Shown here: one piece after another, positions 1-54,688 of the stretch
Numbering within the stretch: the stretch's first letter is position 1
Layout: each line of letters begins with the position of its first letter
IMG/VR virus record: IMGVR_UViG_3300028557_000048
Span: 1-54,688 of that record
From: a virus
Lineage: Duplodnaviria > Caudoviricetes
Reading direction: 5' to 3' (one strand)
DNA: 54,688 bases
Notes under the pieces: model-generated
The model's database searches: none
What the model saw: the letters and a program-made list of their open reading frames with translations, nothing else
Told to the model about the DNA's origin: nothing
Program-made: the position numbers and the translations under genes

Positions 1-1015
1 ATGCTGCTGCGTCAGTTTCCGATGAACCCTTGTATCCTACGAGTACTGGCTGAGTGTCTGGTGCATATGAGTTAACAAATACACGCATTGCACCGTTAAG
101 AGTACCAACAAACTTGGTGTTAGTTGGGGCTTCGAAAGTGCCTTCAGTTGTACGAGCGAATGCTGAAGTTGTTGCTGACTGTAGAACAGTAAGTGAAGCT
201 GGTGAAACAACAGCCCAGTTACCTGCACCACGACGAGTACGCTGTGCGATCAAGTTTGCAACACGGTTGATGAGTACTGCAAGAGCAGCATGTTCGTCAC
301 CAACGTAAGTAGCAGTACCTGAAACAGTTGCTTGGTTGAATGTGTATTCAGTTGAAGCAAGAGTTGCAAGTGAGAGCAAGATTTCTTGGTCGATTTCAGC
401 AGTGATTTCTTGTGCAAGAGCAGCCATGATTTCTGCTTCTACGTCGATACCGTGCTGTGACTGTGCATCCTGTGCAGCTTCGAAAGTCCAACGAGCTTGT
501 AGCTTGCGTGACTTGGCTTCTACAGCCTGACGAAGGATCTGAACAGAAATCTGCTTACCACCGTTACCTTCTAGTGATGCAGTATCAGCACCAGTGTAGA
601 AACTAGTAGTGGTTGCATCTGAAGGAACGCGTGAGTATGCCTGTGCGATCTTGAATGGTGATAGTGCTTCTTCACCTGCAGTTACCGGAGTAGCTGCTGC
701 TGAAGTGTCGCCCAATGATTGAGCATAACGAACACGTAGAGTGTGGATCTGACCAACTGGACCAGTCATTGGCTGAATGCCGACTAGTTCGTTAGCGATA
801 ACAGTTGGCATAACACGACGAATTACTGGAAGAATAACGCGGTTTAATGTTGCGATATTACCAGCAGTAGTGGTACCAGCCGAAGATTCAGCAAGAAGCT
901 GCTTCTTTGTGTTTTCGAGAAGGACGCCCATTGTAGAGCGACGATTTCCTCTTAAGCCTTCAAGTAGGGCATCTTTAGTTTCCCCCCAACGACTTTCTAA
1001 AAGTACTTTTGACAT
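1..1015 (-). CDS. gp23: Major capsid protein, T4 gp23-like (3' end runs off the window)
   Basis: Not in the ORF track because there is no stop in the window. Manual translation from ATG 1015 gives MSKVLLESRWGETKDALLEG...VIRRVMPTVIANELVGIQPMTGPVGQIHTLRVRY, the gp23 QPM-GP-G motif. SD AGGAG upstream. Confidence 0.95.
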   Translation of the reverse strand, partial: MSKVLLESRWGETKDALLEGLRGNRRSTMGVLLENTKKQLLAESSAGTTTAGNIATLNRVILPVIRRVMPTVIANELVGIQPMTGPVGQIHTLRVRYAQSLGDTSAAATPVTAGEEALSPFKIAQAYSRVPSDATTTSFYTGADTASLEGNGGKQISVQILRQAVEAKSRKLQARWTFEAAQDAQSQHGIDVEAEIMAALAQEITAEIDQEILLSLATLASTEYTFNQATVSGTATYVGDEHAALAVLINRVANLIAQRTRRGAGNWAVVSPASLTVLQSATTSAFARTTEGTFEAPTNTKFVGTLNGAMRVFVNSYAPDTQPVLVGYKGSSETDAAA

Positions 1016-1036
1016 TTATATTCTCCTGATTATTTC

Positions 1037-2140
1037 TTACTTAAGTCCAGCCAGACGCTTGAGGTCGATCACGTTGTCTTTTGTATACGAATCGTCTTCA
1101 TGTTGCTTCTGACTAGATTTGTTACCGGTCGCTTCTATGATCACAGATTTAGCTGCCTTGTCGGCTGTTACTGAACCAGTATTAAGAACGGCTGGTAAAT
1201 ACTTATCGAATGCGTTTTGCAGCTTACCTGTTTGTACGCTTTCTAGCAAAGTCTTCATTACTTCAGCTTTCTCTTCGTTGAGCGGGGATAATAGTTCATC
1301 CATAACTTTTGCTCTCTGAGATGATTCTTTAATAATTCTTACTTCACGATCTTTGTTTTCTACGAGCTTTGTTGCATGTTGTAGTTTTGCAGTAGCTTCA
1401 GCTAACTGTCGATCTTTATGTGCAAGAGCTTTCATTACCTTGCGAGTCTCAGCCTTATCATTGAGATAAGTTACACTGAATTCACTTGCGAAGGATTCGA
1501 AAATCTTGCGACCGAAGTTATTCTTTCTAGCAGACTTGATGTCTTCCTTAAGTTGTGATAATTCTCCCTTAAGTTGAGATGCGACCGCACCGCTAACTTT
1601 CTTTGCGCTCTCAGCGATAAATCTCGCCTTGAGTGCTTCCAATTGCTTGCGGCCTTCAGCGACGAGTTTGACTTTTGCTTCTACCACTGCTTGTCTATCA
1701 ACTGCGAATTCTTTGATTTCACGTGATAGAGCGTGTACGATAAAACCTTCTAGCTTCTTTTGGTTTTCCATCTGAAGTTTGCGATCATTGCGTAGTTCAC
1801 GGATTTCTTCGGCTAGTTTAGTAACCATGAAATCATTGAACTTAGTTGCACTTTCACGTAGTTTTAGTTGTGATTTAACGCGGTCGTCATTCATTGCTTG
1901 TCTTTCAGATTTAAATTCTGCAATTTCTTCTGAAAGATTTGTAGTCATCATTTTGTCGAGAGCTTCTACCATCACATTACGATCATGTTCATAACGTTGT
2001 GCGAATTCTTCATGTAATTCTGCACGTACTTCTTGGCGAGCCTCGTTCAACCTAATTTCCCAGGCTTCATTTAACTGATTCCCGATATCTTCGTTGATCA
2101 GGCCGCTTTCTAGTAGTGGTTTTATAATGTCTAATTTCAT
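1037..2140 (-). CDS. Prohead scaffolding/core protein (gp22-like)
   Basis: 367-aa charged coiled-coil protein between protease and capsid genes; C-terminal 'LKRLAGL' tail; many I/L-x-E sites. Confidence 0.8.
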   Translation of the reverse strand: MKLDIIKPLLESGLINEDIGNQLNEAWEIRLNEARQEVRAELHEEFAQRYEHDRNVMVEALDKMMTTNLSEEIAEFKSERQAMNDDRVKSQLKLRESATKFNDFMVTKLAEEIRELRNDRKLQMENQKKLEGFIVHALSREIKEFAVDRQAVVEAKVKLVAEGRKQLEALKARFIAESAKKVSGAVASQLKGELSQLKEDIKSARKNNFGRKIFESFASEFSVTYLNDKAETRKVMKALAHKDRQLAEATAKLQHATKLVENKDREVRIIKESSQRAKVMDELLSPLNEEKAEVMKTLLESVQTGKLQNAFDKYLPAVLNTGSVTADKAAKSVIIEATGNKSSQKQHEDDSYTKDNVIDLKRLAGLK

Positions 2141-2162
2141 TATACGACATTCCTTTTAATTT

Positions 2163-2918
2163 TTATAGCTTAAGTTCGTTGATGAGGCGTTTTACTTCTT
2201 CACCAAAGAATCGTTGTACTCGTTTACAGTTATCACCGTGCCATCTAGCATAAGTGTTTACTGCATAGTATTGGTCACAATGTGAACAATACGTTTTAGG
2301 TTGCTTTTTACCAAACATTCCGTTTAATTGTCCGATTTTGAATTCAGACATTTTTTGTTTGGCTCGGGCCGCTCTAGGTTTTTTCAGTTTCTCAATAGTC
2401 TGTTGAGAGTGTTTTTTTCCATAAAACGGGGCATCCTTTCCGCTTCTAGACATACCGTGCATGGGGTTGTTACTTCCTGATACATCAGTATGACCAATTT
2501 TCATGTTGGTTTTTACCTGATCAGTAAATCCTAATTTCCATCCTTGTTCTAAATATATGTCAATGTCTTCCGCACAAACCATAATATTTTTTTCTTCTTT
2601 GTGCATTCGTTTTTTATTCTGTGTTGATGTTACATCTGGTGTTGTACAGTTATTTCTGTTGAAACTCTGCGGATTGTTTCTAGCATCAGACACATGTAAT
2701 AATTCTTTTTCTACTACCCTCATCCATTTTGATGATCCATATGCTATTATTTCTCTTTGCCAGTCGCTAGGGGTAGCTTCTATTAGAGGCTTTACATATT
2801 TACTAGAGCATATATATCCGTCGTCAGGGTGGCAATTTTTTGAAGTCCTAGATCCAATGTACCATTTACCAGATGGTAAATGAGTCCAACGATATACATA
2901 TGACAAGTTAGAAGACAT
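2163..2918 (-). mobile_element. Free-standing GIY-YIG homing endonuclease with NUMOD3-like repeats and a C-terminal CxxC...H...C motif
   Basis: N-terminal 'YVYRW...WYIGSR'; 'NNPMHG', 'PFYGKKHSQQTIEKL', 'NGMFGKK'; 'CSHC...RWHGDNC'. Coupled to the gp21 stop by TAATG. Confidence 0.85.
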
Positions 2919-3562
2919 TATATCTTCAACTCCTCTATTAGTTTTAGTATTTCTTTTTGTGCGCGGCGTTGCAGGGCTTGCTCTGTCAAAATATCTCCCT
3001 CTTTCATTGCCTGTAATAACTTGTATCCTGTTTTACTATTGAGAACGCCTTCATAAATTGCTTTGGGATATGCGTTTGGTGCACTAGGTTGGGCAACGAT
3101 ATCAACAGTGATGATTTCAAAATCACTGACTTTACCATCCATGTCGTTTACATTACCTGATCCACGACTGGATACACCTAGTTTAACTCCTGATTCCAAC
3201 ATTGTTCTTACGAGTTGACCCATTGGAGTAGGGAGAATTTTTAGTTTGCCTATTCCGTTTGGTCCGTCCATCCACATGCTTGTGATCATGTGTGATACAC
3301 GGTCTAGGTTGATTTTAAGATCATCTGGATGATCTACTTCCCCCAAAACTGAATAGCCTTCACTGACTTGTTTGTTGAGTGTTTCTACTGCATTTTCGAT
3401 TTCATGGACAGGGTAAATACGCTCATTTGCGTTCTTTACGCCGCCTTGAATGAAAATCCCTTTCATGTACAGGGTTTTTAGATCGCCGTCGCCTTCTTTT
3501 ACAGACTCGACGATCATACCTGCTTTGTCAAAGGTAAGATTTTCTCTAAGATACAAGGCCAT
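2918..3562 (-). CDS. gp21: Prohead protease, T4 gp21-like
   Basis: Motifs GIFIQGGVKNANERIYP, LGEVDHP, LGVSSRGSG, DIVAQPSAPNAY. Confidence 0.95.
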   Translation of the reverse strand: MALYLRENLTFDKAGMIVESVKEGDGDLKTLYMKGIFIQGGVKNANERIYPVHEIENAVETLNKQVSEGYSVLGEVDHPDDLKINLDRVSHMITSMWMDGPNGIGKLKILPTPMGQLVRTMLESGVKLGVSSRGSGNVNDMDGKVSDFEIITVDIVAQPSAPNAYPKAIYEGVLNSKTGYKLLQAMKEGDILTEQALQRRAQKEILKLIEELKI

Positions 3563-3577
3563 TTGCTCTCAGATTCC

Positions 3578-4591
3578 TTATCGAATTGGTTTACGAGCAG
3601 AACGTCTTGATTCTGCTACTGGGCTCTTAGTGTTTGATCCATCGTCACCAAACTTTGGCTTAGGTGCTGCGCTCAAATCTTGTGATTTCTTGCCTGGTGT
3701 GTTCTTGAATGAACCCGCGCCCTTTAGATCCTTTGCAGTAGGAGCCGGACGGCCCTTTTCATCAGTGCCGCCAAAGTTTACTGGATTGCTATCCATGCCA
3801 GCTTTGCCTGAATTGAAAGTGACCGGGCTTCTAGTGTATGAACCGTTGTCTCCGTGAGTTACTGAAACCTTTTGAAGTTGAACAGCTTCATTGGTTGGCA
3901 GCATACCGCGTTCTTTGCGTATGTCATATTCATCTTCAGGGCTTAGGTTACCTAATTCACCAAAGTCGTCGGCGAACTGACGCGCGAGGTCTCTCATGTA
4001 TGCTCGGGCTTCTTCAGGTGTTTTAGGCTCTCTTGGTAATTTGCCGAGGTTCTTGCCGTATGCTCTGTCTAACCTATTCTTTATTTGTTCCTTCGATGAT
4101 TGTGGGTGACCGCCGGTGTCATGTTTGCGACCTTCGGCTATTTCCTCAGCATCAGCATCTTCGAAGTCTTCGTCTTCGTCTTCGTCTTCATCTTCGTCTT
4201 CATCTCCGCCCATGATGTCTTCAAATTCAGCCATCAATTGGTCGAGCTTGTCTTCGATGCGTATTACTGCATCTTCGATTTCATCATTTTCATCATCATC
4301 CATGTCCATGTCCATGTCCATGTCTTCATCTTCGTATTCTGAATCATCATCCTCGAGGTCGAAATCGATTTCTTCATCGTCGTCAGACATGCCTTCTTCT
4401 TCGGCATTAATCTCGTCCATCAACTCGCCCAGGGCATCGCCGCCCATTCCCTCTTCCATTTCATCAGCCATGATTGACTCAAAAATTTCGCGTGATTTTT
4501 CAACAACGATTTCATGGAATAGTTCGCGAGCTTGATCTTCATTCTCGTTTATTACGAGGTTGATTAGTTCTTCATATTTCTTAATATTCAT
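3578..4591 (-). CDS. Highly acidic prohead core/internal protein
   Basis: 337 aa with D/E-rich tracts, located between portal and protease like T4 gp67/68; SD AGGAG upstream. Confidence 0.65.
   Translation of the reverse strand: MNIKKYEELINLVINENEDQARELFHEIVVEKSREIFESIMADEMEEGMGGDALGELMDEINAEEEGMSDDDEEIDFDLEDDDSEYEDEDMDMDMDMDDDENDEIEDAVIRIEDKLDQLMAEFEDIMGGDEDEDEDEDEDEDFEDADAEEIAEGRKHDTGGHPQSSKEQIKNRLDRAYGKNLGKLPREPKTPEEARAYMRDLARQFADDFGELGNLSPEDEYDIRKERGMLPTNEAVQLQKVSVTHGDNGSYTRSPVTFNSGKAGMDSNPVNFGGTDEKGRPAPTAKDLKGAGSFKNTPGKKSQDLSAAPKPKFGDDGSNTKSPVAESRRSARKPIR
4168..4323. repeat. Coding hexanucleotide microsatellites, (TCTTCR)n encoding (DE)n and (TCCATG)n encoding (DM)n
   Basis: Visible tandem 6-mers at about 4168-4204 and 4299-4323. 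Confidence 0.8.
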
Positions 4592-4628
4592 TAGAATTTT
4601 CTCCTGATTGAAAATGGCCTTGCATAGT

Positions 4629-4636
4629 TACTTATG
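4629..4636 (-). promoter_or_regulatory. Late promoter candidate CATAAGTA
   Basis: Variant of the recurring NATAA(A/G)TA motif, upstream of the core-protein gene. Confidence 0.5.
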
Positions 4637-4701
4637 CGCTATCTTAGAAAACAGCGTATTAACTCTGTATTTTTTGCATTTTGTAGTTAAGACTAGGTAT
4701 C

Positions 4702-4935
4702 TTAGATGCCCGGAGGCATACCGCCAGACTCTGGTTTAGGACCATATTGAGTCCTTACTTTAGAAAGATAGATATTCTTCTCGTAATTTCTAACATCTAA
4801 CATACGTCGTAATTTACGAATCTGTTTTAATGTTAGTTTGGTCTTGCGTGAGGTACGCCATACAGGCTTGCTGTTGTCGTCGTTGACATCTTGTAGCCCA
4901 TTAATAGGGGTATCAAACACCTCAGTTAATAACAT
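4702..4935 (-). CDS. Small basic hypothetical protein downstream of portal
   Basis: 77 aa with SD AAGGAG; preceded by AATAAATA (4953-4960). Confidence 0.75.
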   Translation of the reverse strand: MLLTEVFDTPINGLQDVNDDNSKPVWRTSRKTKLTLKQIRKLRRMLDVRNYEKNIYLSKVRTQYGPKPESGGMPPGI

Positions 4936-4952
4936 ACCGTTCTCCTTATTTG

Positions 4953-4960
4953 TATTTATT
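4953..4960 (-). promoter_or_regulatory. Late promoter candidate AATAAATA
   Basis: Resembles the T4 late TATAAATA; intergenic and upstream of an SD. Confidence 0.55.
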
Positions 4961-4999
4961 CATCTTATAAAATAAGACATTGGTAGATTAGTAACTCTG

Positions 5000-7900
5000 T
5001 TATATTTGCATTGGACTGTTCGGTGAAGGGGTACCGGGGCCGCCCATTGTTGGTTGTCCGGCAACATCACTTGCTACTGGACCTGTTACTTCATCTGGCA
5101 TGTTGCCTTCTTGATCTATAGAAGAAAGTTCGTCTGCCATAGTTTGGTCTGCATCGAAATCTCCAGTGGACACCCCGATATTGCGTAGATCAGAGCCTTG
5201 GGGAGACATATCAACTTCTTTCTTGTTTTCTTCTTCCCACATTTTTTCGTTCTTTTTGATTTCTTCTTCGGACAAGCCCAAAAATCTTTCAAGAGCAAAC
5301 CTCTTAGACATGTAAGGAAATGCTTCCATAGAAGCGAAGGTTTGCACCCGTGCTGTATCCATCTCTGCTTGCCGATAAGCAGCAAAATTTTGGGGAGGAT
5401 TAAACGCAATTTGAAACAGACCAGTATCAATATTGAATCCTCTCCAGCGAAGGAACAGCTTGAACTCTTCATCTAATTTCATACCGATGTAATTCTGCAA
5501 TCGTTCACAGTACTGATTGAATCTGAATTCTTGAATCATAGCAGTACCGACACGGCCATCGTTCATTGGTGTCGTGTTGTCATCTGGTCCAGTTGGCAGA
5601 TAACTTGACGGTACACGAAGACCACGAGCAAGACGATTGTTGAAGTATTTCAAGTCATCGATCTCACCAAGATTCTGTCCACCAGGAAGAACTTCAACTG
5701 ACGACCCACGACCTTCAGCGGTGACAGGAAAGAAGTAATCCTCATTCATTGAGTTTTTGACGAAAATACCCGCGTCAATAGCAAAAGTATGATAATCGTG
5801 CCACTTATGTAGTCCATCAATAGTGATAGTTCCAGTATCTCTGCTTGATACTTTAGTTATCTTTACTACCCTGTGATTGAAGTTGTCTATTTCACGAACG
5901 AAATGTTTCCAGTTGTTGTATCCGAACTGATTAAGTAATCTATCAAGCTTACTATAACCAAACTTAGTAAAATCTATTTTACAATGAGCATTTTTATAAT
6001 CTAATGAAGTGGAGTTAAGTTCTTTAACTAAGTTCAATAGTGTTATACTATTATCGCATTCTTTCAATACATCATTTTTATTTTTAGTACCACTTTTAAC
6101 GATGTCCGACACGATTTGTAACATATCAAACGACAAGTTCAACGATTGATTCTTAATCTTTACGCGATGCTCGCAGTTATCTTTAACAATCTTCATCATT
6201 TCGGGATTGCTAGCAAGATATTCTTTGCGTGACTTGCTCATGTTTTCTTTATATCGTGTAGCAACATCTACATCATTCTGTCTCAGCCAAACAGCTTTTT
6301 GTTGTGCGTTTCTAATATTCCATAGTTTCGCTAACCTATCTTCTTCTGATAAGTTTTCCCAGTATTCTTTGAGTGTATTTGATATCTTAGAAGTCATTTC
6401 TTCACGATAGTCATTAGACATTGTTTCCCAGAAGTCTTTTTTCTGTGCCGCATGATACATTATATGATCAGCTTTGTTCATATAAGTTAGATTTCTAGGA
6501 TCGTTATTGAAACGATTATAATCTTTATGATGAATAGTAGTTCTGGGTGATAACACATATTCAGCAAGATAGCTAAACTCTTGGTGCTTGCCCTTTTCAC
6601 GGAAAAACTCACCTACCATTCTATGAGTCCATACCCAAGATTTGGATTCATGATCCCATACTTGCTGATACTCGTTAGTTTTTCCTCCTGACATAGCTTT
6701 ATTCTGGGTATTGAATGCTATCAAACTATCCTGTTCAGTGAGATATTGTGCTTCAACAAAACCTTTACCAAATACCGGCAGTTTATGATCCGGAGTGCAG
6801 ATCAATGTTTTACCGTTGTCAAACGTAAGCTCAAGAACTTCCGTGTCTTTTCTAGTAACTCCGGCCCAGTTAATTACGCCCGGTACTATCTTACCAGATT
6901 CTGGATCACAACTATACGCCCAGTTTTCTTTACCTTCTTCAAACTCTGTAATAATCTCACTCAATGGTAATGTTCTACCATCCAATAATGGAATCTTTGT
7001 TTCTAAATCCAAACATAGGGGATTGTATGAAGCATCAACTATTGACGCTCCGCCATACAACGAAGGAATTCTGCGTTGGTGAATTTCATTCTTGACACGT
7101 TCAACAAATGCCATTGCTAAGTGACTCGGCATGTTGCCAACATCGATCTTGAACATTCTACGTTCAGGAGCACGTTGCACACGATAGATAAGAACAGCGT
7201 CTTCTAGTAGTTCTTTCTGCTTGTAGACCTTGAAGATGTTCTCTAGGATCGACTGACCGAATGGCCAGAATCTGTCAAGTCCTTCTGTTAATGATAAGTG
7301 GACGATATGCTTTGCGTCTATCGCAGATTCACTCTGTCCCAATGTGAATCGTGAGCCCGTAGTATTGTATGGCATTGCAGGAACCGTGTAAGGAGTGTTG
7401 GTGCCGCCTCCGGTACCACCCAAACCAGTTGCAGGGTTAGCAGCAAAGTCAGTATTCGTTTTTTGTGCTACTGATAAGTTCTGTAGGTTGATGTTGATGT
7501 CCTTTAAGACATACTGTTCTGGCTTCTTGCCTTCACTCTCGTTGACGATAACTTTAATGACTTTGACCATGTCGACCCAGTATAGTTTGAAGTTTTCGGG
7601 GTCGCGCACAAACACTTGGTCGCCGTACTTTACAACATTGCGGAAAATCTTAAATATACGGCCATTAAATTCATTTAGTTTACACCACTGCTGCAATTGC
7701 TTACTTAACAACTCTACTTCATGTGGGGTAGGGGTTTCTTTAAATTCGAAAGAAAACGGTGTCTTATTGTGTTCATTTCTTTGGGTAGAGAACTCTGCAA
7801 GAATATCTAAACATGCATTGATCTCAGCATCAACGTCCATCATTTCATATTGGTTGTAACGTTCGATTCTGTTAGGGTGACCGGTGTAGACTTCAGGAAG

Positions 7901-8062
7901 CCTACTCATATAATTTTTATAGCCAAACTCGGTGTTATTATAACCGCCGGTCGGCGTGCCATTCTGTCCAGGCGACCCATTCCAAGCCCCGCTGTTGCTG
8001 TTAAGCCCAGAAATAGGACTTGATACACCTGATTTATTTAGGAATTTCTTTTTATAGCTCAT
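5000..8062 (-). CDS. gp20: Portal protein, T4 gp20-like, interrupted by an intein (mature protein about 599 aa)
   Basis: Motifs LLEDAVLIYRVQRAPERRMFKIDVGNMP, EDYFFP, LPGGQNLGEIDDLKYF. Confidence 0.95.
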   Translation of the reverse strand: MSYKKKFLNKSGVSSPISGLNSNSGAWNGSPGQNGTPTGGYNNTEFGYKNYMSRLPEVYTGHPNRIERYNQYEMMDVDAEINACLDILAEFSTQRNEHNKTPFSFEFKETPTPHEVELLSKQLQQWCKLNEFNGRIFKIFRNVVKYGDQVFVRDPENFKLYWVDMVKVIKVIVNESEGKKPEQYVLKDININLQNLSVAQKTNTDFAANPATGLGGTGGGTNTPYTVPAMPYNTTGSRFTLGQSESAIDAKHIVHLSLTEGLDRFWPFGQSILENIFKVYKQKELLEDAVLIYRVQRAPERRMFKIDVGNMPSHLAMAFVERVKNEIHQRRIPSLYGGASIVDASYNPLCLDLETKIPLLDGRTLPLSEIITEFEEGKENWAYSCDPESGKIVPGVINWAGVTRKDTEVLELTFDNGKTLICTPDHKLPVFGKGFVEAQYLTEQDSLIAFNTQNKAMSGGKTNEYQQVWDHESKSWVWTHRMVGEFFREKGKHQEFSYLAEYVLSPRTTIHHKDYNRFNNDPRNLTYMNKADHIMYHAAQKKDFWETMSNDYREEMTSKISNTLKEYWENLSEEDRLAKLWNIRNAQQKAVWLRQNDVDVATRYKENMSKSRKEYLASNPEMMKIVKDNCEHRVKIKNQSLNLSFDMLQIVSDIVKSGTKNKNDVLKECDNSITLLNLVKELNSTSLDYKNAHCKIDFTKFGYSKLDRLLNQFGYNNWKHFVREIDNFNHRVVKITKVSSRDTGTITIDGLHKWHDYHTFAIDAGIFVKNSMNEDYFFPVTAEGRGSSVEVLPGGQNLGEIDDLKYFNNRLARGLRVPSSYLPTGPDDNTTPMNDGRVGTAMIQEFRFNQYCERLQNYIGMKLDEEFKLFLRWRGFNIDTGLFQIAFNPPQNFAAYRQAEMDTARVQTFASMEAFPYMSKRFALERFLGLSEEEIKKNEKMWEEENKKEVDMSPQGSDLRNIGVSTGDFDADQTMADELSSIDQEGNMPDEVTGPVASDVAGQPTMGGPGTPSPNSPMQI
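5753..7015 (-). mobile_element. 421-aa intein with HNH endonuclease domain in the portal
   Basis: Starts NPL|CLDLETKIPLLDG; block B 'LICTPDHK'; HNH 'IHHKDYNRFNNDPRNL...H...H'; ends 'YHTFAIDAGIFVKN|S'. Removing it rejoins YNPL-SMNEDYFFP. Confidence 0.93.
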
Positions 8063-8068
8063 GACTTA

Positions 8069-8076
8069 TATTTATC
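8069..8076 (-). promoter_or_regulatory. Late promoter GATAAATA, 6 nt before the portal ATG
   Basis: Motif match; no SD between motif and ATG. Confidence 0.65.
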
Positions 8077-8083
8077 TTTTATA

Positions 8084-9808
8084 CTATGAGGCTTTCCATT
8101 TCCATGTTGTCTGACCACAGTCCCATATGCGATCAAACCCACAAGATTGCATAATTTCCCATTCTGACATTGACCCGTCGTAGCCTTCTGCGACAAGCTT
8201 TGCCTTTTGAAATTTATTTCTAGAAAACCGCTTTTTATAATCTGTGTAGCAATATCCAACATTCGTTGATGTGTTGACAAATCCAAGTTGTTTATACACG
8301 TTGCCAGTGAACCAACGATTATCACTATACGATACTATAGATTTAGGAAAATAAGTTTTGACAAACATAGACATCATTTTATTTGCGCCGCCCACAACAC
8401 CAGTCGAAGAACAATATCGAATCAGTTCCCACTCAACCGTGTTGTTAAATCTTGCCTTACGAAATGTCATTATAGATATCAACTTATCGTTAAATTTCAA
8501 TCCAATATTAACTTTTGCAGGGGCGAAGCCTTGGATGTGATTTTGTTCTATGAACATCTTTGCTTCGTTGTGGCTGATCTCTTCAACTGAGCATTGTCTA
8601 GCATACAACGGCACTGACGATTTACCCAAAATATTTATTAGTATTGCTTTACACTGCTCTTTTCGGTCATCCCATTCGTCTTGAAACATTGTGACAAGCC
8701 TGATTCCATGCTCAGCGCAATGTTTATGCTTACTTGCATGATAATTTCTTGTCCGACTCGACGAATTTTCTGAGTGCCAGTACAATCCTCCGCACTCAAT
8801 CGCAACATTCAAATTTGGAATGTAAAAATCTAGCTCTTGCGGAAAAATGATGTTGCGATTTCCTTGTTCGTAAGTAATGTTGATGCTGGTTAGCCATTCT
8901 GCTATTTCAATTTCAAATTTACTAGACAACGGACGAGCAAACAACTTGCTAGCATCATATTTCTTCGCGTATAGATACAATGTATGTGGGGCTATTTTTA
9001 AAATAGTGATAGCTTCTTCTCTGGTCTTACCTGATATTGTTTGAGTGAATAGGTTTTCGTCGTCGAGAATTTTTAAGGTATCGTCGGGTATATAGATTCT
9101 ACTAGCAGCCCCAACGTTATATCTTTCGAATAAAGTAACTTTTCGTTTTAGATTTACCGTGCTGACATCGTTGTTGGCTTGCCAACTGTCTCTCATCTGT
9201 TTGACAGAATTTTTGTTCTGTAATGGAAACAGTACCCCGTGTTTTTCAGCATGTGTTGTTTGAGTTTTTAGTTGCTGTGAGCCAAGTTTCATGTGATGTG
9301 TTTCACCATACCGAACTAAGTTAGTATTCTGCGTTTTAAGTTTTGATATAGTTTTTTCTTCGTTTGATCTACTATTTTTCTTAGATTGGACCAACTCTTG
9401 TTGAGACTTCAGTTTCATATGATGTTCAACACCATATTTTTCTAGGCTAGTTTGTTTGATTCGCTCTTGAATTCCGGGAATTTGCGAAGAATTTGTAACT
9501 CCATATTTTTCCAAAAAACCCTGCTGTTGTTTTTCTATTCTATCTCTTATTACATCTTTGCATTTGTTTCCAAGATCACATCCAGTACGATATCCTGTAG
9601 TAAAAGTATTGAACTTGCGATAGTTTCCATCAGAACATCTCGGGGGTTCACCGTTCAGAACAATGTAAACCTGTTCCATAGTGTTTTTAACTGGATATTG
9701 AACTGTAGTATGTGTTAGCCACTGAACAATATCAGGACGAGTTTTTAGCCATTTTGGCATTGCACATAACTTTCGGTGTTTCAAAAAGTTTTGAATTTCT
9801 GTGATCAT
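8084..9808 (-). CDS. Hef-like putative homing endonuclease: N-terminal 'EKYGV' repeats, Vsr/PD-(D/E)XK nuclease, C-terminal GNAT/Mom-like region
   Basis: Repeats LEKYGV/VRYGE/EKHGV/ERYNV; 'ELDFYIPNLNVAIECGGLYWHS'; 'ELIRYCS...GGANK...SYSDNRW.TGNVY'. Confidence 0.75.
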   Translation of the reverse strand: MITEIQNFLKHRKLCAMPKWLKTRPDIVQWLTHTTVQYPVKNTMEQVYIVLNGEPPRCSDGNYRKFNTFTTGYRTGCDLGNKCKDVIRDRIEKQQQGFLEKYGVTNSSQIPGIQERIKQTSLEKYGVEHHMKLKSQQELVQSKKNSRSNEEKTISKLKTQNTNLVRYGETHHMKLGSQQLKTQTTHAEKHGVLFPLQNKNSVKQMRDSWQANNDVSTVNLKRKVTLFERYNVGAASRIYIPDDTLKILDDENLFTQTISGKTREEAITILKIAPHTLYLYAKKYDASKLFARPLSSKFEIEIAEWLTSINITYEQGNRNIIFPQELDFYIPNLNVAIECGGLYWHSENSSSRTRNYHASKHKHCAEHGIRLVTMFQDEWDDRKEQCKAILINILGKSSVPLYARQCSVEEISHNEAKMFIEQNHIQGFAPAKVNIGLKFNDKLISIMTFRKARFNNTVEWELIRYCSSTGVVGGANKMMSMFVKTYFPKSIVSYSDNRWFTGNVYKQLGFVNTSTNVGYCYTDYKKRFSRNKFQKAKLVAEGYDGSMSEWEIMQSCGFDRIWDCGQTTWKWKAS

Positions 9809-9813
9809 ACTGC

Positions 9814-9821
9814 TATTTATG
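9814..9821 (-). promoter_or_regulatory. Late promoter CATAAATA, 5 nt before the ATG of the Hef-like gene
   Basis: Motif match. Confidence 0.6.
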
Positions 9822-9867
9822 CATTGACCGCGGCGTCTAAATTACCTATGTTTAAAATGTCACATGA

Positions 9868-12800
9868 TTAATTATTAGATGCACGCAATATCTTCTCAGA
9901 AATGTCATTGGTAGTGCGTATAGCATCTACCATACTGTCCAACTTTGCGTTCAACAATTCCATAACTGCTATATTAATTCTTGTATTATCTAAATTAGCA
10001 TTACGCGCGAATGTGTCATTCTTTATCGTGTTTTCAACAGTTGCAGTCTTTTCAGAATTCATATCACGTACAATTTTATTGATCGTAGCAGTCATCGTTT
10101 TTGGAGTAAAGCTAGCTGAACTCAATGAGCCAAATGCTTTGTCATCTTTCATATCCATGAGAGAATCTAACTGTGTCGCAGGTGATTTTGCCAGCATCAT
10201 AAGTGCTGAATTATTAACAAGAGGGGCGATAAGTTCAGTACCGTGTAATGTTGCTGGATAACCTGAAGATGGTCCAGTAAACACTCCACCCTTTTCTGCT
10301 TTCAATTCTACGTGCGGGGGATCATTTCGGTAGGGACGATGCAATCCATATTTGTGCAAATATGGATCAAAAGCACCTCGGTCTGCACTTATATCCAGTG
10401 CTTCACCGCGACCATGTTTGCTACCAGCACCTGACCCGTCTACTTTATATTGCTTTCCCCCATAAGTAATAGTAGTGTCATTCATTGGTCTAGCAGGGGT
10501 ATGAATGCCTGATTCCCCTAAAATATTGCCTCTTACCCAAAGCTCTGCTTGGTATTGATCGGAACGATGTGCGCTGTTTATTTTTATAGGGCGTCTAAAC
10601 TCTTTAGCAGCAGTAAAGAACCTGGAAAGCAAATTAGAATTCATTCCGGATAAATCAGCACGGTCCCCTAATGTTATATTATCGGGCTTACTAGATATAA
10701 GTTTAGTGTCCGCCATTGGTCCTCCAGCAAGTTGTGGTCCTCCAGCAAGTTGTGGTCCTCCACTTCTAGCCAATTGTTGAACAAATTCGGGGGTATCACC
10801 TTTCTGGACCTTCGCTGTCGCGGTGCTCATTTTTTTGTTCATCAACTCATATACTTCACCTAAAGTTCTAGCACGATCTCCATCATAGTAGATGTTTCTG
10901 TTGGCTTTTGCTGCGTTTGGATTTAAATCTGCTGCAATGGCATTTGGATCTCGATTCATCGCGTTCAAGAATTGAGTTGCACCGCCAGCACCCAAAAAGT
11001 GAGCCATATATAAATCTGTATTAGATGCTCTTCTGCCAGTACCCTTTTCAAGTTGTTTTCTTTGCTTTTCAGTAAAATAAGCCATAACTTCTGCGGCTTT
11101 GTTTGGATCAAATTTATCTTGTAGAGAATAGTCTTTGCCCATCTCTTTGGTTAGCTGTTTCCAAGTTGAGTCCAAAAATTGAAACATGCCTCCGGCAGAA
11201 CTAGTTGTTGCTCTAGCATCTGCTCTGCCCCCTGATTCGATCATGGCTGTCGCAGCCATATATGATCCTAAGTTTGCGGGTATCTGAGGCGCGCCTGATG
11301 CGGAACCACCGGACGACCCACCGTACGAACCACCTTGTGGAGTAGTTTCAGTATTACCTGACATATTGAACATCAGTTGTGATAAAGCATCTAATGCTTG
11401 TTTAAACCTATTCAGCATGTTGCCTGTACTAAGTAATTCATCTTTAAATTTCTTTATTGATTCAGACATTTCAGTAGTACTGTCAGTGGTAGTAGAATCA
11501 GATGTGGGTTTTATAAGTTTTTCTAATGCTTTCGACGATTTAGCACTTTCATTTAGTATCGCTTGTGTTTCCGGAGAAATTGCAGTATCACCTGGGGTCG
11601 CTACTTCTGATTCAGGTTTATCTTTGCCCGCAAGTACTTGTTCTGCAATCCCTGTGGTTTGCACATTGCCAGCTTCAGGTTCAGGTTTATCTTTTCCTTT
11701 AAATGCACCAAACAAAGCATCCCCTGCTTTTCCACCAGCAAAATAGCCGAGGCCGCCTCCAAGAAGTCCTCCGATAGCAGCGCCGGGTACTGCGCCCACA
11801 CCACCAAATAAACTTCCTATTGCGCCTCCGGCCATGGCGCCGCCTTTAGCACCAAGTGCAGCACCAGCAAGGCCGCCACCCACTCCTGTTGCGATCTGTG
11901 TTGCGCTTTGTTTTTCTTGGGCTCTACCATATGTGTCAAGCCCAGCACCGACCACAGCGGAGCCAGCTAGCAATCTTCCAGCACCACTGCCTAACAATCT
12001 TCCGGCGCCGCCGGCAGCAATTCGACCTCTACCTCGACCTCTGCCGCCGCCTCCTCCCATTGCATCTACCCCAGCTGCCAGTACAGCCTTTCCTGCCAAT
12101 GCTGATAGAGCTACCGCAGCGATAGAGGCTGCACCGAATAGTGCAGTAGCAGCTATGGTAGTAGCAGTAAAACCACTAGTTAATGGGTTAATACTAGCAA
12201 CCAAATCGTCTACCGTAAGTTTGGCAAGCCTTTCTGCTTCTGTTAATTCTGCACGTGCCTTTTGAGCAGGATCCAAGGCAACTGCACCTTTACCTGCTTT
12301 TAGGTCGTCTAGTTCTTTTCGTTTTTTTGCAGCAATTTGTTCCTGAGTCAGACCATCTGACAAATCTTTGATAATTCTAGTTACGTTACCAACAGTTTCT
12401 CTGGTAATACCGGATATATTTTGGAGGTCTTCACTTAATGCTAAAGTACTTGTATTGGCACCGCCAGAAGCATTCATGAACTGTTGAACATTTTTTGCAT
12501 ATGCAGTAGTGAATTGTCCTGTTTGGTATGTACCTTCCTTAACCGCTCTAATTTGTTCATCAAGATTATGCCCGATAACAAGAAACCTAGAACTTGCCGG
12601 AGTCATTGCACCTGTTAACAATTGCATTTGTGCGGCGGCAGTTTTTACAGGGTCCCCAAAACTACCAACGTCATCAATAAATCTGTTGGCGGCCGCGATT
12701 TCTCTGTCTAATGCGTCAAGTTTTTCTTTAGCAGCCGGATCACCGGATTTTTCTAACGCAAGACGTTCTTGTTGCCAACGATTCTCTTGTAATGTCCACT

Positions 12801-13737
12801 CATAAGTAGCACGATTTATTTCTTGTTGTTGTCTAGTTGTCTCGACATCTTTGCCGGTCAAATCGGAAAGTATCAATAGATTTTCAGTGTAAGCCTGTGC
12901 TTGTTTTGCTAACTTGCCTTCGCTTAGCTGTCTTGAGGTTAAACCGGCGTTTGAGCTTTGCAATAATCTAACGTAATCTCCGGTAGCTTTGATCCTTGCG
13001 TCGTCATCAAACCCTAACTTTAAAAAATCTTTACGTGTTTTAGCAGTAGTCGTATTCATTTCAGCGAACGCTCTAACGCCGTCCGCGGTAGTTGAACCCA
13101 ATACTCGTAATCCGCCATTCAGTGTAGTCGCTTGATTAGAGAATTTTGCTAAATCACTTGACGAAAGCCCCATTGCCTTGCCCATTTGACGTAGTTCGTT
13201 AGTAGCAAACGAGCCTGCAGCGCCTGATTTCGAGAGTGCATCATTTACCTTTAAAAGGCTGTCGGCCTGTTTAAATGCTAATTCTGCAACTCTTGTGAGT
13301 CCTTGAGCAGCTAATCCAGCCGCTATTCCCAATGGACCAAAATTTGACGTAACTGCTTTTGCTGCATCACCTAATGAGTTTAATCCAGCGCCGTATTTTG
13401 CGAATCCCTCAGTTCCAGAAAACAATGCGGTACTGAATGAGCCCAGTGCGATCTTACCGTGGTGCAATGCATTTTTTAAGCCTTCAGCAGCAGCGTCAGT
13501 CTTTTTTGTTGACTCAACTCCGGCTTCTGCGTATGTACGCAGTGCTTGTCCAGCATCTTGTGTAGCACGCGCCGAATCTCGCGTGGCACGTGTAGCATCT
13601 CTTGTAGCATGGTCGAGCGGTTGAACTGTCTTAGCAAAATTTGCTAAAGTGCTAGCCATAACACTGTTATATTGGCTCAACAATTCAGTGGACTGTCTTA
13701 GCTGTTCTTCGTACTGCTCTTGTATTTCTGGATCCAT
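9868..13737 (-). CDS. Tape-measure protein with lytic transglycosylase and M15-like peptidase domains
   Basis: Long Ala-rich helical N-terminus and a Gly-rich hydrophobic segment. SLT motifs 'IESGG..A....SSAGGMFQF...TW' and 'YMAHFLGAGGA'; M15 motifs 'SAHRS', 'SKHGRGEALD', 'PHVE'. Start probably ATG 13737 or 13743 rather than 13776. Confidence 0.8.
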   Translation of the reverse strand: MDPEIQEQYEEQLRQSTELLSQYNSVMASTLANFAKTVQPLDHATRDATRATRDSARATQDAGQALRTYAEAGVESTKKTDAAAEGLKNALHHGKIALGSFSTALFSGTEGFAKYGAGLNSLGDAAKAVTSNFGPLGIAAGLAAQGLTRVAELAFKQADSLLKVNDALSKSGAAGSFATNELRQMGKAMGLSSSDLAKFSNQATTLNGGLRVLGSTTADGVRAFAEMNTTTAKTRKDFLKLGFDDDARIKATGDYVRLLQSSNAGLTSRQLSEGKLAKQAQAYTENLLILSDLTGKDVETTRQQQEINRATYEWTLQENRWQQERLALEKSGDPAAKEKLDALDREIAAANRFIDDVGSFGDPVKTAAAQMQLLTGAMTPASSRFLVIGHNLDEQIRAVKEGTYQTGQFTTAYAKNVQQFMNASGGANTSTLALSEDLQNISGITRETVGNVTRIIKDLSDGLTQEQIAAKKRKELDDLKAGKGAVALDPAQKARAELTEAERLAKLTVDDLVASINPLTSGFTATTIAATALFGAASIAAVALSALAGKAVLAAGVDAMGGGGGRGRGRGRIAAGGAGRLLGSGAGRLLAGSAVVGAGLDTYGRAQEKQSATQIATGVGGGLAGAALGAKGGAMAGGAIGSLFGGVGAVPGAAIGGLLGGGLGYFAGGKAGDALFGAFKGKDKPEPEAGNVQTTGIAEQVLAGKDKPESEVATPGDTAISPETQAILNESAKSSKALEKLIKPTSDSTTTDSTTEMSESIKKFKDELLSTGNMLNRFKQALDALSQLMFNMSGNTETTPQGGSYGGSSGGSASGAPQIPANLGSYMAATAMIESGGRADARATTSSAGGMFQFLDSTWKQLTKEMGKDYSLQDKFDPNKAAEVMAYFTEKQRKQLEKGTGRRASNTDLYMAHFLGAGGATQFLNAMNRDPNAIAADLNPNAAKANRNIYYDGDRARTLGEVYELMNKKMSTATAKVQKGDTPEFVQQLARSGGPQLAGGPQLAGGPMADTKLISSKPDNITLGDRADLSGMNSNLLSRFFTAAKEFRRPIKINSAHRSDQYQAELWVRGNILGESGIHTPARPMNDTTITYGGKQYKVDGSGAGSKHGRGEALDISADRGAFDPYLHKYGLHRPYRNDPPHVELKAEKGGVFTGPSSGYPATLHGTELIAPLVNNSALMMLAKSPATQLDSLMDMKDDKAFGSLSSASFTPKTMTATINKIVRDMNSEKTATVENTIKNDTFARNANLDNTRINIAVMELLNAKLDSMVDAIRTTNDISEKILRASNN
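10717..10762. repeat. 18-bp tandem repeat (about 2.5 copies) encoding a GGPQLA linker
   Basis: TGGTCCTCCAGCAAGTTG repeated. Confidence 0.9.
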
Positions 13738-13773
13738 AATCATTTCCGAAAAAAATATTTTGGGTTTTTTACC

Positions 13774-13798
13774 CACTAAATATACTTAGTATTTAGTG
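13774..13798. promoter_or_regulatory. Inverted pair of late-type promoters (ACTAAATA on each strand) between divergent tape-measure and gp26-like genes
   Basis: CACTAAATA-N7-TATTTAGTG. Confidence 0.6.
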
Positions 13799-13834
13799 TT
13801 GGGAAAATTACCCAAAATCATAAGGAAATAACAT

Positions 13835-14659
13835 ATGAACAACAATCCACTTAAGCAGTATTTCAGAAGACCGTCGATCTATCTCAAGTTACCTAGCGGT
13901 GGAAAAAACTATGCACCCGGCGTAATCGACATGCCCGAGACCGGTGAACTCCCAGTATATCCTATGACTGCAATCGACGAAATTACTGCTAGAACTCCCG
14001 ACGCATTATTTAATGGGGTAGCAGTTGCGCAGTTGATTGCAAGTTGCATTCCTGATATCAAAGACCCATGGCAAATCAACTCAATGGATTTAGATGCAAT
14101 TCTTATTGCTGTAAGAGCCTCTAGTGGTAACGGTGAGATGAAGGTAGAATCAACCTGTCCTGCATGCGGCGAAACAAGTCCTTACTCTATAAACTTAGTT
14201 GCGATATTGTCTTCGCTCGAACCAGGTGATTATTCTACTCCACTGGAGATAAACGAATTGTCATTTAAATTCAAGCCACTAACCTATAAACAATTGAACG
14301 ATGCAGCAAAAGAACAATTTAGTGTACAACGTGTATTTGCCACATTAGACTTCATCGAAGACGCTGAACAAAGAGCAACTACTAGTGAAGAAGCACTAAG
14401 AAAAATTACCGAACTAACTATGGACATTGTCAGCAGCGGAATAGAATATATACAAACACCTACGGTCAAAGTAACAGAAAAAGAATTTATTAATGATTTT
14501 TTGCATAACTGCGACAAAGAGATGTACATCTCTATTAGAGATTTCAATAGTGAGCTTAAAAGAGCAACTGAACTGAAGCCACTAAAGATGAAGTGTGACA
14601 GTTGCGAACATGAATACGAACAGAGCTTTACGCTAAATCCAGCAGATTTTTTCGAGTAA
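13835..14659 (+). CDS. gp26-like baseplate hub / tail assembly chaperone
   Basis: 'NPLKQYFRRPSIYLKLPSGG', 'PMTAIDEI', 'DLDAILIAVR', two CxxC motifs, C-terminal 'DFFE'; SD AAGGA. Confidence 0.75.
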   Translation: MNNNPLKQYFRRPSIYLKLPSGGKNYAPGVIDMPETGELPVYPMTAIDEITARTPDALFNGVAVAQLIASCIPDIKDPWQINSMDLDAILIAVRASSGNGEMKVESTCPACGETSPYSINLVAILSSLEPGDYSTPLEINELSFKFKPLTYKQLNDAAKEQFSVQRVFATLDFIEDAEQRATTSEEALRKITELTMDIVSSGIEYIQTPTVKVTEKEFINDFLHNCDKEMYISIRDFNSELKRATELKPLKMKCDSCEHEYEQSFTLNPADFFE

Positions 14660-14883
14660 GGCTTCTTCGTGCGTCACCTGAAGACATCAAGAAGCTTATA
14701 GATGGGATGGAAAACGAAGTCAGGGATATCAAAAAATCATGCATGTCGATGGCATGGTATATGAGAGGTGGTATTACCTATGATGAGATTCTTAATCTAA
14801 GCGAAGAAGAACGCAAGTCAATTAGCGAGATCATCGAAAGCAACCTAGAAGTAACAAAAACTTCTCAGATGCCATTCTTCTAG
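14653..14883 (+). CDS. gp51-like ORF in the -1 frame overlapping the gp26-like stop (not in ORF track)
   Basis: Open frame RVRLLRASPEDIKKLIDGMENEVRDIKKSCMSMAWYMRGGITYDEILNLSEEERKSISEIIESNLEVTKTSQMPFF*; first ATG at 14707 has no clear SD. Confidence 0.75.
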   Translation, partial: RVRLLRASPEDIKKLIDGMENEVRDIKKSCMSMAWYMRGGITYDEILNLSEEERKSISEIIESNLEVTKTSQMPFF

Positions 14884-14888
14884 CAAAC

Positions 14889-14926
14889 GTAATAGGGAAA
14901 ATTATTAATTTAATTTTCTCTATTAC
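14889..14926. terminator. 16-bp AT-rich hairpin directly after the gp51-like stop
   Basis: GTAATAGGGAAAATTA / TAATTTTCTCTATTAC with one G-T pair; lies where two transcription units converge; no clear U-tract. Confidence 0.5.
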
Positions 14927-15061
14927 CATATTATACCATTCTATATCTTGGAGAGTTGTTCTTCGAACAACTTATACCTAACTCACTTCGTTCGTTCGGT
15001 CTACTCTTTTTCTTTGTTTAAATCTCTTAATTAAGGGTTCTTCCATATAAGTTCTAGAAAC

Positions 15062-15432
15062 CAATTGCCGATTTTGAGCCATGGTAGTGCTAATTTAGCA
15101 CTACCAAAGTTTTAGGATGCCATGACCCGTCACCTTTGCTATCTGTTCCCCGATATACTAGCCCTGTTCTTTGCTGTATAACGCCACCGGTTGCCCTGTA
15201 AAGTAATGATGGGACTGTAGTTGAGGCCGTAGCACTCAGCAACGCATGTTCTACATCTTCAAGATAGAGTATAATGTAGACTCATTCCGGGTTCGCAAAA
15301 CCATGTCGATTGCCCGGTCGGTGTTCCATAGACAACGCATGTCTACGCTTTTTGAGAGAATGCACTCTCGGCTCCAGATCCGTAACGCAGGTGTCTGCGC
15401 CCTCAAGGAGAGTCGAGCAACCCCGACCAAAC
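15062..15432 (-). ncRNA. Candidate large structured non-coding RNA (or structured replication origin), family not recognised
   Basis: GC-richer than its flanks, no credible ORF, at least ten helices. G-U pairs and a cUACGg tetraloop are consistent with the minus strand. Confidence 0.55.
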
Positions 15433-15591
15433 AGCTATGTATGTATAATCCCAAACAATTATGTATGTATGAGCAAGACTTTGTGTCTGATGAGCTTTAT
15501 ATGGGATAAATGAGTGGCAAGACTTTGGTGTCTGTGAGTATATTAAGAAAGCTAAGTATTGAGCGTTATGTTTCCGGACATGGTGTCTGTG
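15427..15591. repeat. Cluster of short direct repeats
   Basis: CCAAACA(GC/AT)TATGTATGTAT at 15427-15446 and 15451-15470; GCAAGACTTTG(G)TGTCTG at 15473 and 15517; TGGTGTCTGTG again near 15581. Confidence 0.75.
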
Positions 15592-16109
15592 TTAGTATTA
15601 GGTGAAGCTGAATAGATTTTAAGAAGGTCTTTGTTGAGCTTGAAAAAATGATTGAATTCGATAATCACCCAGTCTCCTGTCGTAGCAGAACTATAGTAGA
15701 TGAAATTATCGGTAACCCAAGTATATTTTGTTTGCACTGCAACATACTTGCCTTTGCGGTCGAACTTCATGAACAAGATGTTACAATCATTGTCTTCGGC
15801 TACATCCATGAGTTGCTTGATCCAAGAATCAAGTTGCTTGCACTCACCAGTCAACACCAAATGAAAGGGGAAGTCTTTATAATTTTTGCATTCGGCATTG
15901 AAGTTTTTAAAAGTTTCTCCTGGAACAATATCCCCCTTGAAACTCCTAACCTGATCCTCATGTAAGTATTGTTTCCTAGCTTGATTCTTGCCGCCAATGT
16001 ATGCACCCGAACTAGGAGCTCGGATGAAACTTTCGTCGTACGTTTTCGAAAGGAAGCTTGCAACTTCTCTTTCGAATGATGAACCTTTAGCTTTTTGTGG
16101 TGAGGGCAT
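15552..16109 (-). CDS. Holliday-junction resolvase-like PD-(D/E)XK nuclease
   Basis: 'SPQKAKGSSFEREVA...RAPSSGA...GDI...ECKNYKD'; true start probably ATG 16109 (MPSPQ), 5 nt after GATAAATC. Confidence 0.75.
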   Translation of the reverse strand: MPSPQKAKGSSFEREVASFLSKTYDESFIRAPSSGAYIGGKNQARKQYLHEDQVRSFKGDIVPGETFKNFNAECKNYKDFPFHLVLTGECKQLDSWIKQLMDVAEDNDCNILFMKFDRKGKYVAVQTKYTWVTDNFIYYSSATTGDWVIIEFNHFFKLNKDLLKIYSASPNTNTDTMSGNITLNT

Positions 16110-16149
16110 ACTATGATTTATCACTTGTAATGACGCTGAAATAAAAACT

Positions 16150-18228
16150 TTAGTCGATATCACTAGTGGTCGAGTAACTAGTAAATCCACCTTCTTTGAT
16201 TACTGTTAACACTCGATCAACTCTGCTTGTCAGTTCTTCTTTATGACTCACTAACCAAATAGATTTGTTACGATTTCGCGTTAATGTTTTCAGGATGGCA
16301 AGTGAATTTTCTAGTCCAATACTGTCCATACCAGAATCAACAAGTTCATCAATAAAGATCGTATTGATCGGGAAATATAGATTTTCCCAAACATCACGGA
16401 ATGCAAAGGAAAGCGCAAGTATTAATCTATTCATCTCGCCGCGACTAAGATTGTGAAAATCTAGTTCACGACCTAATTCGGTGATCTCAACTGTTAAGTC
16501 GTTCTTGAATATAACAGTGTGCGGAAGCCCGATCTTATCTAGATAATAAGTTAGTCTGGCATTGAGGTAAGACAAGTTTTGATCGATGATCTTCTTGCGC
16601 ACGAACGAATCCTTGCTAGTCAACAGGTCGAGCAAGAACTTCAAGTGATCAGCGATTTTAGTAAGTTCGTTGATACGGTCGAATTTAATTTCTTGTAATG
16701 CTGATTTTTCCATGTCATTGATCTGGTCTATATACGGATCAACTTCGTCTACTTTACGCTGTATCTGCTGCAATAAATTAGCAACTGTACTACGATGTTC
16801 GATTGCTTCGATTTCAGTATCATAGTGTGTTATCGGAGCAGATCCTAATACTTCGTCGGCGTAATATTCATCGATCTGTTCTATGTAAGGATCCGATTCG
16901 GCGTTCTTGGCATCGATTTGATTTTGAATATTTTCAAGTTCCGAACTATGCTTGATAGCTTCTATGTGTGTCTTGTAATGTGTAACAGGAACATTGCCTA
17001 AAACATACACAGAATTTTTATTTTTTTCTAAATCATTTTGGGTTTGGGCAAAATCTTGGCGAGCAGTCATAAGAAGGTCCTGCTTACTCGATATCACGGC
17101 TCTGTGATTATCATCGTGGAAATCTTGACCACACGTATAACATTTGTTTTTTTCAAGTGTTGCTATTTCTTTTTCCAACTTGATAACAAGATTCTCGTCT
17201 TTCTTGAGTGTTGATTCTAAAGCAACAGTAGTCTTGTTGATAGTAGCAAGTTCAATTTTTTTACGATTGTATTCAGCTAGGTCGGCGTGCGCTTGTAGCT
17301 CAGAAACAATATTGATTGTCGATAACAAAGTATAGCTATCTTGCAAAGTCCTCACATCCAAATCACGCTTTTGCTTCCATGCAGTTTGCCGAGCTAAAAA
17401 CGCATTGTATAGTTCTTGCTTTTTCTTTTTTTCTTGGTATAATGTCAATGATTTATGAGCAACCAATTCAGCATCGATGTCGATCTGATTTAGATTATCA
17501 TATTCGGTGACTAAACTGTTTAGGTCTTCGGTATGTTTGGCATTCCATAATCTCCCACGACGCCGAAGATTTTCGATTTGTTCTTCAACTCGTCTATTGG
17601 CTTCTTGTATAGTTCTGGTCTTGAACTCTTCCTGCTCAATAGATTCTTTAATGGACTTCACTTGATTCTTGATAGCTTCTGCTTTCTCAGAGAGTAAAGT
17701 GATACCAAGCAATTGTTCAATGATTTTGCGCTGTTCTCCGGCGCCTAATGCTAGAAATGGTTCTGTGTAGGTGTTGAGTACAACAATATGCTTAAACATA
17801 TCATGTGTCATGCCAATGCTACGTTCGATTACCATTTGGGTATCTTTATTTTCACCCTGTGCATCATCTTTCGCATCTTGTAGCTGGTTGTTGACATAGA
17901 ACTTAAGCGCATGTGGTTTACGACTGCGTTCAATCCTGTATTCGGTGCCGTTAGCACTGTATTCAAGCGCAACTACCATGCCCTTGCCGTTGGTTCGGTT
18001 AATTAGGTTGTCCTTACGAATTTGGTTAATTGGACTGCCGAACAATGCATAACTGAGTGCTTGGATCATAGTAGTTTTTCCTACACCGTTGCGTGCACCA
18101 GCCCCGCCTAAATCTAAGTTATGCCCGAGAACCAAGATTAATTCGTTTGTGTTCAGTGATATTGTTTGCGGTACTGCACCCACACTTAAAAAGTTACGAA
18201 GGGTGATATTATTGAAGACAATACTCAT
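16150..18228 (-). CDS. gp46: Recombination ATPase, T4 gp46 / Rad50-SbcC-like
   Basis: Walker A 'NGVGKTT', zinc hook 'CYTCGQ', signature 'LSRGE', Walker B 'IFIDE', 'VSHK'. Confidence 0.95.
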   Translation of the reverse strand: MSIVFNNITLRNFLSVGAVPQTISLNTNELILVLGHNLDLGGAGARNGVGKTTMIQALSYALFGSPINQIRKDNLINRTNGKGMVVALEYSANGTEYRIERSRKPHALKFYVNNQLQDAKDDAQGENKDTQMVIERSIGMTHDMFKHIVVLNTYTEPFLALGAGEQRKIIEQLLGITLLSEKAEAIKNQVKSIKESIEQEEFKTRTIQEANRRVEEQIENLRRRGRLWNAKHTEDLNSLVTEYDNLNQIDIDAELVAHKSLTLYQEKKKKQELYNAFLARQTAWKQKRDLDVRTLQDSYTLLSTINIVSELQAHADLAEYNRKKIELATINKTTVALESTLKKDENLVIKLEKEIATLEKNKCYTCGQDFHDDNHRAVISSKQDLLMTARQDFAQTQNDLEKNKNSVYVLGNVPVTHYKTHIEAIKHSSELENIQNQIDAKNAESDPYIEQIDEYYADEVLGSAPITHYDTEIEAIEHRSTVANLLQQIQRKVDEVDPYIDQINDMEKSALQEIKFDRINELTKIADHLKFLLDLLTSKDSFVRKKIIDQNLSYLNARLTYYLDKIGLPHTVIFKNDLTVEITELGRELDFHNLSRGEMNRLILALSFAFRDVWENLYFPINTIFIDELVDSGMDSIGLENSLAILKTLTRNRNKSIWLVSHKEELTSRVDRVLTVIKEGGFTSYSTTSDID

Positions 18229-19241
18229 GTGTTAAGATATAACTCTAGTAGTAGTTTTGGATCATATAAATCACTTTCGATCTTTGTGATCTGGTCGATA
18301 ACGATCTGGTCAACACTTTCGAAACTTACGTCTCCGGGAGCAAGGTCAGACGCATATTCACTATTTTTAATAGGAATCAATGACATCTCTCGCAAGTTAT
18401 ATTTTGGGATCAATGTCTCACGAATGAAACTAGCTTCTTCATATGATATATCAATGTCTAGATGCACTCTAATATTTCCTTTAGGTAAAAGCAACCCATC
18501 TGGGTTATCTAGTACTTCGCTTAACTTGTAAACGCGAAACACGGGTTGATCAGGCCACGAATGAAACTCTGGTTCTTGGTCCCATTCAAGTACCATCATA
18601 CCACGAGCATCATCACCGGCGTCTGCATAATTATGAGGAAACGCATTGCCGATATACCAGATGTTTTTGCGAGATTGTCTCTTGTGAAAGTGTCCAGAAA
18701 ATACACGTTCGAATCTAGCAACATGATCAGAGTTTAGTTCGCCGTGATCAGGCATCTCGATCATTGCATTCATGAAAAAATGTGGCAATTCTAAGTGAGC
18801 AAACAAATATTTACCACTCATCTTTGCTAGTTTTTTATAGTCATCCCCTATTAACCATGGAGCAATTACTACATCACCTTGCTGAAACCAATCATTGACG
18901 ATGATAACGTTGGGAAGATGATTTGCCCACTCGACTGAATGAACATCTCTACGATCACGGTAATACAAGTCGTGATTGCCTGGAATGAAGTATACTCTTT
19001 CGAAACTAGCGTTTAATCGTTCTAGGGCCCGAAGACCAAACTGAAGGGTGTGAATATTAATGCTTGCTCTATGGTGATTCCAATCACCTAAGAAAAAACA
19101 AGTTTCACATCCTTCCTCTTTAGCCTTACTGATAAACCAATCTATGAAATCAAGACAGTCTTGGTTATGTTGTAAGCTGTTGCTTTTAAGACCAAAATGA
19201 ATATCAGTAAGGACAGCAGCTTTTTTAAACAAATTACTCAT
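18225..19241 (-). CDS. gp47: Recombination nuclease, T4 gp47 / Mre11-SbcD-like
   Basis: Metallophosphoesterase motifs TDIHFG, GDW, GNHD, SGHFH; ATGA overlap with gp46. Confidence 0.95.
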   Translation of the reverse strand: MSNLFKKAAVLTDIHFGLKSNSLQHNQDCLDFIDWFISKAKEEGCETCFFLGDWNHHRASINIHTLQFGLRALERLNASFERVYFIPGNHDLYYRDRRDVHSVEWANHLPNVIIVNDWFQQGDVVIAPWLIGDDYKKLAKMSGKYLFAHLELPHFFMNAMIEMPDHGELNSDHVARFERVFSGHFHKRQSRKNIWYIGNAFPHNYADAGDDARGMMVLEWDQEPEFHSWPDQPVFRVYKLSEVLDNPDGLLLPKGNIRVHLDIDISYEEASFIRETLIPKYNLREMSLIPIKNSEYASDLAPGDVSFESVDQIVIDQITKIESDLYDPKLLLELYLNT

Positions 19242-19247
19242 AGAATA

Positions 19248-19276
19248 ATTATATCACCTTATAGATTATTAAACAA
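19248..19276 (-). promoter_or_regulatory. Sigma70-type promoter for gp47/gp46 (TTGTTT-17-TATAAT with extended -10 TGn)
   Basis: Minus strand reads TTGTTT aataatctataaggtga TATAAT tattct ATG. Confidence 0.55.
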
Positions 19277-19290
19277 TAGATTTGGATAAC

Positions 19291-20175
19291 TTAAGGCTCT
19301 AGTTGCATCTTTGTGCCTTTTGTTTGGCGAGTAAATGAGGGAGCTAATCCATTCATCTCCAAGATGTCGTCGCGAATATTCTGTGACCTCTTTTCAGTGT
19401 TTAGTACTCGGCAGAAGCTATTAGTAATAGCCGCCGTATAGTAGGCGAATGGATTTGCAGACTTTGCTTCGTTGAATCGAAGTCCAACATATGTTAGTTG
19501 TAGAATGGCAGAGTTACGCATCTCATCATTGTAGGTATACCCCCTCCAATTATATTTCATAGCATACTTCTCGCACAACATCATATACATTCTAGCTAGC
19601 TTGTTTGTGATGTTTCCGTGATCCTTAGAGAAGTAACCATTTTCAATTCCGCCCACCCAATGTGATTTTCCCACACAACGGAATTCTTTTGTGTCGTCTA
19701 ACTTATAATGTTGGAATGGAGGAAAGTTTACCTTCACGTGGACCATATCATCCACTTCAGCCTTTGATGTTTTGTCTTCCAAATCAGAAAACTCAGTACT
19801 GTCATCGTTTTCAAAGATCAATATGTCTGTTGCAGTCTTCTTATTGGTTTTTCTTGGTTGTTTAGCTGCAATCGGAATATGGTCCCAAGTCATAACACGA
19901 AAAATTAGATCCTGTATTGGAATTGAGTTTGGGTCCACTTTCTCACCGGATTCAATTGACAATCTAGTTGCGCGTGTTTCTCTTGCTAGTTCGATCTGTT
20001 CAGGTTTAGCAGCAAATTCTAAACTACTAGCCAACGTAGATTCTGGTTGATCGATAATTAGGTCATATCTGTGATAATCTGGGTCAACATAATAGCAATA
20101 TGAGTTCTTGCTGATATGGATTTCTTTTAAGATATCCTTGTTATTTAAATAATTGATTGGTTTCTTTATAGCCAC
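19291..20175 (-). CDS. gp55: Late-transcription sigma factor, T4 gp55-like
   Basis: 'NYLNNKDIL', 'NWRGYTYNDEM', 'FNEAKSANPFAYYTAAITNSF'; likely GTG start at 20175 behind SD GAAGGA. Confidence 0.85.
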   Translation of the reverse strand: MAIKKPINYLNNKDILKEIHISKNSYCYYVDPDYHRYDLIIDQPESTLASSLEFAAKPEQIELARETRATRLSIESGEKVDPNSIPIQDLIFRVMTWDHIPIAAKQPRKTNKKTATDILIFENDDSTEFSDLEDKTSKAEVDDMVHVKVNFPPFQHYKLDDTKEFRCVGKSHWVGGIENGYFSKDHGNITNKLARMYMMLCEKYAMKYNWRGYTYNDEMRNSAILQLTYVGLRFNEAKSANPFAYYTAAITNSFCRVLNTEKRSQNIRDDILEMNGLAPSFTRQTKGTKMQLEP

Positions 20176-20265
20176 ATCTAATCCTTCTATGATTATAATT
20201 TGTATGATACTATTACTGTTGCAAAAATACAACTGATTAGGGTAAAAATTCGATGATTTTCAAGC

Positions 20266-20290
20266 GATAAATACACTCAGTGTATTTATG
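20266..20290. promoter_or_regulatory. Palindromic bidirectional late promoter (GATAAATA on +, CATAAATA on -)
   Basis: ATAAATACACT-C-AGTGTATTTAT, perfect 11-bp arms, between divergent gp55 and the baseplate operon. Confidence 0.7.
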
Positions 20291-20331
20291 CGTGATGTAA
20301 ATATGAATAATTTGTTTAGGTACTACAAAGA

Positions 20332-21798
20332 ATGACAACGGCGACACAACAACTTATAATCAACCTAAAAGCCGCACCAATTGGTGCGTTGTATTCAGGC
20401 AAGGATCCTCAAGGTTATACTAAGTTCTTGAAAAAGACCGGCGAGAATCAGTGGCAATATTTTCAAAACGGTCAACCAGGTGAATATATCGGGGTAGAAA
20501 GCGCCGCTGCAACATTCCAACGAGATAAGATGGGTAGGGTCACGGGCGGCACTACAGAAGCACCTGAGACTGGGAAAACCGCCCCAGTACAAGCAACGAC
20601 CGGTGGGCGAACTGCTAGAGAAGCATTCGCCGGTGCACCCGCAGGAACTGTATGGACTGGCAGAGGTACCAGAGGCGATACTAATGGACAGCTTCTAGTC
20701 ATCAAAAAAGAAGATAACGGCCGCTTCTCGGTTGGCCCAAACGGCGCTATGAACCAGCTGAGTAGTGATATTAACAGTGCGCTCGATTACTACAAATTTT
20801 CAGGAAATGTGATTAATACTGCAAACAGAGCAGCTTGGTCTATCTCGCCACCTTCGTCTTTTCCAGCAAAAGATACTGTACGTAGAGCGAATGGCGCCGC
20901 CTCGACTACGGCTACGGCTTCAACTTCAACCAATCCACCCACTGGTCTTCAGGGTCCGATTGATACGGTCGAAGCAGAAGCAACTCTACAAGATCAAACT
21001 CAGTTTGGCCTTTCAGAAGACTGGCGTGTTCGATTGACTCTATCACCGGGCTCTGATTATCTTTATAATGATCCTGATGCTGAAAACAGCGTACTGGCTC
21101 CATTAGCAGAGACCGACGGTGTGATATTTCCATACACACCCCGAATTGGTCTCACCTACACCGCAGAATACGGAGAAACTAAGTTAACACATAGTAATTA
21201 TAAGATACACCAGTATATTGCAAGTTCAGTGGATCAGGTTTCTATAACTGCTGATTTTACATGCCAAGACGTATTCGAAGCAAGATATCTAATTGCAGTC
21301 ATACACTTCTTTAGGTCAATGACTAAGATGTTCTATGGCCAAGATGAGTATCCTATGCGTGGCACTCCTCCCCCATTGTGCTACATGTATGGGTTAGGGG
21401 ACTTTCAGTTCCAAGCGCATCCATTAGCGATCAATAGTTTTGCTTATACTTTGCCGCCTGACGTGGACTACATTAGAACAACTGCACCTGAATCTGCTGG
21501 ACTCATAACTCCTTCACAATATGAAACCGAAAAGTCCATTGATAATCAACGCCAGCTACCGGCTAATGTTGGACGCGGCGGCGTGTTGCGGCGTATAAGG
21601 GCATTGCAGTTAGCAAACCAGTCCTCTCCCACTGTAACTTGGGTGCCTACTAAAATTGAATTAACAATTAATGCATTGCCGATAATAAGTAGAAATCAAA
21701 TTTCAAACGAATTCAGTCTTAAAAAATATGCAACAGGAGACCTTATGTTGGGTGCTAGACGAGGAAAAGGCGGCCTGAGCGGCGGAGGTATGTGGTAA
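20332..21798 (+). CDS. Virion structural protein, probably baseplate/tail-tube initiator-like, with N-terminal extension
   Basis: First gene of the baseplate operon; 'DWRVRL...GVIFPYTP...THSNY...GTPPPLC' region. Confidence 0.55.
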   Translation: MTTATQQLIINLKAAPIGALYSGKDPQGYTKFLKKTGENQWQYFQNGQPGEYIGVESAAATFQRDKMGRVTGGTTEAPETGKTAPVQATTGGRTAREAFAGAPAGTVWTGRGTRGDTNGQLLVIKKEDNGRFSVGPNGAMNQLSSDINSALDYYKFSGNVINTANRAAWSISPPSSFPAKDTVRRANGAASTTATASTSTNPPTGLQGPIDTVEAEATLQDQTQFGLSEDWRVRLTLSPGSDYLYNDPDAENSVLAPLAETDGVIFPYTPRIGLTYTAEYGETKLTHSNYKIHQYIASSVDQVSITADFTCQDVFEARYLIAVIHFFRSMTKMFYGQDEYPMRGTPPPLCYMYGLGDFQFQAHPLAINSFAYTLPPDVDYIRTTAPESAGLITPSQYETEKSIDNQRQLPANVGRGGVLRRIRALQLANQSSPTVTWVPTKIELTINALPIISRNQISNEFSLKKYATGDLMLGARRGKGGLSGGGMW

Positions 21799-22112
21799 TG
21801 AGTAATCAAGGAATATATCCTCCGACGAGTCCATATACTCAGACTAATGTAGTGAGCGCCAAATATCTAGACGTTTTGGTATATAGAGATATTCCCAAAG
21901 ATGTAAACGATGTTTATATGGAAATCACTGCGACCTATCAATATAGACCAGACTTATTAGCATATGATTTGTACGGCGATGCGAAGTTATGGTGGGTATT
22001 TGCTGCGCGTAATCCAAATCGGTTAGGCGAAGATCCCTACTTTAACTTTACCGCAGGTGTAGGAATATACGTACCTAAAATGACTACTTTAGTCAGTGTG
22101 TTAGGTATCTAA
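21798..22112 (+). CDS. Baseplate wedge protein, gp53/LysM-like
   Basis: 'YRPDLLAYDLYGDAKLWWVFA'; TAATG coupling. Confidence 0.8.
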   Translation: MSNQGIYPPTSPYTQTNVVSAKYLDVLVYRDIPKDVNDVYMEITATYQYRPDLLAYDLYGDAKLWWVFAARNPNRLGEDPYFNFTAGVGIYVPKMTTLVSVLGI

Positions 22113-22113
22113 T

Positions 22114-24375
22114 ATGGCAGAACACACGGAAATTGTCGGTTCAGCCGATGATGACAGACAAAATCGTAATTTACCTGCAACTTCAACTCCAACGATCAGG
22201 AAAGAAACGTCAGACCTTCTTGTTCCGGGAAAACGACTGTTTAATCCTTTAGGAAAATTTGCTAGCTATAATTATCAAATTAGTTTGTACATGATTACTC
22301 CTGATGCATACGATGCATTTATTCAGACTGGACGCCGCAGGATTAATGCATTTAGTGATGCATTGCCTGATCGAGGCATAGATCCAGTAACTGGTAAAAG
22401 AACGGGTGGCGGAGCATTACTAGTTGCTCAGAGCGGGGGGATAAACAATAAAATCGATAACCGAGCACCGGGTTTTACTAATGATTTTGGAATCGATAAT
22501 CTAGTAATAAAGAATTTTCTGAGTGGACCGTCTACTGGAAGTACAGCAAATGTTACTGAAGTAACTTTTTCTATTACTGAGCCATATGGATTTTCTTTCC
22601 TGACTAAACTAAGACGGGCAGCAGACGCTATTGAAAAATACGTAAATTCAGGGTTTTCTATTGGGTCTAGTCTTAGAACAGGCAAAGGTCCGGAAAATCC
22701 AGCTAAACAGTTCTTTATATTAGGCATTCGTTTTTATGGATATGATATTGCCGGCAATCCCATGACAGGTTCTGAGAAAGTTGGAGGTAGTATATTAGAC
22801 CCAACCAACCGTTCAGTCGATATTAATTCACCCCAAAACGCAGTATTTGAAACGTTTTATGATATTGCGATTACTTCCATCAAATTTAAAATTGATGGAA
22901 ATTCTGTTAGGTACGACTGTGCAGCAAACGCTTTGTTCCCTAAGGAAGCGCTGGGCGCGCGATTGGGCGCCATCAAAAAGAATACAAATGTTACCGGAAA
23001 AACGGTAGGTGACGTATTGCGCAGTCTGATGGAAAACCTAACAAACGAGCAACAAGCTGATACTAAAAAAACTCCGCCTGCTAGGCAAGAAGCTAATACT
23101 TACGCAATAAAATTTATAGGCGACGCTGATCAGATTGACATGGCTGAGATCGCTACTCCAGAAGATATCAACAAATATAAATATCCAGGGTCGACAGCGA
23201 AGTCTCAGCAAGAATCTAACCCCGGGCTAGAAGTAATATCAACCCCTGATAAAGACAAACGAAGCTATAGTTTGCCACCAATGCCTATTGTACAGGCAAT
23301 AAATCAAGTAATATCACAGAGTACATTTTTAAGAGACGCGCTACAACTGGTATATACTACTGCGACTGAGCCGGATTTTGCTAAAAAAGTAAGAAATGCA
23401 AACAAACCCAATTCAAAAGCAGCAATGAAATGGTATACTTGTAATCCGGTACTTTCAAATGCTAGGTGGGATAAGATATTGGGTTCATGGGCATATGACA
23501 TAACATATCAGATACAAATTTACCTGACTCCCGTGATCGATAGCGCGTTTGCTAACCCTGGCAGCCGCTACTATGGTCCGCACAAACGATATAAATATTG
23601 GTATACTGGCGAAAATTCCGAAATCATTGGATATACACAGCAACTCGATACCGCTTATTATGTCATTGTATTGGGTGGTCCACCCAATACCTCTTCTACT
23701 GTTACAGCTCCGGGACAAGTTGACCCTGGAGCAAACCAATTTAGCACGCCTAGAGATCCTCAGGGGGTAGATCACATTAATGCTAAACAAGGTCTATTGG
23801 GCTCGCAAGCAACTGCTACCCCGGGCAGCGTGATGACATACTTGCTTGATCCTGCTAAAACCGCGACAGCTACTATCAATATTTTAGGTGACCCAGATTT
23901 TCTCATGCAAGACACTACTTATTCAGAAGAGAGTCAAATTTATCAAAGATTTTACGGCACTGATGGGTTTACGGTTGACCCTAACGGAGGACAGGTTTTC
24001 GTTGAAATCGACTTCAACGAACCAGTTGATTACTCGGCTGGAACTGGATTGATGAACATCAACGAGAGCATACAATTTTGGAAATATCCTGAAAGCCTGT
24101 CGAAATTAATTCAAGGTATATGCTATCATGTAATCGATGTCAAAAGTACATTCAATTCTGGAAAATTTGAACAAGTACTGAACTGTATTATAAACGCAAT
24201 GGGATCTCCGGAAGACCCATTCTCCTCTGAACGCAGTGATTCTTCTAGTAATACTGGATCAAATACACCCAATAATGGAACTGGTAATAACACTGGTTCA
24301 CTTCCCGGAAGTATTCCCGGAGATAATAAAAATGTCTTTGTCCCTCCTACAGATTCCCAAAGTCCCGAAAATTAA
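22114..24375 (+). CDS. Probable baseplate hub protein (gp27-like)
   Basis: 753 aa between gp53-like and gp5-like genes; C-terminal 'INILGDPDF...Y.V..VKSTF..GKFEQVL'. Confidence 0.55.
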   Translation: MAEHTEIVGSADDDRQNRNLPATSTPTIRKETSDLLVPGKRLFNPLGKFASYNYQISLYMITPDAYDAFIQTGRRRINAFSDALPDRGIDPVTGKRTGGGALLVAQSGGINNKIDNRAPGFTNDFGIDNLVIKNFLSGPSTGSTANVTEVTFSITEPYGFSFLTKLRRAADAIEKYVNSGFSIGSSLRTGKGPENPAKQFFILGIRFYGYDIAGNPMTGSEKVGGSILDPTNRSVDINSPQNAVFETFYDIAITSIKFKIDGNSVRYDCAANALFPKEALGARLGAIKKNTNVTGKTVGDVLRSLMENLTNEQQADTKKTPPARQEANTYAIKFIGDADQIDMAEIATPEDINKYKYPGSTAKSQQESNPGLEVISTPDKDKRSYSLPPMPIVQAINQVISQSTFLRDALQLVYTTATEPDFAKKVRNANKPNSKAAMKWYTCNPVLSNARWDKILGSWAYDITYQIQIYLTPVIDSAFANPGSRYYGPHKRYKYWYTGENSEIIGYTQQLDTAYYVIVLGGPPNTSSTVTAPGQVDPGANQFSTPRDPQGVDHINAKQGLLGSQATATPGSVMTYLLDPAKTATATINILGDPDFLMQDTTYSEESQIYQRFYGTDGFTVDPNGGQVFVEIDFNEPVDYSAGTGLMNINESIQFWKYPESLSKLIQGICYHVIDVKSTFNSGKFEQVLNCIINAMGSPEDPFSSERSDSSSNTGSNTPNNGTGNNTGSLPGSIPGDNKNVFVPPTDSQSPEN

Positions 24376-24391
24376 ATTTAGGTAATAAAGT

Positions 24392-27300
24392 ATGGCACTA
24401 GATGATATTAAGCTTAAAGGTCGGATAAAGGGAACTAAGCATGATTCCGGCGGCGGAGTCACGTATGATGTTCCAATGATTGGAATTGTTAAAGATAACA
24501 TTGATCCGACACGCGCAGGTAGAATCAAAGTTTATCTCAGTGAGCAAGGAAGTCCAAATTCTGACGATTCAGCTAACTGGGTAACTGTTAACTTTTTAAG
24601 TAGTTTTTTTGGTAGGGTGACCCCGCAAGCAGGTCAAACCGGGTTAGGCTCTTACGTTGACAACGCAAGTTCGTATGGGCAATGGCAAGCCCCACCGGAT
24701 ATTGGAACTGAAGTAATTTGCTTGTTTATTAACGGTGATCCTAACTATGGATTCTACATAGGTGCAATTCCTAACCCAGAAGCATTGCATATGCTCCCTG
24801 CTATCGGTGGGGCAGATTCTATCGTTCCTAATTCCGGAGAAGCAGAAAGCTATGGCGGAGCAACAAGATTACCGACATCCAACTTCAATACCAATAACGC
24901 CGACCTAAGAGATAGTAATGAATTCTTAAATTCTCCCAGACCGGTTCATAGTTATACGGCATCGATCATGCACCAACAGGGAATTATACGTGATCCTCTT
25001 AGAGGACCTATAGGTTCTAGCGCGTCTCGCGAAGCTGTTTCGCGTGTTGGCTGGGGCGTAGCCACTCCGGGTAGACCTATTTATGAGGGTGGGTACGACG
25101 ATCAAACTATCGCTTCTAACTTAGATACAACGAAGGGCGAACAATTAAAAGTTGTGGCACGCCGCGGCGGCCACTCGTTGATCATGGATGATGGGGACAT
25201 CATTGGTCGAGACCAACTTATCAGACTTAGAACTTCGTTGGGTCATCAGATTTTGATGAGCGATGACGGACAGACGTTGCAGATATTGCATTCAAATGGA
25301 CAGTCATATGTCGAATTAGGCAAAGAAGGTACAGTCGATATCTACTCAACTAACTCGATCAATATGCGTACTCAAGGGGACTTCAACATTCATGCAGACC
25401 GTAATGTAAACATACATGCTACTGATACATTAAATCTACATGGTAAAACTATTAATATCGATAGTGAACAAGACTTGAAAGTGCGTGCTGGTAAGAATTT
25501 TGAAACACAAGCAGTAGGCAAATACACGGTTAAGGCAGGTGCGGCATTGGCACTTAATTCTGGGCAAGAAGCATCTATGAATGCAACCGGATTGACTTAT
25601 ATCAATGGCTCACAAGTAAACATTAACAAAGGATTGCCCACTACTTCGGCTAAGCCAGTAACTGCAATTCCAATAAAAGCACAGACTGACACACTATACG
25701 ATGCACAAAAAGGTTTTGCCGCCGCACCCGGCAAGCTACAGACTATCACTTCCCGTGCACCTGCTCATTACCCGTGGGCTAATGCAGGACAGGGGGTTGA
25801 TGTCAAGAACTCGCTTAATGCAGAAGACAACATTCCACAATCTCCTTCTCCTTCAGTGCAACAAGTAAATCAAGCTGCATCTACCGCAGGTGTCGCGCCG
25901 CCTGCGGAGACAACTAATCAATCTGTTCCCACAGTTCAGCCGGTCTCTCCTGGGATGGATGTTAATACGACCAGTGCCGTACTAAGTCAGGTCGCGACCA
26001 GTGCCGCACAAGGTCCGTTGTCTGCTGCGGTTGATATAGGCACTGCAATAGTCAATATTGGGAACGGGGCCAAAGCAGGGGCTATCGGGTCATTTGCGAT
26101 GACTCCCACACAGATGGCATCATCGGGGGTTATCAAACCCGGCTCTGACATTCTGATCAATAAACTAATACAAGCAGGCAAGTCAATTGCACAATCTCTT
26201 CCAAACAGCATGTTTACTGGTATAGCAGGAGCTTCTACGTTGTCTTCGTTTGTGTCAAATACAACTGCACAAACTGAAGCAATGGTTAACAATTTACAAA
26301 AAGCACAAAAGGCATTGGGCATGATTGGAGTCATCACCGGCAAAGAATCACCGGGGATGCTTTCTGGATTAATAACGGCCGCCGCAACAGTGGGGGTGTC
26401 ACAAACAGTTCAGGCAGTACGACATATCGCACAATCTATTACTGTTAGCGGAGATACTAATACGTTAGGTGGTTCAACTGCCGGATCAAATACAAACACA
26501 ACGGGTAGAAATATTAATCAATTTGGAAATAGTGTTGTTGGGGCATTAACTCAAGTGTTAAATCCATTGGGTAGTCCAGTGACTGGAGTATTAAGCTCAC
26601 TTCCAAACGGAGAAAGTTCTGTCACTAATGCGTTGCGGGCAATTGGTGCAGGGAGTATTGCAGGAAAACTAGCATCTCTCACGGGAGGATTGGGAGGCAT
26701 CTCACAATCTATCGGTGGATTATTGGGTAATGCAAATTCAAACGGCAAAGACCTAGCTAGTGCATTGATCAGTGACAGAGGAGTAGCCGGCGCGGCGTTC
26801 CAGTCTATTGTTAGTTCGTTCGTGCCATTGACTCCGGGAGTAGCGCAGAGCTTATCTGCTATCGCCCAAGCGGCAGCTGCCGGTAAGGCATTAAATTCTA
26901 GTCAAATAACTCAGTTAGGTAGTTCATTAATTAGTTCGTTAAGTGGATCATCGATTAATGTATCCGGAGTGTTGGGTGGTCTAGACAGATTGGGTGGATT
27001 AGGTAGTGCTGCAGGGGCATTAGGTAGATTGGGTGGATTAGGTAGTGCTGCAGGGGCATTAGGCGGGCTAGCCGGGCTTGGCGGTCTTGGTGGATTAGCA
27101 GGGCTAGCTGGGCTTGGTGGCGGCGGTGCGGTGTCAATCGGTGGCGTACTTTCGTTCTCGTCATTGGGTAAACTAGCTGCTGGCATCATCACCGGCGGCA
27201 ATGCGTTCGGTATAGGCGGAATATTAAACATCGCTAGGGGCGGGATCACAGGACAAATTGCAGGACTCGCCCAAAATGGCGTCAGTGGTGCAATTAACGG

Positions 27301-28663
27301 TGCATTGGGTAGTGTAACCGGTTCAGTGGGAGGTTTGGCACCCGATGCATTGGGTAGCTTAGGTAGTCAGATAGCGGGCGCAGCGAACGCCGGTTTAGCA
27401 AGAACCTTCACCGGCGCGATAAACAATGCAGTAGGGGGTACCATATCTGGGGCATTGAACAACGCCGTTGCTGGCGTAGTTAATAATATTTCTGCCGGAT
27501 CAATCAACAATACTATCGCCGGTATTACCGGCGTAGCTTCGGTCATACAACACGGTTCGGCTGCTAGTGTTAATAGTCTCGTTGCCGGAAATACAACTAC
27601 TATAGGTGGAATTACTGGAATCATTAACTCCACTACTACTGCTACTGCTAATTTGGGAAATATCGCAGGAAAAGTACAAAATGCAGTAGATAATGTCACT
27701 AGTATTTCGGGTGCAGGATTATCGGGTGTATCAGGGGGAATATCATCTTTGATCAAGGCAGCTTCGGCTACTCAGTCAGGCTCGAAGTCATCCGTCGCTT
27801 CGCTTATTTCAAGTGGTATTAGTGCATTACCTGCAGGATTAAATTCTATTTCTAATGTGTTGAATAAAGCAGTAAACATAACTAATTCTATTCCGGGAGC
27901 AGGAAAACTTTCCGGGCTTATCAAAGATGCACAGTCGGCAGTAATGAACGGATTACCTAACATCGTGAATAGCGTTATAGGTAAAAACAATTCACTGGGT
28001 TCATTGATTGCAACCGGACTATCTATTGGAGAAGGGTCACAGCTTTCTTCTATATTGGCGAGCCTATCGTCTAGTGGTAAATCACAGATCAAGTTGCCGC
28101 AAGTTGGATTTAATACCTTTGCTAGAGAAGCAATAACAGCAAAAATAAGTAATTTGTTAGGTAATCCTAAGATTCCGTTACCAAATCTACTAGGGGAAGT
28201 GCCACCCGATTTACAGAATGCTGTCGCGGCCCTAACTAATATTAGTAATGAAATATTTAAAGTGCAAGATGAGTTAGGTCAATGGAATCAAAAGATTGAG
28301 CAAGCAAAGAATGCGTTTTATGCTGCTGAACAGAATCTACCACAAGGTGATCCAACTATCACCCAATTGCGTCTGGTTTGGAAACAGACATTTAATGATT
28401 CGGCACGTTTGCGATTAGTAGAACGACTAGCTGAATTGGGCTCTGGAACGAGAGGAGCAAACCCCAATTCTAACACTTCGGGAACTGGTGTAGTATCGGC
28501 AGTACAAAACATCACGTCTACTTTAAATGGTATACCAAATCCCGGAACACGAACAACCGGAAGCGACAATCTATCGGGATCATTGAATGATACTGCATCT
28601 CTCTTTAATACACTGGTGTCATCAACTACAAGAGTTTCTAATTTTGGGCTAAGCAATACATGA
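24392..28663 (+). CDS. Baseplate central spike, gp5/VgrG-like, with a very long Gly/Ala/Ser-rich C-terminal extension
   Basis: OB-fold 'GIVKDNIDPTRAGRIKVY', 'PPDIGTEVICLF'; beta-helix repeats 'GHSLIMDD', 'GHQILMSDD', 'GDFNIHADRNVNIHA'. Confidence 0.8.
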   Translation: MALDDIKLKGRIKGTKHDSGGGVTYDVPMIGIVKDNIDPTRAGRIKVYLSEQGSPNSDDSANWVTVNFLSSFFGRVTPQAGQTGLGSYVDNASSYGQWQAPPDIGTEVICLFINGDPNYGFYIGAIPNPEALHMLPAIGGADSIVPNSGEAESYGGATRLPTSNFNTNNADLRDSNEFLNSPRPVHSYTASIMHQQGIIRDPLRGPIGSSASREAVSRVGWGVATPGRPIYEGGYDDQTIASNLDTTKGEQLKVVARRGGHSLIMDDGDIIGRDQLIRLRTSLGHQILMSDDGQTLQILHSNGQSYVELGKEGTVDIYSTNSINMRTQGDFNIHADRNVNIHATDTLNLHGKTINIDSEQDLKVRAGKNFETQAVGKYTVKAGAALALNSGQEASMNATGLTYINGSQVNINKGLPTTSAKPVTAIPIKAQTDTLYDAQKGFAAAPGKLQTITSRAPAHYPWANAGQGVDVKNSLNAEDNIPQSPSPSVQQVNQAASTAGVAPPAETTNQSVPTVQPVSPGMDVNTTSAVLSQVATSAAQGPLSAAVDIGTAIVNIGNGAKAGAIGSFAMTPTQMASSGVIKPGSDILINKLIQAGKSIAQSLPNSMFTGIAGASTLSSFVSNTTAQTEAMVNNLQKAQKALGMIGVITGKESPGMLSGLITAAATVGVSQTVQAVRHIAQSITVSGDTNTLGGSTAGSNTNTTGRNINQFGNSVVGALTQVLNPLGSPVTGVLSSLPNGESSVTNALRAIGAGSIAGKLASLTGGLGGISQSIGGLLGNANSNGKDLASALISDRGVAGAAFQSIVSSFVPLTPGVAQSLSAIAQAAAAGKALNSSQITQLGSSLISSLSGSSINVSGVLGGLDRLGGLGSAAGALGRLGGLGSAAGALGGLAGLGGLGGLAGLAGLGGGGAVSIGGVLSFSSLGKLAAGIITGGNAFGIGGILNIARGGITGQIAGLAQNGVSGAINGALGSVTGSVGGLAPDALGSLGSQIAGAANAGLARTFTGAINNAVGGTISGALNNAVAGVVNNISAGSINNTIAGITGVASVIQHGSAASVNSLVAGNTTTIGGITGIINSTTTATANLGNIAGKVQNAVDNVTSISGAGLSGVSGGISSLIKAASATQSGSKSSVASLISSGISALPAGLNSISNVLNKAVNITNSIPGAGKLSGLIKDAQSAVMNGLPNIVNSVIGKNNSLGSLIATGLSIGEGSQLSSILASLSSSGKSQIKLPQVGFNTFAREAITAKISNLLGNPKIPLPNLLGEVPPDLQNAVAALTNISNEIFKVQDELGQWNQKIEQAKNAFYAAEQNLPQGDPTITQLRLVWKQTFNDSARLRLVERLAELGSGTRGANPNSNTSGTGVVSAVQNITSTLNGIPNPGTRTTGSDNLSGSLNDTASLFNTLVSSTTRVSNFGLSNT
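26987..27063 (+). repeat. 39-bp tandem duplication encoding RLGGLGSAAGALG
   Basis: Two near-identical adjacent copies. Confidence 0.9.
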
Positions 28664-28692
28664 GGACTAGTCAGTTGGTCGATCAGCAAACG

Positions 28693-28700
28693 GATAAATA
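28693..28700 (+). promoter_or_regulatory. Late promoter GATAAATA
   Basis: Motif upstream of SD AAGGA of the gp25-like gene. Confidence 0.65.
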
Positions 28701-28718
28701 AAATTATAAGGAAATATC

Positions 28719-29204
28719 ATGGCAACATACATAGGATTTAGCACGATCAATGCAAATAAACCAAAGACAACTAACCCAGTCAGCCCCCCAAATGGCGGCT
28801 TTGGCACAGATCAGATCGGCGGACTAGACGGCGGCTTTGGTTCTATACTAGAACCGTTGAACTGGGGAAAGAAATTTAGATTGGTAGACGCGCCACTAGT
28901 GATACAAGACTTCTTGAATGCGTTAAACATTCCCAAAGGTCAAAAAGTTGGGCAACCAGCTTATGGAACCACATTGTGGTCATTCTTGTTTGAGCCCAAC
29001 ACACGAGACGTACAGTTTCAACTAGAAAACGAGATCAGGCGTTTGGCGAGTGAAGATCCTAGAATGACGTTAGCCTACGTAAAATCATTTCCTAAAGAGA
29101 ATGGCATATTAATTGAACTTCAAGTAGCTATAAATCCATATAATCAACCGGCAGTAGTCAACATCTACTTTGACAGGAATTCTCGCAGTGCAGGACTGAT
29201 CTAA
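28719..29204 (+). CDS. gp25: Baseplate wedge protein, gp25-like
   Basis: 'DFLNALNIPKGQKVGQPAYGTTLWSFLFEP...EDPR'. Confidence 0.85.
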   Translation: MATYIGFSTINANKPKTTNPVSPPNGGFGTDQIGGLDGGFGSILEPLNWGKKFRLVDAPLVIQDFLNALNIPKGQKVGQPAYGTTLWSFLFEPNTRDVQFQLENEIRRLASEDPRMTLAYVKSFPKENGILIELQVAINPYNQPAVVNIYFDRNSRSAGLI

Positions 29205-29227
29205 TCAAATTACGCTCTTTTCCGAAT

Positions 29228-29235
29228 GATAAATA
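29228..29235 (+). promoter_or_regulatory. Late promoter GATAAATA
   Basis: Motif upstream of the gp6-like gene. Confidence 0.6.
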
Positions 29236-29255
29236 TATCAAAAGAGAGTAACTCT

Positions 29256-32200
29256 ATGGCCACATCCTCAAGACAGTCATCATTATTCGGAGCAAATGAT
29301 TGGAAGACTATCTATCAGACCTTCCAAGAATCTGATTTCAGAAGCTATGATTATGAAACTCTTCGGAAGAGTTTTATTGACTATTTGCGGAATTACTATC
29401 CTGAAACTTTTAATGACTATGTTGAATCTTCAGAATTTATTGCCCTTCTCGATGTTATGGCATTCATGGGGCAAGGTCTTGCGTTCCGCAATGACCTAAA
29501 TGCGCGTGAAAACTTCATCGACACTGCTGAGCGCAGAGATTCTGTTATTAAACTAGCTACTTTGGTTGGGTATACTCCAAAACGCAATATCGAGGCTAAT
29601 GGTTATCTCAAAGTTACCAGTATCAAGACCACACAAAACATAACTGATATTAACGGATTAAATCTGAGCAACGTTCCGGTATTATGGAATGATCCTGCAA
29701 ATCCAAATTGGCTTGAGCAATTCAACACAATCGTGAACGCATCACTTGTCAGTACACAAAAGATAGGTCGACCGGGCAACATCGCTGACTTATTGGGAGT
29801 GACCACGTCTGAGTATTCGATTCAAATTCCAACAAACAGTTTACCTATTGTTCCGTTCACGTCGTCTATTGACGGTCAAACAATAAATTTTGAATTAGTC
29901 AGCGCAACCTCGCTTAACGAAGACTACATATATGAAGTACCACCTGCACCGAGCGGCAAATTCAACATGCTGTATCGCAATGACAAATTAGGTTTTGGTA
30001 GTCCTGAATCAGGCTTCTTCTTTTATTTTAAGCAGGGCACTCTTACCACAGTTAACTTCACGTTTCAGCAAGAATTGTCTAATCAAATATTTGAGATTGA
30101 CGTCCAAGGTATCAACAACACAGATACTTGGCTGTTCCAATTAAACAGTGATGGGACCAGGACTGAATGGAAAAAAGTCGATAGCGTATATGCGGATGCA
30201 TATTTGCAAAAAGAAAAGTCAAGTAGAAAACTGTTCTCTGTAAATTCTCGCTTTAACGACCAAGTAACTTATATATTCGGTGACGGTGTATTTTCTGCTA
30301 TCCCGATCGGTAACTTCAGGGCGTATGTCCGTGCAGGCAACGCTCAAACATACAGCATAGAACCCTCAGAGATGAATGGCATCTCAGTATCATTCAACTA
30401 CATCAGTCGACTGGGTCGTCCCGAAACATTAACTGTGGGCTTGACGCTTCCATTAACAGTTAACAATGCACAACAAAGGGAAACGCTACAAGAAATCAAG
30501 CAGCGTGCTCCTACTCGTTATTATACACAGAATAGAATGGTTAACGGAGAAGACTATAATAACTTCCCGTATACATTGTATAGTTCGATCATTAAATCTA
30601 AAGCAATCAACCGTGCTTCAGTTGGTGTTTCTAAGAACCTAGACTTACTTGATCCAACTGGTAAATATTCAAGTACTAATTCTTTTGCTGGCGACGGCGC
30701 ATTATTTCAAAATAATAATGACGGAGTTCTGTCGCTGACTATCAACACGACCAGCGATATTATCGCATTCTTTACGGATACGCTTGCTTCAGTTCTAGCA
30801 TTGACTAGGGCGTCACAGTACTATGTTGATGCAACAGGAAATGCAAGTAATACTTGGTATAAACGATTCAACATTAACACTGCATCAGGGGACGGTACTG
30901 TATATTGGCAAACAAGTTCAGTTGATACCGGCGCCGAATCTGGATATTTCTATAATATAACTGGTAGTTTTTTAGCTCCGTTGTCGATTGGCACATTCAA
31001 TAGTAATAATTGCAAGTATATTACTACTGGAGCCATTATTAAATTCGCTGCACCGTCGGGGCAGTACTTCGACAACAACAATCGATTAGTGTCGGGTATC
31101 GCTCCGTCCCCCGAAAACAATTATATTTGGACAACGGTACTCAATGTAATAGGTGACGGCTCGAACAATGGTTCAGGTAGTTTTGCTAACGGCTCTGGTC
31201 CCGTCAAAGTCAATGGCTTTGTTCCGTCAGGCGCAATCTTGTCGCAAGTAATCCCTGTGTTTGATAATGCATTGTCAACTAACCTTATCCAAGAATGTAT
31301 CGTTAGAATGGAATTAAATCAAGATTTTACTCTTGTGTTTAATAATTCTATTGCAGTCAACCAAGAGCGCTGGTCAATCGAATCTATCAATAATACAAAT
31401 TACTTTGTTAAATTTACAAGCACTGGAGCAAATAAGTATGCTATCGCATATAGATCATTGAAGTATTATTTTGGATCAGTAGCAGAGACTAGGTTTACTT
31501 ACTCTAGCGGCGAGTTAGTCTATGATCCCTTTTCAGGTAAGATCATTCAAGATTTCGTGAATATCTTACCAATCAATACTCAATATGGAAGCAGTGTTCC
31601 TTTGGGCAAAGAAGTCAAAGTTAATATCTTAGGTCAGACAGTAGAATCGGACGGATATATCAACGACTTTGAAGTTGAAGTCGCGGCTACTGACATTAAC
31701 AATAGCCAACTAATACTAAATCCAGAGTTCTTTAGCAGTGTAACTGGATATGTTTCTGGAAGCCAAAACGTAGGCATCTATGTGTTCTTTGAAACAGTGC
31801 AAGATCCTATCAATCTTACTAGACAGTACATCATCCCCTCATCATCTGTGGAGTATCAATACCCAACAATTTCACAAATTGAAACAGTAAAGTATGATTA
31901 TCCACTGGGGCAATTGTTTTATGCTTATACAGAAAATAAATTTTATAAGTCTGTACAAGACCAAACGGTAACTACCCCATATTACATAATGACAATTCAA
32001 CCTCAGTATTCGAAGCAAGTTGGAAGACAGGGACTTGCTTTCCAATATCGACACAATTCGAATAACACTACTCGTATCGATCCAGTGACGACCAACATTA
32101 TCGATTTGTATGTAGTAACACAAGCATACTATACTTCTTATACAAATTGGATTGTTGATACGACCAATACTATTCCTAAACCACTTCGTCCAACTATCAA

Positions 32201-32648
32201 TGAACTCAACCAAGAATATGGACAAGTACAAGACTACAAAATGCTGTCAGATGCAGTAATTCTAAACAGCGTTATGTTCAAACCGTTATTTGGCGCTAAA
32301 GCAGATGCTGCATTGCAGGGCACTATCAAAGTCATCAAAGATAGCAATACTAATGCGAGTGATAGTGAAATTAGAAGTGCTGTCTTAGCTGCAATGAATA
32401 ATTACTTTAATATTAATAACTGGAACTTTGGAGATACTTTCTATTTCTCAGAACTGAGTGCATACTTACACGCTGAGTGTGGTGATCTTATTAGTTCTGC
32501 TGTATTAGTATCGAATGATCCTACCAAACCTTTCGGGGACCTATATGAAATTAAATGCATGCCATATGAAATTTTTGTAAATGCCGCCACTGCAAATGAC
32601 GTATTAGTAGTACCGGCCCTAACACCCACTCAATTACAGGTAAGATAA
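29256..32648 (+). CDS. gp6: Baseplate wedge protein, gp6-like (extended)
   Basis: 'DYETLRKSFIDYL', 'RENFIDTAERRDSVIKLATLVGYTPKR', 'FGDG', 'QNRMVNGEDY'; start probably ATG 29256. Confidence 0.85.
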   Translation: MATSSRQSSLFGANDWKTIYQTFQESDFRSYDYETLRKSFIDYLRNYYPETFNDYVESSEFIALLDVMAFMGQGLAFRNDLNARENFIDTAERRDSVIKLATLVGYTPKRNIEANGYLKVTSIKTTQNITDINGLNLSNVPVLWNDPANPNWLEQFNTIVNASLVSTQKIGRPGNIADLLGVTTSEYSIQIPTNSLPIVPFTSSIDGQTINFELVSATSLNEDYIYEVPPAPSGKFNMLYRNDKLGFGSPESGFFFYFKQGTLTTVNFTFQQELSNQIFEIDVQGINNTDTWLFQLNSDGTRTEWKKVDSVYADAYLQKEKSSRKLFSVNSRFNDQVTYIFGDGVFSAIPIGNFRAYVRAGNAQTYSIEPSEMNGISVSFNYISRLGRPETLTVGLTLPLTVNNAQQRETLQEIKQRAPTRYYTQNRMVNGEDYNNFPYTLYSSIIKSKAINRASVGVSKNLDLLDPTGKYSSTNSFAGDGALFQNNNDGVLSLTINTTSDIIAFFTDTLASVLALTRASQYYVDATGNASNTWYKRFNINTASGDGTVYWQTSSVDTGAESGYFYNITGSFLAPLSIGTFNSNNCKYITTGAIIKFAAPSGQYFDNNNRLVSGIAPSPENNYIWTTVLNVIGDGSNNGSGSFANGSGPVKVNGFVPSGAILSQVIPVFDNALSTNLIQECIVRMELNQDFTLVFNNSIAVNQERWSIESINNTNYFVKFTSTGANKYAIAYRSLKYYFGSVAETRFTYSSGELVYDPFSGKIIQDFVNILPINTQYGSSVPLGKEVKVNILGQTVESDGYINDFEVEVAATDINNSQLILNPEFFSSVTGYVSGSQNVGIYVFFETVQDPINLTRQYIIPSSSVEYQYPTISQIETVKYDYPLGQLFYAYTENKFYKSVQDQTVTTPYYIMTIQPQYSKQVGRQGLAFQYRHNSNNTTRIDPVTTNIIDLYVVTQAYYTSYTNWIVDTTNTIPKPLRPTINELNQEYGQVQDYKMLSDAVILNSVMFKPLFGAKADAALQGTIKVIKDSNTNASDSEIRSAVLAAMNNYFNINNWNFGDTFYFSELSAYLHAECGDLISSAVLVSNDPTKPFGDLYEIKCMPYEIFVNAATANDVLVVPALTPTQLQVR

Positions 32649-32651
32649 GTA
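32644..32651 (+). promoter_or_regulatory. Late promoter GATAAGTA, 5 nt before the giant ORF ATG
   Basis: Motif variant; no SD. Confidence 0.55.
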
Positions 32652-32656
32652 TATAC

Positions 32657-35600
32657 ATGGCTAGAATCAGGACACTCGATTTCCTTCCGGAAATATTTCA
32701 AACTCCAACTAATGCACAATTTTTGGCGGCTACGCTTGATCAATTAGTGAATCCGCCCGAATCCCAGCGTATCCAGGGATATATCGGTAGCAGACTTGGC
32801 TACGGCATAAATGCTGTAGATAGCTATGTAGTAGAGCCAACTAAAACTCGTAGAAATTATCAATTAGATCCGGGCCTAGTATTCACTAAACCAAACGAAT
32901 CGACTGCACAGGACTTTATCACGTATCCTGGAATCATTGACGCATTAAAGATCAGTGGCGGTGTTACTAACAATAACGACAGATTATTTAATAGCCAGTT
33001 CTATTCATGGGATTCATTTACTAATTTAGACAAGATCATCAACTTCGACCAGTATTACTGGTTGCCTGAAGGACCTCCTTCAGTTACAGTATCTGTTGCC
33101 CCTGTCTTCTCTTCAGAAAATTATATCGTAACTGATTTGGCTTCTACGTACGATATCAAGGTAGTAGGCAGTTTTGCTGGTTCGTCGAATCCTACATTAA
33201 CTCTATTGCGGGGAGGCACATATACTTTTGCAGTCGATCAGGAATCACAGTTTTGGATTCAAGGTGAACCTGGGGTATCTGGGTTTTCTCCCATCCAAGC
33301 TAATCAACCTGTTCGAGATGTTTATGGAGTGAGCAACAACGGTGCCTCAGCGGGATTAGTAACATTTAATGTTCCTAGCAAAGATGCACAAGCACAATAT
33401 AATTTTTCAGGCAACAATACAGTAGGCGTTGTTAGTACGTTACCTTTCGATCAAGTCAATGGTGTTCTTCTTTCTGAATTGGAAAACATCGACGGAGTAA
33501 CGTCACTTGACGGGTTGACTGTTATGTTTTATAACAATGGGGTAGTCGATGAAATCGGATATACCTCTTCGTACCTAGCGGAAACCCCATATGATGTCAA
33601 CGACGATCAAATTGTTGCACCGTTAACGCTTACAGTTACGAGTTGCAACACGACATCTTTTACTACCAGCTCAACTATTCAATTGGTAGTTAATCAAACA
33701 ATAACGTTTGATAACCCAGTGTTTGGTGGTGTCACCGCCGGACAAGTTTATTTTATCAGTGCAATTCCAACTTCGACGACGTTCAACATTTCAGAATACA
33801 TCGGCGGCCCAAATATCGTATTAACTCCCGACTCGGGAGCGATGGTTGCGAATATAAATCAAGGGCTATATCAACAAGGGTTCTATTCTACAGTCGCAGA
33901 GAACTTCTATCTGATCAGCTATGTTGGAAATCCTGATAATCCTGTTCTTAGGCTTACCCCGGCAGGTCTTATTCCTACTGAACAAAAGATCATACCTCAA
34001 TATGGAACAGAATGGGTAGCTAGACCATTCTATCGAGATATTAACGGGGCAATCAATCTAGTTCCTTACATCACTGCACCCCTTGATGTGTTGTATTATC
34101 AAGACGGGACCACTTCGTCTAAAGTAGGTGTTATTCGCATCATCGATAGCAACACTACAAATTTGCTGGACGTTGACACTGACATAATTGGGCAAAAAAC
34201 CTTTACTTCCCCAAACGGTATTGTTTTCACTAATGGACTTAAAGTGTCGTTCGACGGTGCAGTTGTTCCTTCACGTTATTTGACCGGGGAGTATTACGTA
34301 GAAGGGGTAGGTACTGCGATTGAGCTTATTCCAACAACCTCGCTTGTTTGCCCGGAAAAATTCACAATTGGTGAGTTCAATCCATGGGATATTGCCCCGT
34401 TTGATATCGGAAACTTTGACATTGGATTATATATTCCAGTAGATCCAGACTACATCACGATTGCTAGAAATTCGATCAACAAGAATGCCTGGTCAAGAAG
34501 CAATCGATGGTTTCACGTCGCTGTTATTCAAGCGACTGCTACGTATAATCAAAATCCTGAAATTCTAAATGTGTTGGCCACTGCAACAAACAAAGCAAAA
34601 CGCCCAATAATCGAATTTTATCCTAACCTAAAGTTGTTCGATTCAGGTACTTTCGGCAAACCATTAGTTGATTTTATCGATACCCGTTGCACTGATGCAT
34701 TGTCAATTGTTGCGGGCACACAAAGTTATTACCCAGACGTAGAAGTTTATACTGAGTACACCGGAACGATTGGTTCGGTAGTTTCAGCCACGACCACAAC
34801 AGTTATCATTCCCACTAGCGACATCACCGGTGAATTTCAAATCGGCATGTATATTGCAGACACGACCAATATATTGCCGACTAATACTCAAATCACCGCG
34901 ATTACAATCAACGGGTTAAACACTGAACTAACAGTAAGTTGGGAAAATGCAACTACACTTGCATCAGCCGCCGCTGCATCGATAACTGGCTCTGATCTTA
35001 ACATCAATAACTATGGATTGTTTTCTGGTGCTAGAGTGGTATTTTCTGCCGACGCCGATATCAATGTTAGAAATAAAATTTATATAGTAGATATCTCAGA
35101 AGTCACTAGCGGTGAACCAATGGTCATTACCCTTGCTGAAGCTGAAGAAGGGTTGCGTCAGAACAATGATCAGATTGCAATCTTGCGCGGGTATACACAT
35201 CAAGGTACTTCGTTCTATTATGACGGAATCAACTGGAATCAAGCACAACAAAAAGTTACGGTGAATCAAGCCCCGTACTTCGACGTATTCGACGCTAACG
35301 GGGTATCATTGGGAGATCCTGAAGTATATATAGGAACATCATTTAGCGGCTGCAAGTTGTTCGCGTATGGACTCGGAGCTGGCGCTGATGATCCTGTTCT
35401 AGCTTTTCCTGTACGATATTCCTCGATAGCTAACGTAGGTGACATTAGCTTTGATGTATCGCTTAACTCAGACACGTTTAGTTATGTTTCGGGGACAGAG
35501 CCGATAACGCAACAAGTTAACACTGGATATGTATACAGTTACGTTGGTAGAGAAACCTTTGTCAGACATCTTGGCTGGGAGAAGGCCATCGCTCCTTCTA

Positions 35601-38600
35601 CTCAATATCAGGTATTTGAATTTGGATTTAATATTTTCCGCCCATCAACCCCTCTGAACACCTATGTTTGTGATATTGCCGCATCACCTACCCCGAGTTT
35701 AACTAATCCTGGTTGGACTCCTGTTCAAGTGTTCGTCAACAATGTTTACCAAACACCTGACAAATACACCGTTACCATTGGCAATAGCACTACTAAAATT
35801 GTATTGAATGATACTCCTACCGAATCTACTATTATTCAAGTACTGATCATCAGTGATCAAGTAAGCAAGACTGCATACTACACTATTCCAATTAATTTGA
35901 ATAACAATCCATTGAACGACGACATCACCACAGCTAACATCGGTGATATACGTTTACAATATCGCGACATCTTCATCAATGCACCCAACACGACGGGTGA
36001 CCTCTTTGGTTCAAACAACTATAGAGATTTAGGAAATCTAGTGCCCTACGGCACTGCGATTATTCAGAACTCTGCGTCACTTGTGTTGCCGGGTACATTC
36101 TTACGCAAACAAAATTATAATCTGTTTGATGCACTGTTGTTCAACAGCAGGGAATACATCAAATATAAGCAATTGATTGTTGACACCGTTAACAATATGG
36201 ATCTTGTGCAAAGATATCTGCCTGCTCAACTTCTAGATATGGCACTAGATCAGATCACTGATGCCAAAAGTCAAATTCAAGCATTTTTCTGGTCAGACAT
36301 GCTTCCAGTTAAGTCAGCATTCCGTACCAATACTTATACGTTTGCCAACACACTAGATACAACGATATATCCATTATCAAAAGTATATAATTTTCAAACA
36401 GCAAATTATGACGGAGTTCTAGTTTATCTGTCACGTATCGTAGACAACAATCGTGTTCAACGGCAATTGATCAAAGGGGTTGACTACAGTGTCAGCGCCG
36501 AATCTCCGTCATTGACTATCACTCTCGACCTACAGCCAAACGATCAAATAACGATCAATGAATATAATCAGACATATGGCTCTTATGTACCCAACACTCC
36601 AACTAAGTTGGGAATGTATCCTGCGTCAATTCCGGGCGTGGTACTAGATTCTGATTATTCGCAGCCTACTTATTTTATTAAAGGACACGACGGTTCTTAT
36701 ACTAAGCTGTATGGTACGTACATTCCTGAAACTCAAGTTCTCGTCGATTTCAGAGACCAAGCTCTATTAGAATTCGAAAAAAGAGTTTATAACAACCTTA
36801 AATTAAATGCAGAAGTTCCAATACAAAGATATGAAGTTATTCCTGGATATTTCAGAGACCCAACTTATACTTGGAATGAATTCTTAGAAATTTATACCCC
36901 GTCTTTCTTAAACTGGGTTGGTCAAAATAGATTAAATTACAAGACCCAGCTTTACAATAAGAACAACCAATATACCTACAACTATACAAGTGCAAGCAAC
37001 AAGATAGATAAGGCACAGATCGATCAAGGGTATTGGAGAGGTACATACGAATATTTTTATGATACGACTACTCCTAATTTGACCCCTTGGGAAATGCTGG
37101 GCTTCGTTGACGAACCTAGTTGGTGGACAGAACGATATGGTCCGGCTCCGTACACAAGCGACAACGGTATTCTTTGGGCTGATCTAGAAGCCGGATATGT
37201 TTGGAATAACGGAAGTTCCTACATTATCCCTGAACTAGCTCGTCCCGGACTATCAAACATCATTCCAGTCGATACTGCAGGCAATCTGTTGTCTCCGTTA
37301 ATTTCGATTGTTGGAAATTACAACCCGAATGCTTTTCAGAAAGATTGGAAAGTAGGAGACGATGGCCCAGTAGAATTCTCATATCGTCGCAGTTCGTCAT
37401 TTCCATTCGATGTCATGCGAATCTTTGCGTTGACTCGACCAACTGATTTCTTTAATTTAGGGGTTGACCTCGACAATTACAAATACAATACTGAATTTGA
37501 ACAGTATCTAGTCAATGACAGAAGTCATCTAGTAGTTAGCGATGTAGAGATTTATGGCGATGGCATTGCAAAAACATCATACATCAACTGGATAGTTGAT
37601 TATGCGAAGCAAATTGGACTAAACGCAACTCAAAATATCAAGGATCTACTTTCTAATCTCGACGTGAGATTGATTTACCGACTTGCTGGATATAGCGACA
37701 AAACATTGCTCAACTTCTATGTTGAGAAAGGCACGCCCAACTCACGGAATTCTTCCTTGTTGATTCCAGATGAGAGTTATTCTGTATTATTGTATGATAA
37801 TCAACCATTTGACAAGTTAATGTTTACTGGTATTATTATCCAGCAAGTTCCAAATGGTTGGAAAGTATATGGTAACTCGCAGAATTTTGCATACTTTACT
37901 GTACTTGATCCATTAGATAATGGTAATTATGAATATACTGCTGTTGCAGACATCACTGTAAAAACTACAGCGTCGTATAAGACAACGGAAACTCTTGTTC
38001 CGTACGGTACTATGTTCTATACTGCACAAGACGTGTCACAATTTATATTGAGCTATGGTGCTTGGGTAGAATCAAAAGGTATGAAGTTCGCAGAAATCCA
38101 GAATGGTATTGAACTTAACTGGACGCAAATGGTTTATGAGTTCTTGTATTGGGCACAGACTGGTTGGGAAAATGGTAGCGTAATTACGCTCAACCCAGCA
38201 GCAACTACATTGTCAGTCGATACCGGAACCTCTATCGTACAGCCGTTGACATTGCAACAGATCAATTTCATACTCAATCAGAATTTGTACCCAATACAAT
38301 CAACTGACATGTCTGTTAGTCGGGTAGGTACGGAATTTACCGTCAACGCGTTGAATCAAGGTGACACGATATCATACGCACAATTTAACTTCAGTAACTT
38401 TGAACACGGCATCGTGTTTGATAATGTAACATTATTCAATGACGTAATTTATAATCTAGTAACTGGTCTTCGCCAAAACCGTATCAAGGTAATTGGAACT
38501 AAGAGTGCAGCGTGGGACGGCACGGTAAATGCATATGGCTTTATTCTTAACCAAGACAATATTACCGAATGGTCGCGAGAAATAAAGTACACCAAAGGTT

Positions 38601-41600
38601 CTATAGTAAAATATAAGAATAAGTATTGGACTGCCCTTAAGATCGTTGAGCCTGCACAGTTATTCAATGAAATGAGCTGGAAGGAAATCGACTACAACGA
38701 TATTCAAAAAGGCATGTTGCCGAACGCATCAACTCGTGCATACGAAAGCACACTATATTATAATCGCGACGTAGCTAACCTAGAGCAAGATTCTAATTTA
38801 CTTGGGTACTCGTTAATCGGATATAGACCTCGCGATTATCTTGCATTAGCCAACTTAACCGATGTTACACAAGTCAACGTTTATCAAAACATGATTCGTA
38901 ACATGGGCACTCGCAACGCAGTCAATGCCTTCAAGGGTGCAAATCTTCCACAAGGTGGAATTGATTACAATGTATATGAAAATTGGGCAATTCAGTCGGG
39001 TGAGTACGGCGGATTATTAAATGAAAACTTTGTTGAGTTCAGAATCAATCAAACAAACCTAACAGGAAATCCTTCTATCGTTAGCTTGACTACAGGGATG
39101 CCAACTGTTGGTTCTATGCAAGAAGTCGAGTTGACCAATCTGTTTAACTATGGTAGATCAGTCACTGACCCAAACATATTAGCTACCCTTGATCCAGACA
39201 CGTACAACATCCCAAATAGCCTCTATCCAACATCAGGATATGCGAATTTCAACGATGTCAAGATGTCATCATATTATTATGCAGGGTTGCCGAGAGCAGT
39301 CGACCAAAACGGCGTGGTCGTTCCTATTCAAAAATTCTATGTTCGTGATTACATGTGGTTGGCCAACTTCAAAGAGAAGTGGGGCATTTATTCTTGGAAA
39401 CCAGTCGGGCAAATTATACAAGTAAGAAGCAACCTTAATGGTACTAGTACTATTACATTCAGTGAACCACACAATCTAACGAGACTAGAACCTATCTCAA
39501 TCGTTAATTTTGCACCCAACGTCGATGGGTACTACATCGTTGCTGACTTAGTAAATCTCAATGAGGTGATAATCAATTTTGGTGGCGACATATCTGGTCA
39601 AGGATCACTCCAAGGGCAGGGCATTGGCTTACGATTTGTTCCACAACGTGTTGCTACAAGTGCCGACATCGCTACCCTAGACTTACTAGAAGCAGAATTT
39701 GTCAAAAATACAGTATGGGTAGATGAAAACAATGACGGTGATTGGGCAGTATATCGAAAGAGCATCAACTACCAATACAGCACTGAGCTAACAAAAACTT
39801 CAGCAGTAGCCTACGGTACTGCGGTAGCACACTCTGATAGTATTGGATATTTGATCAGTGATTCTGGATTAGGTGAAGTTTATCGATATGCATATGATGC
39901 GACGAACGATATATATGGCATTGACCCGCAAGTCTTGTCTGAAGGCACATCGTTTGGGTCAAAAATAATTCACCAAGATGATATTATCGTCATCACTAAA
40001 CCAGATGGTGCTGCCAACGATGTTTGGGTTTACATATATACTCTAAACAATAGCATCGTGTCAGATGACTTGTTACTGTATCAAAAGATTCTTGCACCAT
40101 TCTCAGCAACTCACTGGGCCGATGAAGTTGCATTATCTGCTGACACAAATTGGCTGTATATTGCAGATTCAGAAAATACTCTAGTCTATGTATATCGTAA
40201 AGATCAAATCTTGCTTGATGCAGGGTATTTTGCTATAGGTGAAACATATAACATCACTGAAGTAGGCACCACTGACTTTACTGCGATTGGAGCAATCGAC
40301 AATAAAGTAGGCATCACTTTTGTTGCGACTGGACCGGGTACTGGATCAGGCAGCGCAATGCAAATTACATATCGCCAGTCAACCGTCATCAACGGTTCGT
40401 TATATGGATTGTCAAACACAGATGGTTTTGGTAAAGCATTATCAACTAATAGCACAGGCAACATTCTTGCGATAGGTGCTCCTAATAGAGACTATAGTGC
40501 AACTATCACTGACTGGGGCACTACTTATGTGCTGCAACGAACAGTTCAAACAGTTGAATCTCAGTATACAACAGTTGGTTATCAGCCGCACATATTCCAG
40601 TTAGCATGGACTCCAACTGCCGGGGCTATTCGCACCGCGAATGCAGTAACATCTAACTATATACAATGCAACGCTACTATGACAGTGTTCGATATAGATA
40701 CTCCGGTGGTTTTTGCTGGATCTAATTTGGGTACTACTGGAATTGATCCCAATGTTGTTTATTACATCGCTGATATTATTGGTAATACTATTGCACTAAA
40801 GACATCTCGGTCAACTACCGATATAGTACCGTTAACAAATGGTAGCGGACTGTCATTCTCTGTGTATGTACAGGTAAATCCTCTTTATGTTTATGTTAAC
40901 GGTACGTTAGTGCAAGATAACAACTATGCAGTTATCGGCAGTACGTTACTCTACAGTGGATACTTGCTAGCAGGGGACATCGTTGATATCAGTGATAACC
41001 AATTCAACGTATCACAGAACTTCAACTCACGCTTTGTCGATAGAACCAATATTCAATTTGGTTACGATATTGACATGACTAGACAAGGCGCGGACATCCT
41101 TGTTGGGTCACCTTTTGAAATTGACACTAAAAATCGCGAAGGAGCAGTTTACCGCTACACTAACGGCGGCGCCAGATATGGTTTGGTTATCGGAAGCACG
41201 GCATGCACGGTATTAGGTCCTAGAAATCTATTAATCAATGGATATCTAGTGCAGTTGAATGCAGGCAATGCAACCGCGATTGCTGATACGATTAATTCAT
41301 CGAATGTAACAAACGTTCGGGCATCGTCGACCACTGATAACCGATTGATCATTCAAGTTGTAGATAGTGCATTAACACGATATAACGAAAAGCTACTGAT
41401 TAGCGTGGTTGACCAAAGTACGTTAGATGAACTTGGCATTCAACTTTACACGGAAACACAGATCATCAACTGCCCGCACGAAGCGGGTGCAACTCAGTTC
41501 GGATCAACTATCAAGTTTAACGAGTTCGATTCGGTTGTGATCGCCGCCCCCGTCGGCACCCGCTGGACTTCTACTACTTTTGATTTTGACGACGACGAGA

Positions 41601-44600
41601 ACAACAATGACGACACTATATTTGACAATAATGCAACTCGTTTCCTAGAATCATATACCAATGCCGGTGCAGTATACATGTTTGACTTGCTCACTGAGTA
41701 TAATGAAAGCTTGACCAAACCCAGTGCATTCGTGTATGCCCAGAGCATAAATGCAACTGATCAAGACTATGGTAACGAACCTCGTTACGGTACTGCTATC
41801 GATTTCAACAATAACGTTGTAATGGTCGGCACTCCTTACTTTCTGCCTACATTGACTGATGGTCAAGTTGTGATTTATAATAACGCATCTGGCATCAAAG
41901 ACTGGGCTCCTTATCGGCAGTCTGCTCCTGTCGTGAACATCGAGAAAATTCAAAATACACAATTGTTTAGCGCAGAAACCAATAATACATTAATCAATTT
42001 AGATTATATGGATCCATTGCAGGGTAAGTTATTGGGTGCAGTAAGAGAAAATATCGACTTTATAAGCAGTGTTGATCCTGCAAGGTACAATTCGGCATTG
42101 TCTGATGTCAGCGGCAATAAGTGGGGAACAGAGCAAATTGGTAAAATTTGGTTCAACACTGCAAACGTGCGCTGGGTAAATTACCATCAGAATGATGTGG
42201 TTTATAATTCGAAATATTGGGGCGCGCTGTTTCCGGGATCAGATGTGGCAGTGTGTACTTGGGTCGCGAGTTTTAATCCGCCTGACCAATATATTGGTCC
42301 TGGATTACCCCTTGATCCAGCGCAATATTCCATTAGTGCAATTCTAAATGCAACTAACTCAGCAGTACCAGTATATTGTTTTTGGGTAAGAAATACAGGA
42401 ATAGTATTCAACCAACAGGGCAAAACACTGGCTGATTCAGTGATTTCGTCATACATTGCTAATCCTTTAAGTAGCGGCATCGCTTATATGGCACCTCTTC
42501 TACCCAATACTTTTGCGCTGTACAACAGTGACAGTTATATTAATGCTAATGATTCAGTATTCCACGTAGGATTTGGGGCAAGCGCCGGAAACGATGTTTC
42601 TCACCAAGAATTTACTTTGATCAGAGAAAATTATCCAGATGACTTCTTGCCTGGATTCCCTTCTTTTGCATTATCGCAGCTGGGAGAGATTATATCACCG
42701 TTACAAGCAGAAGCTGTGCAGAAGAATTCAATTCCTAAGGGACTGTATAGTAGAATGCTAGACTCTCTTGCAGGATGCGATGATGCCGGGAGTGTTGTGC
42801 CTAATCCATATTTACCTAAGGCAGTACAGTCGGGTGTTTTAGCTCGCCCAAGACAGAGTTTCTTCTATAATAGGTTCGCTGCATTGAATAACTATTTGGG
42901 ATACGCGAATTCTGTTCTAGCTCAATTCCCCATCGCAGAAATAAGAGAAAACGCATCCTTCTTATTTGCTAGCGGTGAGTTCTATAATACTCCTGATTAT
43001 TGGGAATATGTCAACTGGTGGGCCGAAGGATACAGCAACAATACACGTTCTATCACTCAAGTTCCATTAAATTCTGATCTTGTTGCATTATGCAATGTGG
43101 TCGACGGCACGATTGTTACAGTTGAACAAAATGGCGCTGGTAAATTCGAAGTATATCGCTATGACGCTGCAACAATGTCATGGACCAGAATTGGTCTCGA
43201 AAATGGAACGATTCAATTTAGTACATATTTATGGGACTACTCTGCTGCTAAATTAGGTTTCGGTGGAGATTTCTTTGACACGACCGCATTTGATCTTTAT
43301 CCTAGCCAAGAAACATACTATATTGTACGTGCATTGAATGAGCAAATTTACGTTGATGAACTGGTTGAATACCGAAATAAATCGTTGATTCTGTTGTTCG
43401 AATATATCCAAAGTGAAACCACTGAGTCACAGAACTTCTTGCCATGGTTAAATAAGACTTCATTAGTAGATGTGTCACATACTATTCGCGAATTGCGTCC
43501 TATTGAAGTGTATCAATCAGATAATCAAGAATTCCTAGAGGGATATATCAACGAAGTAAAACCCTATCATGTCGTAATTAAAGAATTTTTATTCAAGTAT
43601 ACTGGTATAGAAGAATATGCAGGGGCATTTACTGACTTCGATCTTCCGGCTGGGTGGAGCAGCACAAATCGAAAATACATCTCTCCTCAGTTAGTGTACG
43701 GTGACACAAGTAGCGTCTACGAATTCAATACCACTTCAAATCTTTGGGCTACTCCTGACTATAACGAGTGGTACACTCATTATGGGGTATCATTAACTGG
43801 AGAAACGGATTATGAGATAACTGAACTTCGATCATATGTAAATCTAGGATCAAGTTATATCGCTGTCGATAATGCACAGGGTTTCCCAATCAACGGTACT
43901 ATCAAGATCGGCGATGAACAGATAGGGTATTCTTATGTCGACCGCTCATTAAATATTATCGGTGGGTTGTTAAGAGGATTAAACAATACTTTGGTCTCGG
44001 ATCACATTCCGGGAGAGATTGTATCGATTGATTTGCCAGCAGTGCTTGTACTTGACGGAGGCAGGGGATACAATAATCCTCCTAAGGTTACTGCATACAT
44101 CGATTTAGAAAAATACCCTCAACCAAGAACCACAGCACAGCTTGAAGCAGTAATGAGTTTAGATTCTGTTATCGGTATTAATGTCATCGACCCGGGAGAT
44201 GGGTACGCTGTTCTTCCTGAAATTCGCATCGAGTCTGCTTCTCAAATATCTTTTAACAGCACAGCAATTAATTCAGAACTACACACCATACAAGTATATG
44301 CCCCTGCCTTACGTACCGGCGACATCGTCCAATACAAAGATGGAACCTTAGGCGGAAGTGTTGGGCGTTTGCTCAACGACCAATGGTACTATGTAAATGT
44401 GTTGGAAAATTTCCCGGTCGCTGTTATTGCATTGTTTAGTAATGTAAGTGATGCAATTAAAAATCAAAATAGAATTCCTATCTATGCAAATAGTATTGTT
44501 TCTGGCATGTCTATCAATACTGGAGCGAGAGCATCAGCAATATCATCTGCGGCACCAGTAAGGGAAAACAACGTTACTCTACGCTTTGACCGTACTACCT

Positions 44601-47600
44601 ACAACTCACAAGTTGTTGACTGGTCACCGGGAGCCTACTATGGATCATTCTTTGCTGGTTCATACTTCAACAGTGAATCAATTGCTAGCTCGTCGATTAC
44701 ACTAGACAATGAAAATCCTTCTATCGACAATATTCTAGCAAGCGCCCAAGGTCTTGCATTAGAGATTTCTAGCGTAGCGAATGACAGGCAGATTACATGG
44801 TCTTCGTTTGTAAGATATGTTGGACAAACTAGCAGCGGCGACAATTATATCACATTGATTCCGCAAGACGGTAATCCGGTGACGATTGATCCTACTCTAG
44901 TTCCGGCTGCTGCCTCAGGCGGCACTACAGGATTCTATGTAGGAATGCCGATCAAATTTACGGGCGCTACTGTAGGTGGGTTGACTGACAGTCAAATATA
45001 TTATGTGGCTGAAGTAGTTGATGAAATCAACTTTACCGTGTCAGCAACAGAAGGCGGCTCGGTATTTTCTCTAACTAGCGGAACTGTTAGTGCAGCCGGA
45101 TTAGAATGCTACGTAGCAGATGTTACTGATACTGCCGTTCTTACAGTGAATTATCCCGGCATACTCACTGCAACCGCGACGACTGCTGGTACTAATGTAA
45201 TTACTATTCCAACTAGCGAGATTGGCACCGGCGGAACTGCTGGATTCTATCCGGGTATTCCGTTATTTTTCCCTGATCCTACATTCGGTGGAATCACTCC
45301 TAATGAAATCTACTATGTGACAACAATCGTTGATGAACAAAATATTACTATTTCAACAAATCAGGCTGCATTAACGCTTACAGTTACCGGAACCGTTGGT
45401 ATTTCTGACACAGTAGTCATTAATGATACTGCCAACTTAGCAATCAACGATCCTATTATTTTCACTAGTTTAACGGGTACGCTCGTTGCTGCTGGGCTTG
45501 TTTCCGGTAAAACGTACTATGTGAACAGAATAGTTAATTCTACTGAGATCACTCTTGCTGAAGTAATAAATGGCCCTGTCGTGCTATTGAATACTGGTTC
45601 AGGAACAGGTCTATTGACTAGCCAAGCTGATACGTTGCAATTGACTACCGACACTGGTTCTATGACAATGAACGTTTCTCTTCCAGCAAGCCCTGGACAA
45701 ATTAACGGTCAGTTGTTTACGCTTTATAACACATCAGGACAGTATCCTAATCTTGACACCGCCAGTATTACTGCACTAATCGAGCGATCTGTCCAAGCTA
45801 CTATAGGCGACGGGACTTCAGCTGGGGTTAATAGGATTGCAATTTTAGACGCTGAACAAGGAACATCTAACTTCTATGTTAACATGCCGGTTCGGTTCGA
45901 CACGGCTGTGGGCGGACTGTCAACAGCTACAACATATTATGTCATCGATTATTCAGGAAGACTTGTTCCGGATGTATTAAATCCAGGCAACTTTATCACC
46001 CAACCTAACATCGAAGTATTTGTGGTGTCAACATCATCGTCTACTAACCGAATGACAGTTGACACGGTTGATACTCCGGGCACCGACACACTATATCAAG
46101 GAATGATGATTGTATTTTCCGGAGCAGCTTTGGGCGGCGTAGTCAGCACGCGGGAATACTATGTCAAAGACATCATTTCTCAATCGCAGTTCACTATCAG
46201 TGATACACTAGCAGGAGCACTAGATCCACTAGCTCCTCCGGTAACATTGACGACATCAAACGGTCTTATGGTTGGCACAGGCGATCCTTATTTGGTCGTG
46301 TCAGCGACATTGGGCGGCTCAGCAGTCAATCTGACGACAGACACCACCGAATCTCGAATGGTTCAATTCCCTAATCCTTCAGGATCGAACCCTCCGTCAT
46401 TCGACGTGTCATATATCTTGGGCGGATACAGAGTAATCATCGCTGACGGAAGTACAGGTTTCGCTATCGATAACGTACTTACTCTTTCTGGGGCAAGCGT
46501 AGGTGGAACTAGTCCAAACAATGACCTCACTCTCACTGTTAATACAATCGACGATGACGGGAGCATCACTGACGTAATCATCTCCGGGACTGTGCCTGGG
46601 GAATCAAATCAATACTATTTAAAAGTTCGGTCACCGTATGAGCTTGAGGTATACTCTAATCCATTAATGACTGTTCCGGTTAGCGGAATAGATTTTGCAT
46701 ACACTGGATTTACATCGACTACGGTAACTGAAACTCAAGCTGGACCTACTTCTACGATCACAGTCAATAATGCTTCTGTGTTTGAACTATATGACGCAGT
46801 TGTATTTACAGGTACAGTTGCGGGAGGCATCGTAGCGAACCAAACATACTACATCATTAACATCTCGACTAATTCGATACAACTAAGTACTACACCTTCA
46901 GGGTCAGCAATCACGCTAACTACTGTATTGGCAACTAACTTCACGATGGCTAAAACTGGCAGTATTGCATTGCTTCCTGAACCGTTCTACTTCTCTCCTT
47001 CTATCGTTAGATTTAATAATAGAGTTTACGTCTGCGCAATCTCAAACAATGATGACACCTTTGTTTTCGGTAAATGGGATTTATTAGATTCAGGAGATCG
47101 TAGATTGAACGCTATGGATAGAGTTATTGGCTATTATCGACCAACAGTCAATATGCCTGGCGTAGATTTAACTCAACTATTCGAGGGTGTAGAGTATCCT
47201 AACTCGACTTATTTGGGGAATGCGTTCGAACCCGATCAACAATGGCCACTTGACACGATATTACAAGATCAACCTTTCTATCCGACTGACGCCGACATTA
47301 CTTCTATATTATATCATGACGACAGATATCTTGCATCTGCTAATCTTCCTACTTCTTCTGCTATAATCAGCAATGCATTTGATGAAGCTACTTGGCAGGT
47401 AAATCGTTTAACTAATGCAGGAGTCGGGGTGACTGACATAATTTACGCAGATGATTATTATGTGATGACTTCATCGAATCCCGCAACGCCGATCTTTAGA
47501 AGCACTGACGGTGAACTGTGGAGTGCTAACGGGTATTTTATACCGTTCGGTGCTATATCGAATACTACGACTACATTGAGCAGCGCGTTGCTGACTTTAA

Positions 47601-50600
47601 ATTCAATTGCTTATTATAATAATCAGTGGTGTGCAGTAGGTGAAAACATCATTGTTAGTGCTGATGCTTATATATGGAATCAAGTGAGTGATTTTGATCC
47701 CGCTTATCAATATCAACTATATGGTGTCAGCGCAGTCCAGTTGCCAGCGTATTCTGGTTTTGTTACTGTCGGTAAAGGACTAAGACCAGATTATACTACT
47801 GGATTTACTCAAATAGTTCCTACTAATTTAATTCTGTACAGTTCAACAGGGCTTAATTGGACAGCAGTTTCGACGCTTACTAATAAAGGGCTCTATGGTA
47901 TTTCAAGTAATAATACTATAGCGATTGCAGTAGGCGAGTCCGGCGTCATATACGGTTCTGCTAATGGTGCTGATTGGTTAGGAATCAACGAAGTAACTGT
48001 AATTTCAGTAAATGCGTCGAATAATATATTGAACGTGACTAACACTGCTGGACTATCAATAAATGATTCTGTTCGCTTCTCGGCTTCATTCTCGTCGATT
48101 TTAGCAGGAACTACTTATTATATTAAGACTATCGTTTCTTCGACTCAAGTTACGTTGTCTGATACCTCAGGTGGCAGCACAAAAACATTAACTGTGGGTT
48201 CTCCGATAGATCAAACATTGATGTATATCTACGATGTGACCGACCCTATCCCATCAACACTACGAGACGTGATCTACGCAAACAATGTTTGGATTGCAGT
48301 AGGTGACGATGGCACGATCAAGACTGCACCAAATACCGGATTGATTTGGACTACACAAACTTCTGGTACTACTGAAAACCTGAATGGCATCGCGTATGAC
48401 AGCGGCGCATTAAAGTTTACTATTGTGGGCAATAACAGCACGATACTTGAGTCAGATGATAACGGTGTAACTTGGACTGACGTATCGGTATTTGCAGTTA
48501 CTCCTGCAGTATATGATGTTCAAGGTGATGCATTCTTGTCAGGATATGGACCAGAAGAACTAGTTCCTGGTGTGGTAACAGACACATTAGCAATGATCGT
48601 AACCACATCTCCCGGTACTAATTGGCCAGTTACCGAATATGCCCACACTGGCTATAACGTAATATCAATAGAAGTAGCTCCCGAATCAGCGACTCAAACC
48701 GTTTATAGTTTTAATAACATAGTGCGGTATCCAGTGCAAGTTTTTGTGCAGATTCTAGATGCGACAACAATGCTCGGCACAACACTAGCAGAAACTGAAT
48801 ATACCATAGATTGGATAAACAAATCAATCACCTTAAATACTCCAATCGGCTTCTCTCCTGCAATGGAAAAATTAAGAATAGACGTATATGAAGTGGGCAA
48901 TGGCAATCAGTTGGTGAAGTCAAACACCGATGCCGATCCAATCAGAACCAATACAGTAACTGGATTTGACGAGATATATCTTGATTGCAACTATAGTGCT
49001 GCAATCTTTAATGGCGGCGGCATAATTCGGCCAGATACAAATCCAATACAAGTTGAAGTTACTGCATCAGATAGCTCTAACAATAGATATACATGTGCAA
49101 GCGTGACGGAATTTGTAGTTAACGCCGCGATCACGTTTACCGGAGTCGTGTTTGGTGGTGTAGCAGAAGACACTGTTTATTATGTCAAGTCGATAAGTTA
49201 TGCCACAAATGCGATTAGTATTTCTGCATCTTATAATCCAATTACCGGAGTTGCAGGACCCACGCTCGTTCTCACTACTGACACCGGAACGATGCAAGCT
49301 ATTGTCCAGACTGGCACTGGTTTAGTATGGACTGATCCCATCGTGTACTTGAATGGCGAAAAGCTTGTATTTGGCAACACCGGACAGGTAACGAGAACCA
49401 ATGCTAGTAATAATGCACTAACAATCAATTCAACGTATGGATTTACTGCAGGGCTACCGATCACATTTAGCAATTCAATGTTTGGGGGTGTCATACAACC
49501 ACAAACAACTTATTATATCGCAACTGTTATCGACGACAATGAGTTCACTATTTCGGAAACATCCGGCGGCCCCATACTGACATTGACAAATGCAACAGGC
49601 GGCGCTGTTTGGATTACGAACGATTATGCGTTTGGCATTCAGCCAAACAGTGTTCAGGCTGTGATGATCTTTGCTACAGGTGACTATGACAACAGTATAG
49701 ATTATATTGCGTACTCAGTGTTCGGTGAGACTGAACCTGATCAATATAAATATACTGTACCAGAAGTCCAATGGTTCATTGGGAACGGAGCAGCCGCGAC
49801 GTTCAATCTGAACAATTACGTGGGTGATACTAACCCATACAATGCAGTAGTAGAAATTAACGGAGTACGACAGACACTTACTCAGTATACTATTGATAGT
49901 GACACTAATACTATCTTGTTCTATACACCTCCTATTATAGGTGCAACAATCAGCGTGCAAACTTACAACAGTACTGATAGACAGTATTTTGATACTCAAT
50001 ATGGTGTTACCGGATCACCTGGATCATCGTCGTTGAGCTTTACTGTAGGATCAACTACTCATTTGGTCGGCACATATGACCAAGACACTCCTTCAATTCA
50101 ATCGTATGACCAAGACACTCCTTCAATCGTTTCATATGATGAAGATATTAGCCTGTTAACCCTCTCATCTGGTAACACTAGCTCGCTGCAAGTCAATAAC
50201 GCAGTGACTTTTACTGCTCCTACTATCGGCGGAATCGTTGCAAATCAAACATATTATATCATAGAAATCATCAACTCTACTGATTTTGTTATTTCTGAGC
50301 AAGTAGGCGGCCAGCCTTTCGTAGTTACTACTGCTTCGGGGTCTATGGCAATGACATCAAATGGATTAACAGTTGCCCCGATCGCCAATATCATATCTAC
50401 ACTTTCTGTGCCTGTCGCTACTACTTACGCTACAGCGACTACTACAGGTACAAATCAGATTACCGTAACTAGTACTACTGGATTTATAGTAGATCAACCT
50501 GTTCAGTTTTATGGTACTGGTTTTGGCAACATACTGACTGACGGCACGGTTTACTTTGTCAACACTATCGGTACCGGGGTATTCACGATCAAAGATGAAA

Positions 50601-51991
50601 ACGGAATCGTTATTTCGTTATCAAATGGTACTGGTAATGTTCTTGTGGTTGTAGGCGGACAATCTACTATTCGGGTGAAGACTTCAAGTAGACATCGATT
50701 TGTGGATAACTCAAGAATCAGAATTGATGGAACCACAGGCTCAGTGCAACTGAACAACAACATATATTATGCCAAAGTCATCGACTCGTATACCTTCGAC
50801 CTATACAACACCCCATATGGTTCAACTATAGGATACATTAATGACCCAGTAACTACTATCAATGCTTATACTGGCGGTGGGTACGTTTGGCTTGCGGGTC
50901 TGTTTAATGCAGTAACCACGACTGCCAGTGCAACTACTACGTCTACTAATAGAATAACTGTTGCTTCGACTTTTGGATTGGTCATAGGCACTCCAATCTA
51001 CTTCTCTGAACTTGGATATCTATTTGGTGATACTATAATGGGTGGATTAGTTCAAGGCACAGAATACTACGTGAAAGCAGTAATTGATAGTACTAAGTTT
51101 ACTATCTCAAGTATCCGCGGAGGCGTAGAGACAGTGCTTAGCACTGATAGTGGTGCAATGAACGTAACGCAGTGGTCTCAATCCAACGTTGATCGTTTAT
51201 GGGTCACCGTGAATGGGCTTAGGGTTCCTTCTTCAAAGCTCAGGCTGAACCCCGCAAATGAAATTAGCATCTTGACCGAAATTACTTTCGGGGATGAAGT
51301 GATCATTGGAAGCATGATGCCTCATAGCTCACCCGATCAAGACGTATATATTAATTTTGTTGATCAATCAGAATACCCTACTGTTTATCGAGCAAATGAT
51401 GAAACCAGAACTTGGTTAGTTCAACCGATATATGACCTGAGTACACTGATATATGTATATGATGTGAGCGCCTTGACTAACACTGTGGTTCAGAATGTTA
51501 CCGCCCCAGCAGTCATTGATGGCTATCGTAATATCGGTTTAACCGCAGATAAAAGAAGCATATGCAGTGTAACGGTTCTAAATAATACTACAGGATTGTA
51601 CATTGATAGTCAATACTACAGCGTAGAAGTCGAAGAACTGTCACCGATATTAAAAATTGTACCAGGATCGTATATCAACACCGGAGATTCATTGACTATT
51701 AATACACTTGAAGGAAATACTATTTACGTTAACGGTGAGCGAATCAAGTTTGGTAGTGTTAATTTCGATAACAACACATTAGGCAATTTACAACGCGGTG
51801 CAAATGGTACCGGTGCACAGTTCTATATTCCACTGTACTCTGAAGTATATGGTTTACTTTCCTCTAACAGACTTCCAGAAGCATACTATAATCAGACGTG
51901 GAACTCATATAATTGGAATGTTGTAGAGGGTGATCCGTTGTCGATCAGTGATACCGTATCCGCACAATTCTTACAGGTGGACATAACCTAA
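32657..51991 (+). CDS. Giant (6444 aa) virion structural protein, baseplate wedge / fibre-like
   Basis: Uninterrupted 19.3-kb ORF directly after gp6; 'YINEVKPYHVVIKEF' wedge-like motif; many repeated beta domains and propeller-type repeats. Confidence 0.8.
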   Translation: MARIRTLDFLPEIFQTPTNAQFLAATLDQLVNPPESQRIQGYIGSRLGYGINAVDSYVVEPTKTRRNYQLDPGLVFTKPNESTAQDFITYPGIIDALKISGGVTNNNDRLFNSQFYSWDSFTNLDKIINFDQYYWLPEGPPSVTVSVAPVFSSENYIVTDLASTYDIKVVGSFAGSSNPTLTLLRGGTYTFAVDQESQFWIQGEPGVSGFSPIQANQPVRDVYGVSNNGASAGLVTFNVPSKDAQAQYNFSGNNTVGVVSTLPFDQVNGVLLSELENIDGVTSLDGLTVMFYNNGVVDEIGYTSSYLAETPYDVNDDQIVAPLTLTVTSCNTTSFTTSSTIQLVVNQTITFDNPVFGGVTAGQVYFISAIPTSTTFNISEYIGGPNIVLTPDSGAMVANINQGLYQQGFYSTVAENFYLISYVGNPDNPVLRLTPAGLIPTEQKIIPQYGTEWVARPFYRDINGAINLVPYITAPLDVLYYQDGTTSSKVGVIRIIDSNTTNLLDVDTDIIGQKTFTSPNGIVFTNGLKVSFDGAVVPSRYLTGEYYVEGVGTAIELIPTTSLVCPEKFTIGEFNPWDIAPFDIGNFDIGLYIPVDPDYITIARNSINKNAWSRSNRWFHVAVIQATATYNQNPEILNVLATATNKAKRPIIEFYPNLKLFDSGTFGKPLVDFIDTRCTDALSIVAGTQSYYPDVEVYTEYTGTIGSVVSATTTTVIIPTSDITGEFQIGMYIADTTNILPTNTQITAITINGLNTELTVSWENATTLASAAAASITGSDLNINNYGLFSGARVVFSADADINVRNKIYIVDISEVTSGEPMVITLAEAEEGLRQNNDQIAILRGYTHQGTSFYYDGINWNQAQQKVTVNQAPYFDVFDANGVSLGDPEVYIGTSFSGCKLFAYGLGAGADDPVLAFPVRYSSIANVGDISFDVSLNSDTFSYVSGTEPITQQVNTGYVYSYVGRETFVRHLGWEKAIAPSTQYQVFEFGFNIFRPSTPLNTYVCDIAASPTPSLTNPGWTPVQVFVNNVYQTPDKYTVTIGNSTTKIVLNDTPTESTIIQVLIISDQVSKTAYYTIPINLNNNPLNDDITTANIGDIRLQYRDIFINAPNTTGDLFGSNNYRDLGNLVPYGTAIIQNSASLVLPGTFLRKQNYNLFDALLFNSREYIKYKQLIVDTVNNMDLVQRYLPAQLLDMALDQITDAKSQIQAFFWSDMLPVKSAFRTNTYTFANTLDTTIYPLSKVYNFQTANYDGVLVYLSRIVDNNRVQRQLIKGVDYSVSAESPSLTITLDLQPNDQITINEYNQTYGSYVPNTPTKLGMYPASIPGVVLDSDYSQPTYFIKGHDGSYTKLYGTYIPETQVLVDFRDQALLEFEKRVYNNLKLNAEVPIQRYEVIPGYFRDPTYTWNEFLEIYTPSFLNWVGQNRLNYKTQLYNKNNQYTYNYTSASNKIDKAQIDQGYWRGTYEYFYDTTTPNLTPWEMLGFVDEPSWWTERYGPAPYTSDNGILWADLEAGYVWNNGSSYIIPELARPGLSNIIPVDTAGNLLSPLISIVGNYNPNAFQKDWKVGDDGPVEFSYRRSSSFPFDVMRIFALTRPTDFFNLGVDLDNYKYNTEFEQYLVNDRSHLVVSDVEIYGDGIAKTSYINWIVDYAKQIGLNATQNIKDLLSNLDVRLIYRLAGYSDKTLLNFYVEKGTPNSRNSSLLIPDESYSVLLYDNQPFDKLMFTGIIIQQVPNGWKVYGNSQNFAYFTVLDPLDNGNYEYTAVADITVKTTASYKTTETLVPYGTMFYTAQDVSQFILSYGAWVESKGMKFAEIQNGIELNWTQMVYEFLYWAQTGWENGSVITLNPAATTLSVDTGTSIVQPLTLQQINFILNQNLYPIQSTDMSVSRVGTEFTVNALNQGDTISYAQFNFSNFEHGIVFDNVTLFNDVIYNLVTGLRQNRIKVIGTKSAAWDGTVNAYGFILNQDNITEWSREIKYTKGSIVKYKNKYWTALKIVEPAQLFNEMSWKEIDYNDIQKGMLPNASTRAYESTLYYNRDVANLEQDSNLLGYSLIGYRPRDYLALANLTDVTQVNVYQNMIRNMGTRNAVNAFKGANLPQGGIDYNVYENWAIQSGEYGGLLNENFVEFRINQTNLTGNPSIVSLTTGMPTVGSMQEVELTNLFNYGRSVTDPNILATLDPDTYNIPNSLYPTSGYANFNDVKMSSYYYAGLPRAVDQNGVVVPIQKFYVRDYMWLANFKEKWGIYSWKPVGQIIQVRSNLNGTSTITFSEPHNLTRLEPISIVNFAPNVDGYYIVADLVNLNEVIINFGGDISGQGSLQGQGIGLRFVPQRVATSADIATLDLLEAEFVKNTVWVDENNDGDWAVYRKSINYQYSTELTKTSAVAYGTAVAHSDSIGYLISDSGLGEVYRYAYDATNDIYGIDPQVLSEGTSFGSKIIHQDDIIVITKPDGAANDVWVYIYTLNNSIVSDDLLLYQKILAPFSATHWADEVALSADTNWLYIADSENTLVYVYRKDQILLDAGYFAIGETYNITEVGTTDFTAIGAIDNKVGITFVATGPGTGSGSAMQITYRQSTVINGSLYGLSNTDGFGKALSTNSTGNILAIGAPNRDYSATITDWGTTYVLQRTVQTVESQYTTVGYQPHIFQLAWTPTAGAIRTANAVTSNYIQCNATMTVFDIDTPVVFAGSNLGTTGIDPNVVYYIADIIGNTIALKTSRSTTDIVPLTNGSGLSFSVYVQVNPLYVYVNGTLVQDNNYAVIGSTLLYSGYLLAGDIVDISDNQFNVSQNFNSRFVDRTNIQFGYDIDMTRQGADILVGSPFEIDTKNREGAVYRYTNGGARYGLVIGSTACTVLGPRNLLINGYLVQLNAGNATAIADTINSSNVTNVRASSTTDNRLIIQVVDSALTRYNEKLLISVVDQSTLDELGIQLYTETQIINCPHEAGATQFGSTIKFNEFDSVVIAAPVGTRWTSTTFDFDDDENNNDDTIFDNNATRFLESYTNAGAVYMFDLLTEYNESLTKPSAFVYAQSINATDQDYGNEPRYGTAIDFNNNVVMVGTPYFLPTLTDGQVVIYNNASGIKDWAPYRQSAPVVNIEKIQNTQLFSAETNNTLINLDYMDPLQGKLLGAVRENIDFISSVDPARYNSALSDVSGNKWGTEQIGKIWFNTANVRWVNYHQNDVVYNSKYWGALFPGSDVAVCTWVASFNPPDQYIGPGLPLDPAQYSISAILNATNSAVPVYCFWVRNTGIVFNQQGKTLADSVISSYIANPLSSGIAYMAPLLPNTFALYNSDSYINANDSVFHVGFGASAGNDVSHQEFTLIRENYPDDFLPGFPSFALSQLGEIISPLQAEAVQKNSIPKGLYSRMLDSLAGCDDAGSVVPNPYLPKAVQSGVLARPRQSFFYNRFAALNNYLGYANSVLAQFPIAEIRENASFLFASGEFYNTPDYWEYVNWWAEGYSNNTRSITQVPLNSDLVALCNVVDGTIVTVEQNGAGKFEVYRYDAATMSWTRIGLENGTIQFSTYLWDYSAAKLGFGGDFFDTTAFDLYPSQETYYIVRALNEQIYVDELVEYRNKSLILLFEYIQSETTESQNFLPWLNKTSLVDVSHTIRELRPIEVYQSDNQEFLEGYINEVKPYHVVIKEFLFKYTGIEEYAGAFTDFDLPAGWSSTNRKYISPQLVYGDTSSVYEFNTTSNLWATPDYNEWYTHYGVSLTGETDYEITELRSYVNLGSSYIAVDNAQGFPINGTIKIGDEQIGYSYVDRSLNIIGGLLRGLNNTLVSDHIPGEIVSIDLPAVLVLDGGRGYNNPPKVTAYIDLEKYPQPRTTAQLEAVMSLDSVIGINVIDPGDGYAVLPEIRIESASQISFNSTAINSELHTIQVYAPALRTGDIVQYKDGTLGGSVGRLLNDQWYYVNVLENFPVAVIALFSNVSDAIKNQNRIPIYANSIVSGMSINTGARASAISSAAPVRENNVTLRFDRTTYNSQVVDWSPGAYYGSFFAGSYFNSESIASSSITLDNENPSIDNILASAQGLALEISSVANDRQITWSSFVRYVGQTSSGDNYITLIPQDGNPVTIDPTLVPAAASGGTTGFYVGMPIKFTGATVGGLTDSQIYYVAEVVDEINFTVSATEGGSVFSLTSGTVSAAGLECYVADVTDTAVLTVNYPGILTATATTAGTNVITIPTSEIGTGGTAGFYPGIPLFFPDPTFGGITPNEIYYVTTIVDEQNITISTNQAALTLTVTGTVGISDTVVINDTANLAINDPIIFTSLTGTLVAAGLVSGKTYYVNRIVNSTEITLAEVINGPVVLLNTGSGTGLLTSQADTLQLTTDTGSMTMNVSLPASPGQINGQLFTLYNTSGQYPNLDTASITALIERSVQATIGDGTSAGVNRIAILDAEQGTSNFYVNMPVRFDTAVGGLSTATTYYVIDYSGRLVPDVLNPGNFITQPNIEVFVVSTSSSTNRMTVDTVDTPGTDTLYQGMMIVFSGAALGGVVSTREYYVKDIISQSQFTISDTLAGALDPLAPPVTLTTSNGLMVGTGDPYLVVSATLGGSAVNLTTDTTESRMVQFPNPSGSNPPSFDVSYILGGYRVIIADGSTGFAIDNVLTLSGASVGGTSPNNDLTLTVNTIDDDGSITDVIISGTVPGESNQYYLKVRSPYELEVYSNPLMTVPVSGIDFAYTGFTSTTVTETQAGPTSTITVNNASVFELYDAVVFTGTVAGGIVANQTYYIINISTNSIQLSTTPSGSAITLTTVLATNFTMAKTGSIALLPEPFYFSPSIVRFNNRVYVCAISNNDDTFVFGKWDLLDSGDRRLNAMDRVIGYYRPTVNMPGVDLTQLFEGVEYPNSTYLGNAFEPDQQWPLDTILQDQPFYPTDADITSILYHDDRYLASANLPTSSAIISNAFDEATWQVNRLTNAGVGVTDIIYADDYYVMTSSNPATPIFRSTDGELWSANGYFIPFGAISNTTTTLSSALLTLNSIAYYNNQWCAVGENIIVSADAYIWNQVSDFDPAYQYQLYGVSAVQLPAYSGFVTVGKGLRPDYTTGFTQIVPTNLILYSSTGLNWTAVSTLTNKGLYGISSNNTIAIAVGESGVIYGSANGADWLGINEVTVISVNASNNILNVTNTAGLSINDSVRFSASFSSILAGTTYYIKTIVSSTQVTLSDTSGGSTKTLTVGSPIDQTLMYIYDVTDPIPSTLRDVIYANNVWIAVGDDGTIKTAPNTGLIWTTQTSGTTENLNGIAYDSGALKFTIVGNNSTILESDDNGVTWTDVSVFAVTPAVYDVQGDAFLSGYGPEELVPGVVTDTLAMIVTTSPGTNWPVTEYAHTGYNVISIEVAPESATQTVYSFNNIVRYPVQVFVQILDATTMLGTTLAETEYTIDWINKSITLNTPIGFSPAMEKLRIDVYEVGNGNQLVKSNTDADPIRTNTVTGFDEIYLDCNYSAAIFNGGGIIRPDTNPIQVEVTASDSSNNRYTCASVTEFVVNAAITFTGVVFGGVAEDTVYYVKSISYATNAISISASYNPITGVAGPTLVLTTDTGTMQAIVQTGTGLVWTDPIVYLNGEKLVFGNTGQVTRTNASNNALTINSTYGFTAGLPITFSNSMFGGVIQPQTTYYIATVIDDNEFTISETSGGPILTLTNATGGAVWITNDYAFGIQPNSVQAVMIFATGDYDNSIDYIAYSVFGETEPDQYKYTVPEVQWFIGNGAAATFNLNNYVGDTNPYNAVVEINGVRQTLTQYTIDSDTNTILFYTPPIIGATISVQTYNSTDRQYFDTQYGVTGSPGSSSLSFTVGSTTHLVGTYDQDTPSIQSYDQDTPSIVSYDEDISLLTLSSGNTSSLQVNNAVTFTAPTIGGIVANQTYYIIEIINSTDFVISEQVGGQPFVVTTASGSMAMTSNGLTVAPIANIISTLSVPVATTYATATTTGTNQITVTSTTGFIVDQPVQFYGTGFGNILTDGTVYFVNTIGTGVFTIKDENGIVISLSNGTGNVLVVVGGQSTIRVKTSSRHRFVDNSRIRIDGTTGSVQLNNNIYYAKVIDSYTFDLYNTPYGSTIGYINDPVTTINAYTGGGYVWLAGLFNAVTTTASATTTSTNRITVASTFGLVIGTPIYFSELGYLFGDTIMGGLVQGTEYYVKAVIDSTKFTISSIRGGVETVLSTDSGAMNVTQWSQSNVDRLWVTVNGLRVPSSKLRLNPANEISILTEITFGDEVIIGSMMPHSSPDQDVYINFVDQSEYPTVYRANDETRTWLVQPIYDLSTLIYVYDVSALTNTVVQNVTAPAVIDGYRNIGLTADKRSICSVTVLNNTTGLYIDSQYYSVEVEELSPILKIVPGSYINTGDSLTINTLEGNTIYVNGERIKFGSVNFDNNTLGNLQRGANGTGAQFYIPLYSEVYGLLSSNRLPEAYYNQTWNSYNWNVVEGDPLSISDTVSAQFLQVDIT
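50075..50145 (+). repeat. 30-bp tandem repeat encoding YDQDTPSIxS
   Basis: TATGACCAAGACACTCCTTCAAT at 50075 and 50105, partial third copy at 50135. Confidence 0.85.
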
Positions 51992-51993
51992 AT

Positions 51994-52001
51994 GATAAAT
52001 A
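51994..52001 (+). promoter_or_regulatory. Late promoter GATAAATA
   Basis: Motif 5 nt before ATG 52007. Confidence 0.65.
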
Positions 52002-52006
52002 AAGAG

Positions 52007-52147
52007 ATGAAAGAGCATAAATCAAATAACGAGGAAAAACCGGAACGCAAACCCAATGAATTTGGTGGTATCTATTTCTCTTCTGGTGTAAAGATTTTTG
52101 ATCCAAATTCGCAAGAAGTATTAGTACACACCAGAGGGGATGATTGA
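52007..52147 (+). CDS. Small 46-aa protein (not in ORF track)
   Basis: MKEHKSNNEEKPERKPNEFGGIYFSSGVKIFDPNSQEVLVHTRGDD*; fills the intergenic gap and has a TGATG overlap with the next gene. Confidence 0.7.
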   Translation: MKEHKSNNEEKPERKPNEFGGIYFSSGVKIFDPNSQEVLVHTRGDD

Positions 52148-52767
52148 TGTCTGTGATTACCTTATCGTATAAAGTCGAAGGCTTTCTTAAAATCTATGAC
52201 CCCAATGATGGGGAAGTGTTCGTGGAAAAATCCAATGCGATTAACTACGAAAATATGTCAGAGGCTATCGCAGACACTCTCAGTAGTCGCGGCTACGGAG
52301 AAATCTATCAAATGGCATTCGGTAACGGTGGCGCATCTGTGTCTGAGACCGGAGTGATTACCTATCTTCCTCCTAACACTACAGGACAGAATGCTGCGTT
52401 GTATAATCAAACTTATGCAAAAATAGTCGATGACACTAGTGTCTTCAATCTAGACCCTACTAGAAACAAGATGACAGTCTTTCATACGACCGGACGAACC
52501 TACACTGATATTCTAGTACAATGTTTGCTCGACTACGGCGAACCTGCAGGACAAGCCGCGTTCGACAATAGCACACAAACGGATTCGGCTTATATTTTCG
52601 ATGAATTAGGATTACTGGCTAATTACGGAACTGATAATACGGGAACAGTAATAACTAGACTCTTGACTCACGTAATCTTTCATCCAGTGCAGAAATCATT
52701 GAACAGGCAGATTCAAATCGATTACACCGTCCGCGTGCAATCTTTAACCAACCTGGTGACTATATAA
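52147..52767 (+). CDS. Probable virion/baseplate structural protein
   Basis: 206 aa; 'MAFGNGG', 'FDELGL', 'LLTHVIFHPVQKSLNR.IQIDYTVR'; structural gene context. Confidence 0.65.
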   Translation: MSVITLSYKVEGFLKIYDPNDGEVFVEKSNAINYENMSEAIADTLSSRGYGEIYQMAFGNGGASVSETGVITYLPPNTTGQNAALYNQTYAKIVDDTSVFNLDPTRNKMTVFHTTGRTYTDILVQCLLDYGEPAGQAAFDNSTQTDSAYIFDELGLLANYGTDNTGTVITRLLTHVIFHPVQKSLNRQIQIDYTVRVQSLTNLVTI

Positions 52768-52784
52768 ACGAAGTGAGTTAAGCT

Positions 52785-54688
52785 ATGGCATACACGATTT
52801 TAAAGAGTGACGGTACTGTATTAGCAGTAATTCCTGACGGAACTGTTAATATTGATAGTACTTCTCTTAGTTTGCCTGGCAGAAACTACCCTGGCTATGG
52901 ACAAGTATTTGATACTAACTACGTTCATCATTTAGAAAACTTTGCATATATCTATCCGCCAGCTAATGCATTAGTAGGGCAATTATGGTATAATACAGAT
53001 AATGGTAAACTTTATATCTGTCCTACTGATGGAGAAACCAATCCCAATAATTGGGTTGAGATCATAACAACTGATGGCATCACTGGCAATCTTGCAGTAG
53101 GCAATCTGATCGCTACCGGCAACATCAACGCGAACAACGGGAACTTCACTAATAATGTTAATGCTAATGTTATTACTGCAAACTATCTCAACGTAAATGT
53201 GCTTGCTAATATAGTCAACGCCAACATTACAGGTACAGTTACTGCTACCGCAGTTAACACTATTTCTATTACATCCGGGTCAAGTTCCATTAATGGAAAT
53301 TTAACAGGCGCCTGGACAGTTACCGGTTCCAATACACTCAATGGTGTGTCAGGTACAGCAATGTGGGTCACTGGTGGTAATATTCTTGCAACCGGACTCA
53401 AGACCGATAACTACATGTACGCTAACGGTGTTCCGATAAGTTTCAGCGGAACATATGCTAATTCTAATGTAGCGAGTTACTTGCCGACATATGTCGGCAA
53501 CGTGGGTTTTACAGGCAGTGCCACTACATTTAACGGAAATGTACTAAGCACCGGCGCAAACACTACTCCTGGTACAATTACTGGTAATTGGACATTATCT
53601 CCTGGTTCATTATTGTCTGGGTTAACGAGTATACCTGGAGCAAATGTAACCGGTACGGTTGCCAATGCGACATATTCAGCTTCTGCTGGCACGGCAACAA
53701 GTGCTACTACAGCAGGTACTGTAACTACAGCAGCACAACCCAACATCACTTCTGTGGGTACATTAATTTCGTTGACCGTAACGAACAAAGTAACAGCTGG
53801 TCAGTTACAGGGCGAAGGCGGAAATATCAGTAACTTGACCGCCGGAAACATAGTAGGTGCAGTAGCATTTGCTACTACTGCAAACACGGTAGCTGGTTCT
53901 AACGTAGTAGGTGCAGTAGCACTTGCTACTACTGCAAACACGGTAGCTGGTCCCAACGTTACTGGCAAAGTCGCAAATGCATTCTATGCTGATGTAGCAG
54001 GGTCATCTGGTCCTGCAGACTCTGTTCTCGGTGCTAATGTTATAGGAGCGGTTGCGAATGCTACGTATGCTGCATCTGCTGGTACAGCAGGCACTGTAAC
54101 AACAGCAGCACAACCCAACATCACTTCTGTGGGTACATTAACATCACTAGGAGTCAACGGTACAGTAACAGCAGTTGCATTCACCGCTAATACAGGTGTG
54201 TTCACAGGTAATGGCAGTGGATTAAGTGCTATAGCAGGTGCTAATGTTACCGGTACTGTCTCAAGTGCTACCACAGCAGGCACTGTAACAACAGCAGCAC
54301 AACCCAACATCACTTCTGTGGGTACATTAACATCACTAGGAGTCAACGGTACAGTAACAGCAGTTGCATTCACCGCTAATACAGGTGTGTTCACAGGCAA
54401 CACTACATCTGGTAACTTACTTGGTATTTTTGCCAATGGTAACTCAAATGTTCGCATTCCAGCTGCAAATGGCAATGTTAACATCAGTGCAATCGGAAAC
54501 GCTAACATTGTTGTTATTACTGGTACTGGAGTTAACGTCACTGGTACGTTAGACGCAACTGGCGTCATTACTGGTAATGGTAGCGGAATAAGTGCATTGA
54601 ACGGTAGTAATATTACTACTGGTACAATTGCTGCGGCGCGTGTTGCTACATTAAACCAAAACACAACTGGTTTTGCTGCGACTGTAAC
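52785..54688 (+). CDS. Tail fibre-like protein (runs off the right edge)
   Basis: Manual translation MAYTILKSDGTVLAVIPDG...LENFA..PP.N...GQLWYN, then T/A/G/N-rich repeats 'AGTVTTAAQPNITSVGTL' x3; the frame was still coding at the points checked, up to the window end. Confidence 0.85.
   Translation, partial: MAYTILKSDGTVLAVIPDGTVNIDSTSLSLPGRNYPGYGQVFDTNYVHHLENFAYIYPPANALVGQLWYNTDNGKLYICPTDGETNPNNWVEIITTDGITGNLAVGNLIATGNINANNGNFTNNVNANVITANYLNVNVLANIVNANITGTVTATAVNTISITSGSSSINGNLTGAWTVTGSNTLNGVSGTAMWVTGGNILATGLKTDNYMYANGVPISFSGTYANSNVASYLPTYVGNVGFTGSATTFNGNVLSTGANTTPGTITGNWTLSPGSLLSGLTSIPGANVTGTVANATYSASAGTATSATTAGTVTTAAQPNITSVGTLISLTVTNKVTAGQLQGEGGNISNLTAGNIVGAVAFATTANTVAGSNVVGAVALATTANTVAGPNVTGKVANAFYADVAGSSGPADSVLGANVIGAVANATYAASAGTAGTVTTAAQPNITSVGTLTSLGVNGTVTAVAFTANTGVFTGNGSGLSAIAGANVTGTVSSATTAGTVTTAAQPNITSVGTLTSLGVNGTVTAVAFTANTGVFTGNTTSGNLLGIFANGNSNVRIPAANGNVNISAIGNANIVVITGTGVNVTGTLDATGVITGNGSGISALNGSNITTGTIAAARVATLNQNTTGFAATV
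53847..53954 (+). repeat. 54-bp tandem duplication encoding NxVGAVAxATTANTVAGx
   Basis: Copies at 53847-53900 and 53901-53954. Confidence 0.9.
54084..54397 (+). repeat. 125-bp exact direct repeat, period 189 bp
   Basis: 54084-54208 is identical to 54273-54397. Confidence 0.9.

Follow-up and report, generated by a model that had tools for sequence, protein, structure and literature searches.

Large, intricately folded RNAs with many invariant unpaired bases are rare, and the known examples are either ribozymes, core ribonucleoproteins or long-standing puzzles such as OLE, GOLLD and ROOL. The latter are bacterial or phage-borne ornate RNAs that were found by comparative genomics, have no known biochemical function, and have been reported to assemble into RNA-only homo-oligomers (PMC12286853). 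Among jumbo phages, the Pseudomonas phage PA5oct makes four ORF-less transcripts of 236-619 nt (ncRNA001-004, "putative lncRNA") of unknown function, two of which are abundant through infection and each account for 1-5% of phage reads (PMC7318152). Here we examine a 54,688-nt stretch of a caudoviricete genome (IMG/VR record IMGVR_UViG_3300028557_000048; hereafter the window), whose longest gene-free gap, 14884-15551, holds a conserved, structured non-coding RNA of about 370 nt on the minus strand that belongs to an uncultured jumbo phage lineage related to the Rak2-like and PA5oct phages. Its function is unknown, and no description of it was recovered from the literature searched, although a catalogue of candidate structured RNAs from IMG/VR, which lists motifs of 29-151 bases (PMC10690425), could contain unnamed fragments of it.

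Distribution and genomic setting

The conserved core of the element spans 15064-15432 (minus strand), with conservation across relatives starting at about 15432, just 5' of the first hairpin, and ending at about 15064. It is GC-richer than its flanks, with values of 0.46-0.485 for 15100-15499 against 0.315-0.40 on either side. The region downstream of the upstream nuclease gene is 70-75% identical at the DNA level in 17 of the 18 first relatives, whose nuclease proteins are 63-95% identical. Profile searches with nhmmer recovered the whole element in 133 of 138 IMG/VR loci and in 54 of 118 metagenome pattern loci. The former include 115 full-length copies, 90 of them distinct, which are 58-100% identical to the window (median 67%). 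A covariance-model search found exactly one copy in each of 5 long relatives (244-525 kb).

These homologues occupy one syntenic slot, in which SbcD, SbcC and a PDDEXK nuclease are followed by the RNA and then by convergent baseplate genes. In the window the upstream neighbor, on the same strand at 15552-16190, is a PDDEXK_15 nuclease gene (Pfam PF24608, E 1.5e-24) that follows the SbcC- and SbcD-like genes, and such a gene lies upstream on the same strand in 100 of 101 IMG/VR loci and 33 of 33 metagenome loci. On the other side, a 58-aa ORF at 14707-14883 (plus strand) follows a T4_baseplate-family gene (13835-14659), and the next gene is convergent in 112 of 112 IMG/VR loci and 51 of 52 metagenome loci. 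Hence, the element is not a riboswitch or other cis-regulatory leader. A conserved motif upstream of the RNA proved to be the C-terminal coding sequence of the nuclease gene, which is repeated in the window at 15473-15600.

Searches for known RNA families gave no match. In the whole window there were no Rfam 15 matches at gathering score, and at E up to 10 on 14850-15700 there were only three unrelated weak hits, none inside the core apart from a 25-nt hairpin match; further, 10 homologous loci gave no consistent weak hits. ARAGORN detected no tRNA or tmRNA in the window. A pattern scan of 185,579 prokaryote genomes gave no matches, nor did a BLAST search of the gap against 50,697 phage records. 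Likewise, the nhmmer profile and a covariance model of the central domain (R1) found no match near SbcC in the cultured phages PA5oct, Atu_ph07, Vibrio phage 2.275.O, EJP2 and Phosso, and R1 found none at E below 0.1 in their whole genomes.

Covariation and the predicted fold

Folding of the single sequence was only modestly better than that of shuffled sequences, with z-scores of -2.0 on the minus strand and -3.1 on the plus strand (0 of 100 shuffles as good). On an alignment of 39 sequences RNAalifold predicted 62 pairs, 40 of them with compensatory changes, and a 16-helix model of 83 pairs that we derived is 92.2% paired, against 78.7% when shuffled and at most 42.6% when slid, with 50 pairs showing compensatory double changes. 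None of 500 shuffles reached any of the five measures used; however, as the sequences are related by descent and the structure was partly derived from the same alignment, this is not a probability, and the slid controls are the fairer comparison. Over the model pairs, G-U/U-G combinations outnumber A-C/C-A combinations by 156 cells to 48, which identifies the minus strand as the RNA strand, as inferred in the initial annotation. Although the window has ORFs of 87, 67 and 50 aa across this region, the element does not look protein-coding: variability by codon phase is flat (0.232, 0.248 and 0.242), only 178 of 1528 indels are multiples of three, and an invariant AUG after the hairpin P9 opens no conserved frame, as frames and stops differ between relatives.

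The 5' domain begins with the P1 hairpin (15411-15428), in which 5 of 5 pairs have changes on both sides and 91.8% of cells are paired. It is followed by a segment (15372-15410) in which a 4-bp helix, P2a (15407-15410 with 15372-15375; 97-100% paired, 2 of 4 pairs with double changes), encloses conserved single-stranded runs and the variable hairpin P2 (15387-15398). In the RNAalifold register P2 is mostly paired in the 39 rows with compensatory changes at every pair, whereas the columns assigned to it in our 16-helix model were out of register (9.9% paired). An additional hairpin at 15354-15369 is real in the window but is a lineage-specific insertion present in 2 of 39 alignment rows. The P3 hairpin (15327-15347) is variable in length, with 7 of 7 pairs showing double changes and 87.8% paired. 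The central domain (15185-15323) is a four-way junction, in which P4 (15319-15323 with 15185-15189) closes P5/P5a (15287-15317), P6 (15246-15285) and P7/P7a (15190-15243), with P7 carrying a 26-nt, almost invariant internal loop. On a covariance-model alignment of 83 distinct sequences this domain is 96.1% paired, with double changes in 23 of 34 pairs and at most 39.2% pairing in slid controls, and model R1 hits 94 of 98 sources.

The 3' domain includes the P8 hairpin (15152-15182), with double changes in 9 of 10 pairs and 92.7% paired, and P9 (15082-15106), a 10-bp hairpin that was also found as a 100% complementary inverted repeat. P9 is 95.9% paired, but its sequence is almost invariant and only 1 pair shows a double change. 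Around P9, the region 15064-15138 contains conserved single-stranded motifs and same-letter covariation between 15125 and 15071, but its fold is unresolved. Three long-range, pseudoknot-forming helices tie the loop of P6, the internal loop of P7 and the junction after P8 (15139-15150) into one core: 1) PK1 pairs 15262-15267 in the P6 loop with 15139-15144 (6 pairs, 100% of cells paired, 5 of 6 with double changes, and among the top mutual-information pairs); 2) PK2 pairs 15211-15214 in the P7 internal loop with 15147-15150 (96.1% paired, 3 of 4 with double changes); and 3) PK3 pairs 15215-15216 of the same loop with 15268-15269 (98.7% paired, 1 of 2 with double changes). The 39-sequence alignment has about 80 invariant columns, many of them in loops and junctions, and many invariant unpaired bases lie in the pseudoknotted core.

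The initial annotation had correctly placed a large multi-domain RNA in this gap and named ten helices, of which seven are supported by compensatory changes in relatives: 15412-15427 (P1), 15386-15399 (P2), 15328-15346 (P3), 15287-15317 (P5), 15250-15280 (P6), 15154-15180 (P8) and 15222-15238 (P7a). Of the others, 15190-15243 (P7) is invariant in sequence except that its closing pair covaries, and is hence neither tested nor contradicted; 15354-15369 is the lineage-specific insertion; and 15077-15127 pairs in 82% of cells but shows no compensatory change, has one inner pair that is unpaired in 25 of 37 rows, and overlaps the base of a stronger hairpin. The UACG tetraloop that it had noted is not conserved, and it had missed P9, P4, P2a and the three long-range helices.

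Beyond the core, an A/T-rich stretch directly upstream of P1 (15433-15447, minus strand), with an A-rich run conserved in most relatives, might represent a -10-like promoter element, although a scan for the sigma-70 consensus found nothing here. About 60-100 nt past the core, a module at 14954-15001, whose strand is unknown, comprising a hairpin with a conserved purine-rich loop and a second hairpin, is conserved in 91 downstream sequences. A 16-nt inverted repeat at 14889-14926 (94% complementary), which also gave a weak sub-threshold Rfam ctRNA match, is a possible two-way terminator between the convergent units. A 17-nt complementarity between the P6 loop and 14938-14954 did not look conserved in the few relatives inspected by eye.

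Possible functions of the RNA

The above observations make us highly confident that 15064-15432 is a structured RNA gene on the minus strand; it is best explained as a stand-alone gene for a large, pseudoknotted non-coding RNA that is inherited vertically as a single copy in one jumbo phage lineage. With more than 170 loci carrying it, the family is well populated, and it offers a concrete hint that giant phages depend on large non-coding RNAs. In the absence of expression data the transcript ends, promoter and terminator are inferred, with the RNA transcribed on its own from the A/T-rich element upstream of P1 and ending before the convergent baseplate genes. The one sequencing run examined, labelled RNA-Seq but possibly DNA, gave three short low-depth contigs at 95-99% likeness across 3 kb, which says nothing on expression, and no metagenome contigs start and stop at the ends of the RNA. 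We tentatively favor the view that it acts in trans as a compact folded RNA whose conserved core binds a partner, most likely a phage or host protein, and thereby works as a ribonucleoprotein scaffold or regulator during infection. No partner has been identified, and nothing in the present data distinguishes protein binding from catalysis or self-assembly. In one locus, L138, the neighboring nuclease gene is replaced by a different 147-aa ORF while the RNA is retained, in keeping with a stand-alone, trans-acting role.

Alternatively, the convergence of three covarying long-range helices and invariant unpaired bases on the same loops might build the active site of a new large ribozyme, for which the size and complexity of the RNA would not be unusual; however, no ribozyme family in Rfam matches even at E up to 10, no substrate or processing site is apparent, and we consider this unlikely. 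Comparably doubtful is an RNA-only particle of the kind reported for GOLLD, ROOL and OLE. Invariant self-complementary hexamers occur at the P7/P4 boundary and at the 3' base of P9, and the frozen P9 stem is as would be expected if it also pairs in trans, but one of these two palindromes is fully used by the intramolecular helices P7 and P4. A more far-reaching, and in our view unlikely, possibility is that this RNA, as a ribozyme or a self-assembling particle, is an essential single-copy gene, and that the different element in the same slot of Rak2-like phages and the abundant PA5oct transcripts reflect one unrecognized habit of jumbo phages, namely running part of their infection program with large structured RNAs.

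The remaining possibilities are less likely still. The position of the RNA directly after the nuclease gene could suggest a cofactor or guide for the PDDEXK nuclease or the SbcCD-like pair, but fixed gene order in a vertically inherited lineage is weak evidence of a functional link, L138 lacks that nuclease gene, the neighbor is a PDDEXK_15 protein rather than a TnpB-, IscB- or Cas-type nuclease, and we saw no variable guide-like segment that tracks flanking DNA. Equally improbable is a cis-acting 3'-end element that stabilizes the SbcD-SbcC-nuclease mRNA, or insulates and terminates transcription between the convergent units: its location, the lack of a consensus promoter and the hairpins and inverted repeat that follow would fit, but such an element does not need some 370 nt with three covarying pseudoknots and dozens of invariant unpaired bases, and a conserved A-rich, -10-like run directly precedes P1. 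The replication origin or R-loop primer proposed as an alternative in the initial annotation gains no support and is very unlikely. Although the RNA is a GC-richer island next to recombination and replication genes, the covarying pseudoknots and the G-U bias point to selection on a folded RNA rather than on DNA or a hybrid, the local skew profile only mirrors the switch of coding strand, no iterons are conserved across relatives, and a primer transcript would not be expected to need such a conserved tertiary core. That the region is instead a protein-coding stretch or a DNA-level site, such as a cruciform or packaging site, is largely refuted, despite the slightly better plus-strand fold, by the lack of coding signatures, the roughly 3:1 excess of G-U over A-C and the pseudoknot covariation, which DNA cruciforms cannot explain.

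Comparison with described systems

Like the GOLLD, ROOL and OLE RNAs, this RNA has a large multi-domain fold with conserved pseudoknots and many conserved unpaired bases, and many GOLLD and ROOL examples are likewise encoded by phages. However, it has no Rfam model match to these families, is shorter than those RNAs appear to be, and was found only in one jumbo phage lineage. The phi29 packaging RNA (pRNA), a phage-encoded structured RNA that appears to work as part of a protein machine rather than as a regulator of a neighboring gene, is probably less than half as long; there is no Rfam pRNA match and no evidence of a link to the packaging motor. ColE1 RNA II and the T4 origin transcripts are likewise non-coding transcripts near replication or recombination functions, but they appear to act through an RNA-DNA hybrid at the origin, and no origin features were found here. 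PA5oct is the nearest cultured relative by SbcC similarity (about 40% aa), and its ncRNA001-004 are similarly ORF-less RNAs of a jumbo phage, but they sit at other genome positions and show no similarity to this family, with no nhmmer or R1 hit in the loci examined for this comparison (L160-L163) and no R1 hit in the whole PA5oct genome.

Interestingly, cultured Rak2-like jumbo phages (Asteriusvirus, Mimasvirus, Eneladusvirus and others), including phages of E. coli, Salmonella, Cronobacter and Erwinia, hold a different, unannotated non-coding element of 450-600 nt that is conserved at 68-88% across genera. It gives no profile match to this family in either direction and no covariance-model match, RNAalifold gave no comparable architecture for it, and the short motifs shared by the two occur in a different order. 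Further, it has 5 copies in phage EJP2, against one per genome here, and each copy has a clear sigma-70-type extended -10 promoter. Nevertheless, a short conserved block similar by eye to that at 14954-15001 follows it, and, as judged from annotated neighbors in EJP2, GAP32, PBECO4, CBB and fHe-Yen9-03, one copy sits in the same syntenic slot, after the SbcD/SbcC genes and a nuclease gene and before a convergent small ORF and a baseplate-hub-like gene.

Genomic setting and recovery of homologous loci

The window is a 54.7-kb fragment of an IMG/VR virus record rated 16% complete, which implies a genome of about 340 kb. It encodes portal, baseplate and tail proteins, together with a single open reading frame of 6444 aa (32657-51991) downstream of the baseplate genes. 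The portal gene (5000-8062) is unusually long (1020 aa) and has an HNH-endonuclease-like match in its middle (residues 505-548), while the next ORF (8084-9808, 574 aa) matches homing or HNH endonuclease families, suggesting an intein or a mobile endonuclease insertion. The element studied here lies in the longest gene-free gap, 14884-15551, which is bounded by convergent genes: on the minus strand an SbcD-like gene (18225-19241), an SbcC-like gene (16150-18228) and a PDDEXK_15 nuclease gene (15552-16190) run towards the gap, and on the plus strand a T4_baseplate-family gene (13835-14659) and a 58-aa ORF (14707-14883) do likewise. The second-longest gene-free gap (4592-4999, about 410 nt) lies between two minus-strand genes and has no Rfam match. 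By SbcC similarity (about 35-41% aa) the nearest cultured phages are jumbo myoviruses, namely PA5oct, Atu_ph07, Phosso, a Vibrio phage and the Rak2-like Asteriusvirus group.

The stretch is GC-richer than its flanks and folds somewhat better than shuffled sequence, with z-scores of -2.0 on the minus strand and -3.1 on the plus strand; however, the decisive evidence comes from relatives. A search with the nuclease protein recovered 18 IMG/VR loci, in 17 of which (the 18th ends too early) the DNA downstream of the gene is 70-98% identical to the window over 240-680 bases. The first alignment already showed hairpins kept by paired changes next to long invariant single-stranded runs. An nhmmer profile found the whole element in 116 of 120 loci and in 133 of all 138 loci; of these copies 115 are full length and 90 are distinct, being 58-100% identical to the window (median 67%). 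Among the metagenome pattern loci 54 carry the element and the rest are chance matches. Thus, the initial annotation's observation of a large structured element in this gap is confirmed and extended.

Predicted architecture of the RNA

RNAalifold, applied to 39 sequences all under 88% identical to each other, predicted 62 pairs, 40 of which have compensatory changes, and mutual information on a 91-row alignment (the window plus the 90 distinct sequences) added three long-range helices. We constructed an 83-pair, 16-helix model, in which 92.2% of cells pair, against 78.7% when shuffled and 30-43% when the partners are slid by one to three columns. Changes on both sides are seen in 50 pairs, and no shuffle out of 500 reaches the observed value on any of the five measures used. 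As these sequences are related by descent and the model was derived from them, the slid controls are the more honest yardstick, and they are far below the model. A covariance model of the central domain (R1) hits 94 of 98 sources, the four misses being the same four pattern loci that nhmmer also rejects; on its alignment of 83 distinct sequences 96.1% of cells pair and 23 of 34 pairs are compensatory.

Read on the minus strand, the model begins with hairpin P1 (15411-15428), followed by a 4-bp helix (15407-15410 with 15372-15375) that encloses the variable hairpin P2 (15387-15398). The window and a few close relatives carry an extra hairpin at 15354-15369, after which comes P3 (15327-15347). 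A four-way junction is closed by P4 (15319-15323 with 15185-15189) and holds P5/P5a (15287-15317), P6 (15246-15285) and P7/P7a (15190-15243), and is followed by P8 (15152-15182) and P9 (15082-15106). The 17-nt loop of P6 pairs with 15139-15144 (PK1), with 100% of cells paired and 5 of 6 pairs compensatory, and the same loop pairs through 15268-15269 with 15215-15216 in the 26-nt internal loop of P7 (PK3). That internal loop in turn pairs through 15211-15214 with 15147-15150 (PK2). Three distant segments are thus drawn into one core, and many of the roughly 80 invariant columns lie there. Interestingly, in 7 of 39 relatives the P2 hairpin carries an exact 9-base copy of the 5' strand of the invariant P9 stem, and in 8 more it carries a copy with one or two changes; this copy, which the window lacks, could compete for the P9 3' strand or bind the same partner, though it remains unexplained. 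Likewise unexplained, positions 15125 and 15071 covary with the same letter (G-G, U-U, C-C), which does not fit ordinary pairing; each precedes a similar conserved motif, a third copy of which forms P5a and its loop in many relatives.

Over the model pairs G-U/U-G cells number 156 and A-C/C-A cells 48; therefore the RNA is read from the minus strand, as the initial annotation had proposed. Column variability shows no three-base rhythm, only 178 of 1528 pairwise indels are multiples of three, and the invariant AUG after P9 opens frames that differ in phase and stop early in many relatives. Hence, this is not a protein gene, and neither can the pseudoknots be explained by DNA cruciforms. No Rfam 15 family reaches its threshold anywhere in the window; at E up to 10 only unrelated weak hits appear, and ten homologous loci show no consistent weak hit. 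ARAGORN finds no tRNA or tmRNA. As no gene follows the element on its strand, it is not a leader or riboswitch.

Gene neighborhood, phyletic distribution and inferred transcription unit

The PDDEXK gene lies directly upstream on the same strand in 100 of 101 IMG/VR loci that reach far enough and in 33 of 33 metagenome loci, and the 58-aa ORF lies convergent downstream in 112 of 112 and 51 of 52 loci, respectively, the one miss being an offset caused by a truncated RNA; these counts include some loci cut from the same contig. In one relative (locus L138) the PDDEXK gene is replaced by a different 147-aa ORF (2653-3096 of that locus), while SbcC, the RNA and the downstream genes stay in place. 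Five long relatives (244-525 kb, three rated at least 90% complete) each hold exactly one copy by the covariance model. No match was found in one genome from each of 185,579 prokaryote species, in 50,697 phage records searched by BLAST, or in the complete genomes of five related cultured jumbo phages searched with the covariance model. The family therefore looks confined to one uncultured jumbo-phage lineage. Three RNA-bearing metagenome loci (L187, L208 and L217) have record names that say marine or TARA, and the one sequencing run with near-identical fragments is labelled lake water, from which we draw no further conclusion on habitat.

In the absence of expression data the transcription unit can only be inferred. 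An A-rich, -10-like run directly precedes P1 in most relatives, whereas a sub-group that includes the window has a different conserved run there; a sigma-70 consensus scan finds nothing. In the window this run is duplicated in tandem (15427-15470; 20 of 24 bases, 90% identical), the duplicated stretch directly preceding and entering P1, and the duplication is seen in the window and its closest relative only. Further upstream, at 15473-15600, lie three copies of the conserved C-terminal coding motif of the PDDEXK gene, two of them beyond its stop codon in the spacer before the RNA, so that they look like remnants of a local duplication. About 60-100 nt past the core lies a second conserved block (14954-15001), consisting of a hairpin with a purine-rich conserved loop and then a second hairpin, which is conserved in 91 relatives and might or might not belong to the RNA. 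It is followed by a 16-nt inverted repeat (14889-14926) next to the stop of the convergent ORF, to which the same uncertainty applies.

Functional implications and comparison with other phage RNAs

The above observations show a stand-alone, single-copy, vertically inherited gene for a compact, pseudoknotted RNA with a strongly conserved core, supporting the central part of the initial annotation, namely that this is a large unrecognised phage ncRNA. From the conservation of unpaired bases gathered by tertiary pairings we infer that the three-dimensional shape is the product under selection. We tentatively favor an RNA that binds a partner, most likely a protein, and works in trans as a ribonucleoprotein scaffold or regulator, although this remains short of an even chance. 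A ribozyme and, slightly less so, an RNA-only assembly like ROOL and GOLLD are individually unlikely but live alternatives. A role as cofactor of the neighboring nucleases is doubtful and is weakened by the gene swap in L138, while an equally doubtful cis-acting 3'-end element, and the still less likely origin primer, do not explain the tertiary conservation; the origin reading offered as an alternative in the initial annotation is not supported. Function remains open, and the family is well suited to structure determination and activity screens.

We found no description of this RNA in Rfam 15 or in full-text literature searches, although the IMG/VR catalogue of candidate structured RNAs, which lists only motifs of 29-151 bases (PMC10690425), may contain unnamed fragments of it. 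The nearest precedent is the set of four RNA-seq-defined, ORF-less transcripts of PA5oct, two of which each account for 1-5% of phage reads (PMC7318152); they share no detectable sequence or structure with this family. While examining cultured relatives we found that Rak2-like jumbo phages (62 INPHARED records from nine host genera) hold an unannotated, non-coding element of 450-600 nt, seen in Escherichia phage EJP2 (L144:6930-7560) and also in loci L146, L147, L149 and L151 and in the paralogues L153-L159. This element has no Rfam match and no profile match to the present family; a few short motifs and the conserved block downstream look alike by eye, but homology is unproven. It is conserved at 68-88% across genera and sits in the same syntenic slot as the window's RNA. 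Each record has 4-5 matching places, which in EJP2 group into five sites, and in the copies we aligned each is preceded by a clear sigma-70-type extended -10 promoter.
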